Position numbers and translations under genes: made by a program
Shown: in pieces, positions 1 through 64,000 of the stretch
How the letters are laid out: each line of letters opens with the position of its first letter
Position numbering within the stretch: position 1 is the stretch's first letter
Notes under the pieces: model-generated
What the model was told of the DNA's origin: nothing
Databases searched by the model: none
The model's input: the letters and a program-made list of their open reading frames with translations, nothing else
Origin: Minisyncoccota bacterium
Lineage (GTDB): Bacteria; Patescibacteriota; Minisyncoccia; Minisyncoccales; JAGOPM01
Length of the DNA: 64,000 nucleotides
Reading direction: 5' to 3'
Assembly (NCBI GenBank): GCA_041651395.1
Contig: JBAZJI010000001.1
Span: 182,533 to 246,532 of the forward strand

Positions 1-333
1 GAGGTACAGGGGATTAAGGGCGCGGGGAAAGTGGAAAAGATTTTGCTTTCAACGCCGGTTAATGGCAGTCAGGAATTGGCTTTAGACGGTGTATTTATTG
101 AGATTGGGAGCCTGCCAGTTAAAGATTTAATGAATCAATTAGGGATAGAGACCAACGAAGCGGGATTTATTTTGGTCAAAGATGACAGGGCAACCAATGT
201 TGCCGGAGTTTTTGCCGCCGGAGATTGTACTAATGGGCATAATATGCTCAAGCAGATTATTACGGCTTGCGCCGATGGGGCAGTAGCCGCTAATGCGGCC
301 TTTAAGTATTATAGAAGTCTGGCAAATAATTAA
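1..333 (+). CDS. trxB: thioredoxin-disulfide reductase, C-terminal part (5' end lies outside the window)
   Basis: Frame-1 translation from position 1 reads ...DGVFIEIG...GVFAAGDCTNGHNMLKQIITACADGAVAANAAFKYY, matching the conserved TrxB C-terminal FAD/NADPH region. Stop TAA at 331-333. Confidence 0.7.
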   Translation, partial: EVQGIKGAGKVEKILLSTPVNGSQELALDGVFIEIGSLPVKDLMNQLGIETNEAGFILVKDDRATNVAGVFAAGDCTNGHNMLKQIITACADGAVAANAAFKYYRSLANN

Positions 334-352
334 TATAATAATACATAAAACT

Positions 353-664
353 ATGGAGATAACTTTAACAGACGCCAACTTCGATCAGGAAGTTTTGAAG
401 GCGGATAAATTGGTTTTGGTGGATTTTTTTGCCACTTGGTGCCCGCCTTGCCAAGCCATGAAGCCCCTCATTGCCAAGATTGCACAGGAACAAAGCGAAA
501 AAGTGAAAGTGGGCATTCTAAACGTGGATGAAAACCCCGTGATTGCCGGGAAATATGGAGTGCAGAGTATTCCGACATTTATTTTTTTTAAGAACGGTCA
601 GGAAGTGAAAAAATTTGTCGGGGCCGTGCCCATGAATATTTTAATGGAAGAGATAAATAAATAA
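353..664 (+). CDS. trxA: thioredoxin
   Basis: A 103-aa product from ATG 353 with a WCPPC active-site motif (variant of WCGPC) and typical Trx-fold length, directly downstream of trxB. Confidence 0.8.
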   Translation: MEITLTDANFDQEVLKADKLVLVDFFATWCPPCQAMKPLIAKIAQEQSEKVKVGILNVDENPVIAGKYGVQSIPTFIFFKNGQEVKKFVGAVPMNILMEEINK

Positions 665-673
665 CCAAAAGTA

Positions 674-702
674 AAAACCCTCGCTTCTGCGGGGGTTTTG
701 TT
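674..702. terminator. Rho-independent terminator-like hairpin after trxA; a 17-bp palindrome ATTGCATTTAATGCAAT follows at 704-720
   Basis: A GC stem (accc(t)cgc / gcgggggt) is followed by a T-run. It lies between convergent genes, so it could act for both. Confidence 0.45.
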
Positions 703-769
703 ATTGCATTTAATGCAATTAGGGATTTAAGGAGTGTTATTTTGGCGGCGCCCTTTTTGTTCCAAGTGT

Positions 770-1870
770 TTATTTTTCTGAGTCCTTGTCAAAGACAGAT
801 TGGGCGCTGATATAGGATTCAGGATTTTCACACTTTCCCGAAGAGGTTATTGCCTCCACATTCCAGAATACCGTATATTGCGATGTTTGCCAGGAGAAGC
901 CAGGATCTGTTTTTCGTATCAGATTAATAACCGCTTCTTTTTCTATTGCCATATTTTTTATCTCTCCGTCCCGAATAGTTCCAATATCAAGAGAGCCTTG
1001 CCCAACCTCGTTAAACTCATCGTTTTTCCAATCACCGATCTTAAATTGAGCTTTGAGCGTTATTGTTTGCTCTCGGTCAAAAGAGCCGATGTAATTGACT
1101 TCAGGGAACAGAAATGTTTCTTTTTTTGTTTCTGTGGCTGGCGAAATACTGGGATCGATAAACATCATATTGAGCTCATAGCGAAGGGGTGGCGTTTCGC
1201 TGATTAAACATTTGCCTCTTGCGTCATAATCAAAGACTGTTTGGGGAAAGTTATAATATATGGGTTTTTTACCCTTAGCCTCTTTGATTATTTTTATGCC
1301 TAGCAGACTTTTTTTATCCTTGCCCCAAGCCACCGGGAATTTACCGAAAAGCTTTACGCGCTCTTTTGGGCTGATGGGAGCTATAAGAATTTTATCGCCC
1401 CGGCCGCTACCGCAGATTATTTTGCCCTTAATCTTATACTCACTGGTCTTTTTTTGGCCTACCTGATCTAAACGGAAAAAATAAACCGAATATTCCGCAT
1501 TAGATTCATCAATTTTGCCGAAATGCTTTGGATCCATCCGAAGCATTAAGGCCGACATCATTTCGCAACGCCTATCTGACTCTTGCCATTTGAATGTGCA
1601 TAGACATCCGTGGGAGAATGGTTCGCCCGTCGGGTATTCTTTTCTGTAAACAAACGGCAAATTGGAAAGGCACTGAACATTTTGCCAATCGGCGATGCCA
1701 AATTCAGCTCCGAAATATTCGACAAAGAAATCGGTTCCCGAGTCGTTAATTTCCACCATAGTGCGGAAATCTTGGCTCAGCTGGCATTCTTCGGCAAAGA
1801 CTTCTGAAGAAAAACAGATGCAAGAAACAGCCAAAATACTGGTGCAAATTATTGCGATTATTTTTTTCAC
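770..1870 (-). CDS. hypothetical secreted protein (signal peptide)
   Basis: 366-aa ORF with N-terminal MKKIIAIICTSILAVSCICFSSEVFA signal-like segment. No recognisable family. Confidence 0.5.
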   Translation of the reverse strand: MKKIIAIICTSILAVSCICFSSEVFAEECQLSQDFRTMVEINDSGTDFFVEYFGAEFGIADWQNVQCLSNLPFVYRKEYPTGEPFSHGCLCTFKWQESDRRCEMMSALMLRMDPKHFGKIDESNAEYSVYFFRLDQVGQKKTSEYKIKGKIICGSGRGDKILIAPISPKERVKLFGKFPVAWGKDKKSLLGIKIIKEAKGKKPIYYNFPQTVFDYDARGKCLISETPPLRYELNMMFIDPSISPATETKKETFLFPEVNYIGSFDREQTITLKAQFKIGDWKNDEFNEVGQGSLDIGTIRDGEIKNMAIEKEAVINLIRKTDPGFSWQTSQYTVFWNVEAITSSGKCENPESYISAQSVFDKDSEK

Positions 1871-2124
1871 TCCTTACCTCCTTAAGTTTTCAATTTTTAA
1901 TTTATCCGCTCTTAATAGAGCAGGGTAATCCTTTTTGATTACACTATTTATTATATCATAAAATAGCAAAAAATCAAGAGACGAAGTAGCTAAAAAAGTC
2001 AAACTCTTTTAGGTGGTGTTTATTGGTTGCCCCGTGCGAAGTAGCGTATAACTCCGTACGCGACAAGCTAGAGGGGGTTTATTATGACTGTTGGGTTTTT
2101 TGTGGCAATTCAAAAACAGGGTTT

Positions 2125-3045
2125 TTAGCCCTGTTTTAGTGTGCTGCAAATTTCGTCTTTGGGACAATTTTGGCAGTAGATCTGCAAAGGAATAGTTGCA
2201 AATCTCATAAGGATAGTATAAATGGCCGGAGCCAGCACTGCCTGAATGGGAAAGAATTTTCCTGCCAAAACAGAAGCTAAAGTAAAATTGCGGTAAAGGC
2301 CAATGAGCCCGATTGTCGCCTTTTGTTTTTTTGTTTTGCCGACTAAAAATCCAAAACCTATTTCTACCAAGGAGACGATAATTAAAGCGATGGTAATCCA
2401 AAATATCTGATTGAGATTGCTAAAAACCGTTTCTCTGGCGCCGGCAACAATAGACCAAATCACGCAAAATATCAGAATAACATTTATTTTTTGCCCCTGC
2501 GGTTTTATTTGCTTGTCGAGTTTTAATATTTTTATAATGTAGGCAAAAGCAAAAGGAATAAGGATGGTTTGCAGAATAAATCCGGATATGTCGGTAAATT
2601 TTACTTCAATAATTTTTCCGGCCAATAGCCAAATCATCAAAGGGGTAAACAAGGGGCTTAAGAGATGCGTATAAACCGAGGCGGCCAATGATTTGCTGGT
2701 ATCCCCGTCCATAATATCTGTCATTGCGGCCGCGGAAACCGCTACGGGCGTAGCACAAACTAAAATTAGCCCAACGAAAAATCCCGAAGGTATGACTCGG
2801 CTAAAGGGTAGGCAGAGAATGGGGGCAAGAATCAGGACAGCCGCGGAAATCAGCGCCGCTTCCCGCCAATTTTTGAATTCCTTTTTTAGAGCTGGGATTT
2901 CTATATTCAGGAAACTAATGGTCATTATGCAGCCCAGGAGAAAGGTGGAATACGGTTTTAAGAGCAACCCGAATTGGGGGAATATTAAAGCAATAAATGG
3001 AGCCAGGCCGATAATATAAGCCGAATACCTTTTTAGGAAATCCAT
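2125..3045 (-). CDS. polytopic membrane protein, possibly BASS/SBF-type (bile acid:sodium symporter family) transporter
   Basis: 306 aa, roughly 9-10 hydrophobic helices, with size and helix pattern similar to the SBF/ACR3-like fold. A terminator hairpin (2111-2137) overlaps its stop codon. Confidence 0.4.
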   Translation of the reverse strand: MDFLKRYSAYIIGLAPFIALIFPQFGLLLKPYSTFLLGCIMTISFLNIEIPALKKEFKNWREAALISAAVLILAPILCLPFSRVIPSGFFVGLILVCATPVAVSAAAMTDIMDGDTSKSLAASVYTHLLSPLFTPLMIWLLAGKIIEVKFTDISGFILQTILIPFAFAYIIKILKLDKQIKPQGQKINVILIFCVIWSIVAGARETVFSNLNQIFWITIALIIVSLVEIGFGFLVGKTKKQKATIGLIGLYRNFTLASVLAGKFFPIQAVLAPAIYTILMRFATIPLQIYCQNCPKDEICSTLKQG

Positions 3046-3048
3046 AAA

Positions 3049-4011
3049 TTAGCGCAGATACATTTTGGTATTTTCTAGATGCTCGGCAAAATCACGCGAG
3101 GTGTGGATGTAGCCGGCTTTGTCGTGCATGTAATAAAGTTGGTCGGTAGTTTCAGGGTTGAGGGCCGCGCTAATGGCGGGCAAAGATGGGTTGCAGATGG
3201 GCTCTGGTGGCAAACCTTTGACTACATAGGTATTGTAGGGGGAGTCGATTTTATAATTTTCGCGGACAAGTTTTGGCCACCAGTCAGTGCTGGTGCCCAT
3301 GACGTATTGGACCGTGGCATCTATTTGTAATCTTTGGCCAAGATTCAGCCGATTTTGCAAAATACCGGCAATAATGGGTAATTCTTCCTGCCGGTAAGAT
3401 TCGCGCTGTAAAAGGGAAGCAATAATCAAAGTTTGTTTCTTTTTTTTCTCGCTCACGCCCGCCCAAATTGATTTGGTTTTTTTGGAAAATTCATCAAGCA
3501 TTTTTTTAGCCGCTTCTTTAGGCGCAATACCGCTTTTAAGCAGGTAAGTTTCGGGGAACATGCTGCCTTGCAAAGCATTGGCCAAAAATTCTGTTTTCTG
3601 TTCGTTGTCCCAATTTAATTCTTTGGCGAAAATATCGACAATTTCTTCATTACGCAAACCCTCAGGCACTTGGACCCAGAATTCGCTTTGCTTGGAGGTT
3701 AAAACATCGACTAATTGTTGCGGCCACATGCTGGGAGAAACCAGGTAGCCCCCGGCCTGGATTTTGCGCCCACGCAAAAAACTCAAAAATATGGTTTTGT
3801 TTCGGAATATTTTTTCCTTTTTGAGGCGCTCAATTATTTTATCCTGCGGCTCATTGAGTTTGACGATAAATTCCTGCTTAGGGCGGGGCTGGAAGCTAGA
3901 TGGCCCAAAAGCATTAAGCCAGAATAACGCTATTGTAGCTGCCAAAATCAAAAAAATTACGCCCGGGACTAGTAATTTTTTCCACAAAGGTGGAGCTTTC
4001 ATGTAGTTCAT
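3049..4011 (-). CDS. mltG: endolytic murein transglycosylase MltG (YceG family)
   Basis: N-terminal TM anchor, then conserved YceG-like blocks (GGYxL..., LQ.DATVQY, YNTYxxKGLPPxPI.NP). Confidence 0.75.
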   Translation of the reverse strand: MNYMKAPPLWKKLLVPGVIFLILAATIALFWLNAFGPSSFQPRPKQEFIVKLNEPQDKIIERLKKEKIFRNKTIFLSFLRGRKIQAGGYLVSPSMWPQQLVDVLTSKQSEFWVQVPEGLRNEEIVDIFAKELNWDNEQKTEFLANALQGSMFPETYLLKSGIAPKEAAKKMLDEFSKKTKSIWAGVSEKKKKQTLIIASLLQRESYRQEELPIIAGILQNRLNLGQRLQIDATVQYVMGTSTDWWPKLVRENYKIDSPYNTYVVKGLPPEPICNPSLPAISAALNPETTDQLYYMHDKAGYIHTSRDFAEHLENTKMYLR

Positions 4012-4155
4012 AAGACAAAATCAGCATAGCACAGCTTTTCCAATCGCCCTGTGGAAAGTTTTTTTGGGTTGACCCAGAAAAGGATTTATAATAAGGGCGG
4101 ATAAAGCTTTTTTTGAAAAGCTTAATCCTTTTGCGTATATATAAAAACATAAAAT

Positions 4156-7100
4156 ATGTCCCAATATAAAGTTTTTTGTAAAGCCATTTTCACGGTTTTC
4201 TGCGTTGTGATGGTTTTGGCATTTGCCGGTATCGCTAATGCCTTTACCCAGCAATCAACATCGCAAGTGAAATTCAGCAATATTAGCGTTTCTGGCGGTG
4301 GCGGGCAAATATTTATTTACGATAATAATAAATATGATCCGCAGACTGTTTCTGCCGATATTCGCAATACGCCGCTTAAGCCCTGCCTTGATACGAGGCA
4401 GCTTGGCAGTGGCGGGCTGAAGATTTCCTGGAATTTATCCGCCGCTAAACCGGTAGGCTTTGATCATTGGTATGTCCGCTATGCCTGCGCCAGCACGCCG
4501 GCTATTGCAGCTGATACCAATACTATCGGGCGGGCATATTCTGATACTATTACTTGGAGTAGCCCAGCTTTATCTGCGGGACAATATTGCAAGATTTGGG
4601 CCTATGCCATGAAGGGCAGTAATTCTAATGAAGGTCTAAATATTGGCTTGGGAGGGGCTAACACCAGCCCGATTCAAGCTTGTTCTTTGAAGCCCTCAAT
4701 TTCTATTTTAGAGGGCAAGACCCTGAGCGTGTCCTCAATTTCTATCACTGTCCGCTATAACGACACAGGGGACAATTCTGATAGAGGACAAATTTATGCT
4801 TACGTCTATGACTCTCTTTGCACAAAATTAATCGGTTATGCCGGACCTTCGACCGTAAGTAAGAATGGGACAATTACTTTGGTTAAGGGTTCTCTGGATG
4901 CTAACACGACTTATTGCGTGAAGCCTTACGCAATTTCTGATGACAATGTCAGGGGATTTGGGGCTACCCAAATGAAAATTACCACTGGTGCCAGCTCTCC
5001 TAAGCCTGCGGAAGATTTTTCTAATAATTTCAAAATTTGTCGAACAAGCGATACGGACAAGTGCAGCGATTTTACTACTCAAAGTCCTCTGACCTTACTG
5101 GCCTGTAATTCTTACGTTGCCGGTTTAGGTATCGCAAAATTTAACACTTGCTATCTTGTCAGTGACACAAATAGTGTTTTAGCGTGTAATGCGGCTTGCT
5201 CTAAAGCTTCCGGAGAGGCTTCTGAAGAGCTTTCTTATTGCGATACGGCCTTCAAATGTGTTGGCGGAAAAATGACCAAAACGGAATGCAAACTCAAAAA
5301 CGGTAATAAAGATTGTTGGACCGGGCTTTATTGCGGCGGGCAGTGGTATAATGCCGATTCTAAATGTATCCCCACGACCGCAGCCTTATTAATAAATCCT
5401 TATATTCCGGAAACAACTGATTTCAAATGTGTTTCCGAGACACTAAGTTCTAAAGTAGAAACCGCGCTTTTCGCCAAGTTGCTTTCGACTGGCGGGGCGG
5501 CCAGCGCCAATGTGTTTTTTGATGTGTATGATAAAAGCGCGAAATGGGTTGCCAGCCAGAGTTTTTCAGGAAAGGCCAGCGGTAGTGAGATGAGCTACAA
5601 TCCTTTACTCGAGCAAGGGACTGAATATCGCTTCAAGGCTTCGGCCTATACTTCTGGCAATTCCACCTCCGTTTCTGTTTTATTTACGACGCCTTATTGC
5701 ACAACGCCTGAGCCCTTGGAGGAACTTTCATATTGTGATGGTTTAGTTTGCCGAGGAGTAAAAACAACCAAGACCAAATGCCGCACCGAATTAAATAAGG
5801 GTTTGGACTGCCGCGCCGGGCTTTATTGCGGCGGGACAGCAAGCAATCCGGACCAGACTTGCAAAGCCGGTGCGCCGGCGGATTATAGTTTGCTGCTTTC
5901 TGTGCCCGAGGTGACCGTCAAAGATTGCAGTGCTGCCGGCTCTAAAGCGGATATTTCTGTGATTATGATGCCCAGCCTTGGCAGTAATAACAGCGGCAAT
6001 ATTCTAGTTGAACAGCTTGATGCCAATGGCTCGGTGGTGACCAGTAAGACGATTGCAAGCGTGCGCAGCCTGGAGAATTATTACTGGAATTTTTCTTTAA
6101 GCCCCAAACAGGCCGCAAAGGTTCGGGCGACCTTGTATGTAGTGGGCGGTAAAACTATTCAGACCAAGGATGTGGTCGTAAAGTGCGCCGAGGAACCAGT
6201 GAGTGTTTTTTCTTATTGTGAAGCCAAAACTTGCGTGGCCCGCAAAATGACCGAATCGGCTTGCCGGGCAGCTAATGGCGGCAAGGATTGCTACGTCAAT
6301 GCTTATTGCGGTGGGAAGATAAATAATCCCGATGCTAATTGTTTGGGTCTTGACCAAAATAAGATTGAAATTGTTTTACCTAGCCAGTTTGATCAGATTT
6401 GCGCTGGCGATACCATTATCCGCGCACCTGTGAAAATTAGAATTATTTCCACTTTTGGCGGAGTAATCGGCACAGCGACCGTGAAGGTATTAAATAGTTT
6501 TGGCACGGAGATACTTTCCCAAAAATATACTGATGCTAAAGCCGGGAGTGCCTATGGCAATGAAGTGATATTCCAGCCAAACCAAAAATATAAAGTGGAA
6601 GCCAGTTTAGGGACCAGTAATGCCGCGCCTTCTATTGTTTCTGCCGAATTCATTGCCAAGAGCTGCGCCACCCAGACCGATGAAGTCAAAACGAGATCAT
6701 TTTGCTCCGGTATTGTTTGCCGGACGGTGAAAGAAACTGCCGCAGAATGTAAAGCGGAAAATAACGGCAACGCCTGTTTTGAGGTTCCTTATTGCGGTGG
6801 AACTATTTCTGACTACGGCGACAGTAAGTGCACCTCCATAGACACTTCTAAGGAGCGCTCTTATTGCTCTGCCGGGAAGTGCACTACTATAAAAACCACG
6901 GCCGCTGATTGCAAAGCGCGCAATAATGGCAACGCATGTTTTGAGGTGCCATATTGCGGCGGGCTTTGGTATAACGGCGATTCCAAATGCCAACAATCCA
7001 GTTGCAGTAAAGAGAGTTTAAGAAGCTTATCTTCGGAACTTCGAAGCGTTTATGAAAATGCCGGCGGATATAAAAAATATTGCTACAAGGGGGTAACATT

Positions 7101-10100
7101 GAAAGTCGGTTTGTCATTATACGGCGCGATACAGTGCCCGAATTTGTACATGCCGTATGTGGAACAGGATGTGTATCTTTCGAATACATCTTTAGATTTA
7201 GCTTGGCGGCTCGCCGCGACCACTGAGCAGGAGGCTGTAAATAATATCCAAGGATATATCGATAATAATATTGCGAGGCTGACTAAAGATTGCGAATGCT
7301 ATAAAGGTATTATTGTCAGTCGATTGATGGAAACTGCGCCGGCTGGCGGAACAGTTGATTTCCCTTATTCGGCGAGATTAGTCGTGGATACAACTTCTGG
7401 CCGATATTTTAATGATATAACCGGGTGTGATGAATCATCAAAGACTGGCGGTGAATTTTGCGTTGGCGGAAACACTATCGAAGATGTAAAAAATAATGCA
7501 AGAAGATATATTGATAACCATCCAAATGAGTTTACTAAAACCCAATGTATCTCTACCGATACTATCAAGGAGCGTTCTTATTGTTCTGGCAACTCTTGCA
7601 TAACTATCCGCAGTACGGCTACCGCCTGCCGTGAGAAGAATAATTGGCAGGATTGTTTTGAGGTGCCATATTGCGGCGGGCTTTGGTATAACGGCGATCA
7701 AAAATGCGCTGCCCTCGATCCTGTGCAGGAGCGCTCTTATTGCCTTGGCGCAACTTGCAAAACCGTGAAGACTACGGCCGCTAATTGCAAAGCCATGAAT
7801 AATGGAACGGATTGTTTTGCTCTACCATATTGCGGCGGCACAATCTCTGATTATGGCGATAGCAAATGCGGCGCGTTAAAGCAGCTGACGATTACCAACC
7901 CAACAGCTTCTTATTGGAAACTTAACGATAACATCGATTTCACTTGGATTAATGGCAAGCCGGGAGAAACAGTTTACATTTCCCGTTGGCTTAATTATGG
8001 CAGCAATAGTTTAGCGCTTTGCGCCGGGCGCAATGATGCCAATGGCTCGGGCTCTTGCCGTTGGACGGTGAATGCGCAGCTTGGCAAACATACTATTTGG
8101 GCTAAAGCTGCCAGCAGCCAAAGGGACTTTGATACAAAAGTTGAAATTGAGGTAATCGAACACTTGCCTGAAAGCAGCCTTTCCTTGAAAAATAATTATT
8201 TCAGCTCCAATGTTTGGGATGGGCCTCTTCAGCGCAAACAGGTAGCCGGGTTCAAAGTGACCGCCCAAGAATCTACCCAGAATCTCACGAGATTTAATTT
8301 GGATTTTTCCGGAAAGATTTGGGAGAACTTTGCCATCCTTGATGTTTATGACGCCACAATGGGGACTTCAATATTTTCCAAGAGTATTATTGCCTATGAT
8401 TTTATCCAGAGTGGTTCATATTGGAGGATAAATATAGAACCGTTCAGATTGCAAGTTCCTTTGGAGGCCAATTATCCGCACGAATTGCAGGTTTTCCTGA
8501 CAAGCCGCGACGGTCAACTTTCTACCGTCAATTATCAGATATTTGTTAATAAGAATGCGGCTCGCGCCACGGGTGCTAATGGTTTGAGTTATTATGCGCC
8601 TGATAAAGATGCGGAAGTTTCAAATTTCTTCCGAATCGCTCCGCAGCCGCCTAAATATTTTGCCTGTTCCAATGCTCTTTGCCAGATTGTAAAAAATCCT
8701 TTAACCGGCAAAGAAGTGCAAAGTGAAGCGGAATGCCAAATTGCCACGAATTTTGCCAAGACTTGTTACTTAAATGACAGCACTTGCCAAAATATTTGCA
8801 AGTCAGTTTGTGTCAAAGATGGTTTTGCCTACAAGGATCGCGGAGATATTTGCTGCGCCACTGATGGTTACAAAGAAATCGATTCTTCCGTTTTGAAAAA
8901 TGACGGTAGCTGCACGGCTGGCAATCCTAACGTGAAAATTTGCTCTAAATGCGGCAATGGTTCTTGCGACTCAATGGAAAATAAATGTAACTGTTCGCAA
9001 GATTGTGGCGCCTTATGCAACAAGGTTAATCAGAATGCGGTGGATGCCACTCTTTGTTGCCCGGGTTTGACTTGGCTTTCTAACCAATATCGCCTTGGCC
9101 GCGATGGGGGTTGTGTAAACAGCGGCTTTACCAATGGTATTTGTGTTAATACCAAATGCGGAGACGCTAAATGCGAAGGATATGAAGATAAATGCAACTG
9201 CCCAGTTGATTGTAAAGAAGTTTTGGGTTGCAAAGCAGCCAACCAGAATGCCGATTCCCCCGGCTTGTGCTGCCAAAATCTTGATTGGCTTTCCAATAAA
9301 TATCGCCTCTCCAGTAATGCGAGCTGTGCGGACAGCGGCTTTATCAATGGTATTTGTGTAACCACTAAATGTGGCGATACCAAATGCGAAGGATATGAAG
9401 ATAAGTGCAACTGCCCGCAAGATTGCAGTGGTTCGGTTATTCCCGGAACTTGTGTTGCCGAGGGTAAAGTGATTTATCCAGATGGCAGCGCGTGCTGCTC
9501 GGGTTTAACAAAAATTACCGGCCAAAATGTCGGTTATGACGGCGTAACTTGTGTAGATGTATATAGCAGCGGCATGGGTTTCTGCTCTAAATGCGGAGAT
9601 GGCAAATGCGAGAATCCGGAAAATAAATGCAACTGCCCGATTGATTGCGCTTGCGGCAATGGGAGATGCGACGGCAATGAAAATTACCAAACTTGTCCGC
9701 AGGATTGCGAAAAGCCGACTGAGGAAAAATATTGTTATAAGGGAATGTATATTTATTTCTCCAATTATCCTAATCCCAAAGTTAACAACGCAAAATACTG
9801 GCTTTCCAATTGGGATTTTGGTGGCGACTTAAAAGGTTTTAGCGGTTCTGTTGAAACGGCCAAAGCCGCGGCAGAAATGTATGTGGCTTCGCTCTGCGAT
9901 GGCACTAATGCTAAGAGCTATAATTGCACTCAGTGCGAGCGCACCGACCTTATTCCCGAGGTCATGGAAAAAATCTGTTTCAATAACAAGACATATTACT
10001 ACCGATCCAATAAACCCAATGCGGAAAGCAAGACTTTATTCTGGGTGAAAATAATTTTAGGCGGAGAATTAAAAACAATAGGTCATGATAGCGAGAGCCA

Positions 10101-12570
10101 GATGATTGCGTTCCTTAAAGGTGTTATGCCTTCGGCGCAGCTCAAATTTGCCGAACCTTGCACCGGGACAGAGGAGAAAGCTGATTATAATTATTGCGAC
10201 AAATCCAGCCCTGCTAAATGCCAACAAGAAGATGCCACGACTTTAACCCAATGCGAAACAAAATATGGCAAGGGTAATTGCTTTAAGGCTGACCCGACTT
10301 GTGCCGGCAAATGTGCCAAGATGGGGGCTAGTTGCCGCAAATGTGTGCACGGCATGTGTGCTTATTATGACCCGGCGGGTAATCCCAATACGGTGAATAA
10401 TTCCAAATGGTACATTGCCAATTATAGGCTTAGTGGCACGGCTGTTCCGATTGGTGAAGATACGGAAATGGCGATTGTCGCCCGCATCGATTTCCTCTGG
10501 AATGGGGTAACCAAGAATGATTTTAATTTCGCGCAATGCACTGAAACTCAAGACTTGGAAGTTGATTGCTATAAGAGTATTTCTATCCGATATGCCGCGC
10601 AAGGCAATCCTAAAGTGTTGGGCCAAAAATATTACATCAAAGTTACGGAAAAAGATGGCAATGTTTTCTGGTTTGGCTCTAGTGGCAGCATTAAAAACGA
10701 TGACCAAAATGCCAACATCGCTTATTTGAGGAGCCTTATTGATATCTATACAAATATAACGCCCGATTATGTTAAGGAATGTTTTACTACTCCCAAACCG
10801 GCCGGAGTGAAAAATCCGACTCCCAAAGCGGCCGGCAGCCTCGCCCCCAAGGGCGCCCCGGCCGATGACCCTTATTATAGAGGTGAGTGGCAGTATTGTT
10901 ACCCTGACGGGAAGAACTTGAATTCCGATTGTCGGAAAATGTTTTATTGCGATTTGCGCAATGCCTGTTCTGGCCAAAATTGTAATGTAACTGAAACTTC
11001 CCGCTATTATTACAAGCTCACTTCTTGCCAAGACGGTTTGGCTTATCAGTCTGCCTTGAAGGGCAAGACTACTGGATATTGTTATAACACCAGGCAAGAG
11101 GCTGAGAGCGCTTGTAAGAGATATTTTTATTGCGCTTCGGGTAATGGCACGGCCACCAATGTTTTACTGACTAAAGCCGGCAAAGCCTATACCGATGTTT
11201 ATGAATGTACGAGAAACCTCAAGGTTGATGAGTCCGGCTCCGGCCCGATTGGGCAGTGCTACGATAGCGAGCAGGAAGCCAAAGACCACTGCAGCCGTTG
11301 GTATTATTGCCCGGCCGATCCAGCCAAAAAAGGCTGCTCGCCTTCTAATACTTATGCCGACGAGGCAGCTTGTATGGCGGGTGTGATAAAAAATGCCCCC
11401 AAGGCTTTGCCTAAGTGCTACAAGGATCAAGAAACGTGCAATCAGGCTTGCCAGTCAAATGTTTTGTGGACTGCTTATAATGATCCAAAAGAGGGGCTAA
11501 TTTGCGACCAAGTTAAAGAGAGAGATCGCAATGGCGCTATTAGGCAATTTTATGGGAAGGTTGATGATGCGATTTCTGAATGCCGCCAATATTTAGATAC
11601 CAATAATCGCAAAGATACCAATTTGGATTGCTATAAAACTTTTTCGGAATGTGACGAGGCTATCAGTGGTAAGAGCCGCATGCGCGTCTGCCTAAAATCC
11701 GGGGATGCCAAATGTGCCGCTTTGCCGAGTAAATACGAAAATACTCAGGCCGGATGCGATAAATTTTTAAGCGATAATAAAGGGTTGGTTGGTTTGAATA
11801 AATGTTATGATTCGCTTTATTCAGCCACTTGCGACAGTGATTGTAAAAATGCCGGCTCCTCGCAATTCAAGGGCGCTTTCTATATCAAACCCGATGCGGC
11901 GGCCGGGAAAAATGGCGGCTGTTTGGCCTTGAGCGGATTTGAAAACGGCAAGCTAGCCTGCGAGAACGAAATTTCCCGCGCTTGGGATACGCAGGTTAAT
12001 AAGACTTGTTATCTTGATACCGCCGATTGCAATTCCAATTTCCCCAAAGGCGGTAGGGAGGCTGTACCTAATGTTTCCAAGGTTATGAATAGCGGGCTGT
12101 ATAAGTTTTATTATTACAACAAGACCATTGAATCCTGCGTGCTAAGCCAACGATATTTTTCTACCCTAAGGGAATGCAAGGATTTTTATTCTAAGATGAG
12201 CGTGGAAGCTTTGCCTGATTGCTTTAGTTGGCTTGCTGAGTGTCAGGCCAAGGGTAACCGCTATGCGTTTTTTGTCCGCGAGGGTTTACAAGGTATTTAT
12301 AAGATGACTACGGAAAGATATGCCTCTCCCTCGGCTTGCAGACAAAATGTGGCCAAATATTATTCGCCGCTTAAAGCTTATTCGGTTTGTTATACGAGTA
12401 TCGCCGCAGCCTCAACTGATAAGGAAAAGGAAAAACAGAAACTAAACTTTTATTATTTGAATAATTCGACCTGCCGGTATGCGGGAAAGTTTCTGACGCA
12501 AAAAGCTTGCGAATATTCAACTAAGCAAAGATGTTTCATCAGTTCCCGTTGTGACAATAAAGTGATTTGA
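4156..12570 (+). CDS. giant secreted Cys-rich modular surface protein (2804 aa)
   Basis: Single uninterrupted ORF opening with signal peptide MSQYKVFCKAIFTVFCVVMVLAFAGIANA. It holds 7 copies of a six-Cys ~48-aa module (…SYCxxxxCxxxKTTxxxCKAxNNGxxCFEVPYCGG…DSKC). It also has repeated CGDGKCExxENKCNCPxDC modules and FN3-like TxYCVKxYAxS signatures. Confidence 0.8.
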   Translation: MSQYKVFCKAIFTVFCVVMVLAFAGIANAFTQQSTSQVKFSNISVSGGGGQIFIYDNNKYDPQTVSADIRNTPLKPCLDTRQLGSGGLKISWNLSAAKPVGFDHWYVRYACASTPAIAADTNTIGRAYSDTITWSSPALSAGQYCKIWAYAMKGSNSNEGLNIGLGGANTSPIQACSLKPSISILEGKTLSVSSISITVRYNDTGDNSDRGQIYAYVYDSLCTKLIGYAGPSTVSKNGTITLVKGSLDANTTYCVKPYAISDDNVRGFGATQMKITTGASSPKPAEDFSNNFKICRTSDTDKCSDFTTQSPLTLLACNSYVAGLGIAKFNTCYLVSDTNSVLACNAACSKASGEASEELSYCDTAFKCVGGKMTKTECKLKNGNKDCWTGLYCGGQWYNADSKCIPTTAALLINPYIPETTDFKCVSETLSSKVETALFAKLLSTGGAASANVFFDVYDKSAKWVASQSFSGKASGSEMSYNPLLEQGTEYRFKASAYTSGNSTSVSVLFTTPYCTTPEPLEELSYCDGLVCRGVKTTKTKCRTELNKGLDCRAGLYCGGTASNPDQTCKAGAPADYSLLLSVPEVTVKDCSAAGSKADISVIMMPSLGSNNSGNILVEQLDANGSVVTSKTIASVRSLENYYWNFSLSPKQAAKVRATLYVVGGKTIQTKDVVVKCAEEPVSVFSYCEAKTCVARKMTESACRAANGGKDCYVNAYCGGKINNPDANCLGLDQNKIEIVLPSQFDQICAGDTIIRAPVKIRIISTFGGVIGTATVKVLNSFGTEILSQKYTDAKAGSAYGNEVIFQPNQKYKVEASLGTSNAAPSIVSAEFIAKSCATQTDEVKTRSFCSGIVCRTVKETAAECKAENNGNACFEVPYCGGTISDYGDSKCTSIDTSKERSYCSAGKCTTIKTTAADCKARNNGNACFEVPYCGGLWYNGDSKCQQSSCSKESLRSLSSELRSVYENAGGYKKYCYKGVTLKVGLSLYGAIQCPNLYMPYVEQDVYLSNTSLDLAWRLAATTEQEAVNNIQGYIDNNIARLTKDCECYKGIIVSRLMETAPAGGTVDFPYSARLVVDTTSGRYFNDITGCDESSKTGGEFCVGGNTIEDVKNNARRYIDNHPNEFTKTQCISTDTIKERSYCSGNSCITIRSTATACREKNNWQDCFEVPYCGGLWYNGDQKCAALDPVQERSYCLGATCKTVKTTAANCKAMNNGTDCFALPYCGGTISDYGDSKCGALKQLTITNPTASYWKLNDNIDFTWINGKPGETVYISRWLNYGSNSLALCAGRNDANGSGSCRWTVNAQLGKHTIWAKAASSQRDFDTKVEIEVIEHLPESSLSLKNNYFSSNVWDGPLQRKQVAGFKVTAQESTQNLTRFNLDFSGKIWENFAILDVYDATMGTSIFSKSIIAYDFIQSGSYWRINIEPFRLQVPLEANYPHELQVFLTSRDGQLSTVNYQIFVNKNAARATGANGLSYYAPDKDAEVSNFFRIAPQPPKYFACSNALCQIVKNPLTGKEVQSEAECQIATNFAKTCYLNDSTCQNICKSVCVKDGFAYKDRGDICCATDGYKEIDSSVLKNDGSCTAGNPNVKICSKCGNGSCDSMENKCNCSQDCGALCNKVNQNAVDATLCCPGLTWLSNQYRLGRDGGCVNSGFTNGICVNTKCGDAKCEGYEDKCNCPVDCKEVLGCKAANQNADSPGLCCQNLDWLSNKYRLSSNASCADSGFINGICVTTKCGDTKCEGYEDKCNCPQDCSGSVIPGTCVAEGKVIYPDGSACCSGLTKITGQNVGYDGVTCVDVYSSGMGFCSKCGDGKCENPENKCNCPIDCACGNGRCDGNENYQTCPQDCEKPTEEKYCYKGMYIYFSNYPNPKVNNAKYWLSNWDFGGDLKGFSGSVETAKAAAEMYVASLCDGTNAKSYNCTQCERTDLIPEVMEKICFNNKTYYYRSNKPNAESKTLFWVKIILGGELKTIGHDSESQMIAFLKGVMPSAQLKFAEPCTGTEEKADYNYCDKSSPAKCQQEDATTLTQCETKYGKGNCFKADPTCAGKCAKMGASCRKCVHGMCAYYDPAGNPNTVNNSKWYIANYRLSGTAVPIGEDTEMAIVARIDFLWNGVTKNDFNFAQCTETQDLEVDCYKSISIRYAAQGNPKVLGQKYYIKVTEKDGNVFWFGSSGSIKNDDQNANIAYLRSLIDIYTNITPDYVKECFTTPKPAGVKNPTPKAAGSLAPKGAPADDPYYRGEWQYCYPDGKNLNSDCRKMFYCDLRNACSGQNCNVTETSRYYYKLTSCQDGLAYQSALKGKTTGYCYNTRQEAESACKRYFYCASGNGTATNVLLTKAGKAYTDVYECTRNLKVDESGSGPIGQCYDSEQEAKDHCSRWYYCPADPAKKGCSPSNTYADEAACMAGVIKNAPKALPKCYKDQETCNQACQSNVLWTAYNDPKEGLICDQVKERDRNGAIRQFYGKVDDAISECRQYLDTNNRKDTNLDCYKTFSECDEAISGKSRMRVCLKSGDAKCAALPSKYENTQAGCDKFLSDNKGLVGLNKCYDSLYSATCDSDCKNAGSSQFKGAFYIKPDAAAGKNGGCLALSGFENGKLACENEISRAWDTQVNKTCYLDTADCNSNFPKGGREAVPNVSKVMNSGLYKFYYYNKTIESCVLSQRYFSTLRECKDFYSKMSVEALPDCFSWLAECQAKGNRYAFFVREGLQGIYKMTTERYASPSACRQNVAKYYSPLKAYSVCYTSIAAASTDKEKEKQKLNFYYLNNSTCRYAGKFLTQKACEYSTKQRCFISSRCDNKVI
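5224..7870 (+). repeat. array of seven six-cysteine ~48-aa modules inside the 2804-aa gene, including a near-identical 45-bp DNA repeat (6937-6981 vs 7655-7699)
   Basis: Protein-level repeats EELSYCDTAFKC..., KERSYCSAGKC..., QERSYCLGATC... read directly; the DNA string tgttttgaggtgccatattgcggcgggctttggtataacggcgat occurs twice. Confidence 0.7.
8941..9712 (+). repeat. tandem CGxGxC-ExxENKCNCPxDC modules with LCCxxLxWLSNxYRL spacers inside the 2804-aa gene
   Basis: Repeated CGNGSCDSMENKCNCSQDC / CGDAKCEGYEDKCNCPVDC / CGDTKCEGYEDKCNCPQDC / CGDGKCENPENKCNCPIDC / CGNGRCDGNENYQTCPQDC read in the translation. Confidence 0.65.
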
Positions 12571-12579
12571 TTTTTCTTC

Positions 12580-12606
12580 CGCGCCTGATTTTCGGGCGCG
12601 GGCTGA
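12580..12606 (+). terminator. hairpin terminator candidate between the two giant genes
   Basis: ccgcgcc-tgattttcg-ggcgcgg stem-loop immediately after the stop at 12570. The T-run is weak. Confidence 0.35.
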
Positions 12607-12632
12607 AAAACCAAATATTTTTCAAAATAAAT

Positions 12633-15600
12633 ATGCAAAAAAAATTCATTATCAGTGCGGTAGCGGTTGTTTTGGGGCTTTTGGCTATAGCGATAACGCC
12701 ATTATTTGCCCAGACAATCGAGAATTTAACGGCCGAACAGAAGGCGATATTTTTGCAAGTTTTAGCTGACGAAATTGCTATTCGAAAAGATATGGCCGGC
12801 CCGCAAGTTGCCGGGGCTTATGCTACGCCCGATGCGGCTTACGTGCCGCAGGCCAAAACCTTACTTTTTGTTAAGCCGAGGGTTTTGGGTGTCGTGGCTT
12901 TGTCGGGGAGTTTAACTTCCCGCTGTGGCGATGGTATTTGCGGCTCAGGGGAATATTATTCCAATTGTCCGAGTGATTGCGGCAAGGGGGCCACGTTGCC
13001 GGGTTATGGCGGCAATTTGACTGGTGGCTATAATCCTACCGGAAATCTTAACAGTGGCTCCTTGATTCAAAATCCCTGTAATTATAATTTTCAATGCGAG
13101 CCATTGCGCGGCGAAACTACTCTTAATTGCGCTTCGGATTGCAAAACCAGCGCTATCACTTATCCGGGAACGGTTGGCACGGGTGCAACAAATCTTGGTG
13201 GTGGTTTAATTTCCGGCGGGGCGAATCCCTGTAATTATAATAATTTGTGCGAGCCATTGCGCGGCGAAACTACTCTTAATTGTTTTTCTGATTGTAAATC
13301 TAGTTCTATTGGGACAGTGAATAATAATCCGCCATATCCGGGCTGGCTGAGGTGTGAGGTTTGTGGAAAGTGGTACAACCCCACAACCGGAAGATGTCCG
13401 GAAATATGCAATGAGACTGCCTCGGGAAGCGGCGAGGATTATACTAAGCAATCAGCTCCGATCACTTTGCCTCCGGAAGTAAAAGAGGGCAAAAATATTT
13501 TACGTGGCAGCGTTTCGGAAATTGTTGCGGGAGGCGAGCCGGGATTTATTGTTTATGATCCTAGCCAACCGCAAACCCGTGGTTCCCAAATCGGGGGAGC
13601 TGGTGGGGTACAAATCGGGGGTGTTCAAAGCGGGCAAACCAACGTTGGCTTTGGCTCTCAGGCCGGTGGCTTACCCGGATCAATAAGAATTAATGTTTCT
13701 GGATTCGTTTCCGCCAGTTATGACAAAACGACAAAAATATTTACGGCAACTTACGAAGATCCTACGCTTTTGCCCGGGAAGACGCGCGCTTATCGTGCCG
13801 CCATCAGGGTAAAGTCGGCTAGCTTATCGGGCGGTTATGCTTATATTGAGGCGCAAAACGAGCAATATATTTACGGGCAGGCTAAGGTTTTCAAAGCGGG
13901 TGAATGCCCTTGTCCCGAGACCGATGAATGGGTTTGTTACGATGTTTTTAGCTACAATACGACAACCAAGGTGGTGGCTACCTCTACGGCTGAGTTCAAA
14001 AATCCTTGTATTGCGGCTTGCGAAATTGGTAAAGTCCGCAAGGATAACCCGGCTACCAATTATAATTTTAAGAAGAACGGCAAATGCCAAACGAGCGATA
14101 CTATCCGCGGCAAAGATGTGACGGCGCCATTTAAGATTTCTACCGTTGGTCCGGCTGAAGTTACGGAGATTAAGCCGGGAGAAATGGGTTATGACCAAAA
14201 ACAAAAAAGGTTTAGGGTCAAGATTGCAATGAAGGTAGAGGATTTCGGTTCAATGCAGGCTATTCGCTTGCTGTCCAGTCCTTATCAATATAATAAGACC
14301 AAGAATCCCACCGGCGCTTTAGCTTTAGGCGAGGCTAAAAATATTTCCGCGAGCGCGCCGATTAATTCACAAGTGCAGATTTTTGATGCGAATAAAAATA
14401 TTCCCGGAACTTGGTTTATTAAGCCCGGCGATAATCAGAACCAAATAAGTTTTGAGGCGATTATTTCCGAGAATGGAGAACATTGCTTTATCGCGCGAGC
14501 TTATGCTATGCGAGATTATAAACCCGGTGATCAGTACCTTTCTAATACTGCTTATGCCGAACAATATTTAGTTAATGCCGATAATGAAGTTTGCGTGAAA
14601 GTAGAGGGCCTTGCCCAACAGGTGACTAAGGATTGTAAAACGATTAACGGCAAGGAAATTTGCATTAATGTAACTAATCCGTGCGTTGGCAATAATTGCA
14701 TTAATGTCGGCGAAGATTCGGTAATTACAGCTACTACGAGCCGACCGTTTGAAGACTTATCAATCGTGCAAGTGGCATCGCCAGAAGTTACAACCCTTGA
14801 AGCGGTTAACATTACGACTAATTCTATCACCTTAAGAGGAAGGTTAACCAAGCTGGGTGGCTCTCCGCCATGGGGCGATGATTCGCGATATGCCAAGCGC
14901 GAGACCTATGTGAGTTTTGGAGGGTCAAGCATTAAGGAAACTCCTAGCCAAAAAATGGCCACTGTCGGCGATTTTGAATATACTGTTAAGGAATTAAAAC
15001 CCGGAACGGAGTATTGCTATAATGCCATTGCTTGGCTGCAAAAAGCCGGCGCAACAACTCAGCCGACTGAATATGGCTTTATAGCTAGCGGAATAACCCT
15101 CGCCAAAGAGAAGGCTGCGTATGGCAAAAGCATTTGCGTAAAGACACAATTTGGTGATGCTTTGGAAAAAGCGGAAAGTTCAGAAAATCCGGAATTGGAA
15201 CTAGAAAAAATGGGTTATAAGACGAATTTAGACGAATTCGGAGTAAATTGGGCCAGTGCTTATAAGAATGTTGTCCGACCATTTACAATTACAGCTTCTT
15301 TCTTCTCCACTTCGATAAAACTCGATAGTGATACGATGTATGGCATGATGCACAAGACTGATTTAGAAAAAGAATCAATCGCTATTCCGGTTGTCGGCTT
15401 TGCCTTCCAGAGGGGCTCAACTGCGGCCAGCGGCCCATACGCGGGCGGGGCTATTTCTTTGTCTGGTGCTCCTGTGCAGCAAAGCGGCAAAACGTATTTT
15501 GTGATTGCCGGCAAGGGTATTGCTTTGGGTAAAGATGACTATACCTTCAATTTCAAAATGCCTGACATTTTGGCCGGCATGAGTTTTAATTATTATCCAT

Positions 15601-16976
15601 TCGCTATTTATGATGGCAAGATTTATTCCGCAAGTATGCCGGCTAAGATTTCTGCCGCGGCAGATAAAACTTATATCAACCCAGATATCAATGCCTTGGA
15701 AAATGGAGAATTAAAGCGCGGGTGGCAAAAGGGTTATTATAAAGCTGAGTTGCGCGGCGAAGTTCTTAAAATCGGCAGCGGCGCACAAGCAGCCAGTGGG
15801 GTTACGGTTGGATTCTCTATTATTTCTTCCGATGATAATTTAATCAGCAAGACGCATTCGGGATATGTGCAAGGAAGTAAGAGATTCGATTATCCAGGAG
15901 ATTTATCGTACGAATATGGCCAGATAAGGAGCGGATATACTTATTGCTATAAATTGGCTGCCGGCCTCTCGAATAGCTCCATGCAATATTCGGCTAAGGA
16001 GATCTGTTTTACTGCTCCAGTAGAAGATGATTGGAAATTAGATGTTTATACTGCGCCAACTTCCACGGCTTGGAAAAATCAAAGCGAACAATCTTACAGT
16101 GAGATTTGCGCCAAATGTGCCAATATCACTACCGCACCCCGCCCGCCCAATTCGTCTTTTACGTCTAGTTTTGGAATACGAACTGCGGTTTGCGCCAGCG
16201 ACAATAAGACTTACGAAAAAGAGTGTTTCCAATATTATTGCACGAAGGTCGGTTTAAGATTGAAGAGCTATGGTGCTTGCCAAACAACGCCTGTAGTCAC
16301 TATTAAAACCGGAACAGTGGCCAGCGGTATCTTGGCGTATAATAAGGCGATAGTGGCCAGAGTTAATAAGATTCCCGGTTCGGCTACACTTAGCACCAGC
16401 GACACGGCCAATGCAAACATTAAAGTTTTCATCCAAGCTGTGGGTGGGAGTGCCTATATTAAGACAAGCGGCGCATTCGTAGTTGGACTTTACGAAACAG
16501 CTAAGGGGCGCTTAGGGACTATCCCTCCGGATAAAATTAAATATAGTTGCGGCAGTGAAAGGGTAGGGTATTCTTATAAGATTTCTGCTATTGGTGGCAA
16601 TGAATGTGATTTGATTGTAAATTTTGAGCCCATTTATATGTCTTCAGCTGTCGGAAAATATTATGTGAGGCTGGAGAGTATTTTGTGGACGCAAACGGAA
16701 AATGGTGCAACAAAAGTTTCCTCTATTGTGGCCACTAGCGGAGATTATTTCTCGACTACTCCTGTAGATTTGATTTATCGCAAAGGCATTGCCGCGGGAA
16801 CGGGTAAACAATGTGTTTGCACTGCGCAATATCAGCCGGTTTGCGCTGTACCACCCGGATTTACTCAGCCGCAAATTTATCCAAATCTTTGTTATGCCCA
16901 GTGCGACAATGCTACGGCCAAAACAGAGTATCAAGTGATAGGCGGGAAGTGTGTTTACGTGAACTATAATCGCTAA
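12633..16976 (+). CDS. giant secreted protein (about 1447 aa) with CGDGxC…NCPxDC modules, FN3-like signatures and Kazal-type inhibitor-like domains
   Basis: Start taken at ATG 12633 (MQKKFIISAVAVVLGLLAIAITPLFAQ signal peptide); the tracker start 12567 overlaps the upstream gene and terminator. Kazal-like: AVCASDNKTYEKECFQYYCTKVGLRLKSYGAC and CVCTAQYQPVCAV…LCYAQCDNATAKTEYQVIGGKC. Cys modules: RCGDGICGSGEYYSNCPSDC, NPCNYNFQCEPLRGETTLNCASDC (twice). Confidence 0.75.
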   Translation: MQKKFIISAVAVVLGLLAIAITPLFAQTIENLTAEQKAIFLQVLADEIAIRKDMAGPQVAGAYATPDAAYVPQAKTLLFVKPRVLGVVALSGSLTSRCGDGICGSGEYYSNCPSDCGKGATLPGYGGNLTGGYNPTGNLNSGSLIQNPCNYNFQCEPLRGETTLNCASDCKTSAITYPGTVGTGATNLGGGLISGGANPCNYNNLCEPLRGETTLNCFSDCKSSSIGTVNNNPPYPGWLRCEVCGKWYNPTTGRCPEICNETASGSGEDYTKQSAPITLPPEVKEGKNILRGSVSEIVAGGEPGFIVYDPSQPQTRGSQIGGAGGVQIGGVQSGQTNVGFGSQAGGLPGSIRINVSGFVSASYDKTTKIFTATYEDPTLLPGKTRAYRAAIRVKSASLSGGYAYIEAQNEQYIYGQAKVFKAGECPCPETDEWVCYDVFSYNTTTKVVATSTAEFKNPCIAACEIGKVRKDNPATNYNFKKNGKCQTSDTIRGKDVTAPFKISTVGPAEVTEIKPGEMGYDQKQKRFRVKIAMKVEDFGSMQAIRLLSSPYQYNKTKNPTGALALGEAKNISASAPINSQVQIFDANKNIPGTWFIKPGDNQNQISFEAIISENGEHCFIARAYAMRDYKPGDQYLSNTAYAEQYLVNADNEVCVKVEGLAQQVTKDCKTINGKEICINVTNPCVGNNCINVGEDSVITATTSRPFEDLSIVQVASPEVTTLEAVNITTNSITLRGRLTKLGGSPPWGDDSRYAKRETYVSFGGSSIKETPSQKMATVGDFEYTVKELKPGTEYCYNAIAWLQKAGATTQPTEYGFIASGITLAKEKAAYGKSICVKTQFGDALEKAESSENPELELEKMGYKTNLDEFGVNWASAYKNVVRPFTITASFFSTSIKLDSDTMYGMMHKTDLEKESIAIPVVGFAFQRGSTAASGPYAGGAISLSGAPVQQSGKTYFVIAGKGIALGKDDYTFNFKMPDILAGMSFNYYPFAIYDGKIYSASMPAKISAAADKTYINPDINALENGELKRGWQKGYYKAELRGEVLKIGSGAQAASGVTVGFSIISSDDNLISKTHSGYVQGSKRFDYPGDLSYEYGQIRSGYTYCYKLAAGLSNSSMQYSAKEICFTAPVEDDWKLDVYTAPTSTAWKNQSEQSYSEICAKCANITTAPRPPNSSFTSSFGIRTAVCASDNKTYEKECFQYYCTKVGLRLKSYGACQTTPVVTIKTGTVASGILAYNKAIVARVNKIPGSATLSTSDTANANIKVFIQAVGGSAYIKTSGAFVVGLYETAKGRLGTIPPDKIKYSCGSERVGYSYKISAIGGNECDLIVNFEPIYMSSAVGKYYVRLESILWTQTENGATKVSSIVATSGDYFSTTPVDLIYRKGIAAGTGKQCVCTAQYQPVCAVPPGFTQPQIYPNLCYAQCDNATAKTEYQVIGGKCVYVNYNR

Positions 16977-16988
16977 TCTCGGATCGGA

Positions 16989-17030
16989 AATGGGTCATCC
17001 GAGAAAAGGATGATCCATTTTTTATTTTTT
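16989..17030 (+). terminator. strong Rho-independent terminator after the second giant gene
   Basis: 11-bp stem atgggtcatcc / ggatgatccat (one G-U) with loop gagaaaa, followed by ttttttatttttt. Confidence 0.6.
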
Positions 17031-17321
17031 GCCTTGGAAAATTAACCTGTGGAAAACTTAAAAAATTCACTTCTGGTTTTAAGGGTATTTGTCCGCAAAA
17101 ATCAGAAAAATTTTCTCAAATTTTTAGGAATTTTTTGACATTTTCTGTTCTTTAGGTCGTAAAATAGAAATTTTAGAAAAAATCGTCACGTATTTCAAAG
17201 GTTTTTTGGAGGTGGGGTATTTTTTCCTAAAAAACCTGCGCGTTCAGTGTTTTTTGGGCACTTGTTTTACGACTATAAAACAAGTACTTCGGAGGACAGA
17301 AGTTGCGAAATCGGTCAAGAA

Positions 17322-17349
17322 TTGACGCAAAAAAATGAAAGCTTAAAAT
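17322..17349 (+). promoter_or_regulatory. sigma70-like promoter candidate for nrdD (TTGACG-16 nt-TAAAAT)
   Basis: Hexamers read directly, about 40 nt upstream of ATG 17391, within a 410-bp AT-rich intergenic region. Confidence 0.35.
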
Positions 17350-17390
17350 TATTAGTACCTAGAATTTAGTAGAAAATTTCAAATATTTTT

Positions 17391-19556
17391 ATGGTGAAAA
17401 AGCTCGAAAAGATTCAAAAAAGGGATGGCCGCATTGTTGATTTTGATCAAGTGAAGATTACCGACGCGGTCGAGAAGGCGATTTTGGCAACCAATGCCGG
17501 TGACGGGGCAATGGCCGCAAAAGTTTCTGATAAAGTGACCGATATTTTATCTAGAAGATTTCGTAAGGGCGAGGCGCCTAATATCGAACAGGTACAAGAT
17601 GTTATTGAGGAGGTATTGATGCTGGAAGATTTGGTGGAAACGGCCAAGGCTTACATTATTTATCGTGAGCAACGCCGCCAATTACGCGAAATCGAAAAAG
17701 CTACTGATGAATCGGTTGGGCACGTCGAGCAATATTTGAATAAACTGGATTGGGAGGTGAAGGAGAATGCCAATATGGCTTATTCTTTGCAGGGTCTTAA
17801 CCATTATGTGGCGACCTATGTGATGAAAAAATATTGGCTGGAAAAAATTTATCCCAAAGAAGTCCGCGAGGCCAATGAGAACGGGGCTTTTCATGTGCAT
17901 AATTTAGATACACTTGGACCGTATTGCATGGGTTGGGATCTTTACGATTTTTTACTCAAGGGCTTTGGCGGGGTTAACGGCAAAGTGGAATCTAAACCGC
18001 CAAAACATTTCCGTTCTGCCCTTGGGCAAATTGTAAACTTTTTGTACACCATGCAGGGGGAGTGCGCCGGAGCCGTGGCCTTTTCTAATTTTGATACTTT
18101 GCTAGCCCCTTACATTCGCCATGACAATTTGAATTATCAGCAAGTTAAGCAGGCGATGCAGGAGTTCATGTTTAATTTGGCTGTGCCGACTCGGGTTGGA
18201 TTTCAGACGCCCTTTACTAATATTACTTTAGATATTAAACCCTCAGCGGCTTTTGCCAGTGAGCCGGCTTTAGTGGGTGGCGTGGCGCAAGAAAAAACCT
18301 ATTCCGAATATCAGGAAGAAATGCGGATTTTAGATAAAGCTATTTATGAGTGTATGTTGGAGGGTGATAAAAATGGACGGCCCTTTACCTTTCCGATACC
18401 AACTATAAATATTACGAAGGATTTTGATTGGGATAACCCCGATCTTGATATCGTTTGGGAGGCGACGGCAAAATATGGCATAAATTATTTTGCCAATTAC
18501 ATAAATTCGGAAATGGATCCCAAGGATGTGCGCTCGATGTGTTGCCGGCTTCGCTTGGATTTGACCGAGCTGCGTAATCGCGGCGGCGGCGGACTTTTTG
18601 GGGCTGGAGCTCTGACCGGCTCAGTGGGTGTGGTAACCATTAATTTGCCCAGAATCGGCCATACTTCTAAAACCAAAAAGGAGTTTTTTGCCCAGTTGCA
18701 TAAAATAATGGATTTGGCTAAAGACAGTTTGGAGATAAAGCGCAAGGTTTTGGAAAATTTCATTGAGAAGGGCCTTTATCCTTATTCGCGCTATTATTTA
18801 GCCGGAGTCAGAAAGGCCCGCGGAAAATATTTTGCCAATCATTTTTCTACCATCGGCCTTACGGGTATGAATGAAACCCTTTTGAATTTTTTGGGTGAGG
18901 ATATCGGCTCGCAAAAAGGGCGTAAATTCACTTTAGAGGTGCTCGATTATATGAGAGATGTATTGGTCAAATACCAAGAGGAAACCGGAAATATTTATAA
19001 TTTAGAGGCGACGCCGGCAGAAAGTACTTCCTATCGCTTGGCGCTTAAGGATTTGAAGATGCACCCCGATATAATCCACGCCGGAACCAAGGAAGTGCCT
19101 TACTATACTAATTCCACCTTATTGCCGGTCAATTATACCGATGATGTTTTTGAGACTCTGAAACTGCAAGACGAGATACAATGTAAATATACCGGCGGAA
19201 CGGTCTTGCATATTTTTGTCGGGGAGAGGATACACGAAATAGGGCCAGTGAAGAATTTAGTCAAAAAAATATTCAGCAAATTCCGACTTCCTTATATTAC
19301 CATTACTCCGACCTTTTCTATTTGCCCCGTGCATGGATACATTTCCGGCGAGCACAAGACTTGCCCCAAGTGCGTGGTGCAGCAGCCTTGCGAGGTGTAT
19401 TCGCGCATTGTTGGGTACTTGAGGCCGGTCAACCAGTGGAATGAAGGCAAACAGCAGGAATATTGTGACCGGAAAACTTATAAAGTGGAAATTCCCCAAG
19501 CTGCTCCCGCCCAAGAGGGCTCACACGTCCAGGCAATCTTAGTTAAAGAACCCTAA
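17391..19556 (+). CDS. nrdD: anaerobic ribonucleoside-triphosphate reductase (class III RNR)
   Basis: N-terminal ATP-cone (MVKKLEKIQKRDGRIVDFDQVKITDAVEKAI). C-terminal Zn-ribbon CPVHGYISGEHKTCPKC and glycyl-radical-type RIVGYL motif. 721 aa. Confidence 0.85.
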   Translation: MVKKLEKIQKRDGRIVDFDQVKITDAVEKAILATNAGDGAMAAKVSDKVTDILSRRFRKGEAPNIEQVQDVIEEVLMLEDLVETAKAYIIYREQRRQLREIEKATDESVGHVEQYLNKLDWEVKENANMAYSLQGLNHYVATYVMKKYWLEKIYPKEVREANENGAFHVHNLDTLGPYCMGWDLYDFLLKGFGGVNGKVESKPPKHFRSALGQIVNFLYTMQGECAGAVAFSNFDTLLAPYIRHDNLNYQQVKQAMQEFMFNLAVPTRVGFQTPFTNITLDIKPSAAFASEPALVGGVAQEKTYSEYQEEMRILDKAIYECMLEGDKNGRPFTFPIPTINITKDFDWDNPDLDIVWEATAKYGINYFANYINSEMDPKDVRSMCCRLRLDLTELRNRGGGGLFGAGALTGSVGVVTINLPRIGHTSKTKKEFFAQLHKIMDLAKDSLEIKRKVLENFIEKGLYPYSRYYLAGVRKARGKYFANHFSTIGLTGMNETLLNFLGEDIGSQKGRKFTLEVLDYMRDVLVKYQEETGNIYNLEATPAESTSYRLALKDLKMHPDIIHAGTKEVPYYTNSTLLPVNYTDDVFETLKLQDEIQCKYTGGTVLHIFVGERIHEIGPVKNLVKKIFSKFRLPYITITPTFSICPVHGYISGEHKTCPKCVVQQPCEVYSRIVGYLRPVNQWNEGKQQEYCDRKTYKVEIPQAAPAQEGSHVQAILVKEP

Positions 19557-19678
19557 ATTTTCCCCCGCCTAAAAAGCGGGGAAAGGTTTAGAATGAAAAA
19601 TATCCAATGGATACCGGCGAAAGCCGGTATGGCAAAATGAAATTATTGGTTCAACTAAATTAGTTATCGGTTGATTTT

Positions 19679-20386
19679 ATGCTTATTGGCGGATTGCAAA
19701 AAACAACATTAATTGATTATCCGGGTAAAATAGCCTGCGTTGTTTTTTTGGCCGGTTGTAATTTTCGGTGCCCATTTTGTTACTCAGCGGAAATTGTTTT
19801 GCCGGAAAAAATTTTAAGGCAGCCGACGATCAGCGAGGAAAAATTTTTTGCTTTTCTGAAGGACAAAGTCGGGATGCTCGACGGGGTAGTAGTCTGCGGC
19901 GGAGAACCGACCTTAAATGAGGATTTACCCAATTTTATAAAGAAAATAAAAAATTTAGGATTTTTGGTGAAGCTGGATACTAACGGCAGCAATCCCGCCA
20001 TGCTTAAAAAGCTCCTTAAGGGAAATTTTCTCGATTATGTAGCTATGGATATCAAAGCCAAGCCTGAAAATTATAAAAAGGTTGGCTGTGGTGCCTCGGA
20101 TTTTCAAAAAGTAGAGGAAAGCGTAAAAGAGTTGAAGAAAAATAATATTGCCTTTGAATTTAGAACCACGATGGTTCCGGGCTTGGTTTCGGCTTCGGAT
20201 ATGCCCCAAATTGCCAAATGGATCGGCGGTTTAGACGTTCCTTATTATTTACAGAATTTTCGTCCGGATAAAACTTTAGACCCTTCCTTGATGTCTCTTT
20301 CCCCTTATACTGACCAAGAAATCAAAGAAGCCGAACAAGCCGCCAAGCCGTATTTTAAGAGTGTGAAAGTGCGAAACTATATTTGA
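19679..20386 (+). CDS. nrdG: anaerobic RNR activating protein (radical SAM)
   Basis: CNFRCPFCYS (CxxxCxxC radical-SAM cluster motif) near the N-terminus, plus the GGEPTL motif. Immediately downstream of nrdD. Confidence 0.75.
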   Translation: MLIGGLQKTTLIDYPGKIACVVFLAGCNFRCPFCYSAEIVLPEKILRQPTISEEKFFAFLKDKVGMLDGVVVCGGEPTLNEDLPNFIKKIKNLGFLVKLDTNGSNPAMLKKLLKGNFLDYVAMDIKAKPENYKKVGCGASDFQKVEESVKELKKNNIAFEFRTTMVPGLVSASDMPQIAKWIGGLDVPYYLQNFRPDKTLDPSLMSLSPYTDQEIKEAEQAAKPYFKSVKVRNYI

Positions 20387-20533
20387 GAAACTGGGGCTTT
20401 GCCCCACGCACCTAACTGCCTTGCGCGATACCTTAAAAGATAATTTGTGTGAGTATTAAGAAGATATCCAAGACTTCGACCCACAGCTCTTCTTGCAAAG
20501 AGCTGATTTTTTTATATTATTAAAGCAATATAT

Positions 20534-21613
20534 ATGATGAAGATTGAGTTCCCGGTTTTCAAAACTAGAGTCCAAGGGGTTGATAGAAAGTTCGACCTTA
20601 CGACCGTAGCGGGCCGCAGAGAATATTTTCAGGCCAAAGCCGGATTAGAGATAGCCAAGATAAAGGATTATTTGGATAAGGGCGGCACTTTTGTTGCGTA
20701 TTTATTGGGTAAGAAGAATTCCGGTAAAGGAACTTATTCTAAGCTTTTTGCTGAGGCTATCCAAACCGATAGGGTCGCACATATTTCTATTGGCGATCTC
20801 GTCCGTTCGGTCAACGAAGAGGCGAAAGACCCTGCTAAGAAAAGAGAATTAATTGCTTGGTTAGAGAAAAATTATCGCGGTTATAGCGATCCGGAAGAAG
20901 GTATTAATATTTTGCTCTCTCGTGACGTTTCTAAGCTTTTGCCTACGGAACTCATTTTGGCTTTGACTAAGCGCGAAATTGCCAAGCACCCGCGCAAAGC
21001 TATTTTTTTAGATGGTTTTCCAAGGCAATTAGACCAAATTTCTTACTCCTTATACTTCCGCGACCTGATCGACTATAGGCAAGACCCGGACTTTTTCGTT
21101 TTAATAGATGTTTCCGCTTCGATTATTGATGAGCGCATTAAATATCGGCGCATTTGCCCGGCTTGCAAAACCCCGCGCAACCTTAAGCTTTTAAGGACCT
21201 CTAAAGTTCAATTTAATAAGAACAATAAAGAGTATGAGCTTATTTGCGACAATCCCGATTGTAGTGGTGGCAATCCAGTCATGGTGCAGAAAGAAGGGGA
21301 TAGCTTAGGCATTGAAGCTATTCGTGACCGGATTGAGGCTGATGATACCTTAGTAGAAAAAGCTTTTGGTCTTTATGGTATACCAAAAGTTTTGTTGAGA
21401 AATTCGGTGCCCTTGGATGTAGTTAGGGATATGGTTGATGATTACGAGCTCACGCCCGAGTATGTTTATGAAACCCAAGGAGACGGTTCGGTAAAAGTTA
21501 CGGAAAAACCTTGGACTATAATTGATGATCGGGGAGTGGTTTCTAATTCCTTGATGCCCGCCCCGGTAGCCCTTTCCCTTATTAAGCAGATGTCAGACGT
21601 GTTGGGATTATAA
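20534..21613 (+). CDS. adenylate kinase-family NMP kinase paralog with N-terminal extension
   Basis: P-loop GKKNSGKGTYSKLF, HISIGDLVR (NMP-binding), FLDGFPRQLDQ, and a Cys4 lid (RICPACKTP…CDNPDCSG). A second, more canonical adk is at 44310. Confidence 0.55.
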   Translation: MMKIEFPVFKTRVQGVDRKFDLTTVAGRREYFQAKAGLEIAKIKDYLDKGGTFVAYLLGKKNSGKGTYSKLFAEAIQTDRVAHISIGDLVRSVNEEAKDPAKKRELIAWLEKNYRGYSDPEEGINILLSRDVSKLLPTELILALTKREIAKHPRKAIFLDGFPRQLDQISYSLYFRDLIDYRQDPDFFVLIDVSASIIDERIKYRRICPACKTPRNLKLLRTSKVQFNKNNKEYELICDNPDCSGGNPVMVQKEGDSLGIEAIRDRIEADDTLVEKAFGLYGIPKVLLRNSVPLDVVRDMVDDYELTPEYVYETQGDGSVKVTEKPWTIIDDRGVVSNSLMPAPVALSLIKQMSDVLGL

Positions 21614-21678
21614 TTCCCCGGGGCTAATGCCGTAGATCAGGTTTTTACAAAAGGTTTTTAGGCGCACGCAAACAAAAA

Positions 21679-21703
21679 CTGCCTTAGTCGGGCAGTTTTT
21701 GTT
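21679..21703 (+). terminator. terminator hairpin after the NMP-kinase gene
   Basis: ctgcc-ttagtcg-ggcag followed by tttttgttt. Confidence 0.45.
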
Positions 21704-22081
21704 TCTTGACGCTCGGGCTTTATTATTGAAATGGCAGCGTAATTATTTTTTTCAAAGCAATGCTGCAAAAACCTTTTGCGGGAGTAGTTAGTGCGAATTA
21801 GATTTTATTAAATATGAATAATAAAAGAAGCCGCTAAAAGCGGCTTATGAGGGAGACATCAAAGATGTTTTGTGGTGGGGCCCGGCGAAATTGGTTACAT
21901 ATAAGGAGGTTCAAGCATTTTGAAAATTATTCAGGCCGGGCCCGAGGTGAAAAATGTAGGATCGTCTACCTACGGCATTATCTTTAGGGTGTTTATGGGT
22001 AAAAGTGCTGGAGGAGCAATGGTAAGATTGATCCCAAATAATAATATCATCTAATCTCTTTTAGTCAAATAAAGATAAATA

Positions 22082-22109
22082 AAAGCGCGCTCTTGGGTAG
22101 AGCGCTTTT
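22082..22109. terminator. bidirectional terminator-like hairpin inside the ORF-free region
   Basis: aaagcgcgctct-tgggt-agagcgcttt, with A-run upstream and T-run downstream. Confidence 0.4.
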
Positions 22110-22683
22110 GAATGAATAATCTTGGCATTGTCCCATAAGGTGTGGGGTTTGGTAGAGCGGCTGAATACATAATGCCCAGGATGTGAAAGTTTATGGCATT
22201 ATTTTTAACGGGTACTGTCACCTGAATTTGGCTGTAAGCCAATATAATCCATCAGCTTGGTTGCGATCTTACAAGCCTTTTTTGGATTTGTTTATTCTTG
22301 GCCGCTTGCCCGTGCATCAACCACTTAAAATAGAAAATCATTTTTTTGACCGTCGCATTTTTGTTATCAGGGTTTATCCCTACTCCTAACCATTTTCCTC
22401 CTTTGTCTTTGCATTGGAGAGAATTCCGCGCACGTGGCCGGATGATGGCTTGGGGGAGTCCTCGCATTCCTTTGACTGCGGGATTTGGATTTCCCTAAAA
22501 CAACCTTAAAAAATCATTTTGGACCCGCTCTTATAAAGAGCATTGCACCTCCTCGAAATTTTCCATCTGGGCGTGGGATGACTGCTAAGATATATAGGCG
22601 TATTTTAAGGGGCTAGGTCTCCTGAGCGCGCATGCGTTCAGTAACAGTATATTATTTAAGAGAGAGGTATTTGTCAATATATA

Positions 22684-22727
22684 TAAAAAAGGGCGCAAAA
22701 GCCCTTAAAAAACGAAAGGCGCCTTTG
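22684..22727 (-). terminator. two tandem hairpins with T-runs on the minus strand (aagggc-gcaaaa-gccctt; aaaggcgccttt)
   Basis: Read directly. On the minus strand each GC hairpin is followed by TTTTTT, implying a minus-strand transcript ending here that starts somewhere in 22.74-23.77 kb. Confidence 0.4.
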
Positions 22728-23770
22728 GGGTAAGGTCGCCTGTGTGGGATTTTCCATGTCTCTTGCCCCTTGCATTCGGATTCTTGTCAGGAGTCTTTGC
22801 GACTGATGTTGACGAAAATCTGATGTTTCAAAAAATACTGGCAATGTCTTGTACGGGTCGCTTTGGAGCCGTACTTGCGCTATCCCTCTTGTTGGCAATA
22901 AGCCAAATGCCTCCGTCTTGGAACTCTTGGCAGTGGAAGAATGGGTCTCACGGGACCGATTCCAGTGCTATTCCTCGAACGCTAAGGCCTTTTATAGATA
23001 GGGCGTGGACACATTGTTCTCCAGCTGTTTGTTGGACGATGTCTGCCAAGCAAACAAATTAAGCGAGATAAACCGGATCATTTGTCCGGGCGGGGTATCA
23101 ACAGAACGGCTTTTTGCATGGTTCATAACTCCCTGCAAATAAGTTTTCTGAAAGATTCCCCCTGATCCCATTTGAACTCATTGATCTTAAAGATCGATTT
23201 TTTGGCCTATCATGGTGAATAATTCACCCTTCTACCATCTTTTGATGGTGACGCCTTTCCCATTAGCCTTCTTGATTAATCCGGCTAATGGCGGCTTGCC
23301 TGCAGTGATTTCTTTTGGCACTGCAGCGCGGTTTAGCGTGTTGGTGGATGGCTTGGTCAAAGTAATCCGGGCAGTCCCGGTTATTTGGCTTGGGCCATTT
23401 TTAGGCAAAAATCAAGGTCCGTCTCGAATATGGTTCATGGCTATTGTTCTCTCTGCGCTTTAGCGCCTTGGGTGAAGACTTGCAACCGCAACCGGTTGCT
23501 GGTCAAAAACAAATACCATGAGCGGGTGGGAGAGTGGAAAATATATTAATATGAATGAGCATTTATGCCGGGTTAGGCCCCTTTCCGATTTCAATCGTCG
23601 CCGTAAATATTACTGGAGCAATCTCTGTTGCTGAATTTGGGGCCTTTTCCCTTGTAAACCAACCAGGACCTTGTCCTTGATTGGTTTTTAATGATAGCAT
23701 ACTTTATATATTTTGTCAAGAGGGTTATTTTACAACAAAAAAACGCCCATTTCTGAGCGCTTTCCGTTTG

Positions 23771-23841
23771 TCGGGCTGCCGGGAATTGAACCCGGATTTT
23801 ACCCACCCCAAGGGCATGTACTGCCGTTGTACTACAGCCCG
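23771..23841 (-). tRNA. tRNA-Pro (anticodon GGG)
   Basis: Reverse complement folds as acceptor CGGGCTG / CAGCCCG, D-arm GTAC-AACGGCA-GTAC, anticodon arm TGCCC-TTGGGGT-GGGTA (anticodon GGG, G37), T-arm CCGGG-TTCAATT-CCCGG. 71 nt, CCA not encoded. Confidence 0.85.
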
Positions 23842-23905
23842 ATGTAGCCATTGGCTACATCGGGCGATCCCTTAAAGGTGGGTTCCCGGCAGCCAAGGGT
23901 CAGTG

Positions 23906-24127
23906 TTATTTCGTCTTTTTGCTAAGAGCCTTAATACACTTGGCACAGGCCAATACTTTTTGTCCCACAAACTTTTTATATTTGCCGGTAGCCGAAACAG
24001 GCACCAATACTTTGTGCAAATTCGGGAATTTTCTTTTCTTGGGGCCGGGATTGTAGCGGGACATGAGCTTCTTATACTCACGGGTCATAATGGAGCCCTT
24101 GCCGCAAATGGTGCAGATTCTGGACAT
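23906..24127 (-). CDS. rpmB: 50S ribosomal protein L28
   Basis: 73 aa reading MSRICTICGKG…KRKFPNLHKVLVPV…, matching the conserved L28 N-terminus (MSRVCxxxGK…RxFxPNLH). Confidence 0.8.
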   Translation of the reverse strand: MSRICTICGKGSIMTREYKKLMSRYNPGPKKRKFPNLHKVLVPVSATGKYKKFVGQKVLACAKCIKALSKKTK

Positions 24128-24235
24128 AGTTTCAGTAATTATTTTGACTTCTAAATAATAGTATAATTTTTCATTTTTGGCAAGAGGATGAAGGGTTTGC
24201 GATATTTTGGCGCTGTTTGGTATAATGAGTCTGAT

Positions 24236-25180
24236 ATGAAAAAGATTTTATTTGCGCTTGTTATATTTTCTATTTTAATCGCGCCAAAGGTTTTGGCCTA
24301 CCAAGAATGGGTTGATAGCGGCTATAGGCAATCATCATATTCGGGGTTGGATTGCGGTAACTCGCCATTCACTTGTTATATTTCCGAGGATTACGTGGAG
24401 GCCAAGTATAATCAAGATATGGCCCAATATTACGCAGCCCAAAATACGGCCGGAGAAACCAATGATTATTCTATTATAAGGCAGCTAAGCCTTCCTGTTT
24501 ATGCAGGGGAAATGGTTGACGGGCGCCTTTATTGCTATTTTGGTTATGTTGAAAATCCCCAGACTCAGCGTTGCGAGAGAATAAGCGTGCCGGAAAATGC
24601 GGCACTTAGCGAGAGTGGAAAGGGGTGGAGCTGCTTATTCGGGTTTAAGAAAGTTTATGGCCAAGATGTTTGCGAATTGGATTCCGTCCCTTCTTTGGCC
24701 AAGGTTAAACTAGACAACCATACCAATGATTGGGGTTGCGTTTTTGGCTTCAAAAAGGCCTTCGGCGGTTGTGAGAGATTGATTTTCCCAGCGCATGGGC
24801 ATGCAGATTCTGAGGCTAAAGATGGTTGGGATTGCGATAGAGGATACGAGCGAACCGAAGATGGGGACTTTTGCCAGAAGATTGAAATTCCGGCTAATGC
24901 CAAACTCAGCAAGGCCGGCAAATCCTGGGTTTGCAATTCCGGCTATGCTGTACAGTATTTGGCCAATGATCAAAGAATTTGTGTTAAGGCCGGAACAGTA
25001 AAATCTCCCCTCAGAGCAGTGGCCGGGGTCAAAAAACTAAGCTGTAAATTTGGCTATGAGGATTCGGGCGGGGAGTGCACGAAAATTTTAATTCCGCTTA
25101 ATGGCCAGCTGGCCGCTGACGGCAAATCCTGGGTTTGTAAGTCGGGGTACCGAAAGGTTGAAGGCCGATGTCTAAGATAA
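24236..25180 (+). CDS. secreted protein with about six ~38-aa Cys-containing repeats (GxxWxCxxGY/F…C…IPANAxLSxxG)
   Basis: Start taken at ATG 24236 (MKKILFALVIFSILIAPKVLA signal peptide) rather than the tracker start 24188. Repeats read directly. TGgTATAAT lies at 24218-24226, only 10 nt upstream. Confidence 0.55.
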   Translation: MKKILFALVIFSILIAPKVLAYQEWVDSGYRQSSYSGLDCGNSPFTCYISEDYVEAKYNQDMAQYYAAQNTAGETNDYSIIRQLSLPVYAGEMVDGRLYCYFGYVENPQTQRCERISVPENAALSESGKGWSCLFGFKKVYGQDVCELDSVPSLAKVKLDNHTNDWGCVFGFKKAFGGCERLIFPAHGHADSEAKDGWDCDRGYERTEDGDFCQKIEIPANAKLSKAGKSWVCNSGYAVQYLANDQRICVKAGTVKSPLRAVAGVKKLSCKFGYEDSGGECTKILIPLNGQLAADGKSWVCKSGYRKVEGRCLR

Positions 25181-25290
25181 ATAGCATATCCGCCCGGTTT
25201 TCCGGGCGGTTTTTAGTTAGTTGACATTCTTGACAAATAGTGCGATTATTGTATTAAATACTTTCAAAATATATAAGGAAAGGAGGGAAA

Positions 25291-26142
25291 ATGGAGATCC
25301 CCAAAGAAAAGCGTTTAGAGTATTTTTTGGACGGTTTGCGCCGCGGTGTTGATATCCCGATTTTGGCAAGTGAGCTTGGAGTTTCTCCAAATTCTCTTTT
25401 TGCCTATAAATCCGGATTAATGTTTTTTGGCTTATTGGATAAAATTTTGGAAAAGAACCCTGATTGCGCCAAAGAACAACAAGAGCTAGATGAACTGCAA
25501 AAATTCCGAGATCAATATCTAGTGGCTAATTGGCGAAATGCTGCCCTTGAAGAAATTTTGCAAGCGACGGGTTTTAAGAACCGTAAGGTTTTGAAAACTT
25601 ACATTCGCCGGGCTAAAAAACGTGGCGTGCCGATTCCTGAGCGCGAGTATGTGCCTCAGAATATGTATACGGCCAAAAAAGAGAAAGCTGAGCCGCTCGC
25701 TACCAATGAAAAAGTAGTTACTCGAGCACCCAGCAACCCGCCGGCTAAGCCCCAAACAGTAGAAAAGAAAAAGAGCTTGCCTGAACCGATTGAGCCATTG
25801 CCTCAGGAAGAAAAAAGACCGCCGGCCCCTGCCAGACAACCAATTATCAGTAGCTCTCTAAAAGACGGTGAAGCTATCCCGCGCGGCCCTAATGCACTCG
25901 ATAATCCCGATGAGCCGGGGACAAAAGTAAAGCTCCCGGATATGAGCCGCTATGGTGTGCTTGACCCTCCCAAAAATCCGATTAAAAAGGAACCCAGCCA
26001 CAAAGGCATGACTATGGAGGAATTTGACCAGCATCGCAGAAGACTCAACCAAGAAAAGGATAAGGCCAAAACGCCAGAAGAATTGGAACAGGAAGCCCAA
26101 GCAGCCAAAGAATTTTTCAAGGAACATTTGCCAGACTATTAG
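25291..26142 (+). CDS. hypothetical protein, N-terminal HTH-like region and Pro/Lys/Glu-rich disordered C-terminal half
   Basis: 283-aa ORF with RBS-like GGAAAGGAGGGAAA upstream. No family recognised. Confidence 0.45.
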   Translation: MEIPKEKRLEYFLDGLRRGVDIPILASELGVSPNSLFAYKSGLMFFGLLDKILEKNPDCAKEQQELDELQKFRDQYLVANWRNAALEEILQATGFKNRKVLKTYIRRAKKRGVPIPEREYVPQNMYTAKKEKAEPLATNEKVVTRAPSNPPAKPQTVEKKKSLPEPIEPLPQEEKRPPAPARQPIISSSLKDGEAIPRGPNALDNPDEPGTKVKLPDMSRYGVLDPPKNPIKKEPSHKGMTMEEFDQHRRRLNQEKDKAKTPEELEQEAQAAKEFFKEHLPDY

Positions 26143-26193
26143 CCCGCCAAACGGGTTTTTTTATTTGTCCAAAAATGCTAGACTGGAATTATT

Positions 26194-26820
26194 ATGGATT
26201 TTGGCATTCAAACAATTTTTACTTTTTTAGTTTTGTATTTTTCTGTGGTTATCCATGAATTGGCACATGCTTACGTGGCTTATTCCATGGGAGATAACAC
26301 AGCGCGCAATATGGGCAGGCTCACTATAAACCCTCTGGCGCACATTGATTTATTCGGCACGATTTTGTTGCCTTTAAGCATGATTTTGGCCAATATCCGG
26401 CCGGTTTTTGGTTTTGCCAAGCCCGTGCCAATCAACCCTTATAAATTCAATGACCAAAATTGGGGGCTTTTCAAAGTGGCTTTAGCTGGTCCGCTTTCCA
26501 ATTTATCTTTGGCTTTGATTTTTGGTTTAGTCTTGCGGTTTTTGCCTATAAATAGCCCTTATGCCGCCAATTTTGCGGCCATGATAAATTTGATAGTAAT
26601 TATTAATATCGGTTTGTTTTCTTTTAATATTTTGCCCATTCCGCCTTTAGATGGTTCTGATATTTTTGGCCAGTGGCTGCCATTTTTACGCCGCGTTAAG
26701 CACACGATGAATTTTTATATGCAGTTTGTGCTTTTGTGGTTTGTGCTTTATGTGGCCGGGGATTATGTTTATTATTTTGCCATGTTTTTATATAAGTTGA
26801 TTACTGGCATCTCATTTTAA
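26194..26820 (+). CDS. site-2 protease (M50)-family integral membrane metalloprotease
   Basis: HELAHAYVAYSMGDNTARNMGRLTINPLAHIDLFGT is the characteristic HExxH…GRLTLNPLxHID block of the small S2P/M50B proteins. Polytopic. Confidence 0.7.
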   Translation: MDFGIQTIFTFLVLYFSVVIHELAHAYVAYSMGDNTARNMGRLTINPLAHIDLFGTILLPLSMILANIRPVFGFAKPVPINPYKFNDQNWGLFKVALAGPLSNLSLALIFGLVLRFLPINSPYAANFAAMINLIVIINIGLFSFNILPIPPLDGSDIFGQWLPFLRRVKHTMNFYMQFVLLWFVLYVAGDYVYYFAMFLYKLITGISF

Positions 26821-26823
26821 TAA

Positions 26824-26851
26824 AAAGCAGGGGAGATAACCCCTGTTTTTG
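26824..26851 (+). terminator. Rho-independent terminator (caggggagataacccctg + TTTTT)
   Basis: Read directly after the stop at 26820. Confidence 0.5.
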
Positions 26852-26854
26852 TAT

Positions 26855-26883
26855 TTGACAAAAATAAAATAAAATGCTATAAT
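26855..26883 (+). promoter_or_regulatory. perfect-consensus sigma70 promoter TTGACA-17 nt-TATAAT
   Basis: Hexamers and spacer read directly. AGGAGG RBS and ATG 26955 lie downstream. Confidence 0.5.
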
Positions 26884-26954
26884 TAATATATTGTAAAGAA
26901 GGCAGAAAAGCCTGATTTGTACAAGAACAAATATACAACGATTATTAGGAGGAA

Positions 26955-27164
26955 ATGATGAAAAGAATAGTTACGATCGCTCTCTGTTTTGCGGTTCTAG
27001 TCATGTGTTGCGCTACACTGATAGGATGCATTGGCGACGGCAGGAGTTTTGACGGGAAAGAATACGACCCCTTCAACGACAGGTGGAGCCCGCTTTACAA
27101 GCTTAACCCTCTGCGCCATCTTGATCCGCTCAAAGACCTCAGTCCCTGGAATTGGGACGAGTGA
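26955..27164 (+). CDS. small secreted protein / putative lipoprotein (69 aa)
   Basis: MMKRIVTIALCFAVLVMCCATLIGC hydrophobic N-terminus with Cys. Strong RBS, consensus promoter upstream, terminator 27180-27204 downstream. Confidence 0.45.
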   Translation: MMKRIVTIALCFAVLVMCCATLIGCIGDGRSFDGKEYDPFNDRWSPLYKLNPLRHLDPLKDLSPWNWDE

Positions 27165-27389
27165 AAACATTAATCACATAGCCGCACATCTGTGCGGCTT
27201 TTATTATGAAAACAGCTTGTTTTATAAGTATTTGTTCTTATTGATTTTTTATGGATATTATGTTATAATTAAACATTCACGTTCGCTAAAAATTGTAGAG
27301 GTTTTTACCTAAAATGCCTGATAATTGCAGGCGCGATATTTTAAGCGTAGTAATATCAAATCAAGATTGATTTGATAAGGAGGAATTTT

Positions 27390-27908
27390 ATGACAGGCAA
27401 TGAGCCCGTGACTTCTGCTGATTTGTTGGCAATACCAAATAGCGCAGTGTCGCAAGAGCAAAGTATCCAGATGCTGGCCGATGATTTCGTAGAGGCTATT
27501 GTGGAAGTTTTGGCAAATTTCAAAAATGGCCAAAACATTAACTCATGCACTCTAAGTAATCTATTTGGCAAGCCAACACTTTCTTTTACTCTGTCGCCGG
27601 CACTTGGGCGCGCTTATGACTCAGGGGGAATAATACTTAGCAGTTTATTTTCTCTGGCCAGGGCGAAATTTGTCGAAAGGGAGCAACGGGCGTGCAGGCA
27701 ACTCTATGAGCCATATGTCTGGGGCACGACTATCAAATACTACAGTTTTTCCGAATGTGTTAAGGTGCCGCCAAGCGTCTGGGGTATCGTAAGAAAGAAG
27801 CTGCTGGCGAAGGGCTACGCGGTTTACAAACTATTTGAAAGGTTTGATGGCGGAGAAGCATTTCCTCATTATTTCTATCTAGAAATAATGATCGGCCCGC
27901 TCACTTAA
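27390..27908 (+). CDS. hypothetical protein (172 aa)
   Basis: Start set at ATG 27390, 6 nt downstream of AAGGAGG; the tracker start 27372 is a TTG inside the RBS. TTGATT-N16-tgtTATAAT promoter candidate near 27238-27272. Confidence 0.5.
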   Translation: MTGNEPVTSADLLAIPNSAVSQEQSIQMLADDFVEAIVEVLANFKNGQNINSCTLSNLFGKPTLSFTLSPALGRAYDSGGIILSSLFSLARAKFVEREQRACRQLYEPYVWGTTIKYYSFSECVKVPPSVWGIVRKKLLAKGYAVYKLFERFDGGEAFPHYFYLEIMIGPLT

Positions 27909-27926
27909 GTTAAAGATAATCAGGAT

Positions 27927-27953
27927 AGCCCCACATTGTGGGGCTCTTTTTAT
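27927..27953 (+). terminator. terminator hairpin agccccaca-tt-gtggggct + TTTTT
   Basis: Read directly after the stop at 27908. Confidence 0.5.
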
Positions 27954-27962
27954 ACTCAGGTA

Positions 27963-27991
27963 TTGACAATATTGGGTTTTCCGCTTATCAT
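27963..27991 (+). promoter_or_regulatory. str-operon promoter candidate TTGACA-17 nt-TATCAT, followed by a ~215-nt structured leader before rpsL
   Basis: Hexamers read directly. The leader contains nested hairpins (ttcgcg…cgcgaa; ggctctgttgg…ccaacagat…agagcc). Confidence 0.4.
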
Positions 27992-28211
27992 GATTTCGCG
28001 AAAGAAAACTTCGCGCTACAATTTTCCTTTGATAGAAGACGCTGAAAACCTAGGCGGGGAACTGCCCGGGATAATAAACGGCTCTGTTGGCATGGCTATT
28101 CCAACAGATCAGATAGAGCCAAGCGTATACGATGCAAACAAAAAATTGTGGGGTTACGGAGTTTTAACTTCATTTTTTGTATTATCAAAACCAGAAATTA
28201 TAAAGAAAACT

Positions 28212-28640
28212 ATGCCGACAGTACATCAGCTATTAAAACACGGCAGGAAAGCCACAAAGAAGAGGTCCAAAACCTTGGCTTTGACATACGGCTTTAATAC
28301 CAAGAAAAATAAACCGGTTGGCTATTTTGCGCCTTTTAAGCGTGGAATTTGCATTAAGGTCACAACTACGACCCCTAAAAAACCGAACTCAGCTTTGCGT
28401 AAAATCGCCAAGGTTCGCCTTTCTAATGGCCATGAAGTGACTGCTTATATCCCAGGTGTGGGACATAATTTACAGGAGCACTCCGTGGTTATGATCCGTG
28501 GCGGCAGGGTAAAAGACTTGCCTGGTGTCCGCTATCACATTGTGCGTGGTGTCCTCGATACCACTGGCGTGGAAGGTCGCAAACGCGGAAGGTCATTATA
28601 TGGTGCCAAAAGGCCCAAGGCTGGAAAAACTGGAAAATAA
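28212..28640 (+). CDS. rpsL: 30S ribosomal protein S12
   Basis: [17 protein letters not shown]…[12 protein letters not shown]…[28 protein letters not shown] is near-identical to the conserved S12. The tracker ORF 27936 has a 92-aa spurious in-frame upstream extension. Confidence 0.9.
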
Positions 28641-28659
28641 TTAAGGACAAAGGACAAAT

Positions 28660-29121
28660 ATGGCTAAGAAATTTGTAAAAAAAGAACTGTCCCCTGACCC
28701 CATTTATAACAGTGTCCTCATTAGCAAGCTAGTGAACTATGTTATGAAAAAAGGCCAGAAACAGACTGCTCGCAAGATTGTTTACGGTGCTTTTGAAATC
28801 GTTAAGGGCAAAACCAATCAAGAGCCCATGGACGTTTTTAACAGTGCTATCCGCAACGCCAGACCGTTGTTGGAAATTAAACCAAGGCGCGTGGGAGGTG
28901 CCGTTTATCAAGTTCCTAAGGAGGTTGATGAGCAGCGCGGAACCGTTTTAGCCTTGCGCTGGATTTTGGAGGCCTCCCGCAAGAAAAAGGGCAAGCCCTT
29001 GGCGCAGAAGCTGGCCAACGAAATCATGGAAACTGCCAATGGGCAGGGAGATGCTATCCGCAAGAAAGAGAACGTGCACAAGATGGCTGAGGCCAACAGG
29101 TCATTTGCCCACCTTGGATAA
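28660..29121 (+). CDS. rpsG: 30S ribosomal protein S7
   Basis: Conserved S7 blocks (KPRRVGGAVYQVP, MAEANRSFAH) and position after rpsL. Confidence 0.9.
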   Translation: MAKKFVKKELSPDPIYNSVLISKLVNYVMKKGQKQTARKIVYGAFEIVKGKTNQEPMDVFNSAIRNARPLLEIKPRRVGGAVYQVPKEVDEQRGTVLALRWILEASRKKKGKPLAQKLANEIMETANGQGDAIRKKENVHKMAEANRSFAHLG

Positions 29122-29156
29122 AAAATTAATAGTTATAAATTTTACACTAATTAACT

Positions 29157-31259
29157 ATGCCTCGCATTGTACCCATTGAGAGATACCGCAATATCGGGAT
29201 TATCGCTCACATTGACGCTGGTAAAACAACTACCACAGAGCGTATTTTGTATTACACGGGTGTGACTCACAAAATCGGTGACATTGACGAAGGAAATACC
29301 ACGACTGACTGGATGGTTCAGGAAAAGGAGCGCGGAATCACTATTACTTCCGCGGCTATTACCGCTTTTTGGACTCCGCAGGATTTGCCCAAGACCAAGG
29401 ACAACCAATATTTGATTAACGTTATCGATACCCCAGGACACATTGACTTTACGGCCGAAGTTATCCGCTCGCTGCGCGTGCTGGATGGCGCGGTCGTCGT
29501 TTTTGATGGAGTTTCCGGTGTCGAACCACAGTCTGAAACCGTTTGGAGGCAGGCTGATGATTACAAAGTTCCGCGCATGTGCTTCATCAATAAGTTAGAC
29601 CGCATGGGCGCTTCCTTTGTTGATTCTTTTAATTCCATTTTACATAAGCTCACGCCTAATGCCGTGGCCATGCAGATTCCGATTGGCTTGGAAGCCAATC
29701 ACAAAGGTATAGTGGATTTGCTCAAAATGAAAGCCTATTATTTCGAAGGAGATATGGGCCAGAATGTCATTGAAAAGGATATCCCCGAGGAGCTTAAAGC
29801 TGAAGCTAAAGAGTGGCATGACAAGATGGTTGAGCACATTTGCGGCAATGATGATGCTTTGATGGAAAAGTATTTGGGCGGAATCGAACCTAGCATCGAG
29901 GAATTGCGCAAGGCTTTAAGAAAGGCCTGCATTGCTAACAAGTTAGTGCCGGTTTTTTGTGGTTCTTCTTTGAAGAATAAAGGCACTCAACCTTTGCTCG
30001 ATGCTGTTATTTATTATTTGCCCAATCCTTTAGATATTCCTGCTGTGCAGGGAACCAATCCCAACACTGGAGAAATTGTGGAGCGCAAGACAGATGACAA
30101 GGAGCCGTTCTGCGGTTTGGCTTTTAAGATTGCCACTGACCCATTTGTGGGCAGTTTGGTTTATGTGCGTGTTTATTCGGGCGCTTTGAAAAAAGGCACC
30201 TATGCCTATAATGCCGTTTCCGGGAACAAGGAGCGCGTAGGCCGTTTGGTGCGTATGCATGCGGATAAGCGTGAAGAAATTGAGGAAATTTTGGCCGGAG
30301 ATATCGGCGCTTTTGTCGCTGGGCAAGCCAAAACCGGTCAAACTTATTGCGATGAGGATAATCCAGTAATTTTGGAAAAAGTGGAATTCCCTGATCCGGT
30401 TATTAATGCTCAGATTGAACCCAAGACCAAAGATGACCAAGAAAAAATGGGTGTGGCCTTGCGCAAACTGACCGATGAAGATCCGACTTTCAGAGTTTCT
30501 AAAAATGAGGAAACCGGGGAGACGATTATTGCCGGTATGGGAGAGCTCCATTTGGAAATTATGATTGACCGCATGCGCCGCGAGTTCAATGTGCAGATTA
30601 ACACGGGCAAGCCACAGGTTGCTTACAAAGAAACTATCCGCAAGGAAGTCGAGGCTGAAGGAAAATACATCAGGCAATCAGGGGGCCGAGGACAATATGG
30701 TCATTGTAAGATTAGGGTCAAGCCCATGGAGAGAGGTAAAGGATTCGAATTTCTTGACGAGATTAAGGGAGGTGTGATTCCGCGTGAATTCATCAATCCG
30801 ATTGAAAAGGGTATTAAGGAAGCACTGGAAAAAGGAATTGTGGCTGGATATCCGATGATTGATGTTTCTGTCACGCTTTGGGATGGTTCTTATCACGAAG
30901 TGGACTCCTCGGAAATGGCGTTTAAGATCGCCGGCTCCATGGCCGTTCAAGAGGCCGCCCGCAACGCCAGCCCGGTGCTTTTAGAGCCGATAATGAATTG
31001 TGAGATTATCATGCCGCCGGAATACTTCGGTGACGTGATCGGGGATGTCAATTCTCGCCGCGGGCGCATTGAGGATACTTTCGACAGAATGAATCTTAAA
31101 GTCGTAAAAGCCAAAGTGCCTCTAGCCAATATGTTTGGCTACATGACCACTCTGCGCTCTATTACGCAGGGACGCGGAACATTCACTATGCAATTCCACG
31201 ATTACGAAGAAGTTCCGGCCAATATTGCTAAAGAAATTATCGAAGGAAGGAAAAAATAA
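29157..31259 (+). CDS. fusA: elongation factor G
   Basis: 700 aa with G-domain motifs [25 protein letters not shown] and the EF-G domain IV/V architecture. Confidence 0.95.
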
Positions 31260-31273
31260 GTTAACAAAAGGGT

Positions 31274-31543
31274 ATGGATATCAATGACATAAAAAAAATG
31301 ATGAGGTCGCGCAATGATAAGGTCGTCATCATTGAGAATGGTAAGCCGATTATGGTTGTAATGCCTTATGAGGGCTATGAGCAGATTTCTTTGGCTTTGC
31401 CGGAGTTGCCGCTTTCCAAGGAGGAGAGTAAGGCTCTACCCGGGACCAAAACGCCAGCTGTTCAGCCGCATAGTCCTGCGCCGCAGGAGAAGACAGAAAA
31501 TGAAAACGACAAGCTCAATCTTAATGACCTCCCATTCCTCTAA
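31274..31543 (+). CDS. small protein with Phd/YefM-antitoxin-like N-terminal domain and Pro/Glu-rich tail
   Basis: DKVVIIENGKPIMVVMPYEGYEQISL resembles the YefM/Phd core (ITRxGxPxAVLxSxEEYESL). No toxin partner; inserted between fusA and tuf. Confidence 0.4.
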   Translation: MDINDIKKMMRSRNDKVVIIENGKPIMVVMPYEGYEQISLALPELPLSKEESKALPGTKTPAVQPHSPAPQEKTENENDKLNLNDLPFL

Positions 31544-31550
31544 TAAACCC

Positions 31551-31578
31551 TTGACTTATAAAGAGATTTTGGTACAAT
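31551..31578 (+). promoter_or_regulatory. tuf promoter candidate TTGACT-16 nt-TGgTACAAT (extended -10)
   Basis: Hexamers read directly, about 70 nt upstream of ATG 31650. Confidence 0.45.
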
Positions 31579-31649
31579 AAATACGTCAAAAATCCATTAA
31601 AATAAAAAATAAAAATCGCCCTTTGGGCAAAATAAAATAAATAAAAAAT

Positions 31650-32849
31650 ATGGCAGATAAAGCGAAATTCGAAAGGGGTAAGCCCCACCTTAATATCGGT
31701 ACCATCGGCCACGTTGACCATGGTAAAACCTCGCTCACTTCCGCTATCTTGCACACTCTCCACTTGGAGGGTTTGCCAGTGGATGAGCGCTCAGTCGACC
31801 AAATCGACAGTTCTCCTGAGGAAAAAGCTCGTGGAGTAACTATTAACATTTCCCACCTCGAGTACGAGACTAAGAATAGGCACTACGCCCACATTGACTG
31901 CCCCGGACACGCAGACTATGTCAAGAATATGATTACCGGTGCGGCCCAAATGGACGGTACTATTCTGGTAGTTTCCGCCGCTGACGGCGCCATGCCTCAG
32001 ACCCGGGAACACATCATTTTGGTCCGCCAAGTCGGTGTGCCCGCCATCGTCGTTTTCCTCAACAAGTGCGACATGGTTGATGATAAAGAAATGATTGATT
32101 TGGTTGAACAGGAAGTTCGTGAACTTTTGAAAAAATATAAATTCCCCGGCGATGAAATTCCTTTCATCCGCGGTTCTGCTACCAAGGCTTTGGAACAAAC
32201 TTCCACTGACAATGAATGGTCAAAGGCTATTCTTGATTTGATGGCGGCCTGTGATTCTTATATCCCGGCTCCGACCCGCGAAACCGATAAGCCTTTCTTG
32301 ATGGCTGTCGAAGATGTTATGACCATTTCTGGCCGCGGCACTGTGGCTACTGGTCGTATCGAGCGCGGTGTGGTTAACGCTAACGATGAAGTTGAAATCG
32401 TCGGTTTGCGCGAAACCCAGAAGACCACCGTGGTCTCCTTGGAAATGTTTAAGAAGATTTTGGATCAGGCTATGGCCGGAGACAATGTCGGTATCTTGCT
32501 TCGAGGTTTGAAGAAAGAAGATTTGGAGCGCGGTCAGGTTCTTTGCAAACCCGGCTCCATCACTCCGCACACGGAATTTGAAGCCAGTATTTACGTTATG
32601 ACCAAAGAAGAGGGTGGCCGCCACACGGCATTTGCCAAAGGCTATAAGCCCCAATTCTACATGAGGACTACCGACGTTACCGGTGAGGTTAGTCTCCCGG
32701 AGGGCGTGGAAATCGTCATGCCCGGTGACACTGTTAACATCAAGGTCAAATTGATTGCTCCTATCGCCTTGGAAGAGCAACAGAAGTTCGCTATCCGCGA
32801 GGGTGGCCGGACTGTGGGCGCTGGAGTTATCACCAAGATAATTGCGTAA
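31650..32849 (+). CDS. tuf: elongation factor Tu
   Basis: 399 aa with [23 protein letters not shown] motifs and full-length homology to EF-Tu. Confidence 0.95.
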
Positions 32850-32883
32850 GTTATTACCAATCTAAGTAAGCAAAGGCACTACC

Positions 32884-33213
32884 ATGGCAGTAAAAAAGGA
32901 AGAAATAAAACAAAAATTACGGGTAAAGTTAAGAGCATATGACCACAAGGTCATTGACAATGGCGCGAAACAAATCGTTGATATGGTTACGCGCCATGGT
33001 GGCAATGCCGTGGGTCCTGTGCCTTTGCCTACCGAGATTAAAAAGTTTACAGTCAACCGCTCCACCTTCGTCCACAAGGACGCTCGGGAGCAGTTTGAAA
33101 TGCGCATACACAAGCGCATGATCGACATTGTCGGCCCCAACCAGAAGGTTATTGAGTCACTGCGCGACATTAACCTCCCGGCCGGAGTGGATATTGAGGT
33201 CAAAATGTACTGA
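32884..33213 (+). CDS. rpsJ: 30S ribosomal protein S10
   Basis: KLRVKLRAYDHKVID…GPVPLPT…FTVNRSTFVHKDAREQFEMRIHKRMIDI matches S10. Confidence 0.9.
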   Translation: MAVKKEEIKQKLRVKLRAYDHKVIDNGAKQIVDMVTRHGGNAVGPVPLPTEIKKFTVNRSTFVHKDAREQFEMRIHKRMIDIVGPNQKVIESLRDINLPAGVDIEVKMY

Positions 33214-33336
33214 TAAAAACCTAATACATTTCCAATAGCGCTGCCCCAAAATGGGCGCGCCAAGAAATACAGATATCGGTGTTAACCGGATTCATTTGCC
33301 GGGTTAGCCCCGGCATTTGATTTACCCTAAATAAAT

Positions 33337-33930
33337 ATGAAATTCATTGTAGGAAAAAAATTGAAGATGGGTCAGATTTGGAAGGATAACAAGGTTATCC
33401 CTGTTACCATTGTGGAAGCAGGGCCTTGCACTGTCACCCAAGTCAAAGAAAAAGAAAAGGACGGCTATAATGGCGTCCAGGTTGGTTTTGGCAAAATCGA
33501 AAAAGAATCCAAAATCACCAAGTCGCTCAAAGCCAAGCCCTTCGACCATTTGAAAGAATGTTCGATCGAGGCACAGGTAAAAGTGGGCGACATTTTAGAT
33601 GTGTCACAATTCGCTGAAGGCGACATTATTAAAGTCGCCGGCGTCAGCAAGGGAAAAGGTAACCAAGGTCCGGCCAAGCGTTATGGTTTCCGCGGAGCAG
33701 CTTCGGCTACTCACGGTAACAAACATAACCACAGGACCACTGGTTCTATTGGTTCCCGCTGGCCGCAAAGGGTGGTGCCCGGCAAGAAAATGGCCGGCCG
33801 CATGGGCGGAATTCGCACTACTGTCAGCGGTTTGATTGTTGTAAAAATTGATAAGGAGCAGAACTTAATTGCAATAAAGGGCGCAGTTCCAGGCCATGCC
33901 GGCACACTCCTTGAAATCACTGCCAAGTGA
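33337..33930 (+). CDS. rplC: 50S ribosomal protein L3
   Basis: Conserved L3 blocks (GKGNQGPAKRYGF…GSIGSRWPQRVVPGKKMAG) and operon position. Confidence 0.9.
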   Translation: MKFIVGKKLKMGQIWKDNKVIPVTIVEAGPCTVTQVKEKEKDGYNGVQVGFGKIEKESKITKSLKAKPFDHLKECSIEAQVKVGDILDVSQFAEGDIIKVAGVSKGKGNQGPAKRYGFRGAASATHGNKHNHRTTGSIGSRWPQRVVPGKKMAGRMGGIRTTVSGLIVVKIDKEQNLIAIKGAVPGHAGTLLEITAK

Positions 33931-33951
33931 TTGAAGTAATAATCCGAAACT

Positions 33952-34581
33952 ATGAACTTCGAAACTTATAACCAAAAAGGATCAAAGGCAGGAGAAATTA
34001 CTCTTCCCGAGGAGATTTTCGGTTTGGCTATTAATAATAATTTACTCCACCAAGTTGCCGTTTCCCAGGCTTCTAACCGCCGCGAAAGCCATGCCCATAC
34101 CAAAGACAGGGGCGAGGTAGCCGGCACTGGTAAGAAACCTTGGAAGCAAAAAGGCACTGGCCGCGCTCGCGCTGGCTCCGTGCGCTCACCGTTATGGCGC
34201 AAGGGAGGTATTACTTTTGGCCCGCGCAATGAACGCAGCTATAAAAAAGAAATCCCGGCCAAGATGCGCCGCAAGGCTTTGTTTATGGCGCTTTCCGGTA
34301 AATTGGCCGACAATGAACTGATAATTTTGGATGCTTTGCAATCCGAAAAAGGCAAGACCAAAGAAATGGCTGAACTCTTTGCCAAATTGCCCGTTGGTAA
34401 AGCGACTGTTTTAGTGGCTTTACAAAAACATGAGCCGGCCTTGGTCAAAGCGATTTTTAATTTGAAAAATGTAAAAGTCTTGGAGGTCCGCAATTTGAAT
34501 TCTTTGGACGTTTTGAACAGCAAATATTTTGTGACCACCAAGGGCGGCATTGAAGAATTGAAAAAGGTTTTTCTCAAATAA
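33952..34581 (+). CDS. rplD: 50S ribosomal protein L4
   Basis: KPWKQKGTGRARAGSVRSPLWRKGGITFGP is the L4 signature. Confidence 0.9.
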   Translation: MNFETYNQKGSKAGEITLPEEIFGLAINNNLLHQVAVSQASNRRESHAHTKDRGEVAGTGKKPWKQKGTGRARAGSVRSPLWRKGGITFGPRNERSYKKEIPAKMRRKALFMALSGKLADNELIILDALQSEKGKTKEMAELFAKLPVGKATVLVALQKHEPALVKAIFNLKNVKVLEVRNLNSLDVLNSKYFVTTKGGIEELKKVFLK

Positions 34582-34598
34582 CCAGATAAATCACTACC

Positions 34599-34931
34599 AT
34601 GGCTAAACAAGAAGAACAAAAAAATACTATCAAGCGGGAGAATACCAAACCTGAAAAAAACTTCAGTGTCATTCGCAAGCCTTTAGTGACCGAGAAGGCC
34701 GCTATGCTTGCCCAAAACAACAAGTACGTTTTTTCAGTCGATAAGCGCGCCAACAAGCACCAGATCGCCCAAACAGTGGAAAAACTTTATAAGGTGCATG
34801 TTGTCGATGTTAATGTTTCCAAGATTCCGGCCAAGCGCAAGGGTTTTGGAAGACTTGCCGGAAGTAAAGCCGCTGTTTACAAGGCTATCGTGACTGTTAA
34901 AGCCGGGGAAAAAATAGAAATATTCCAATAA
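34599..34931 (+). CDS. rplW: 50S ribosomal protein L23 (N-terminal Lys/Glu-rich extension)
   Basis: VIRKPLVTEKA…YVFSVDKRANKHQI…VNV core matches L23. Confidence 0.85.
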   Translation: MAKQEEQKNTIKRENTKPEKNFSVIRKPLVTEKAAMLAQNNKYVFSVDKRANKHQIAQTVEKLYKVHVVDVNVSKIPAKRKGFGRLAGSKAAVYKAIVTVKAGEKIEIFQ

Positions 34932-34932
34932 C

Positions 34933-35757
34933 ATGATGAAGCATCACAAGCCTACAACTCAAACCCAGAGGCATACGGTTACCGAAGACTTTTCTCTTCT
35001 CACCAAAAAGAGGCCGGAAAGAGCTTTGACTTTTTTCCGCAAGAAGAACTCTGGTCACAATAGCGCCGGGAGAATTTCTACGCGCCACAAAGGCGGCGGC
35101 CACAAGCAGCTTTATCGTTTTGTGGAATATGGCCAGAAGGAAATGTTGGGCCAGACTGGCAAAGTTATTGCTTTGGAATATGATCCGAACAGGACCGCCT
35201 TCATTAATTTGGTGGATTTTGGCGGAAAGAAATTTTATGTAATCGCTCCGCAGGGCCTTAATGTCGGTGACGCAATTACTTTTGCGGAAAAAGCCGAGAT
35301 TAAAGTGGGTAATCGCATGAAGTTGAAAAATATCCCCGTGGGAACATCGGTTTTCAACGTGGAGATCCAGCCTGATCAAGGCGGCAAGCTTATCAAAGCT
35401 GCCGGCAGCTCAGCCATTGTTTTGGCTAATGAAAATGGCGTGACTAACTTAAAAATGCCTTCCAGCGAAGTGCGCACTATTAATGATGAATGCTATGCCA
35501 CCGTGGGTGCCATTTCCAGACCCGAGCACAAATATGTCAAATTAGGTAAAGCCGGCCGCAGCCGTTGGAAAGGCATCAGGCCTACTGTTAGAGGTACGGT
35601 TATGAATCCTGTTGACCATCCGCATGGAGGTGGAGAAGGAAGGCAACCGCTTGGTATGTCTGCTCCTAAGACTCCTTGGGGAAAGATTGCCAGAGGTGTT
35701 AAAACCCGCAAACGCAAATATACCAATAAATATATTCTTGCCCGCCGGACTAAATAA
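34933..35757 (+). CDS. rplB: 50S ribosomal protein L2
   Basis: [18 protein letters not shown] and [14 protein letters not shown] signatures. Confidence 0.95.
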
Positions 35758-35768
35758 TATCAACTACT

Positions 35769-36101
35769 ATGTCTAGATCACTTAAGAAAGGGCCTTATGT
35801 TGACGAAAAACTTTTAGGAAAAGTTAAGTCAGCCAAGGACAAAACAATCATAAAGACTTGGTCCCGCGATTGCACCATCGTGCCCGAATTTGTCGGCCGC
35901 ACTTTTGGAGTGCATAATGGCAAAGAATTTATTGCTGTGGCTGTTAATGAAGAAATGGTTGGCCATAAGCTCGGGGAATTTTCTCCCTCTACCAAGTTCT
36001 CCCGCCACGGAGGTAAAAAGCAGAAGGAACTTGAAGGTAAAGCCGCTGCAGTTGCTGCCGCTTCTACCGCCGCTGCCCAAACCGAACCTACCAAGAAATA
36101 A
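35769..36101 (+). CDS. rpsS: 30S ribosomal protein S19 with Ala-rich C-terminal tail
   Basis: [16 protein letters not shown]…HNGKEF core. About 18 extra C-terminal residues ([20 protein letters not shown]). Confidence 0.9.
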
Positions 36102-36110
36102 TAAACTACC

Positions 36111-36575
36111 ATGTCAGTAAAGGCATACATAAAATATATCAGGATAGCGCCCAGAAAAATGATGTTAATGGCTGATCTTATCCGCGGAAAATCAGTTATT
36201 GAAGCTGAGCGCATTTTGAGATTCAAAACCAATAGGACAGCACAGCCCATGCTTAAGCTTTTGCTTTCCGCTAAGGCTAATGCCAAGCATAATTTCCAAT
36301 TAGATCCCGACACCCTTTATATCTGCAAGCTTTGCGTGGACAAGGGTCCCACACTCAAAAGGAGTATGCCTCGTTCCCGCGGCACCGCTTTCCCGATTAT
36401 GAAGTTTACCTCCCATGTCAATATGGAACTAGGAACCAAGGAGGAAATCGCCCAGCAGCCGACGGGCGCCCGAGGGATTAAAGCTGCCAAGTTGGCTAAA
36501 GCCCAAGGCGCAGCCGAGGTCAAGGAAGCCAAAAAAGAGGCTCCCAAAAAAGTGAAAAAAGTATCTAAGAAATAA
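36111..36575 (+). CDS. rplV: 50S ribosomal protein L22 with Lys/Ala-rich C-terminal extension
   Basis: KYIRIAPRKMMLMADLIRGKSV…RSRGTAFPIMKFTSHV matches L22. The tail is KAAKLAKAQGAAEVKEAKKEAPKKVKKVSKK. Confidence 0.9.
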   Translation: MSVKAYIKYIRIAPRKMMLMADLIRGKSVIEAERILRFKTNRTAQPMLKLLLSAKANAKHNFQLDPDTLYICKLCVDKGPTLKRSMPRSRGTAFPIMKFTSHVNMELGTKEEIAQQPTGARGIKAAKLAKAQGAAEVKEAKKEAPKKVKKVSKK

Positions 36576-36576
36576 T

Positions 36577-37221
36577 ATGGCGCACAAAGTCCACCCAAAA
36601 GTTTTCAGGATTAAAGGAATAGGCGATTGGTCTTCACGCTGGTTTGATGTGAAGAATTTCCCTAAGAATTTGGAAAGCGATATGCTTATCCGCGATTTTT
36701 TAGAAGAGAAATTGAAAGAAGCCGGCGTTCAAGGAATCGAAATTGAAAGATTCACCGACAAGATCAGGATTATCGTTAATACTGCCAGACCCGGTGTTAT
36801 TATCGGCCGCGCCGGCAAAGGTGCTGAAGATTTGAAGAAAGAATTGGAGAAAAAATTCGGCGGCAAGACCAAGAAACAGGAAATTAAATTGGAGATCCGC
36901 GAGATTAAGAATCCTTGGATTAATTCTACTTTCATTGCCCAATATATTGCGGGACAAATTGAGAGACGCGCCAAATTCCGCTCAGTTATGAAACAGGCCA
37001 TGAAAAAGGCCAGCCTCAATAAGGAAGTTAAGGGAATTAAGGTTGATGTGGCCGGAAGGCTTAACGGAGGCACTATTGCCCGCCGCGAGTGGCTTTCTCA
37101 GGGCCGGCTTCCCAGAACTTCTTTGCGTGCTGATATCGATTACGGTTTTGCCGAGGCTCATTGCACTTACGGTTTAATCGGGGTAAAGGTCTGGCTCTAC
37201 AAAGGAGATAAATTCGAATAA
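36577..37221 (+). CDS. rpsC: 30S ribosomal protein S3
   Basis: MAHKVHPKVFRIKGIGDWSSRWF and KH-domain blocks; operon position. Confidence 0.9.
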   Translation: MAHKVHPKVFRIKGIGDWSSRWFDVKNFPKNLESDMLIRDFLEEKLKEAGVQGIEIERFTDKIRIIVNTARPGVIIGRAGKGAEDLKKELEKKFGGKTKKQEIKLEIREIKNPWINSTFIAQYIAGQIERRAKFRSVMKQAMKKASLNKEVKGIKVDVAGRLNGGTIARREWLSQGRLPRTSLRADIDYGFAEAHCTYGLIGVKVWLYKGDKFE

Positions 37222-37229
37222 ATACTATC

Positions 37230-37640
37230 ATGTCTTTATTGATGCCATCAAAAGTTAAATTCAGAAAGATGCAGAAGGGCCGCAACCGGGGTATTGCCCG
37301 CCGCGGCACTACTTTGTCTTTTGGCGCTTTCGGGATTAAATCCTTGGAGCACGGATACATTACTTCCAGGCAGTTGGAAGCCTCTAGACGCGTCATTTTG
37401 CGCTTCTTGAAAAAGGGCGGAAAAATGTGGATTAGGATTTTCCCTGCTAAGCCCATTACCACTAAAGGCGCGGAAATGCCTATGGGTGGAGGTAAGGGTG
37501 CGGTTGATCATTATGCTTTTCCTTGCCAGCCGGGCAGAGTAATTTTTGAGCTCGACGGTTTAACCGAGGCCGAAGCTAGAGAAGCTTTGACCAAAGCTGC
37601 GCACAAATTACCAGTGGCCGTTAAATTCATTTTGAAGTGA
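37230..37640 (+). CDS. rplP: 50S ribosomal protein L16 (the true start may be the internal ATG at 37242)
   Basis: PSKVKFRKMQKGR…MWIRIFPAKPITTKGAEMPMGGGKG matches L16. Confidence 0.9.
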   Translation: MSLLMPSKVKFRKMQKGRNRGIARRGTTLSFGAFGIKSLEHGYITSRQLEASRRVILRFLKKGGKMWIRIFPAKPITTKGAEMPMGGGKGAVDHYAFPCQPGRVIFELDGLTEAEAREALTKAAHKLPVAVKFILK

Positions 37641-37641
37641 T

Positions 37642-37836
37642 ATGGATACCAAAGAATTAAAACAGAAAACGCATAAAGAATTGTTGGACATGCTCGCCGA
37701 GCAGCGCAAGAAAATTGAACAGATGCGCTTTGACATCGCTGCCGGAAAACTGAAAAAGACCCATGAGTACGGTTTAGCCCGTAAGACCGTGGCTAGAATT
37801 AAGACAATTCTGAAAATAAGCCAAAACAAGCAATAA
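37642..37836 (+). CDS. rpmC: 50S ribosomal protein L29
   Basis: 64 aa, helical, ELKQKTHKELLDMLAEQRKKIEQMRF; position between L16 and S17. Confidence 0.8.
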   Translation: MDTKELKQKTHKELLDMLAEQRKKIEQMRFDIAAGKLKKTHEYGLARKTVARIKTILKISQNKQ

Positions 37837-37837
37837 T

Positions 37838-38071
37838 ATGGCTAATAAGATTTTCAAAGGAATAGTAACTTCCAACAAGATGGCCAAAACCATCACCGTG
37901 GAAGTGGAAAGCATTAAACGCGATACCAAATACAGGAGGTCTTTCAAGAGCCACACCAAACTGCACGCTCATTGTGAGGATTCTGCCAAATACGGCGTGG
38001 GGCAGAGCGTGGCCATTACTCAGTGCCGGCCACTCTCTAAGACCAAGAAATTTATTGTCGTCGAAGGTTAA
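37838..38071 (+). CDS. rpsQ: 30S ribosomal protein S17
   Basis: GIVTSNKMAKTITVEVE…KYRRSFKSHTKLHAHCE matches S17. Confidence 0.85.
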   Translation: MANKIFKGIVTSNKMAKTITVEVESIKRDTKYRRSFKSHTKLHAHCEDSAKYGVGQSVAITQCRPLSKTKKFIVVEG

Positions 38072-38087
38072 AGATTAAAACGATACC

Positions 38088-38456
38088 ATGATACAGACTA
38101 GATCAATGTTAATAGTTGCAGATAATACAGGCGCAAAAGTTGCCCAGTGTTTTCGCATCTTGGGCGGAACAAAACACCGCTATGCACAATTAGGCGATGT
38201 GATTGTTTGCGCAGTAAAAAAAGCTGAGCCGCGCAGATTAGTCAAGAAACATGACAAAGTGCGCGCCGTTATTGTCCGCCAAAAAAGGGCCTTCAAAAGG
38301 GCCGACGGGAGCTATGTCTCTTTTGATGACAACGCTGTTGTAATCATTGATGACAAAGGCCAGCCCAAGGGAGGTCGTATTTTTGGACCTATCCCGCGCG
38401 AAATTAAAGAAAAAGGCTTCGACGCAGTCGCAGCTTTGGCAAAAGAAATAGTATGA
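38088..38456 (+). CDS. rplN: 50S ribosomal protein L14
   Basis: MIQTRSMLIVADNTGAK…GGRIFGPIPRE matches L14. Confidence 0.9.
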   Translation: MIQTRSMLIVADNTGAKVAQCFRILGGTKHRYAQLGDVIVCAVKKAEPRRLVKKHDKVRAVIVRQKRAFKRADGSYVSFDDNAVVIIDDKGQPKGGRIFGPIPREIKEKGFDAVAALAKEIV

Positions 38457-38779
38457 AGATAAAAAAAGGCGATAAAGTTTTAATAATTTCTGGCAAGTCC
38501 CGCGGAAAGCAGGGAAAGGTTCTGCAGGTTTTTCCAGAAAGAGAGAGGATTGTGGTAGAGGGTGCCAATATCGGCAAGAGGCACACTAAGCCCAAACAGC
38601 AAGGCGAAAAAGGGCAGACCATCGAGAGGCCGATGCCGTTGCATGTCAGCAATGCCAAATTAATTTGCCCTAAATGCAACGCGCCGGCCCGGATAGGTTA
38701 TCGGGTGAACACTGCAAAAGACGAAAAAGGTTCCAGGGTGAAAGTGCGCATCTGTAAAAAGTGCGGCAGCGAAGTTTAA
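38453..38779 (+). CDS. rplX: 50S ribosomal protein L24 with C-terminal Cys4 zinc-ribbon-like tail
   Basis: KOW-type N-terminus (KIKKGDKVLIISGKSRGKQGKV) followed by CPKC…(21 aa)…CKKC. Confidence 0.85.
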   Translation: MKIKKGDKVLIISGKSRGKQGKVLQVFPERERIVVEGANIGKRHTKPKQQGEKGQTIERPMPLHVSNAKLICPKCNAPARIGYRVNTAKDEKGSRVKVRICKKCGSEV

Positions 38780-38793
38780 TTTAGCTTATTATC

Positions 38794-39345
38794 ATGTTGC
38801 AGGAAATCTATAAAAAAGAGGTCATGGCCAAAATGCAAAAGGAACATGGTTTCAAAAACACCATGGCTATACCCAAAATAACGAAGGTGGTCATTAATAC
38901 CGGCTTTGGCAGGCAGGCAACCAGTTTGACTAAGGACCAGCTCAAGAGATTTGTGGAAACCGTGGAAAATGATGTTTCTGCCGTTACTGGTCAGAAGGCG
39001 GTTTTGACCCGCGCCCACAAATCAATTTCTAGTTTCAAATTGAGGCAGGGTTTGGTTATTGGCGCTAAAGTCACTTTACGTGGCAAGAGGATGTATGACT
39101 TCCTTGAACGCCTTGTTTATATTGCCTTGCCGCGCACCCGTGACTTCCGCGGAATAGATACTAAGAATGTCGACAAGAACGGCAACCTTTCCATCGGCAT
39201 TAAGGAGCACACGGTTTTCCCGGAAATTATTCAAGATAAGGAAAAGCAGATTTTAGGCATGGAAATTACGGTCGTAACCACTGCCAAAAATCATGATGAC
39301 GCTTTGACACTTCTTAAACTCATGGGATTCCCGTTCAAAAAATAA
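38794..39345 (+). CDS. rplE: 50S ribosomal protein L5
   Basis: PKITKVVINTGFG… and RDFRGI blocks. Confidence 0.9.
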   Translation: MLQEIYKKEVMAKMQKEHGFKNTMAIPKITKVVINTGFGRQATSLTKDQLKRFVETVENDVSAVTGQKAVLTRAHKSISSFKLRQGLVIGAKVTLRGKRMYDFLERLVYIALPRTRDFRGIDTKNVDKNGNLSIGIKEHTVFPEIIQDKEKQILGMEITVVTTAKNHDDALTLLKLMGFPFKK

Positions 39346-39354
39346 AGAACTACC

Positions 39355-39540
39355 ATGGCAGTTGCAGCACAAATCGCAAAATCAAAAAAGAAACCCAAGT
39401 ATTCAACCCGCCAGTCGCGCCGCTGTTTTAGGTGCGGGCGCAAGCACGCCTACATGAGGGCCTTCGGCCTTTGCAGGATTTGCTTCCGCGAAATGGCCAA
39501 TAAAGGTTTGATACCCGGAGTGAAAAAATCAAGCTGGTAA
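39355..39540 (+). CDS. rpsZ: 30S ribosomal protein S14, zinc-binding type Z (61 aa)
   Basis: [24 protein letters not shown] is the CxxC…CxxC short-form S14. Confidence 0.85.
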
Positions 39541-39544
39541 AAAT

Positions 39545-39931
39545 ATGGACCCAATCGTTGATATGTTGAATAGGATCCGCAATGCCCAAGCTTCCGCCAA
39601 GGAGGTCGTGGACATTCCGCAATCCCGAATAAAATATGAAATCGCCCAAGTACTCGAAAAGTACGGATTTGTCGGCAAGATCGAAAGGTCCGGCCGCAAG
39701 GGCAAGAAGCTGATGCATGTTTCCCTTATTTATCGCGAAGGACAGCCCGCTGTTAGCGGTATCAAGCGTGTCAGCCGCCAAGGACAGAGGATTTATTCTG
39801 CCTACACCCAGCTCAAAGCGATTAAGGGTGGCAAGGGGATTTCTATAATTTCCACCTCCAAAGGTATTATGAGCAATGTCGAGGCCCGCAAGCAAAAGGT
39901 CGGAGGGGAAGTGTTAGCGGAAGTTTGGTAA
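39545..39931 (+). CDS. rpsH: 30S ribosomal protein S8
   Basis: MDPIVDMLNRIRNAQ…GGEVLAEVW matches S8. Confidence 0.9.
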   Translation: MDPIVDMLNRIRNAQASAKEVVDIPQSRIKYEIAQVLEKYGFVGKIERSGRKGKKLMHVSLIYREGQPAVSGIKRVSRQGQRIYSAYTQLKAIKGGKGISIISTSKGIMSNVEARKQKVGGEVLAEVW

Positions 39932-39947
39932 TTAAAGAAACAATAAT

Positions 39948-40490
39948 ATGTCTCGTATAGGAAAAAAACCAATACAGATTCCTACGGGGGTCGAAGTCAA
40001 AGTTGACGGCTCCAAGGTTTTTGTCAAAGGAACAAAAGGGCAGCTTGAAATGACAGCGCACCCTTCCATTGAAGTTAAATTGGAGGGCACTTGTGTTACT
40101 TTCACTCCGAAATTTGAAGATAAAGATACCAGGGCTTTGTGGGGTTTAACCCGCGCCTTGGTGCAAAATATGATTAACGGCGTGACCACCGGCTATGAGA
40201 AGCGTTTGGAAATACAGGGTATCGGTTATGGCGCCACGGTGGAGGGCGGGAACCTCGTACTTAAGGTGGGTTACACCCACCCGGTGAAGATTGTTAAAGA
40301 GCAGGGAATCGATTTCAAAGTGGAAAAGAATATCGTTATTGTAAGCGGTATCGACAAGGAAAAAGTCGGCAATATTGCAGCGAAGATCCGCGCCACTCGC
40401 AAGCCCGAACCATATTTGGGCAAGGGTATTCGTTACCAAGGCGAGGTGGTTCGCAAGAAATTGGGTAAGAAAGCTGCCAAAGCCGCATAA
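39948..40490 (+). CDS. rplF: 50S ribosomal protein L6
   Basis: MSRIGKKPIQIPTGVEVKVDG…YKGKGIRY matches L6. Confidence 0.9.
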   Translation: MSRIGKKPIQIPTGVEVKVDGSKVFVKGTKGQLEMTAHPSIEVKLEGTCVTFTPKFEDKDTRALWGLTRALVQNMINGVTTGYEKRLEIQGIGYGATVEGGNLVLKVGYTHPVKIVKEQGIDFKVEKNIVIVSGIDKEKVGNIAAKIRATRKPEPYLGKGIRYQGEVVRKKLGKKAAKAA

Positions 40491-40507
40491 TCTAACTGAC
40501 TAATACC

Positions 40508-40849
40508 ATGCAAAAGACACAGGAAAAAAGAATACGCAGGCATGTGCGCATCCGCGCCAAAGTCCAGGGAACTGCAGAGTGCCCCAGACTTTGCGTCTTC
40601 CGCTCCAATAAGCATATTTATGCCCAATTGATAAATGATCAGACCGGCAAGATAATCGCCTCCAGTAGCGACTTAAAAGATGCCAAGGGTAAGAAGATGG
40701 AGAGGGCTTCAGAAATCGGAAAAGCTATTGCCGAGCTCGCCAAGAAACAGAAAATCGAAAAAGTCGTTTTTGATCGTGGGGGCAACAGGTATCATGGCCG
40801 GGTTAAGGCCTTGGCCGAAAGCGCCCGCCAAGCCGGCTTAAAATTCTAA
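40508..40849 (+). CDS. rplR: 50S ribosomal protein L18
   Basis: [28 protein letters not shown]… matches L18. Confidence 0.85.
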
Positions 40850-40859
40850 TCGAAATATC

Positions 40860-41633
40860 ATGGAACAGGACAATACTCAACAACAAAATAACGTCCCTCA
40901 AGCTCCAGCCCCACAAGCAGCGGCCGCTCCACAGGGAGCCAGACAGCAACGCGGTTTTGGCGGCCCAAGACAAGGCGGTTTTAATCGCGGTCCCGGTGGA
41001 CAAGGAGGACCTGGCAGAGGCGGCTTTGGCGGAGGACGCGGCGGTTTTAATCGTGGCGGCCGGCCGGGCGAAGGGGGTTTTGGCGGCAAACCAGGATTCC
41101 GGAGGGGTTTTGGCGGCCCGAGGGGCGACAAACCGGAAAAACTTTACGATTCGAAAACTATCGAAATTTCCCGCGTGACCCGTGTGACTGGTGGCGGTAA
41201 GAAAATGAGCTTCCGCTCCATTGTGGTTATCGGAGATAAAAATGGCAAGGTTGGTTTGGGTGTGGCCAAGGGTAAAGATGTGGCCATGGCCAACGAGAAA
41301 GCCGGCCGTTATGCTAAGCGCGCTATGATTATTGTGCCCATTGTTAATGGTACGATTCCCCATGAAGTGCGCAGTCGCGCCGGCGCTTCAGAAATAATTT
41401 TGAAACCGCAAACCCAAGGCCGCGGTATCGTGGCTGGTGGGGCTGCCAGAGTTATTTTTTCCATGGCCGGATACAAAAATGTTACGGCCAAGTATTTGGG
41501 CAATACCAAGAATAAGCTTAATAACGCGAGAGCAGCTTTCTTGGCGCTTTCCAAATTGAAAATGAATAAGAAAAAAGGCGAAGCCAAAGACCAATTGGCC
41601 GTGGCTAAGCCCAGTGACCAAATTCAAGAATAA
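40860..41633 (+). CDS. rpsE: 30S ribosomal protein S5 with ~95-aa Gly/Arg/Phe/Pro-rich N-terminal extension
   Basis: Core IEISRVTRVTGGGKKMSFRSIVVIGDKNGKVGLG…GRGIVAGGAARVIF matches S5. The N-terminus is (GGF/RGG/GGP)n low complexity with no internal Met. Confidence 0.85.
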   Translation: MEQDNTQQQNNVPQAPAPQAAAAPQGARQQRGFGGPRQGGFNRGPGGQGGPGRGGFGGGRGGFNRGGRPGEGGFGGKPGFRRGFGGPRGDKPEKLYDSKTIEISRVTRVTGGGKKMSFRSIVVIGDKNGKVGLGVAKGKDVAMANEKAGRYAKRAMIIVPIVNGTIPHEVRSRAGASEIILKPQTQGRGIVAGGAARVIFSMAGYKNVTAKYLGNTKNKLNNARAAFLALSKLKMNKKKGEAKDQLAVAKPSDQIQE

Positions 41634-41637
41634 AGGT

Positions 41638-42213
41638 ATGCAGACACACCAACTGAGCACAACCAATAATAGGGATAAGAAACGTATTGCTCGCGGAGGC
41701 GCCCATGGCGTTTTCTCCGGTCGAGGAGCTAAGGGTCAGCGTTCACGCGCGGGCCGCAACTTCCAGCCGATTATCAGGCAATTCGTTAAACGTTATCCCA
41801 AGAAGCGCGGTTATCGCTTTGAGGTTATTGAACTCAAGCCGATAATTTTGGAATTAGAGGCCGTGGCCAAGAAATTCCAAGCCAATGAAATTGTCAGCCC
41901 CAGCACTTTGTGCGAAAAGGGTTTGATTTCCATTTGGCATGGTTATTATCCGGAAGTTAAAATTTTGGGAACCTGCAAGCTCGACAAAGTTTTGAAGGTT
42001 TCCGGCGTTAAGATTTCCAATTCTGCCCGCAAGTGCATTGAAGAAGCCGGCGGGAGGGCCATTTATATCGCTAAAGCAAAACCGGCAGGCAAGAAAAAGA
42101 AAGGTAAGCCGGCTAAACCCGCCAAGGAAGTTAAGGAGGTTAAGGAAAACAAGGAAGAAACTCCTAAAAAGGAGGCTCCTGCCAAAAAAGCGGAGAAGAA
42201 AACCGCAAAGTAA
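41638..42213 (+). CDS. rplO: 50S ribosomal protein L15 with Lys-rich C-terminal extension; no L30 gene precedes it
   Basis: Start set at ATG 41638, just after the S5 stop at 41631-41633. ARGGAHGVFSGRGAKGQRSRAG is the L15 signature. rpsE runs directly into rplO with no rpmD. Confidence 0.8.
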   Translation: MQTHQLSTTNNRDKKRIARGGAHGVFSGRGAKGQRSRAGRNFQPIIRQFVKRYPKKRGYRFEVIELKPIILELEAVAKKFQANEIVSPSTLCEKGLISIWHGYYPEVKILGTCKLDKVLKVSGVKISNSARKCIEEAGGRAIYIAKAKPAGKKKKGKPAKPAKEVKEVKENKEETPKKEAPAKKAEKKTAK

Positions 42214-42264
42214 GCGCGCCTGCCCGTTTTCCAAACGGGCTAAGGCATATTATAATAGCTTATT

Positions 42265-43599
42265 ATGATCGGACACATTACACAAATATTCAAAACCAAG
42301 GATTTACGCAACAAATTTATTTTTGTGCTCGCTATGATGGCCATTTTCCGCCTGATGGCAAGCATTCCTGTTCCGGGAGTTGATATCTCTTTAATTACTA
42401 AGTTTTTTGCCAGCGGTCAGAATAGCGCGTTCGGATTTTTGAACATGATTTTGGGCGGAGGCTTGGAAAATCTTTCCTTGGTCATGTTAGGTATGGGCCC
42501 TTATATTACGGCCAGCATTATTTTCCAGCTTTTGGGCATGATTATCCCTTCCATTGAGGAAATGATGAAAGAAGGCGGGGAAGCAGGCCGCAAGACCATC
42601 AATCAGTGGAGCCGTTTGGCCACCGTGCCTTTGGCGCTCTTGCAGGGTTGGGCCATGATAAAACTTTTCCAAACCCAAGGCTTGATACCCAATTTGCCGC
42701 TTTCGGTTTTAATCAGCGCCTTGATTTCTATTGCCGCGGGTTCGGTTGTGGTTATGTTTTTGGGCGAGTTAATTTCTGAAAAGGGCATTGGCGACGGTGT
42801 ATCTTTGTTGATTTTTGCCGGTATCGTTTCCCGTTTGCCAAATGGCATTTACAATCAGATAATACTTTTTGATGCTTCGAATTTGAGCAGCATTCTGAAC
42901 ATGGCGGTTTTTGCCCTTATCTCTATTGCCATGATCGGCTTGGTTGTTTCTATTAATGAAGCCCGCCGCAATATCACGGTTTCCTATGCCAAGCAGGTCA
43001 GGGGGAATAAAATGTTTGGCGGCGTAACTACTTATTTGCCTTTATCCGTTAACCCGACTGGCGTTATCCCGGTTATTTTTGCCGTTTCTTTTATGGTTAT
43101 CCCCGGGGCTATTTTCCAGCTTTTGGCGCGCATTCCCTCCATGAAAGGTTTAGAGGGCGTTTCAGAATTTTTCGCTAGAACCTTTACGTCTTTTCCGTAC
43201 TGGGGGCCGATTCCCGGCGCAGTTTGGGGTGCGGGGCTTTATGATTTGATTTATTTCTTGTTGGTATTTTTCTTCACTTATTTTTATGCGGCCGTGGTTT
43301 TTAATCCCAAGGATATTGCCGACAATTTGCAAAAAACCGGCGGTTTTGTGCCCGGTATCAGGCCCGGCGAAAATACGGCTAAATACATCGACACTACGCT
43401 TAACAGGCTTTTATTGGTGGGCGCCGCTTTCTTGGGCTTTATTGCTATCGCCCCTTCCATTGTGGGCTCTTTGACCCAAATCCAAGGTTTTGACTTTTTG
43501 GTCGGTGGCACTTCGCTGCTCATCGTGGTATCCGTGGTTATGGATACAATCAAGAAGGTCAATGCCCAATTACAGATGAGAGATTACGAAACTATTTGA
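42265..43599 (+). CDS. secY: preprotein translocase subunit SecY
   Basis: 444 aa, 10 TM segments and conserved SecY blocks (GGTSLLI, QGF at the C-terminus). Confidence 0.9.
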   Translation: MIGHITQIFKTKDLRNKFIFVLAMMAIFRLMASIPVPGVDISLITKFFASGQNSAFGFLNMILGGGLENLSLVMLGMGPYITASIIFQLLGMIIPSIEEMMKEGGEAGRKTINQWSRLATVPLALLQGWAMIKLFQTQGLIPNLPLSVLISALISIAAGSVVVMFLGELISEKGIGDGVSLLIFAGIVSRLPNGIYNQIILFDASNLSSILNMAVFALISIAMIGLVVSINEARRNITVSYAKQVRGNKMFGGVTTYLPLSVNPTGVIPVIFAVSFMVIPGAIFQLLARIPSMKGLEGVSEFFARTFTSFPYWGPIPGAVWGAGLYDLIYFLLVFFFTYFYAAVVFNPKDIADNLQKTGGFVPGIRPGENTAKYIDTTLNRLLLVGAAFLGFIAIAPSIVGSLTQIQGFDFLVGGTSLLIVVSVVMDTIKKVNAQLQMRDYETI

Positions 43600-43612
43600 G
43601 AATTAAAAAAAT

Positions 43613-43638
43613 CCCCGCCCTCCGGCGGGGATTTTTTA
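43613..43638 (+). terminator. strong Rho-independent terminator after secY (ccccgcc-ctcc-ggcgggg + TTTTTT)
   Basis: Read directly. Confidence 0.6.
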
Positions 43639-43667
43639 TTGACTGGAGGAATGTTCTCCCCTATATT
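43639..43667 (+). promoter_or_regulatory. promoter candidate TTGACT-17 nt-TATATT, with AGGAGG RBS 6 nt before ATG 43700
   Basis: Read directly. Defines an independent transcription unit between secY and adk. Confidence 0.4.
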
Positions 43668-43699
43668 GTGGGTGGACCATTAAAAAAAGGAGGGTTCTG

Positions 43700-44238
43700 A
43701 TGGTGCGAAAATATTTTAGCTGTGAACCGTTTGTGTCTGGCCTCTTTGAGCGCGTGGAGGCCCAAGCTGCCGCCGATTGCCAATCCCAAAGCAAAATTGA
43801 ATCATTGACTTTTAAGATTGGCGAGGCTTTGGAAAGTGATTTACAAGGTTTTTTTCCCAGGCCATGCAAACGGCTAAGGAATTGCCTGAGTTGCGCGTTG
43901 ATACCTTCAAGACATTTTATGAGAGGGTAAAAGACCCGACCAGCCAGCAAGAGTCCGAGGAATTCCGGGATGCGTATCTGGCGCAGATGCAGTATATTTT
44001 TGTGCCTGGCCCCAAAGCCGATACCGTTGAATTTCAAATCACGGGCGTTCATGCTTATTCGGGCAGTTGCCGCTTGACTGTGGAAGCGATTTTCCGGAGC
44101 CAGGATCTGCCGGTTTTAAGGACGAGCCTTTGGTTGGCCAATGACGAGCATTGGGCGAATTTCCACTCGCTGATAAATTTGGCTTGTAACAAAATTATTC
44201 TCGACTCGGCCGCTTGCTATTCGCAGATGAGCCGTTAG
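43700..44238 (+). CDS. hypothetical protein encoded by two overlapping ORFs (43700-43930 and 43864-44238) consistent with a -1 frameshift at a T7 run (43849-43855)
   Basis: Good promoter and RBS serve only the first ORF. The second ORF is in the -1 frame and opens at 43840, spanning the slippery T TTT TTT C. The joined product would be about 180 aa. Confidence 0.4.
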
Positions 44239-44260
44239 CCGCCTTTAGGGCGGCTTTTAT
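44237..44260 (+). terminator. terminator hairpin gccgcc-ttta-gggcggc + TTTT
   Basis: Read directly, overlapping the stop at 44236-44238. Confidence 0.5.
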
Positions 44261-44309
44261 TTGATCAGGGTTTTGCCATTGGCAAAAGTGTGTTATTCTG
44301 GGTAAAGGT

Positions 44310-45008
44310 ATGGAGAAGGAAAAATTTATAATACTCATTGGCCCGCCGGGTTCGGGCAAAGGCACGCAGGCCACGCTTTTATCTGAGCGTTTAGGCTTAT
44401 ATCTTTTTGAAACTTCTAAGATTTTGGAAGATTGGTTTGCCAAATCACGCGACGATGATTTTGTGGAAGCTGATGGCCAGAAATTTTACGCCAAGGCCGA
44501 AAAAGAAATGCGCTCCCAGGGCATCTTGTGCAGCCCGCCTTTTGTCACTAAACTGGTGCACGACAAGATTGAGCAACTTTTTAATGAAGGCAAAGGCGTT
44601 ATTACTTCGGGCAGCCCGCGCACACTCTATGAAGGCGAAAAGCTCGTGCCGTTTTTAGAAAAGCTTTATGGCCGGGAAAATATTTGGGTTTGTGTTTTAG
44701 ATCAGGATGTCGAAACCTCAATTTTCCGCAACAGCCACAGGCGTATTTGCGAACTAATGCGCCATTCAATTTTACATTCCGAGGAATTTGAAAAGCTAGA
44801 ATATTGCCCGATTGACGGCAGTAAACTTGTAAAAAGAGTAGGAGTAGGGGACGATCCGGAGCATATCAGGGTGCGTTATTCTCAGTATAAAGAGCGCACG
44901 GAGCCCTTGGTGGGATTTTTCCAAAAAGAAGGTTTGAAGGTTAAAATATTTTCCGGAGAAAATACGCCCGCCAAACTTTTTGATGAATTATTAGGATTTT
45001 TGTCATGA
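44310..45008 (+). CDS. adk: adenylate kinase
   Basis: GPPGSGKGTQA P-loop and lid region with Cys/His; conserved position before map. Confidence 0.75.
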   Translation: MEKEKFIILIGPPGSGKGTQATLLSERLGLYLFETSKILEDWFAKSRDDDFVEADGQKFYAKAEKEMRSQGILCSPPFVTKLVHDKIEQLFNEGKGVITSGSPRTLYEGEKLVPFLEKLYGRENIWVCVLDQDVETSIFRNSHRRICELMRHSILHSEEFEKLEYCPIDGSKLVKRVGVGDDPEHIRVRYSQYKERTEPLVGFFQKEGLKVKIFSGENTPAKLFDELLGFLS

Positions 45009-45751
45009 TTATTTTGAAGACTAAAGAGGAAATAGAAATAATGCGCGAAGGCGGCAAGCTGCTTTCCGCTATTTTGCAGGAACTGGCTAAAATGGTTAAG
45101 CCGGGAATTTTGGATACTGAAATCGAAGAAGCTTGCGCCAAACTTCTTTTGCAGAATGGGCTTAAAAGCAATTTCAAGGATTATGGCGGCTTTCCTAATG
45201 TGACCTGTATTTCTATTAATGATGTGGTGGTGCACGGAATCGCCAATGGCACCGTCTTAAAAGACGGTGATCTCCTGTCACTGGACTGCGGAGCGATTTA
45301 TAAAGGCTACAATACTGATATGGCCATCAGCTTGGTTGTGGGGCACCCGGATTATGAGGCGCAACGTTTGTGCAAAGTTGCTAAAGAATCTTTGAAGCTA
45401 GGTATCAGAACAGCCGTGCCGGGTAATACTTTTGGTGACATTGGATATGAAATCCAAAAGTATGTCGAGGCGCAAGGCTTCTCAGTGGTGCGCGATTTGT
45501 GTGGACATGGGATTGGCAAAGAGCTCCACGAGGATCCGCAAATCCTTAATTATGGCAAAAAGGGGACGGGCCAAGTTATTAAAAAAGGAATGGTTTTTTG
45601 TATTGAGCCGATGATTACTAATGGCGATTGGGAAATTAAAAAAGGCCTCGACGGTTTTTCTTATAAGACAGTTGACGGCTCATTGGCTTCTCATTTTGAG
45701 CATATGGTAGCCATTACAGATAATGGCCCAGAGGCTTTAACTTATTCATAA
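45005..45751 (+). CDS. map: type I methionine aminopeptidase
   Basis: 248 aa with DxxxxDxG…H…E…E metal-ligand pattern (DGDLLSLDCGAIYKGYNTD…HGIG…FCIEPM…HFEHMV). Confidence 0.9.
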   Translation: MIILKTKEEIEIMREGGKLLSAILQELAKMVKPGILDTEIEEACAKLLLQNGLKSNFKDYGGFPNVTCISINDVVVHGIANGTVLKDGDLLSLDCGAIYKGYNTDMAISLVVGHPDYEAQRLCKVAKESLKLGIRTAVPGNTFGDIGYEIQKYVEAQGFSVVRDLCGHGIGKELHEDPQILNYGKKGTGQVIKKGMVFCIEPMITNGDWEIKKGLDGFSYKTVDGSLASHFEHMVAITDNGPEALTYS

Positions 45752-45778
45752 ATCATAATATAATTAAACAGACAAAAT

Positions 45779-46276
45779 ATGCTCAAGATATGGCAAATTA
45801 AGCCAAACCCCGAGGGTAAAGATCGTTACGACGGCGTTTCGGACGCCCCGATACATCAAGTTTCTAGCGAGTGGATCGATTTGAAATACGATGCTTTGGT
45901 AGGGCACTATGTGATGGGGGGAGTAAAGCTTCAAAAGCAGATTGAAAAAGATGGACAAGTAATTTGGTGGGATGTTTTAGAATTTCCCGCCGATATTCAC
46001 TTTGAGTTGGGTTCAGAAAAAGTTTTGCGCATCCATTCCGGTAAGCTTATGGCTGAAGCCGCCATGGAGCGCCAAGATCGGGAAGGGGCGGATTTCCATT
46101 TTTTTACCCAAAAGAGTTTTGTATGGAGCAATAAGGATGCCGAGAATATCCGGATTCTGGATAAGGATGGCAAAGTGCTTGATGAAGCGTCTTATGATCC
46201 TTGGCCGCCCGAGGGCGAAGTTTTGCACCGCAACGACAAGAATAAATTGATTTACGTCTTCAAGGAACAAGGTTAA
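45779..46276 (+). CDS. hypothetical protein (165 aa)
   Basis: Clean ORF after map with no recognised family. Terminator-like gccctcgtgaagcgggggcctttt follows at about 46288-46312. Confidence 0.45.
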   Translation: MLKIWQIKPNPEGKDRYDGVSDAPIHQVSSEWIDLKYDALVGHYVMGGVKLQKQIEKDGQVIWWDVLEFPADIHFELGSEKVLRIHSGKLMAEAAMERQDREGADFHFFTQKSFVWSNKDAENIRILDKDGKVLDEASYDPWPPEGEVLHRNDKNKLIYVFKEQG

Positions 46277-46333
46277 TAAATAGTTAAAGGCCCTCGTGAA
46301 GCGGGGGCCTTTTGTGATGCCTTGGTTCTTTAA

Positions 46334-46924
46334 TCAAGGCATATTGACATCAAATGTTCCCAGGGTAATCATTTCCGTTTTGTTTCCGGCATCATCAAGC
46401 AGCGGCAAATCTTCAAGATTTTCATCGAATGCGCTGTAGACTTCCAGGTTGAAGTGCAGCAGCTTGTTGCCATTTCTGGTTCGGGTTGGTTGCCAGTAGT
46501 AGGGGGTGCTGCCAATCGAGATAGAATCATTGGTGACTGTCTGCGATTCACCCTCGTACCAGTAGCGAACCTTGGCGAGCAAAATGTCTTCACTTTGCCA
46601 GCGCCCGAAATTCTTTACTTTGATTTCTACAAGCTGTTCCCCGGAAAGGCCGGAAAAATACTGGGCCTTAACCCCGAGAGCACGCTCTACCTTTTGACCT
46701 TCCTGAAGCCTTAGGATTTCCTTTTCTTCCTTTGGCCGGGAGGCTGCTTGTTCAACTGCCTTGGGAGCGGCTGTTGGAAAGGTGATTACTTTTGCAGCAT
46801 TCTTGGGGCTTTCCGAAACGGATGGCACCAAGTTGGCCGACAGATCTTTTTCACCTTTTCCAGTGCAGCCAACGGCCAGAATCGCAACAACTGCCACGCA
46901 AATTAGAATGCTGATATTTTTCAT
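46334..46924 (-). CDS. lipoprotein (lipobox LAVGC), hypothetical
   Basis: N-terminal MKNISILICVAVVAILAVGCTGKGE. Confidence 0.5.
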   Translation of the reverse strand: MKNISILICVAVVAILAVGCTGKGEKDLSANLVPSVSESPKNAAKVITFPTAAPKAVEQAASRPKEEKEILRLQEGQKVERALGVKAQYFSGLSGEQLVEIKVKNFGRWQSEDILLAKVRYWYEGESQTVTNDSISIGSTPYYWQPTRTRNGNKLLHFNLEVYSAFDENLEDLPLLDDAGNKTEMITLGTFDVNMP

Positions 46925-47112
46925 TTAATCCTCCTTCTGGATTATTTGATGTATATTTTTTTGTTAATTCATAAGTTGCCTTATGATACTTATATTATAG
47001 CACATTTTTAGCAAAAAATCAATGCACGAAGTTGCCAATAAAATCAACCCTTTCTGCCCCCTTGGTAGAGTTTCAATTAAAAAAGCCCCAAATAACTTGG
47101 GGCTTTTTAAGC

Positions 47113-50100
47113 TTACTGTAATTCGGGCGGGTTAAAGTCCTTAAATGTTTTTCTTGAGATATCGTAAATTTCTCCAACCTCAGCTAGTTTGCTTAATGGG
47201 AACAGGATATAGGTTTGGTCCCCGGATAAGCCAGAAACATTTTGGCCGCAGCTATCACTTAACCTCCCATTGTAATTCTTATCAACGGCCGTGGTCAGGC
47301 GGAATAATTTGCGGGGGCTCTGGGGGGATGCAATCGAATCATTGCCAACTGCTTTAACCGAGTTTTTATCATATTCGTCCCAGCGGGAAATATTTACGTA
47401 GTGCGATGGATTGCCGTAGCAGCGCATAATTATCGGAATACCCCGGGAAGTAAACCTCTGGGTTTGCTCCCAATTAACAAATTGCCGGTCAGGGAATTTA
47501 TCGCCCATGCTGCTAGAGCCGGTAATCGGCATAAAGACCATGCCCAGATTTGTTTGGAAATCCTTAAAAATATTATGTTTGCCGCTTAAAGCCCAATCAA
47601 CGGAAAAAAGACCTTTACAGGTTAAGTAGCGCAAAACTTTATAAGTGGTTGGCTCATACTTTTCATAGCGCTCCTCGACGCTTAATTTGGAATCATCGAT
47701 TTTTTCGTATGGCTTCCAATCGTCATTACAGCTGTTGGTTTTGATGTCGTAAAAACAACCGCGAATGGCCAGATTATATTCCCGCTGCCAATTAGCGCGG
47801 AAGGAGTTGTCGTTGCGATACCAGTAGGCAAAAGACATGGAAAGCGCGCTATCGCCACAGCCGGCCGAGCCGACCACAGACATTCTATCTGTGGCATAAA
47901 GGCGGCGGCAGGAAGTGTATTGTCCGCTGGTTTGGGAGAATTGCGGCACGTCAGTCATAGAAATAATCGATTTGGGCTCTCCGCAATTCAGGCAGGAAAA
48001 AGTATTATTCCCAGTGCAGTCGGTGGCCACGCAAGCTTGCCATTTATAAAGGTAGCGGGAATATTTTTTCTTAACTTCGAGGTATTCATAAACCGGCAGG
48101 CCTTGATTCTTCATTTTTTCGGAAACATAATCTTCAAACGGATTATTAAGGGCATAATAGAACATTCCTTTTTCGGCCGGGACGGCAACCATGTGCTCGC
48201 GTTTGCGTAATCCCTGTGAGCAGGCAAACCGGGTATCAAAACTGATTGAGGGATCGTCTCCGGCCGGCTCTTCGGAGCAGATATTGAAGTAATATTTGGC
48301 TTGGGGATTGCCCTTACCCAGAGTTTTGGCCGCTCCAGAGAAGAGAATTTTTTGCCAGCTCATGGAGTAGGCTTTCAAAGTCAAAGCTTGCGGGGATTCG
48401 ATATTAAATTCTTTAGTTACGGGGAGGGAATATTTTTTGTCGCCGTATTTGCCCATATTCTCGGCAATCAGGGTGGCAAAAAATTTCTTTTTTCCGTCCA
48501 AGTGGTCATTGCCGATTAAAACTCCAAACAGGCTGCCCGATTTTTCAGCGCGTGAAAAGGTTACCCGGTGGGGATTTTTCTTAAAGAAAGGATCGTCTTT
48601 GGGGTTGAGCTTGGTATTAACCGGCTCGCCCTCCAGCCACCAATAGGCCCAGATAAGAGCGCCACTGCCGCCCTCATTAGTGGTGTTACCATCGGAAAGA
48701 AGTTGCCCGGTAACATTATAGGAAAAGGTTTTGCTATTGGCCGGATAGGTAATGTTTTTTATCCGGAAATCATCGGCTTCCAGCGTCGGCTTGGCAAATG
48801 ATGTTTTGAAGGGGATTATCTCTCCATAGGTTGTCCCCGCATTATTTGCGCCCACAGCCTGGACGCAATATTCCGTATCGGGCTTAAGCCCGTTTTGGGA
48901 ACCAAAATAGTAAAGCCCGTTGCGGGAGCCGGTCTTGGCTTCAAAAAATTGTTCTTTATCTTTAGCCTGGGGCTCGATGCTGCAATCGGCAAGGTAGAAT
49001 ATATCGCTTTTATCAGTGATATTTTCTACTGGCCGTTTTCTGGCTTCCCACACCCTAAACCAGGTCTTGAAGCTGCTATCATAAATATTTTGTTCGTCGA
49101 GTTTGGCTTCAAAACTGGCCGAGGTATCTTTGATAAAATTTAAGGCATTAAGCCCGCAAGGTTCGGGTTGGGATTTTCCAATAAAGGGGGTAAATTGGGT
49201 GTAATAATAGGGGAGGTAATTTTGCGGCGTGGAAGCGTCGGGCGGTACAAAAAATTTGCAGGTTTGGATTCTGGGCAGGCGCAAAGTTTTGAAGATACCG
49301 ACATTGGTTTTATCGGTATATTTATCCGTGGGCGAATTAGCCACCACCGAGCGGAAACAATATTGCCCGCCGCCCTCTTCAAGGGTGTCTACTACCACTC
49401 CGTAAGTTACTTTACCCGAATCTTTTTTCTGTTTGTAATAAAATATTTCGACAGCCTTATCCTGGAGTGACCTTATCTCTTCAGGATCAGGTATTTGTTT
49501 TTTATCGGTGCAGGGCCAATACTCAAACCAAGCTTTAACGGCATTGCGATTTCCACCTGAACTTATAATTTCCCCTTCCAGCCGGGCCTTGGTTGTCCCG
49601 ATACCTTCAGCCGACACGGTTTTGGATTGAAGGGGCAGAACCGCCTCCGAGCATTGATAACCGTCATAGGCTTTTTGTTCGGTGCGCCCTAAGTTTTGCG
49701 CTGCTGCCTTCCAGCAATATTTTTGATTGTATTCCACATCCAGATCAGTGGTAAAATATTGCCCGCCCGGCTCTGTTCTCAGGTCAATGGATTTTAGAAT
49801 TTTTGGGTTGGGTATGGGGCCTTGCCATTGGTTGCGCAGAGCATCTTGGTATTTGGCCCAGTAAAAATAAGTATAGCCTTTGCTGATACTGACGGTTTGG
49901 TCAAAGCGGAAAATTCGCCCGCCTAACCGGATTTTGTTTACTAATTCCGGGCTATCCGATCTTTTTAGATAGAAAAAGTCGGTGGACTCGTCATACACTT
50001 CGTTTTTCACCCAGTTTTGGCAATTTTCATCGCCTAAGGTGGTAAAGCACTGAGCATTTTTTTTATCAACCGAATAACCCCAATCCGTGTGAGCTAAGGC

Positions 50101-51195
50101 AAAAAAGCAGTAGGGGGTGCAGGGTTGAAGGCCGGTGATTTGGGCAAAATGTTTTCCCGCTTTAGTGAACTTGGGATTGGCCGCATAAGGAGTTTTTATG
50201 GTCGTGGAAACATTATCCTGGTCGTAGGCATTGTAATAATTAAACCAGGGCACGGCGCCACTCGGGTCATCCCCGGGGTCGACTATTTCCATGCTTAGAA
50301 CCGCACTATTTCTGGTAACTTTTTCCGCAGACAGAGTTTTTAACTTGGTGCGATAAAGAAAAACCGTTTGGCCGTTAATATCGCAAATGCTTTTACCGGA
50401 AAACCAACCGTTTTTATTCCATGCCGAGGCTTGATAGCAATAATTTTGCAGTGGGGGCAAGAAATTTTTAGTGGTATAAGAATAAATACTGTTATTCAGC
50501 ACCGGGGGAAGGTCGTCAGTGGATTTGTTCGGATCGATTCTGATAACGAGGCTGTTTTCCATACCATCGCGGACCAATGTTTCTCTGGGGAAAAGGTCCC
50601 AGGCGATGTAGGGTTCCTGCAAATCATTACCATTGCTGTAAAAGCTGGCGCGAAAAGTCGTATCACCCAAACTTTGGTTTTGGGTAGTGGCCTCGGTATT
50701 AATCATGGGCAGAAGTTTGGGAATTTCATCCCTGGGACAGATTGTAAATTCTGGGCTTGCATAAGCCAAATTTTTGGCTTTATCAAATACCCGCATTTTG
50801 CAGAAGCAGTTACGCGACACATCGGCATCTTGATAGGTGCGTGAATCCTGCGGCACAGTCCAAATACCGGTCATTTCTTTCTGGTTGGGCGTTTCACCTT
50901 CGGCTAATTGGGCGGGGGTAGAGCGTTGCCCGTAAGAAATGTATTCCTGTCCTGTATAGCCATAGGCCGAATAGCAAATGACGTCAAAAAACGGATAGTC
51001 GGCGGTTTTTCCAGAAGTTTCCTTCCAGTGAAATTCCAAATCCACTCCGCTGGGGAAAAACGTAAAATAGGGATCGTTAAAAGACGTCGAGCGGTTACCG
51101 AAAATTATTCGGGTCGCGAATTGGGCCGCTTGGGTATAACTGGCGGCAAAAGCAATCAGGAATACGCAAAAAAGAAAGACGAAAAATTTCTTCAT
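47113..51195 (-). CDS. giant secreted protein (about 1360 aa) with multiple FN3-like signatures and a Cys-rich C-terminal region
   Basis: Start set at the Met giving signal peptide MKKFFVFLFCVFLIAFAASYTQA (revcomp of 51193-51195). Repeated TxYCxxAxAxNxxG motifs (TEYCVQAVGANNAGTTYG, GQYCFRSVVANSP, YCWKAAAQNLG). C-terminal SVVGSAGCGDSALSMSFAYWY block. Confidence 0.7.
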   Translation of the reverse strand: MKKFFVFLFCVFLIAFAASYTQAAQFATRIIFGNRSTSFNDPYFTFFPSGVDLEFHWKETSGKTADYPFFDVICYSAYGYTGQEYISYGQRSTPAQLAEGETPNQKEMTGIWTVPQDSRTYQDADVSRNCFCKMRVFDKAKNLAYASPEFTICPRDEIPKLLPMINTEATTQNQSLGDTTFRASFYSNGNDLQEPYIAWDLFPRETLVRDGMENSLVIRIDPNKSTDDLPPVLNNSIYSYTTKNFLPPLQNYCYQASAWNKNGWFSGKSICDINGQTVFLYRTKLKTLSAEKVTRNSAVLSMEIVDPGDDPSGAVPWFNYYNAYDQDNVSTTIKTPYAANPKFTKAGKHFAQITGLQPCTPYCFFALAHTDWGYSVDKKNAQCFTTLGDENCQNWVKNEVYDESTDFFYLKRSDSPELVNKIRLGGRIFRFDQTVSISKGYTYFYWAKYQDALRNQWQGPIPNPKILKSIDLRTEPGGQYFTTDLDVEYNQKYCWKAAAQNLGRTEQKAYDGYQCSEAVLPLQSKTVSAEGIGTTKARLEGEIISSGGNRNAVKAWFEYWPCTDKKQIPDPEEIRSLQDKAVEIFYYKQKKDSGKVTYGVVVDTLEEGGGQYCFRSVVANSPTDKYTDKTNVGIFKTLRLPRIQTCKFFVPPDASTPQNYLPYYYTQFTPFIGKSQPEPCGLNALNFIKDTSASFEAKLDEQNIYDSSFKTWFRVWEARKRPVENITDKSDIFYLADCSIEPQAKDKEQFFEAKTGSRNGLYYFGSQNGLKPDTEYCVQAVGANNAGTTYGEIIPFKTSFAKPTLEADDFRIKNITYPANSKTFSYNVTGQLLSDGNTTNEGGSGALIWAYWWLEGEPVNTKLNPKDDPFFKKNPHRVTFSRAEKSGSLFGVLIGNDHLDGKKKFFATLIAENMGKYGDKKYSLPVTKEFNIESPQALTLKAYSMSWQKILFSGAAKTLGKGNPQAKYYFNICSEEPAGDDPSISFDTRFACSQGLRKREHMVAVPAEKGMFYYALNNPFEDYVSEKMKNQGLPVYEYLEVKKKYSRYLYKWQACVATDCTGNNTFSCLNCGEPKSIISMTDVPQFSQTSGQYTSCRRLYATDRMSVVGSAGCGDSALSMSFAYWYRNDNSFRANWQREYNLAIRGCFYDIKTNSCNDDWKPYEKIDDSKLSVEERYEKYEPTTYKVLRYLTCKGLFSVDWALSGKHNIFKDFQTNLGMVFMPITGSSSMGDKFPDRQFVNWEQTQRFTSRGIPIIMRCYGNPSHYVNISRWDEYDKNSVKAVGNDSIASPQSPRKLFRLTTAVDKNYNGRLSDSCGQNVSGLSGDQTYILFPLSKLAEVGEIYDISRKTFKDFNPPELQ

Positions 51196-51340
51196 ACTCG
51201 TCTTTATTCTATCCGAAAATTGCAAAAAGGGATGTGCAAAACTCCTTATTTTATAGAGTTAAAAAGGCTCTACTTTACAAATCAAAAATTTGTGATATAA
51301 TTAGGTAATTAACAAAAACATACGGAAAGGAGGGGATAAC

Positions 51341-52156
51341 ATGAAGAGCAGAAATTTCCTCGTTTTGGTGGTATTATTGGCGACATTTTCTTCTTTTGCC
51401 AACATACCTTGCCACGCGCAATGTTTGGACTATCAGTGGGAGTCGCGCATTTATCCGGGCTGCGACAATCTAAGGATTGATATTCGCGCCTACGATCTTA
51501 AGCAGAACCAGCAAGTCACATTCTTTGCTATTCTGCTGCGCAACCCCGGTTCGCCGGAATTTAATTTCCAGCGCGACCACAGAATGGTTTGCTTGGGCAC
51601 CATTAAGGCTATTGCAAATAAAACTGACGGCAAGCTTGTCCGCGCTTTAAGCGATATAATCTATGATTTAGAATATTCGTGTCGCGGCCGGAATGTAACT
51701 TACGGCCTCAGTCTGATTTGCGACAAAGAAGACCTCAAGTGCATTCCATCTTTAGCCAAGCAGTATTTTCGCGTTTTGCCCGACAAGCCAAGCAGCGCAA
51801 TCAGCAGCCCCAAGGATGGCACTAGATTCTTTCTCGGTTCTCCGATTTGCGTGAAATGGGATAGGAAGCTTTTTGCTCCCGAAACCAAGTTACGTATCTC
51901 TCTGAGAAAAATCTACACGGCCGATGCTTACGACGAATTGTTCGTTCTTGAGAATGAGGCAAATGATGGCCAAAGTGAGCTCTACGTTCCGCAGGATTTG
52001 GTGGAAAATGCCACCCATAATTTATTGGACATGGTTGGCAGTGACTATTGTTGGATCTTAATCCAGCAAGAAAATCGAGAAATCGTCAGTGACGGTTTAT
52101 TCTCCATCTTTAATCCCAACGAATCCCCGAATTTCGGTCCCAGACAGGATAAATAA
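51341..52156 (+). CDS. secreted hypothetical protein (signal peptide)
   Basis: MKSRNFLVLVVLLATFSSFANIPCHAQC N-terminus; RBS GGAAAGGAGGGG upstream. Confidence 0.5.
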   Translation: MKSRNFLVLVVLLATFSSFANIPCHAQCLDYQWESRIYPGCDNLRIDIRAYDLKQNQQVTFFAILLRNPGSPEFNFQRDHRMVCLGTIKAIANKTDGKLVRALSDIIYDLEYSCRGRNVTYGLSLICDKEDLKCIPSLAKQYFRVLPDKPSSAISSPKDGTRFFLGSPICVKWDRKLFAPETKLRISLRKIYTADAYDELFVLENEANDGQSELYVPQDLVENATHNLLDMVGSDYCWILIQQENREIVSDGLFSIFNPNESPNFGPRQDK

Positions 52157-52252
52157 ATAATTTAAGCCACCCAAAAGGGCGGCTCTTTAGTTTTTTAGGG
52201 GACAAAATAGCTTTGCCAAAGGGGAATTTTTTGTATAAAATACTGGCAAGCT

Positions 52253-52993
52253 ATGGAACAAAGCGTATTTTTGTCTGTCATCATTCCAGCCTACAATGAA
52301 GAAAAGAGATTACCCAAAACCTTGGAGTCGGTTTGCTCTTGGCTGGCCAGCCGCCCTTATAGCAGTGAGGTTATAGTGGTTTCTGATGGCTCCAAAGATA
52401 ATACGCAAAAAGTCGCCCGAGAATTTTGTGCCCGCTATCCTTTTTTACAAGTGTTACAATATTTACCTAATCGTGGTAAAGGTTATGCCACGCGCTTCGG
52501 AATGCAAAAAGCCCGCGGGCATTACCAAGTTTTTACCGATGCGGACAATTCCACCTCCATTGAACAATGGGAAAAAATGATCCCGGAATTCGAAAAAGGA
52601 TTTGAAGTGGTCATCGGCTCGCGCGATATTAAAGGCGCAATTTTAGATCCACCCCAACCACCTTGGAGGCGTTTTATCGGCAATGGTTTTAATTTGGGTA
52701 TTCAGATTTTGCTCGGGCTTTGGGGCATCTGGGATACACAGTGCGGCTTTAAGGGTTTTACCCAAAAAGCCTCGCAAGCGATTTTTCCAAAAGCCCGGAT
52801 TGATCGTTTTGCTTTTGATCCGGAAATTTTATTATTGGCGCGCAAAAATAAATTCAAAATAAAAGAGATTCCTGTGCATTGGATAAATGATGCGGACAGC
52901 CGCGTCAAAGGAAAAACGGTTTTAGAAATGCTCAAAGACGCTTTTCGTATTAAAATTAACGACCTAACCGGGAAATATGAAAGCCAAAATTGA
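52253..52993 (+). CDS. family 2 glycosyltransferase (polyprenyl-phosphate sugar transferase-like)
   Basis: VIIPAYNEEKRLPKTLESV…VIVVSDGSKDNT…FTDADNS are the GT2 DxD/Rossmann blocks. Confidence 0.75.
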   Translation: MEQSVFLSVIIPAYNEEKRLPKTLESVCSWLASRPYSSEVIVVSDGSKDNTQKVAREFCARYPFLQVLQYLPNRGKGYATRFGMQKARGHYQVFTDADNSTSIEQWEKMIPEFEKGFEVVIGSRDIKGAILDPPQPPWRRFIGNGFNLGIQILLGLWGIWDTQCGFKGFTQKASQAIFPKARIDRFAFDPEILLLARKNKFKIKEIPVHWINDADSRVKGKTVLEMLKDAFRIKINDLTGKYESQN

Positions 52994-54029
52994 AAAACCG
53001 CAAATCATCAATTCAGAATTACGCCGCGACTTGATAAGCAAGGATTCGGTAGTAATTTCCAGAACCCGCAACCGCCAGCCGCAAGATTATCGGCATAAGA
53101 GCAAGCCGTTTTTTACTCCCAAATCCAAATGCCCTTTTGAAAATCTGGGGAAATCCGGTCAGCATCCGCCGGTTTTGGCGATTCATAACGGGCAGCGTTT
53201 GTCGCTTAACGGGGTTTTTCCGGCCCAGTGGAGCACGGTAATTATTCCCAATAAATTTCCGATTTTATCTCCGGTTGAAAAAATGGAAATAAAAATCCAA
53301 GGCCAGTTTTACGAAACGATTACCGCCTCGGGGTTTTGCGAGCTAGTCATCAGCAAAGACCATAAACCGCGATTTCATCAGCTTGAGGTCGGGCAAATAA
53401 AAGAGATGATTGATGCCTACCAATGGCGCTATTTGGAATTGATGGATAAGAAATTCGTCAGCTATATCTCTATTTTTCATAATTGCGGCAAGGAAGCGGC
53501 AGCTTCACAGAGTCATAACCATAGCCAGATAATCACTTCACCGTTGGTGGACAAAGATTTGGCGCGGGCTTTAGCTAATGCCCGCGAATACGAGCAACGG
53601 CATAATGCTTGCCCTTATTGCGATATGCGGGTTTTTGACAAGCAGGAAGGCCGCCGGCTGATTTTTGAAAATGAACATTTTATGGTGGTAGCGCCTTTTG
53701 CCTCGAAAAGCGAATTTGAGATGATTATCACCCCTAAAAGACATTCGCCTAATTTCGAAGAGGTAACCGAAGAAGAAAAATTAGCCTTGGCTCAAGCCTT
53801 CAAAAAGACTTTGACGGCTTTAGAAAAAGCTCTCAATGGCCCGGATTATAATTTTTATTTGCACACTTCGCCTTGCGATAATGCAAAATCTTATCCATAC
53901 TATCATTGGCATTTCACTATTTTACCCGTGGTGAAAAAGATCGGGGGATTTGAATTGTCCACCAAGCTCGATGTTAATACTATCGAGCCGGAGATTGCCG
54001 CCCAATTTATCAAAAAATACTTAAAATGA
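52977..54029 (+). CDS. GalT-like HIT-superfamily nucleotidyltransferase (galactose-1-phosphate uridylyltransferase family)
   Basis: HxHxQ active-site-like SHNHSQII and CPYCD…EHFMVVAPFASKSEFEMIITPKRH. Overlaps GT2 by 17 nt and tpiA by 4 nt, so operon-coupled. Confidence 0.5.
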   Translation: MKAKIEKPQIINSELRRDLISKDSVVISRTRNRQPQDYRHKSKPFFTPKSKCPFENLGKSGQHPPVLAIHNGQRLSLNGVFPAQWSTVIIPNKFPILSPVEKMEIKIQGQFYETITASGFCELVISKDHKPRFHQLEVGQIKEMIDAYQWRYLELMDKKFVSYISIFHNCGKEAAASQSHNHSQIITSPLVDKDLARALANAREYEQRHNACPYCDMRVFDKQEGRRLIFENEHFMVVAPFASKSEFEMIITPKRHSPNFEEVTEEEKLALAQAFKKTLTALEKALNGPDYNFYLHTSPCDNAKSYPYYHWHFTILPVVKKIGGFELSTKLDVNTIEPEIAAQFIKKYLK

Positions 54030-54781
54030 AAAAAATCGTTATCGCGAATTGGAAATGCTTCCCGGAAACCAAACAGGAGGCCCAAACCATTCTTAAACAG
54101 CTTAATCCCTCCTGCAAAGGGCTGAAAAATACTTCCGTGACCGTTTGTCTGCCTTTTCCATTTCTGCAATTAGCCTGCAATTTCAAACAGCCCAGTATCT
54201 CCTTTGGCGCCCAAAATTGTTTTTGGCTGCCTTTTGGCGCTTATACCGGGGAGGTTTCCGCTTCACAGTTGGCAACCACGGGCGTGCAATATGTAATCTT
54301 GGGCCATTCAGAAAGGCGGCAACATTTTAACGAGCCTAATGATATCATCAATAAAAAAATCAAACTCTGTTTGGAAAATAAAATGAAGGCCGTGCTTTGC
54401 GTTGGCGAATCTTTCGAGGATAGGCAGCTTAAAAGAGAGAACGCCATTATCCGCGGCCAAATTTTGCAAGGGCTAAAAGATTTTGGGCCCAAAGAAATGG
54501 TAAATTTGTGTATTGCCTATGAACCGGTTTGGGCCATTGGCAGCGGCAAGCCCTGCTCAAGTGAAGATGCCAAAAACATGGCCACTTATATCAAGGGCCT
54601 GATGTATGAAGTTTTCGGCGCTAAAGAGTTTCCGGTTATTTATGGCGGCTCGGTTAATTCTGGCAATGCCAAGGATTATATTACTAACGGCAATATGGAC
54701 GGGCTTTTAGTGGGGCGCGCTTCCTTGGATTGGCAGGAGTTTGTTAATATTATTTTATCAATCGAAAAGAATAAGGCATGA
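54026..54781 (+). CDS. tpiA: triosephosphate isomerase
   Basis: IANWKC…ILGHSERR…CVGES…AYEPVWAIGSG…YGGSV are canonical TIM motifs. Confidence 0.85.
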   Translation: MKKIVIANWKCFPETKQEAQTILKQLNPSCKGLKNTSVTVCLPFPFLQLACNFKQPSISFGAQNCFWLPFGAYTGEVSASQLATTGVQYVILGHSERRQHFNEPNDIINKKIKLCLENKMKAVLCVGESFEDRQLKRENAIIRGQILQGLKDFGPKEMVNLCIAYEPVWAIGSGKPCSSEDAKNMATYIKGLMYEVFGAKEFPVIYGGSVNSGNAKDYITNGNMDGLLVGRASLDWQEFVNIILSIEKNKA

Positions 54782-56583
54782 CATCAAAGGAGCTTAGGCA
54801 AAAATTTATTAATTTTTTCGAAAAAAATGGGCATAAGCAAGTGCCCTCCAGTTCTTTGCTGCCAAGTGACCCCTCGGTTTTATTTACCACGGCGGGCATG
54901 CAACAATTTGTGGACTATTTAGCCGGATACAAAGATCCCCTGAACAAATTCGGCTCGCGCCATTTATGTTCAGTGCAAAAGTGTTTCCGTACTAATGATA
55001 TTGAAGAGATAGGCGATGATACCCATCACACATTTTTTGAAATGTTGGGTAACTGGAGTATTGGCACGGACGAAAACGGGCAATACTTTAAGGAGGTGGC
55101 CATCAAATACGCTTTGGAATTTTTGCAGAGCTTAGGTTTCAAAAAAGATAAAATGTGGGCCACGATTTATCAGGGAGATAGCGTCATTGCCAAAGATGAT
55201 GAGGCTAGAGATATTTGGATTAAAAACGGCATACCAGAGGAGCGCATTTTGCCTTGCGGGAGCGATAATTTTTGGGGGCCAACGGCTGCCACCGGACCCT
55301 GCGGCCCTTGCTCGGAAATCCATTATGACCGCGGAGCGGAGTTTGGCTGCTCTTCGGCTGATTGTAAGCCAAATTGCCCTAACTGCAAACGTTTTGTGGA
55401 GATTTGGAATTTGGTCTTCATGCAGTATTCCAAAAATGAAAAAGGCGAATTCGAAAAATTGCCGCAAACCAATGTGGATACGGGTTCGGGTTTAGAAAGA
55501 GTGCTGACTATCCTTAATGGCACACCTTCAGCTTTTGAAAGTGATTTATTTTTGCCTTTAATCGAGGAATTGGAAAAGATTTCCGAAAAAAAATATAGTG
55601 AGGCGCAATTTGCCTATCGGGTTATCGTCGATCATTTGCGCGGGGCTTGTTTTTTGGTAGCGGATGGTTTTAAGCCGGATAAAATCGGGCAGGGTTATGT
55701 TTTGCGCCGGCTCATCAGACGCGCTATCAGGCAGGCAAGAATTATCGGCTCGCAAGAAATTTTTGTGTCGCTTTTAGCGCAAAAAATAGTAACCCAATAT
55801 GGAGAAATTTATCCCGAGCTTGCCCGGGCCCAAAGCGGGATAATAAAAATTTTAACAGAGGAACAGGAAAAATTCGGTAAGGCTTTGGAAAATGGCTTAA
55901 AAATTTTGGATAAAAAATATCCCAAAACAGAAAAGGGCGGAATCATCAGTGGCGTCGATGCGTTTGATTTATACCAGACCTATGGTTTCCCTTGGGAAAT
56001 GATTGCGGAGGAAGCGGCCTCGCGCGGTTATACTTTAGATAAGGCGGGTTTTCAAAATACCCAATCTCAACATGTGGAAATTTCTCGCGCGGGCGCGGCC
56101 AAGCTTTTTGGCGGCCATGGGGCCAATGAAGTGCAAGATGAACAGTCCAAAGAAAAGATTACCAAGCTCCATACGGCCACGCACATTTTACAAGCGGCTT
56201 TGCGCCAAGTATTGGGGGAGGGCGTCAAGCAAATGGGGTCAAATATTGATGCTACAAGGTTGCGCTTTGATTTTTCTTTTGAACGCAAGATGTCCCCTGA
56301 AGAGATAAAGAGGACACAGGACATCGTTAATGAGCAAATCCAAAAAAATCTTATCGTGACCAAGGAGGAAATGGACTATATGAAGGCCATGGAATCGGGC
56401 GCTTTGGCCTTTTTTAAGGAAAAATATCCCGATAAGGTTAATGTTTATTCGATAGGGGACTTTTCCAAAGAGCTTTGCGGCGGCCCGCATGTGGACTGTA
56501 CCGGGAAGCTTGGAAAATTCAAAATTATCAAGGAGGAATCGGTGGCCGCTGGGGTCAGAAGGATTAAGGCTACGCTGGAATGA
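54778..56583 (+). CDS. alaS: alanine--tRNA ligase, short form (catalytic + editing domains, no C-Ala domain)
   Basis: FTTAGMQQF…FRTNDIEEIGDDTHHTFFEMLGNWSIG (class II AlaRS). Editing HTATHIL…CGGPH. 601 aa versus about 870 in full-length enzymes. Confidence 0.8.
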   Translation: MTSKELRQKFINFFEKNGHKQVPSSSLLPSDPSVLFTTAGMQQFVDYLAGYKDPLNKFGSRHLCSVQKCFRTNDIEEIGDDTHHTFFEMLGNWSIGTDENGQYFKEVAIKYALEFLQSLGFKKDKMWATIYQGDSVIAKDDEARDIWIKNGIPEERILPCGSDNFWGPTAATGPCGPCSEIHYDRGAEFGCSSADCKPNCPNCKRFVEIWNLVFMQYSKNEKGEFEKLPQTNVDTGSGLERVLTILNGTPSAFESDLFLPLIEELEKISEKKYSEAQFAYRVIVDHLRGACFLVADGFKPDKIGQGYVLRRLIRRAIRQARIIGSQEIFVSLLAQKIVTQYGEIYPELARAQSGIIKILTEEQEKFGKALENGLKILDKKYPKTEKGGIISGVDAFDLYQTYGFPWEMIAEEAASRGYTLDKAGFQNTQSQHVEISRAGAAKLFGGHGANEVQDEQSKEKITKLHTATHILQAALRQVLGEGVKQMGSNIDATRLRFDFSFERKMSPEEIKRTQDIVNEQIQKNLIVTKEEMDYMKAMESGALAFFKEKYPDKVNVYSIGDFSKELCGGPHVDCTGKLGKFKIIKEESVAAGVRRIKATLE

Positions 56584-56759
56584 GGACAAGGGACACTAAA
56601 AGCGGTCAATTTGACAAAAATTAATAATATTTCGTAATCAAAATCCCCCTTGACAGGGGGCTTGATTTGTGTGGGCAATCGTGCATATAATGCGCAAAAG
56701 TAGATAATTTAACCCCCGGCCAAAAGCCGGCGGAGTTTGCACAAAATAATAAAAAAAAT

Positions 56760-59700
56760 ATGAAAACCACAAAATTATTTTTGGTTTTTATCCTCGGTTT
56801 TGCCCTTGTAGCAGGTATGGCAATTCCTAATGGATATGCAAGTGCGCTCACAACCCAAGAGAAGTTAAGTCTCGTGGACCGCTTGAATGCTTTAAGCTCT
56901 ACCCAGCTTAAAAGCGTAATTGATTCCTTAAACGGTGGGCCAGCCCCCATTGATTCTAAGTCAATGCAATTGGCCATTGAGCTTTCCATGCTCTCGCAAA
57001 GCGAATTGACCGAAGTGGTCAAGCTTATCGGGACTTATGGCAGCGGCTCAACTTATTCGGGATCCAATTATGATCCGTATGGCGATAGTTATTATGGTGA
57101 TTCCTCGATGAGTATTAGTCTCTCTTCGAATTACTACAATCAGACTGTTGATTCTTCCTCTCAAAAAGAGATTGGCACCATCAATGCCTATGCTTATGGT
57201 TCCGCCCTTAATATCAACAGGATAGTTTTGAAATTCAACAAAGATATTTCCAGCGACCTTTCCAATGTCGCCCTTTTTGTAAATGGAAGCCAAGTGGCCG
57301 TAAAGCAATCATACTCGGTGACTGAATATGGCAGCAATGATTGGCGGCTTTCTTTCGATAGTTTATCTATTCCGGTTTCCAAAAATAGCTCCAAGTCTAT
57401 TACAGTCAAGGCACAGGCCAAGGAACTTTCCAGCTATAGCACTGGAAAAACTTTCCAATTCCAAATTCCTAATAGCGGCGTGCGCGCGAGCGAATCATAT
57501 TATTCGTCCAATTATGTCTATGGCGGCTCCACTTCTTGGCTGACTTTTTACACCGCTTCCAGCTATGGTAGCGGCAGCGGCAATGGCAGTTATCCTTCCT
57601 ATGGATATTTCAGTGTGGATAAAAATGCTAATGGCGGCACCAATTACATCGGCGCCAACGACGAGGAAGAGGTAGCTTGCTATAAGATTACGGCTCCGGC
57701 CCAAAATTTGAGGGTTAATCGGGTTGATTTCATGTTTAATAACGATTACACCAATGAAATCAAATGGCTCGCCTTGATCGACAAAAGCGAGAGTACTATT
57801 TTGGATTCAGGCACTTTTGGGGAAAGGACTTATGTAAGTTCTGGTCAGTACCAATATCGTTTCTCTGGATTTTCCCTCAACATTCCCGCCTATCAGACCA
57901 AAGAAGTTTGTTTGAAAATCCGCACCGGTGCCATCTCTTATGATAAATATGTCACTTATTCCATGCCTTCGCAGGGTGTTTTGGCGGTCGATGATTATGC
58001 GCAGACCAGATACGCGGCCGATACCACGGCCAACTACCTGACCATATCTTCGGGCTATGGTAACAATGATGATGGCAGCGGCAATTACAGCAATGGCGAA
58101 GCCAAAATCGTTGTAACCAATTCCACGATTAAGCGCACCTATGGCAGCTCTTATTCGGGATATTATGGTGAGGGCTCAATGACTGTGGCTGTTACAGCCG
58201 GCCGTTATGATGTGACTATTGCGCGCAATGATGGTAGCAGTAAGGGTTTTGTGGTCAGCTTGCTTTCCGAGAATGGCTCGCAAGCCGCTTCCAATTCTAC
58301 TTATCAGTGGCTCGGCCCGACCCAGACCGCGGATTATTACGATCACCATATTTCCGCTTACCAGACAAAATACTTTACCATTAACTTTAAGATTTACCCG
58401 AATTTTGGCGGTAATTATTATGCCAAGTTAAACGGCCTCTATTATACTGAGAATTATGCCACGCGTTACAGCTCGGCATATTTCAAGACCGAGAGCGTTT
58501 ATTTGGGCGAGGGCAGCGGCACTTACCCGCCTTCCAATAATAATGATGCCAGTATCAATGCTTATTTTCACAGCGCCACGGCTGACGGCAGTGTTTACAC
58601 TGATGCCAATGGCTATTCCTGCTATAGTAATTGCAGCTCAGGTTGCCTGCCCGGAAATTATAATTTGAAAGTTTCCGTTTCGGCTGTGGGCGGCGATGCC
58701 TTTTTCTGCGCTGATGAGCGCTGCGTGACTCCCTCTTTTGTGGGTGAAATTACCAGCCAATATGGCAGCACTCTTCCCTCATTTACGACCAAGATTGAAA
58801 GCAGCAATGCCGAAGAAACGACAGTTTACGAATCTCAGCTTAATGGCTACCAATATTTTTGGCAGGGTTATCCTTTGAAGTTTTATGTTGTCAGGCAAGG
58901 AACCAACCGCACTTTCAATATCAAGCTTAGCCGGGTGCAAATCGGCAACAATCAGAGCGGTTATTATTTGGCGAGAATCAAGAGCATTAATTGGTATTCC
59001 AGCGGCTTTGGTTCTTTGAAGCAATACAGCGGCAATTTGAGCAGTTTCAAGACCGAAACTACGCTTTTGAGCGCTTGTAATAATGGCGGCGGTTCCGGCT
59101 ATGGTTATTGCGGAGACGGAATCTGCAACAATAATGAAACTTATTACAGCTGTTCTACTGATTGCTCCAGCAATAGCCAGGGCAATGTTAATGTTTCCCT
59201 TTACTACACGCCAAGCGAGGTGACAGTGAAAACCAATGATTATGACAGGCAAGTGGTTTGTCACAAAATTACTACGGATTACAACAGCTTAACGGTTCAA
59301 AAAATCGCTTACAAATTTAACAGCGATGTTTATCCGAGCTTTTCCACCTTCGCCATTATGGATGGCAGCTCCAGGCTCGCCACCCAAAATGCTTCTAATC
59401 GACAGAGTGATTATTATGGCGGCTACAGCCTCGCCTTTGAGGGACTCAATATTTATATTCCGAGCAATTCCTCTAAGATTGTTTGCTTGGCGGCTACGCC
59501 CCAGCAAGATTATGGCTACAGCAGCAGTAAAACCTTTAATGTTTCTTTAGCGCAAAACGGTGTCCGGGCGACTACTAATTATAGTCAGACGGTTTTTGGC
59601 ACTGATTCGAGCAATAGGACCTTTTATCTCTCGCAAGGCTATCAAAGCTCGCCCATCACTATGGCACTTTCTACCAGCGATTATACTCGCGACCAGAATA

Positions 59701-61310
59701 TCAATTCCTACAAGACCTATGATGTTGTTTTGGGCAATGTGGAATTCAAGAGCAACCAAAGCGCTTATCTTACCGGTGTCAGGGGTAAATTAGTTGCCAC
59801 TTTACCGGTCACTGATTATTATCGCAGCGCCAATGATATTGCCTCTACTGTTTCTATTTGGGATAGTTATAGCCGTTTAGCCACTGCTTATGTTAACGAG
59901 GATGGCACTTTTGCCTTCACTGGTTTTTATGCCAATATTTACGGCAGCAGCTATCCGAAAACTTTAACTATCAAAGCCGATATCAATGCCAATACCTATG
60001 GCCAAGCTTATAATGGGGATCAAATTTATTTTGTCATCGACAGCCAAGATGTGACTGCGGATCGCGGCGTGGAAATTGCGCGCGTAATCTCTAAGACAGT
60101 TACCCTCAGGGGCAGTTATAATGGCGGCGGTTCAGGCTATGGTTATTGCGGAGACGGAATCTGCAACAATGGAGAAAGTTATTACACCTGCTACCGCGAT
60201 TGCTCTGGCTCTAGTTATGGCTATTGTGGAGATGGAATCTGTAATAACAATGAAACTTATTATTCTTGCTATTCGGATTGCTATAATAGCGGCTCCAGTG
60301 GTTATTATAATTTCACGGTTTCCATGGAATCCACGCCTCGTATCACTGTGGATAGGAGCACAACCGGCAAAGAAACAGCCAAGGCTACTTTTTCGCTCAA
60401 GCTCACTGCCCCAATGTATCAAACCATTTGGGTGCCAGCTGACAGTATTGAGGGCAACGCTATCAATAATTCCGACGGCTCTTCACCGGTTACCTACAAG
60501 ACTGTTACTTGCTCGGGCACTAGAGATACCAATAATTCCAGCCTTTACATTTTGCAGCCCAACCAGAGCATGATTTGCACTATCAACTTTGAGATTAGGC
60601 CGCAATCTTCGGGCAACCATTATGCCTATTTGACCGCGCTTAAGTATCGCACTAGTTTGACTGGCTCTGACACTAATTACATCACTTCCGATTTGCAGAA
60701 TACCTATAAGACCTCCCAAGTTTATCTCAATGCCATTGTGGGGGGCGGCACCAATTACGGCACGCCCACGATTATCCCGGCTTCCTTAACCTACAGCTCA
60801 GGCGACAATACTTTATACATGTCGGCCAATATCACCAATATCGGTTATTCGGCTGTGACTGAATACGGCTTCTCGCTCTACAAGCAAACTCAAGGCTATT
60901 CGGCCCGCCAGCTTATTGCCGAGATTGCCACAGTCAATTATCCGCAGTTAGTAGTGGCAACAAAGCGCAGCCCGGATCCCAATACGGTTTACTGTATCCG
61001 CGCCTATGCCAAAAATTCTTACGGTGAGTATGTTTCCCAGTCCTATGATGATAAGTGTATCACTACCGGCAACACGAGCGGCTCAGGCTCGGGCAGTGGT
61101 AGTGGTTCAGGCAGCGGCAGCACCCAGGGTTATGAGTGCCATCGTGGGGTAAAGATTTATACTAATGCCACGAGGCCCTATACCTATGGTGTAGGTTCTA
61201 GTAATAAAACCACTTGGGCTGAATATGTGGATTTAGCCAGTGCCAAGGATTTTATTAATACTATTATCAGCACGGCTCCGAGCATGGTTGATACTACGCA
61301 ATGTAATTAA
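56760..61310 (+). CDS. giant secreted low-complexity (S/Y/G/N/T-rich) protein (1516 aa) with CGDGICNN-ETYYSC-xDC modules
   Basis: Signal peptide MKTTKLFLVFILGFALVAGMAIPNGYASA. Four GGGSGYGYCGDGICNNNETYYSCSTDCS-type modules. (GS)n linker GNTSGSGSGSGSGSGSGST near the C-terminus. Confidence 0.7.
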   Translation: MKTTKLFLVFILGFALVAGMAIPNGYASALTTQEKLSLVDRLNALSSTQLKSVIDSLNGGPAPIDSKSMQLAIELSMLSQSELTEVVKLIGTYGSGSTYSGSNYDPYGDSYYGDSSMSISLSSNYYNQTVDSSSQKEIGTINAYAYGSALNINRIVLKFNKDISSDLSNVALFVNGSQVAVKQSYSVTEYGSNDWRLSFDSLSIPVSKNSSKSITVKAQAKELSSYSTGKTFQFQIPNSGVRASESYYSSNYVYGGSTSWLTFYTASSYGSGSGNGSYPSYGYFSVDKNANGGTNYIGANDEEEVACYKITAPAQNLRVNRVDFMFNNDYTNEIKWLALIDKSESTILDSGTFGERTYVSSGQYQYRFSGFSLNIPAYQTKEVCLKIRTGAISYDKYVTYSMPSQGVLAVDDYAQTRYAADTTANYLTISSGYGNNDDGSGNYSNGEAKIVVTNSTIKRTYGSSYSGYYGEGSMTVAVTAGRYDVTIARNDGSSKGFVVSLLSENGSQAASNSTYQWLGPTQTADYYDHHISAYQTKYFTINFKIYPNFGGNYYAKLNGLYYTENYATRYSSAYFKTESVYLGEGSGTYPPSNNNDASINAYFHSATADGSVYTDANGYSCYSNCSSGCLPGNYNLKVSVSAVGGDAFFCADERCVTPSFVGEITSQYGSTLPSFTTKIESSNAEETTVYESQLNGYQYFWQGYPLKFYVVRQGTNRTFNIKLSRVQIGNNQSGYYLARIKSINWYSSGFGSLKQYSGNLSSFKTETTLLSACNNGGGSGYGYCGDGICNNNETYYSCSTDCSSNSQGNVNVSLYYTPSEVTVKTNDYDRQVVCHKITTDYNSLTVQKIAYKFNSDVYPSFSTFAIMDGSSRLATQNASNRQSDYYGGYSLAFEGLNIYIPSNSSKIVCLAATPQQDYGYSSSKTFNVSLAQNGVRATTNYSQTVFGTDSSNRTFYLSQGYQSSPITMALSTSDYTRDQNINSYKTYDVVLGNVEFKSNQSAYLTGVRGKLVATLPVTDYYRSANDIASTVSIWDSYSRLATAYVNEDGTFAFTGFYANIYGSSYPKTLTIKADINANTYGQAYNGDQIYFVIDSQDVTADRGVEIARVISKTVTLRGSYNGGGSGYGYCGDGICNNGESYYTCYRDCSGSSYGYCGDGICNNNETYYSCYSDCYNSGSSGYYNFTVSMESTPRITVDRSTTGKETAKATFSLKLTAPMYQTIWVPADSIEGNAINNSDGSSPVTYKTVTCSGTRDTNNSSLYILQPNQSMICTINFEIRPQSSGNHYAYLTALKYRTSLTGSDTNYITSDLQNTYKTSQVYLNAIVGGGTNYGTPTIIPASLTYSSGDNTLYMSANITNIGYSAVTEYGFSLYKQTQGYSARQLIAEIATVNYPQLVVATKRSPDPNTVYCIRAYAKNSYGEYVSQSYDDKCITTGNTSGSGSGSGSGSGSGSTQGYECHRGVKIYTNATRPYTYGVGSSNKTTWAEYVDLASAKDFINTIISTAPSMVDTTQCN
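59085..60290 (+). repeat. three ~80-bp DNA repeats (about 85-90% identical) encoding CGDGICNN-E-YY-C-DC modules (59085-59170, 60123-60205, 60221-60290)
   Basis: ggcggcggttc(c/a)ggctatggttattgcggagacggaatctgcaacaat… read twice, plus a third more diverged copy. Confidence 0.6.
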
Positions 61311-61377
61311 ACTAACACCCCGCGAAAGCGGGGTGTTTTTGTAATCAAAGGTATTTGCTATAATAGAAATGATGTTT

Positions 61378-62370
61378 ATGAAAAAAATTATTTTAGCAGT
61401 CGCGATGCTTCTGGCGGCACAGGGAGCCATGGCTGCAGATATGAGAGTGGAAACAATCAAACAAACCGTGCCTGAAATAAAAGGGGAAGTAGAAGTTCAG
61501 GCCGGCTGTTTCAAAGTCACGGCACCGGGGCAAACCGGATTTTATATCAATAAAATCCAACTTTATTCGCCTAAAGATCCGGGGCAATATTTTTCCTCCA
61601 TCAAACTTGTTTCTAATCTCAATGGCAAACAGGTTATTTTAGGAGAATTGGCCGGCACTGATGCCGACAAAATTAAAGATAATGATTTCCGGCTGAATTT
61701 TCCCAAAATGTCTTTGCCCGTAGCCAGAGGCCAATACAAAAATGTCTGCATCATAGTTAAGGGTCTGCCCAATGTAACCAGTGATACAGAATTCAGTTTT
61801 ACGGTTTTGAAAAACGGCTTGCGCTCAATCGATGCCAAGAAAAAATCAGCCTACTCCAGCAAGCAATTAAGCTTTATTAAAATCAAGGTCAAAGCGGTTA
61901 AGGCGTCCATCCAGCCCTCAAATGGCTCAACCTCCACTAGCACGCCTTCGGCCGCGCCGTTTTACACGCTTAATTCCGACATCAAGATTAACCACAATTT
62001 AGCCGTAAGCGACACGGCTGATGCCACCATCCAGATACAGTTAAGTCCTAAGGGCGGGGATATTTATATTCCTACAAGCGGGGCAGTTTTGGCCCGAGGC
62101 ATGCGCAATGATTTTACCGAGACTACCTCTACTTTTTCCTATACGGTCAATGCCGATTTGCAGGGAAGCAATTATATTATCCGCAATGGCGATACCAAAT
62201 ACATTTCCGTGGCCATGCATATCGAGCCCAATAATACCGGCTACTTTTATGGCGAAGTCTATTCCATCGGTTGGAAGAATACTCCTGAGAGCGCCACCCT
62301 TAACCTAATGGATTATCCGGATATCGGACAACAATACCGGACAGCCACTGTTTATTTGATTAAACGTTAA
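61378..62370 (+). CDS. secreted hypothetical protein (signal peptide MKKIILAVAMLLAAQGAMA)
   Basis: ORF 61369-62370. Internal ATG 61378 gives a canonical signal peptide. Confidence 0.5.
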   Translation: MKKIILAVAMLLAAQGAMAADMRVETIKQTVPEIKGEVEVQAGCFKVTAPGQTGFYINKIQLYSPKDPGQYFSSIKLVSNLNGKQVILGELAGTDADKIKDNDFRLNFPKMSLPVARGQYKNVCIIVKGLPNVTSDTEFSFTVLKNGLRSIDAKKKSAYSSKQLSFIKIKVKAVKASIQPSNGSTSTSTPSAAPFYTLNSDIKINHNLAVSDTADATIQIQLSPKGGDIYIPTSGAVLARGMRNDFTETTSTFSYTVNADLQGSNYIIRNGDTKYISVAMHIEPNNTGYFYGEVYSIGWKNTPESATLNLMDYPDIGQQYRTATVYLIKR

Positions 62371-62476
62371 ATTGTCCCCAGCCACCTGCGATTTCCACAG
62401 GTGGCTTTTTGGTTAAAGAGGGCTATAATAAGTTTGCACCGGAATACACGGGGCAATTTTTCGCATTCGATTCGAT

Positions 62477-63730
62477 ATGGATAAAAAAAGAATTTTTGAC
62501 GTTGTTGTTCCGCAAAAAAAGATGCAGAACAAAAATATTTACAGAGTTCAATTAGAAACTTATAACACCCGGCCGCGGCGCGACCATGGGGCGCCGGGCG
62601 GGCTTTTGGTTTTTCTGTTTTTGGCCCTATCTTGCTTTTTAGTTTACTGGTTTTGGGAGCCCACGGCCCAAATAACCATGGTTATCTCCCCAGAGCGAGC
62701 CCAAAAAGAAATCGAGATTAAGGCCATTAAAAACACTTCCACAACCGACCTGAATAATCGGACTATCGCTCTTTACCAGCTAAGCGATCAATACACCCTG
62801 ACGCAGGATTTTCCGGCTACGCAAGCAGAGATAAACGACAAAGCCAAGGGCACTATCCGGATTTTTAATGAAACCGACAGCACTAAAACTTTTGTAACCG
62901 GGACACAGTTTTTAGCCGACAGCAATTTGATGTTTTCTATTGTCCAAAGGGTGACTATCCCGGCAGCCACCAGCGACGGTGGGAAATTGGTGCCCGGCAC
63001 CCTCGACGTTACGGCAGAGGCGGCCAAGCCGGGCGTGGAGTATAATATCGGCCCTTCGGTTTTTTCTATTCCCAAATTAAAAACCACTTCTTATTTTTCT
63101 AAAATCTACGCCAAATCTTTTGCGAACATGGCAGGCGGTTTTGTGGGCACGGGGTTAAAAGCCACTCCCGAAGATATCACCCAAGCCGACGATTTTATGT
63201 CGCGGGAAATTTTCAAAAAGGCCAAAGACACAATAGTGCAAAAATATTCCGAGCATAAAATTTTAGACACCACTTTTGAGCAAAGGGTCATGGCAACTTC
63301 GAGCAAGCTCGATCCCAATTCCAAAGAAAAAATGTTCACATACGAAATTAAAGTAGAAACGATTGTTCTGGCCACCAAGAAAAGTGATTTAGAATTTTTA
63401 GCTAAAAAAGCTTTGGGAGGGGAGCTAAAACAAGGCCAGATAATCGCCGAAAAGCTCTTTAATTATAAGATAATTTCCGAAAATGCCGATACGCAAAAAG
63501 GCCAAGCTTGGATAAGGGTAGAGGGCGCGGCTCCTTATTATTATCCGCCAAATTTTGAGCTCATAAAAACCGAAATTGCAGGCAAGCCCATAAGTCAAGT
63601 GCAAGGTATTATTGAGCCTATGTACCCGGGAAAGGTAAGCGAAATAAGGGTAAATTTGAACCCTCCCATTAAAGATAAGCTGCCCCAGGATATCCAAAAA
63701 ATCACCACAGTCCTGCAAGGGGTTGACTAA
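62477..63730 (+). CDS. membrane-anchored hypothetical protein (one N-terminal TM, large extracytoplasmic domain)
   Basis: GGLLVFLFLALSCFLVYWFW TM after a basic N-terminus; 417 aa. Confidence 0.5.
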   Translation: MDKKRIFDVVVPQKKMQNKNIYRVQLETYNTRPRRDHGAPGGLLVFLFLALSCFLVYWFWEPTAQITMVISPERAQKEIEIKAIKNTSTTDLNNRTIALYQLSDQYTLTQDFPATQAEINDKAKGTIRIFNETDSTKTFVTGTQFLADSNLMFSIVQRVTIPAATSDGGKLVPGTLDVTAEAAKPGVEYNIGPSVFSIPKLKTTSYFSKIYAKSFANMAGGFVGTGLKATPEDITQADDFMSREIFKKAKDTIVQKYSEHKILDTTFEQRVMATSSKLDPNSKEKMFTYEIKVETIVLATKKSDLEFLAKKALGGELKQGQIIAEKLFNYKIISENADTQKGQAWIRVEGAAPYYYPPNFELIKTEIAGKPISQVQGIIEPMYPGKVSEIRVNLNPPIKDKLPQDIQKITTVLQGVD

Positions 63731-63776
63731 TCGCGTTCTTTTTGCTACATTAATAACGCTTATCACTACAACCTAA

Positions 63777-64000
63777 ATGTCCAATTCAAACGGGATTATA
63801 AAAACGCAAGGAGTAATAACAGAAGCGCTCCCTAGTGCTTCTTTTAAGGTTCGTTTGCAAGATGGTAGGGAAATCATGGGGTTTCTCGGCGGCAAAATGA
63901 GGCTGCACCATATTAGGATTATGCCCGGAGATAAAGTGGAAGTAGAAATAAGCGAATATGATCAGACTAAATGCCGAATAACATTTAGGATGCGTCAATA
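63777..64000 (+). CDS. infA: translation initiation factor IF-1 (stop codon truncated by the window edge)
   Basis: …QGVITEALPSASFKVRLQDGREIMGFLGGKMRLHHIRIMPGDKVEVEISEYDQTKCRITFRMRQ aligns to IF-1 (S1-like OB fold). Confidence 0.8.
   Translation, partial: MSNSNGIIKTQGVITEALPSASFKVRLQDGREIMGFLGGKMRLHHIRIMPGDKVEVEISEYDQTKCRITFRMRQ

Follow-up and report, generated by a model that had tools for sequence, protein, structure and literature searches.

A probable elongated cell-surface protein of Paceibacterota built from Ig-like domains, disordered linkers and four-cysteine modules

Several described systems resemble in part the giant protein encoded in the 64,000-nucleotide stretch of Paceibacterota DNA that we analysed (the window). 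Fibrillar adhesins (PMC8286594, PMC9210967) are likewise long secreted proteins with a tandem Ig-like stalk and a distinct terminal region. In periscope proteins (PMC8201768, PMC9704523), as in the giant, the number of extracellular units varies between strains, which would alter the projection of the protein end; their stalks string together many folded domains that are highly identical, and it is the high identity of the encoding DNA that drives recombination (PMC8201768). CPR cells have no outer membrane; they attach to hosts, and their surface bears a periodic layer (PMC7906910). A survey by structure prediction has reported new S-layer classes in Patescibacteria (Paceibacterales) after screening for proteins that combine a signal peptide with an anchor and several Ig-like domains (10.1101/2024.05.28.596244). 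Finally, the CPR possess a family of about 630 aa, uncharacterised and held in databases as "peptidoglycan-binding domain-containing protein," in which a signal peptide and a coiled coil are followed by a PF01471 (PG_binding_1) domain, two A domains and one B domain. The central member of this family has 643 relatives of that name in Minisyncoccales, Pacebacteria and Parcubacteria, many of them with PF01471. Searching with the A-domain profile yields 433 cluster representatives (E<=1e-3), usually of architecture A-(A)-B with B at the C terminus, and canonical family loci contain an ECF-sigma/DUF5667/Wzy_C/polysaccharide-synthesis cassette.

The giant shares with this family homologous A and B domains, arranged in the same order behind a signal peptide and a helical stretch (its residues 1-583 are A-A-B), together with a low charge and a high Ser/Thr content. 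It differs in that PG_binding_1 is not detectable by Pfam or the family profile, in running 930 residues past the canonical terminal B domain, in carrying four-cysteine modules (found in 2 of 151 sampled representatives), in its 3.5-fold higher Tyr content, and in a locus that lacks the ECF-sigma/DUF5667/Wzy_C cassette. The explanation that we hold to be reasonably probable is that the giant is an elongated protein of the cell surface, exported by the Sec route and stabilised by disulfides, and that it is a derivative of the CPR wall family, specific to its lineage and roughly duplicated and extended. It would then be an ordinary kind of protein, assembled from parts that are curated in no database. 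The coordinates of the locus are collected in Table 1.

Table 1. Features of the giant gene and its surroundings, in window coordinates
Feature	Position	Strand	Basis
Hairpin 3' of alaS	56645-56660		consensus-scan region
Promoter-like site, TTGATT-18-TATAAT	56662..56691	+	consensus scan; regional site count near shuffle expectation
Probable surface-protein gene	56760-61310	+	1,516 aa ORF
Putative Sec-type signal peptide, aa 1-28 (MKTTK / hydrophobic 6-21 / YASA)	56760..56843	+	read from sequence; AF2 helix 2-21
N-terminal helical region, aa 29-92, four predicted helices	56844..57035	+	AF2 pLDDT 75-82
S/Y/G/D linker 1, aa 93-116, predicted disordered	57036..57107	+	AF2, allele comparison
A domain copy 1 (beta-sandwich), aa 117-265	57108..57554	+	hhalign 98 % to family A profile; pLDDT >90
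S/Y/G linker 2, aa 266-283, disordered	57555..57608	+	2-aa indel between alleles
A domain copy 2, aa 284-430, conserved pair Cys307/Cys384	57609..58049	+	hhalign 98 % to family A profile
G/N/D/S linker 3, aa 431-447, disordered	58050..58100	+	AF2
B domain copy 1 (beta-sandwich), aa 448-583	58101..58508	+	hhalign 93 % to family B profile; pLDDT 75-93
B domain copy 2, divergent, five Cys plus Cys773, aa 599-772	58554..59075	+	hhalign 95 % to family B profile
Module array 1, one unit: YGYCGDGICNNNETYYSCSTDCSSNS	59100..59177	+	sequence, DNA repeat comparison
A domain copy 3, aa 806-957, Cys834/Cys909	59175..59630	+	hhalign 98.6 % to family A profile
Beta-rich domain "A4," aa 958-1118	59631..60113	+	weak resemblance to the family's second A domain (hhalign 44 %); strands in low-confidence model
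Module array 2, two units (60138-60215 and 60216-60293)	60138..60293	+	sequence, DNA repeat comparison
B domain copy 3, aa 1184-1324, Cys1251/Cys1273	60309..60731	+	hhalign 93 % to family B profile
FN3-like beta domain (putative fold), aa 1335-1437, Cys1412/Cys1433	60762..61070	+	sub-threshold Pfam FN3-type hit, E 0.09
(GS)7 flexible linker, aa 1441-1454	61080..61121	+	sequence
C-terminal 60-aa tail, bracketed by Cys1460 and Cys1515	61128..61307	+	one helix in low-confidence model
Intrinsic-terminator-like hairpin, 10-bp stem, 7 GC pairs, plus T run	61314..61337	+	4 nt past stop codon
Neighbouring secreted paralog, 333 aa, one A plus one B domain	61369..62370	+	syntenic in 3/3 genomes

The ORF is a real gene, and purifying selection on it is strong (dN/dS 0.04). 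Its surroundings are alaS on one side and infA-rpsM-rpsK on the other, a synteny conserved in three genomes, and its flanks appear to provide it with a promoter-like site of its own and a strong terminator. Codon adaptation of the gene is intermediate (0.70, versus 0.73-0.78 in translation genes). The domain order runs from the signal peptide and helical region through A, A, B, B, one four-cysteine module, A, A4, two four-cysteine modules and B to the FN3-like domain, the (GS)7 linker and the tail, with about nine beta-sandwich domains of two CPR-specific types, A and B. The three A domains match the deep family profile at 98 % hhalign probability and the three B domains theirs at 93-95 %; A1, A2, A3 and the neighbouring ORF are interrelated at 89-98 %. 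The first B domain marks the point where canonical family proteins end. The helical region sits where relatives have the coiled coil plus PG_binding_1; it gave no valid Pfam hit and no hhalign match above 30 % probability to the family's N-terminal/PG_binding profile. The tail occurs in orthologs only, and the initial annotation rightly placed a GS tract before it; database matches of the (GS)7 tract were none besides engineered GS linkers and Serglycin.

In the AF2 model of residues 1-583 (mean pLDDT 77.7; domains 75-97, linkers <50), the A and B domains are predicted to adopt Ig-like beta-sandwich folds, with disordered S/Y/G linkers between them; for residues 584-1516 no reliable model was obtained, a single-sequence run reaching a pLDDT of just 35. 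Foldseek searches with the former model return tandem Ig-like arrays (E 1e-8 to 1e-4), among them integrin alpha legs, alpha2-macroglobulin, AspA, Srr1, ClfB and the pilin BcpA. These matches are generic, and their TM-scores are low (0.1-0.25) because the query has several domains. The model thus resembles the tandem Ig-like stalks of integrins and of Gram-positive adhesins. The last four of these neighbours recall the fibrillar adhesins, from which the giant nonetheless departs: Pfam shows in it no known domain of the stalk, adhesive or anchor type, the domains of its stalk have diverged to about 20-28 % identity instead of being near-identical, and flexible linkers and cysteine mini-modules lie between them. 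Against viral models, Foldseek also returns multi-Ig/FN3 arrays of tail-fibre and minor-tail proteins, with E down to 1e-9, as would be expected if the giant were a prophage-derived tail fibre or receptor-binding protein. We give this origin almost no credence, as the viral matches are generic beta-sandwich arrays (TM-scores 0.1-0.2), the gene stands in conserved synteny with no adjoining phage genes, and its domains are those of a CPR family encoded on the chromosome.

Small disulfide-rich modules, such as EGF-like, TIL or knottin-type domains and the Myxococcus cysteine-rich repeat, serve as spacers in extracellular proteins. The modules of the giant are of this kind in size, in their invariant cysteines and in their single or tandem use in secreted proteins. 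The consensus, CG[DN]GxC-x3-E-x4-C-x2-DC, combines four invariant Cys with conserved G, E and D residues in a length of about 20-26, is widespread in metagenomes, and occurs singly or in arrays of up to 19 copies; unlike the familiar spacers, it has no significant match in Pfam, NCBIfam or the PDB, even for the 19-copy array. The initial annotation described four CGDGICNN modules encoded by ~80-bp DNA repeats (59085-60290). The repeats are there (59077-59186, 60115-60224 at 81 % and 60193-60302 at 62 %), but the modules are three, beginning at residues 784, 1130 and 1156 with a unit of 26 aa (78 nt), and instead of one block they form two arrays, of one and two units, about 1 kb apart.

Only two further alleles of the giant were found, and the three differ in length by whole four-cysteine modules and linker units (GS, SY) only, which bears out the length variation predicted at the repeats. 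Arrays 1 and 2 contain 1+2 modules in the window, 3+2 in a closely related metagenome-assembled genome (MAG) and 3+3 in P0001; the GS tract is (GS)7, (GS)10 and a degenerate G[ST/N] tract, respectively, and linker 1 is 4 aa longer in the MAG and 10 aa shorter in P0001. Length differs even between strains that are 97 % identical. A 153-nt in-frame difference between alleles has its junction inside the conserved CGDGIC-coding core, and units appear to have been exchanged between the arrays, as indicated by the 85 % similarity of a window array-2 unit to an ortholog array-1 unit and by a 40-nt exact repeat between the two arrays in the MAG. Whereas periscope stalks consist of long arrays of highly identical domains, the variable unit here is a 26-aa module in arrays of 1-3 units with 56-85 % DNA identity. 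Copy number probably changes slowly and is not a rapid switch.

Could misassembly of repeats have produced the module numbers or the ORF itself? Each of the three alleles was taken from a metagenome assembled from short reads, the MAG breaks exactly within array 1, and the window's array 1 is two units shorter than in both relatives. Collapse, which the initial annotation had named as grounds for doubt, is very unlikely all the same: the longest exact repeat inside the window gene is 36 nt, well under typical read length and the final k of 141 suggested by the contig name (k141_..., pointing to MEGAHIT), the 153-nt indel is exactly in frame, the 4.5-kb ORF is intact under its low dN/dS, and the remaining gene is collinear in three independent assemblies.

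Taken as a chain of Ig-like domains with floppy S/Y/G linkers and strain-variable four-cysteine spacers, the giant is most likely a variable-length cell-surface fibre or adhesin-like protein. The initial annotation saw a resemblance to S-layer or glycosylated fibre proteins; in so far as this means a secreted structural or fibre protein at the surface, it is supported by the signal peptide, the Ig-like domains, the homology to a wall-associated CPR family and the 28 Cys, all conserved and even in number within each domain. Two other roles need to be considered. First, the giant could be an S-layer lattice protein or an S-layer-attached component, its Ig-like domains tiling a two-dimensional array and its linkers and modules forming a stalk. 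Like the Ig-like S-layer proteins (10.1101/2024.05.28.596244), it is large, acidic (pI 5.4) and secreted, has many Ig-like domains and comes from a lineage with new S-layer classes and, by cryo-TEM, a periodic surface layer (PMC7906910); its own promoter-like site and strong terminator would also suit the role. The main text of 10.1101/2024.05.28.596244, however, gives no accession tying its candidates to the A-A-B family, and the giant has no detected anchoring domain. It also has many cysteines and several disordered linkers. Such features are unusual for lattice-forming proteins. Strain-level length variation would be tolerable for a stalk but less so for a lattice, codon adaptation is only intermediate, and the widespread, uniform ~630-aa paralogs are better candidates than a lineage-restricted giant. 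The S-layer role proposed initially has no positive evidence and, while possible, seems improbable.

Second, the giant could be a scaffold or spacer of the envelope that is passive and binds no specific ligand, a hydrophilic Tyr-rich coat making the wall thicker or shielding it, perhaps from phage or from enzymes of the host. Neither Pfam nor Foldseek identified a known adhesive or ligand-binding domain, the compositional bias spans the whole surface with no single site, and the cassette of the canonical relatives fits envelope maintenance. That cassette is absent from the giant's own locus, however, and conservation is uneven: dN/dS, 0.043 overall, drops to 0.013 in the FN3-like domain, which is more constrained than any other folded domain, and to 0 in the tail, which has no amino-acid change between window and MAG. 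That these most conserved elements are also set off by a dedicated flexible tether suggests a specific interaction, and we consider a purely passive role unlikely.

For such a surface fibre, then, we envisage the following. Relatives have a PG-binding N terminus, and by analogy that of the giant may remain close to the wall or membrane; attachment and orientation are assumed, because no PG_binding_1 and no sortase-type or transmembrane C terminus was recognised in the sequence. A beads-on-a-string body would project the conserved FN3-like domain and tail outward on the GS tether, with the small disulfide modules as rigid spacers, and module gain or loss by recombination between the diverged 78-nt repeats could tune the reach of the fibre. 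The source organism, an ultra-small bacterium that is uncultivated, is probably episymbiotic, and the Tyr-rich surface and tail might be in contact with a host cell, with a glycan or with adjacent proteins of the envelope.

The composition itself is as first described, rich in S (14.0 %), Y (9.7 %), T (9.3 %), G (9.0 %) and N (7.7 %), with D/E/K/R at just 14.4 %. It does not make the protein one of low complexity: at entropy <2.8 bits in 30-aa windows, only about 7 % qualifies (near residues 90-126, 254-283 and 1425-1464), the remainder being folded-domain sequence of biased composition. The long uncharged stretches reported initially do not exceed expectation (longest 41 aa, residues 246-286, versus 37 +/- 7.6 from composition). 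Nor do YGSGS, SYYG and NYS dominate, with two, one and two occurrences; only YGS (7 versus 1.9 expected) and GSG (13 versus 1.7) are enriched among the motifs examined. The argument for glycosylation from abundant NxS/T sequons is likewise not supported, as their number (30) matches shuffles (26.8 +/- 4.4) and 14 of the 30 are kept in a 72 %-identical ortholog, versus about 50 % expected. The giant is the compositional outlier among the 30 ORFs >=200 aa of the window, where Tyr otherwise makes up 1.4-6.4 %; in the A-A-B family the Tyr content has a median of 2.8 % and a maximum of 6.25 %. The extra tyrosines lie mainly at positions that are polar in the remaining family members: 26 of the 44 Tyr in A1-A2-B1 do so, and Tyr occupies 10.2 % of such positions in the giant versus 1.5 % in the family.

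The ORF at 56760..61310 (+ strand) encodes a protein of 1516 aa, here called the giant, that the initial annotation described as low-complexity. Its composition is indeed biased: with 14.0 % S, 9.7 % Y, 9.3 % T, 9.0 % G, 7.7 % N, and 14.4 % charged residues, it is the outlier among the 30 ORFs of at least 200 aa in the window, the others of which contain 1.4–6.4 % Tyr. Low-complexity sequence, however, is confined to roughly aa 90–126, 254–283, and 1425–1464, and about 93 % of the chain lies outside it. The layout is, in order, a signal peptide, a helical region, two copies of a beta-sandwich domain type (A), two copies of a second type (B), a 26-aa four-cysteine module, a third A domain, a region designated A4, two further modules, a third B domain, an FN3-like domain (aa 1335–1437), a (GS)7 tract, and a 60-aa tail (see the table). 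The GS tract reported earlier lies at 61080–61121. "FN3-like" is a descriptive name that claims no membership in Pfam fn3; the best FN3-type match, PF09294, has an E value of 0.09 and 13.5 bits against a cut-off of 21, below the gathering threshold.

Table. Coordinates of domains, modules, flanking elements, indels, and related ORFs (nucleotide positions in the window unless marked aa or residue)
Feature	Position	Strand	Remark
A domains	aa 117–265, 284–430, 806–957		Self-comparison and profile–profile alignment
B domains	aa 448–583, 599–772, 1184–1324		Self-comparison and profile–profile alignment
CGDGIC module units	59100–59177, 60138–60215, 60216–60293	+	78 nt each
Promoter-like site	56662–56691		Upstream of the giant
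10-bp GC-rich hairpin with T run	61314–61337		4 nt past the giant's stop codon
Neighbouring 333-aa ORF	61369–62370		One A and one B domain
Indels, 97 % allele relative to window	Residue 103; residue 269; array 1; GS tract		+4 aa; -2 aa; +50 aa; +6 aa, respectively
Further window giants	4156–12570 (2804 aa), 12567–16976 (1469 aa)		4-nt overlap; reuse the giant's parts

The source record starts the gene at a TTG at codon 8 (56781; 1509 aa), so that the signal peptide loses its positively charged n-region. A better start is the ATG at 56760, from which one reads a normal n-region (MKTTK), a hydrophobic core, and YASA. No Shine–Dalgarno sequence is obvious upstream of this ATG; its leader, rich in A (AAAATAATAAAAAAAAT ATG), follows a small hairpin (CCGGCCAAAAGCCGG). 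Across an overlap of 19.2 kb, the window and ENA ERZ27247363 contig k141_1056181 are identical, and two further alleles were found. First, two Logan assemblies (L001 and L002) yield an ortholog of 1584 aa (P0001) that is 72–77 % identical to the giant, hereafter the 72 % allele. Second, MAG CAZQSQ01 holds an allele with 97 % protein and about 92 % DNA identity to the window, spread over two contigs that can be joined through a 55-nt overlap inside the first module array. Between the window and this MAG, dN/dS is 0.043 overall, 0.013 in the FN3-like domain, 0 in the tail, and 0.137 in the linkers. The giant is thus a constrained, functional coding sequence. The two MAG contigs (GenBank CAZQSQ010000016.1 and CAZQSQ010000003.1), whose DNA is 92–93 % identical to the window across 15 kb, are labelled "uncultured Candidatus Saccharibacteria bacterium," in conflict with the Candidatus Paceibacterota label of the window's source; one of the two is probably wrong.

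The A and B domains place the giant beside a family of CPR wall proteins of about 630 aa. A1, A2, and A3 align with a 118-sequence profile of this family at hhalign probabilities of 98–98.6 % (E 1e-13 to 1e-15), B1, B2, and B3 align with the family's B profile at 93–95 %, and the A-A-B order at aa 117–583 is the family order. A4 (aa 958–1118) resembles the second A domain of the family only weakly (44 %). The giant thus consists of one canonical A-A-B unit, then a second unit with rearranged domains, and lastly a C-terminal end that is distinct from both, the C-terminal 930 residues being classified by homology only. Earlier word-indexed homology searches had returned 1 and 5 matches, dominated by compositionally biased candidates; a central family member as query instead gave 643 relatives, which, where named, are "peptidoglycan-binding domain-containing protein" from Minisyncoccales, Pacebacteria, and Parcubacteria. 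When 1.84 billion cluster representatives were searched by HMMER with the profile of the A domain, 433 proteins, mostly of 600–680 aa, reached E<=1e-3. Local profile scans show that these are usually arranged as A-(A)-B with a C-terminal B, and many carry PF01471 PG_binding_1 at the N-terminus.

Although the giant shares the defining A and B domains of this family, it departs from it in three respects. First, PG_binding_1 is missing: no Pfam match was seen in aa 29–116 at E<=10, and the helical region (aa 29–92) had no hhalign match above 30 % to the family's N-terminal/peptidoglycan-binding profile. Both searches were thus negative for a degenerate PG_binding_1 in the helical region. Second, B is not terminal. 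In about half of 50 representatives, the canonical B domain ends 0–2 residues from the C-terminus (up to 77 elsewhere), whereas 933 further residues follow B1 in the giant. Third, the gene cassette differs. Canonical members lie near an ECF sigma factor and DUF5667 in all three loci with upstream sequence and near Wzy_C in three of four; these families are absent from the window ORFs tested. In the four loci concerned (L086, L087, L089, and L090, the contexts of P0160, P0216, P0009, and P0237), the conserved cassette comprises a DeoR-like HTH protein, the ECF sigma factor, DUF5667, the PG_binding_1-A-A-B protein, a Wzy_C/TPR membrane protein, and a protein of about 565 aa with a PG_binding-like region at its C-terminus, with polysaccharide flippase and UDP-sugar genes nearby. 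Because Wzy_C covers O-antigen ligases and protein O-oligosaccharyltransferases, the S/T-rich CPR family may be glycosylated or glycan-linked.

An AlphaFold2 model of aa 1–583 (119-sequence alignment; mean pLDDT 77.7) contains an N-terminal helix at residues 2–21, four more within 32–91 (pLDDT 75–82), and three all-beta domains: A1 (above 90), A2 (about 90), and B1 (75–93). The linkers at 92–112, 271–285, and 428–446 fall below 50, as expected of disordered S/Y/G spacers; a single-sequence run on aa 798–1516 reached a pLDDT of 35. Foldseek matches in the PDB are tandem Ig-like arrays (E 1e-8 to 1e-4), among them integrin alpha thigh/calf domains, MG domains of alpha2-macroglobulin, and, from Gram-positive bacteria, the adhesins and pilins AspA, Srr1, ClfB, and BcpA; TM-scores are low because the orientations of the domains relative to each other are free. 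At the sequence level, a profile search of the PDB with the CPR family matched the PG_binding_1 part only, and the whole giant against Pfam, NCBIfam, and PDB sequences gave only GS-tract artefacts (Serglycin, engineered linkers, and antibody frameworks). By fold, the A and B domains are therefore predicted to be Ig-like; by sequence, they lie outside any curated family. A viral structure library returned equally generic fibre and FN3 arrays; a phage origin was considered and set aside, generic fold matches being all that spoke for it. All 28 Cys residues are conserved in the 72 % ortholog, and their counts are even in each domain (two in A2, six in B2, four in each module, and two each in A3, B3, the FN3-like domain, and the tail), a pattern that would be expected of intradomain disulfides in an exported protein.

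Where four CGDGICNN modules had been counted, the repeats are present, but as three units, starting at aa 784, 1130, and 1156, forming one array of one unit and another of two. Across 16 copies, from the three alleles and the two other giants in the window, the consensus is xYGYCGDGICNNxETYYSCYxDC, with C5, G6, C10, E14, C19, D22, and C23 invariant. No match to the module turned up in Pfam, NCBIfam, or PDB sequences, even with an array of 19 copies as the query, and literature searches for CGDGxC gave nothing relevant. In metagenomes, by contrast with these curated collections, a pattern scan found at least 599 matching stretches, 140 of them confirmed by tblastn; the host ORFs in the 80 loci kept carry 1–19 copies each, with the consensus CGDGxC[ND]xGE[T]xxSCPxDC. 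These hosts, secreted or anchored, are of various kinds; one (L020) has PG_binding_1 and fn3 domains. In our reading, the module is an extracellular spacer mini-domain that is widespread and uncurated. Two unrelated hosts, L019 and L076, have Tyr-rich low-complexity N-terminal stretches (e.g. ...YYPTYSTYYPYYYNGGYNYYNTGYAYNTG...), arrays of 8–9 modules, and, by reading, an apparent C-terminal membrane helix. Because these unrelated proteins combine both features, Tyr-rich sequence and four-Cys modules may co-occur more generally.

Length variation at the repeats, as anticipated in the initial annotation, is borne out by the three alleles, all of them short-read assemblies. The window has 1 + 2 modules in the first and second arrays, the 97 % allele 3 + 2, and the 72 % allele 3 + 3; the GS tract is (GS)7, (GS)10, and degenerate G[ST/N], respectively. 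Between the window and the 97 % allele, each indel falls in a linker or module array. The array-1 difference is exactly 153 nt, in frame: the single window unit corresponds on its left side to MAG module 1 and on its right side to MAG module 3, with the junction within the conserved CGDGIC-coding core. A collapse of module repeats during assembly is unlikely: the window gene contains no exact repeat longer than 36 nt, and the contig name (k141) points to a final k of 141. The MAG assembly does break within array 1. Pairwise DNA identity among module units is 56–85 %, the closest pair (85 %) linking array 2 of the window with array 1 of the ortholog; in the MAG allele, an exact repeat of 40 nt, its longest, likewise connects its own two arrays, and apparent dS is 1.03 in the modules versus 0.15–0.65 in the remaining domains. 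These three features point to sequence exchange between the arrays.

The most unusual property of the giant is the combination of surface-placed Tyr with linkers made of G, S, Y, and N. Tyr reaches 9.7 % in the giant and 10.9 % in the ortholog, against a median of 2.8 % and a maximum of 6.25 % in 262 family sequences. In A1-A2-B1, 26 of 44 Tyr residues occupy positions that are polar in the family, where Tyr frequency is 10.2 % versus 1.5 % in the family, and 5 occupy hydrophobic-core positions; the enrichment thus lies mostly on predicted surface positions. Low charge is not distinctive because it is typical of the family (median 15.8 % charged residues), and the long charge-free stretches claimed earlier are not exceptional, the longest being 41 aa versus 37 +/- 7.6 in shuffled sequences. 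Nor are N-glycosylation-like sequons unusually abundant: there are 30 NxS/T versus 26.8 +/- 4.4 expected from composition, and 14 of the 30 are kept in the 72 % ortholog versus about 50 % by chance. With neither enrichment nor extra conservation, the sequon hypothesis was rejected.

The best-supported reading is that the giant is a Sec-exported, disulfide-stabilised, beads-on-a-string surface fibre, probably derived from the CPR wall-protein family. Spacer modules and linkers would set and vary fibre length. By analogy with relatives whose N-terminus binds peptidoglycan, the N-terminus would be wall-proximal, and the FN3-like domain and tail, on their GS tether, would form a putative distal, interacting end. 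This end is distinct and highly conserved, and none of the known adhesive domains matches it. Because CPR cells have no outer membrane, show a periodic layer on their surface, and live in attachment to hosts (PMC7906910), a role in host contact or in the envelope is plausible. The fibre half of the earlier "S-layer or glycosylated fibre" proposal is the part best supported; for the glycosylated variant, sequons are not enriched, and nothing found speaks positively for an S-layer. We consider it improbable that the giant is an S-layer protein: no wall-anchoring domain (SLH, peptidoglycan-binding, and the like) was detected, it has many Cys residues and flexible linkers, and its length differs between strains. 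Its codon adaptation is intermediate (CAI 0.697, versus 0.73–0.78 for EF-Tu, EF-G, and ribosomal proteins and 0.56–0.735 for other ORFs), and the gene has both a promoter-like site and a strong terminator. The uniform paralogs of about 630 aa would be better candidates for the S-layer proteins predicted in Patescibacteria (10.1101/2024.05.28.596244), the main text of which gives no accession tying its Paceibacterales candidates to the giant's family.

As a surface fibre, the giant would work much like a fibrillar adhesin (PMC8286594, PMC9210967), with an export signal read from the sequence and a tandem Ig-like stalk, the latter based on AlphaFold2 and Ig-array neighbours for aa 117–583 and on homology for the other A and B copies. 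It differs in having no catalogued stalk, anchor, or adhesive domain; no known anchor domain or motif (LPXTG, peptidoglycan- or membrane-binding) was found. As in Periscope proteins (PMC8201768), repeat number differs among strains, here three short-read alleles, but the defining long arrays of highly identical domains are missing: the giant's arrays are of 1–3 units of 26 aa, the units have 56–85 % DNA identity, and the A and B domains are about 20–28 % identical to one another.

Two bolder readings, which we regard as long shots, are that the giant is a self-associating or cross-linkable "sticky" Tyr coat or fibre and that CG[DN]GxC-x3-E-x4-C-x2-DC defines a widespread, uncurated extracellular mini-domain family. 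Stickiness could arise from surface Tyr and [G/S]-Y-[G/S] linkers through aromatic/hydrogen-bond networks or dityrosine bonds. If so, the giant would be a bacterial counterpart of tyrosine-rich structural proteins with which an episymbiont could glue itself to its host, and the CG[DN]GxC unit, in CPR and other uncultivated microbes, would be a length-adjustable rigid spacer, possibly metal-binding.

As a modular Ig-domain surface protein, the giant belongs to a familiar overall kind. CPR/Patescibacteria, however, need physical contact with a host, and their envelope proteins are almost wholly uncharacterised. Here an anonymous "low-complexity giant" gains a defined architecture: two uncurated, predicted Ig-like domain families present in hundreds of Paceibacterota/Parcubacteria wall proteins, an uncurated four-Cys spacer module found in many metagenomic surface proteins, strain-level length variation restricted to spacers, and an unusual Tyr decoration of predicted domain surfaces. 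All of these offer concrete handles for domain curation, metaproteomics, and binding studies.

The giant lies in about 18 kb of surface-protein and sugar-metabolism genes (45752–63776) between map (end at 45751) and infA (shortly after 63730), an insertion that splits the normally contiguous secY-adk-map | infA-rpsM-rpsK-rpsD-rpoA-rplQ string. It includes an LTD-like ORF, a minus-strand 1370-aa giant, GT2, GalT, tpiA, alaS, the 1516-aa giant, its neighbouring 333-aa A-B paralog, and a 417-aa membrane protein. The 72 %-identical relative has a comparable insertion with an extra VWA-domain protein of 2185 aa (L001 14891–21448) or 2167 aa (L002 14945–21448) between the giant and the A-B paralog; this protein is absent from the window and the 97 % MAG allele, so that a second giant surface gene is polymorphic for presence or absence. 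Of the two further giants in the window, neither of which has a Pfam or NCBIfam match, the 2804-aa protein carries three four-Cys modules (8950–9018, 9592–9648, and 9652–9708) and one A domain (aa ~1361–1492, E 3.5e-5), and the 1469-aa protein one module (12924–12980) and a B domain near its C-terminus (aa ~1276–1402, E 1.6e-4). Finally, a 330-aa ORF at 24188–25180, with a hydrophobic N-terminal segment, 4.8 % Cys, and sub-threshold EGF-like and antifungal-peptide Pfam matches, may be another small disulfide-rich exported protein.
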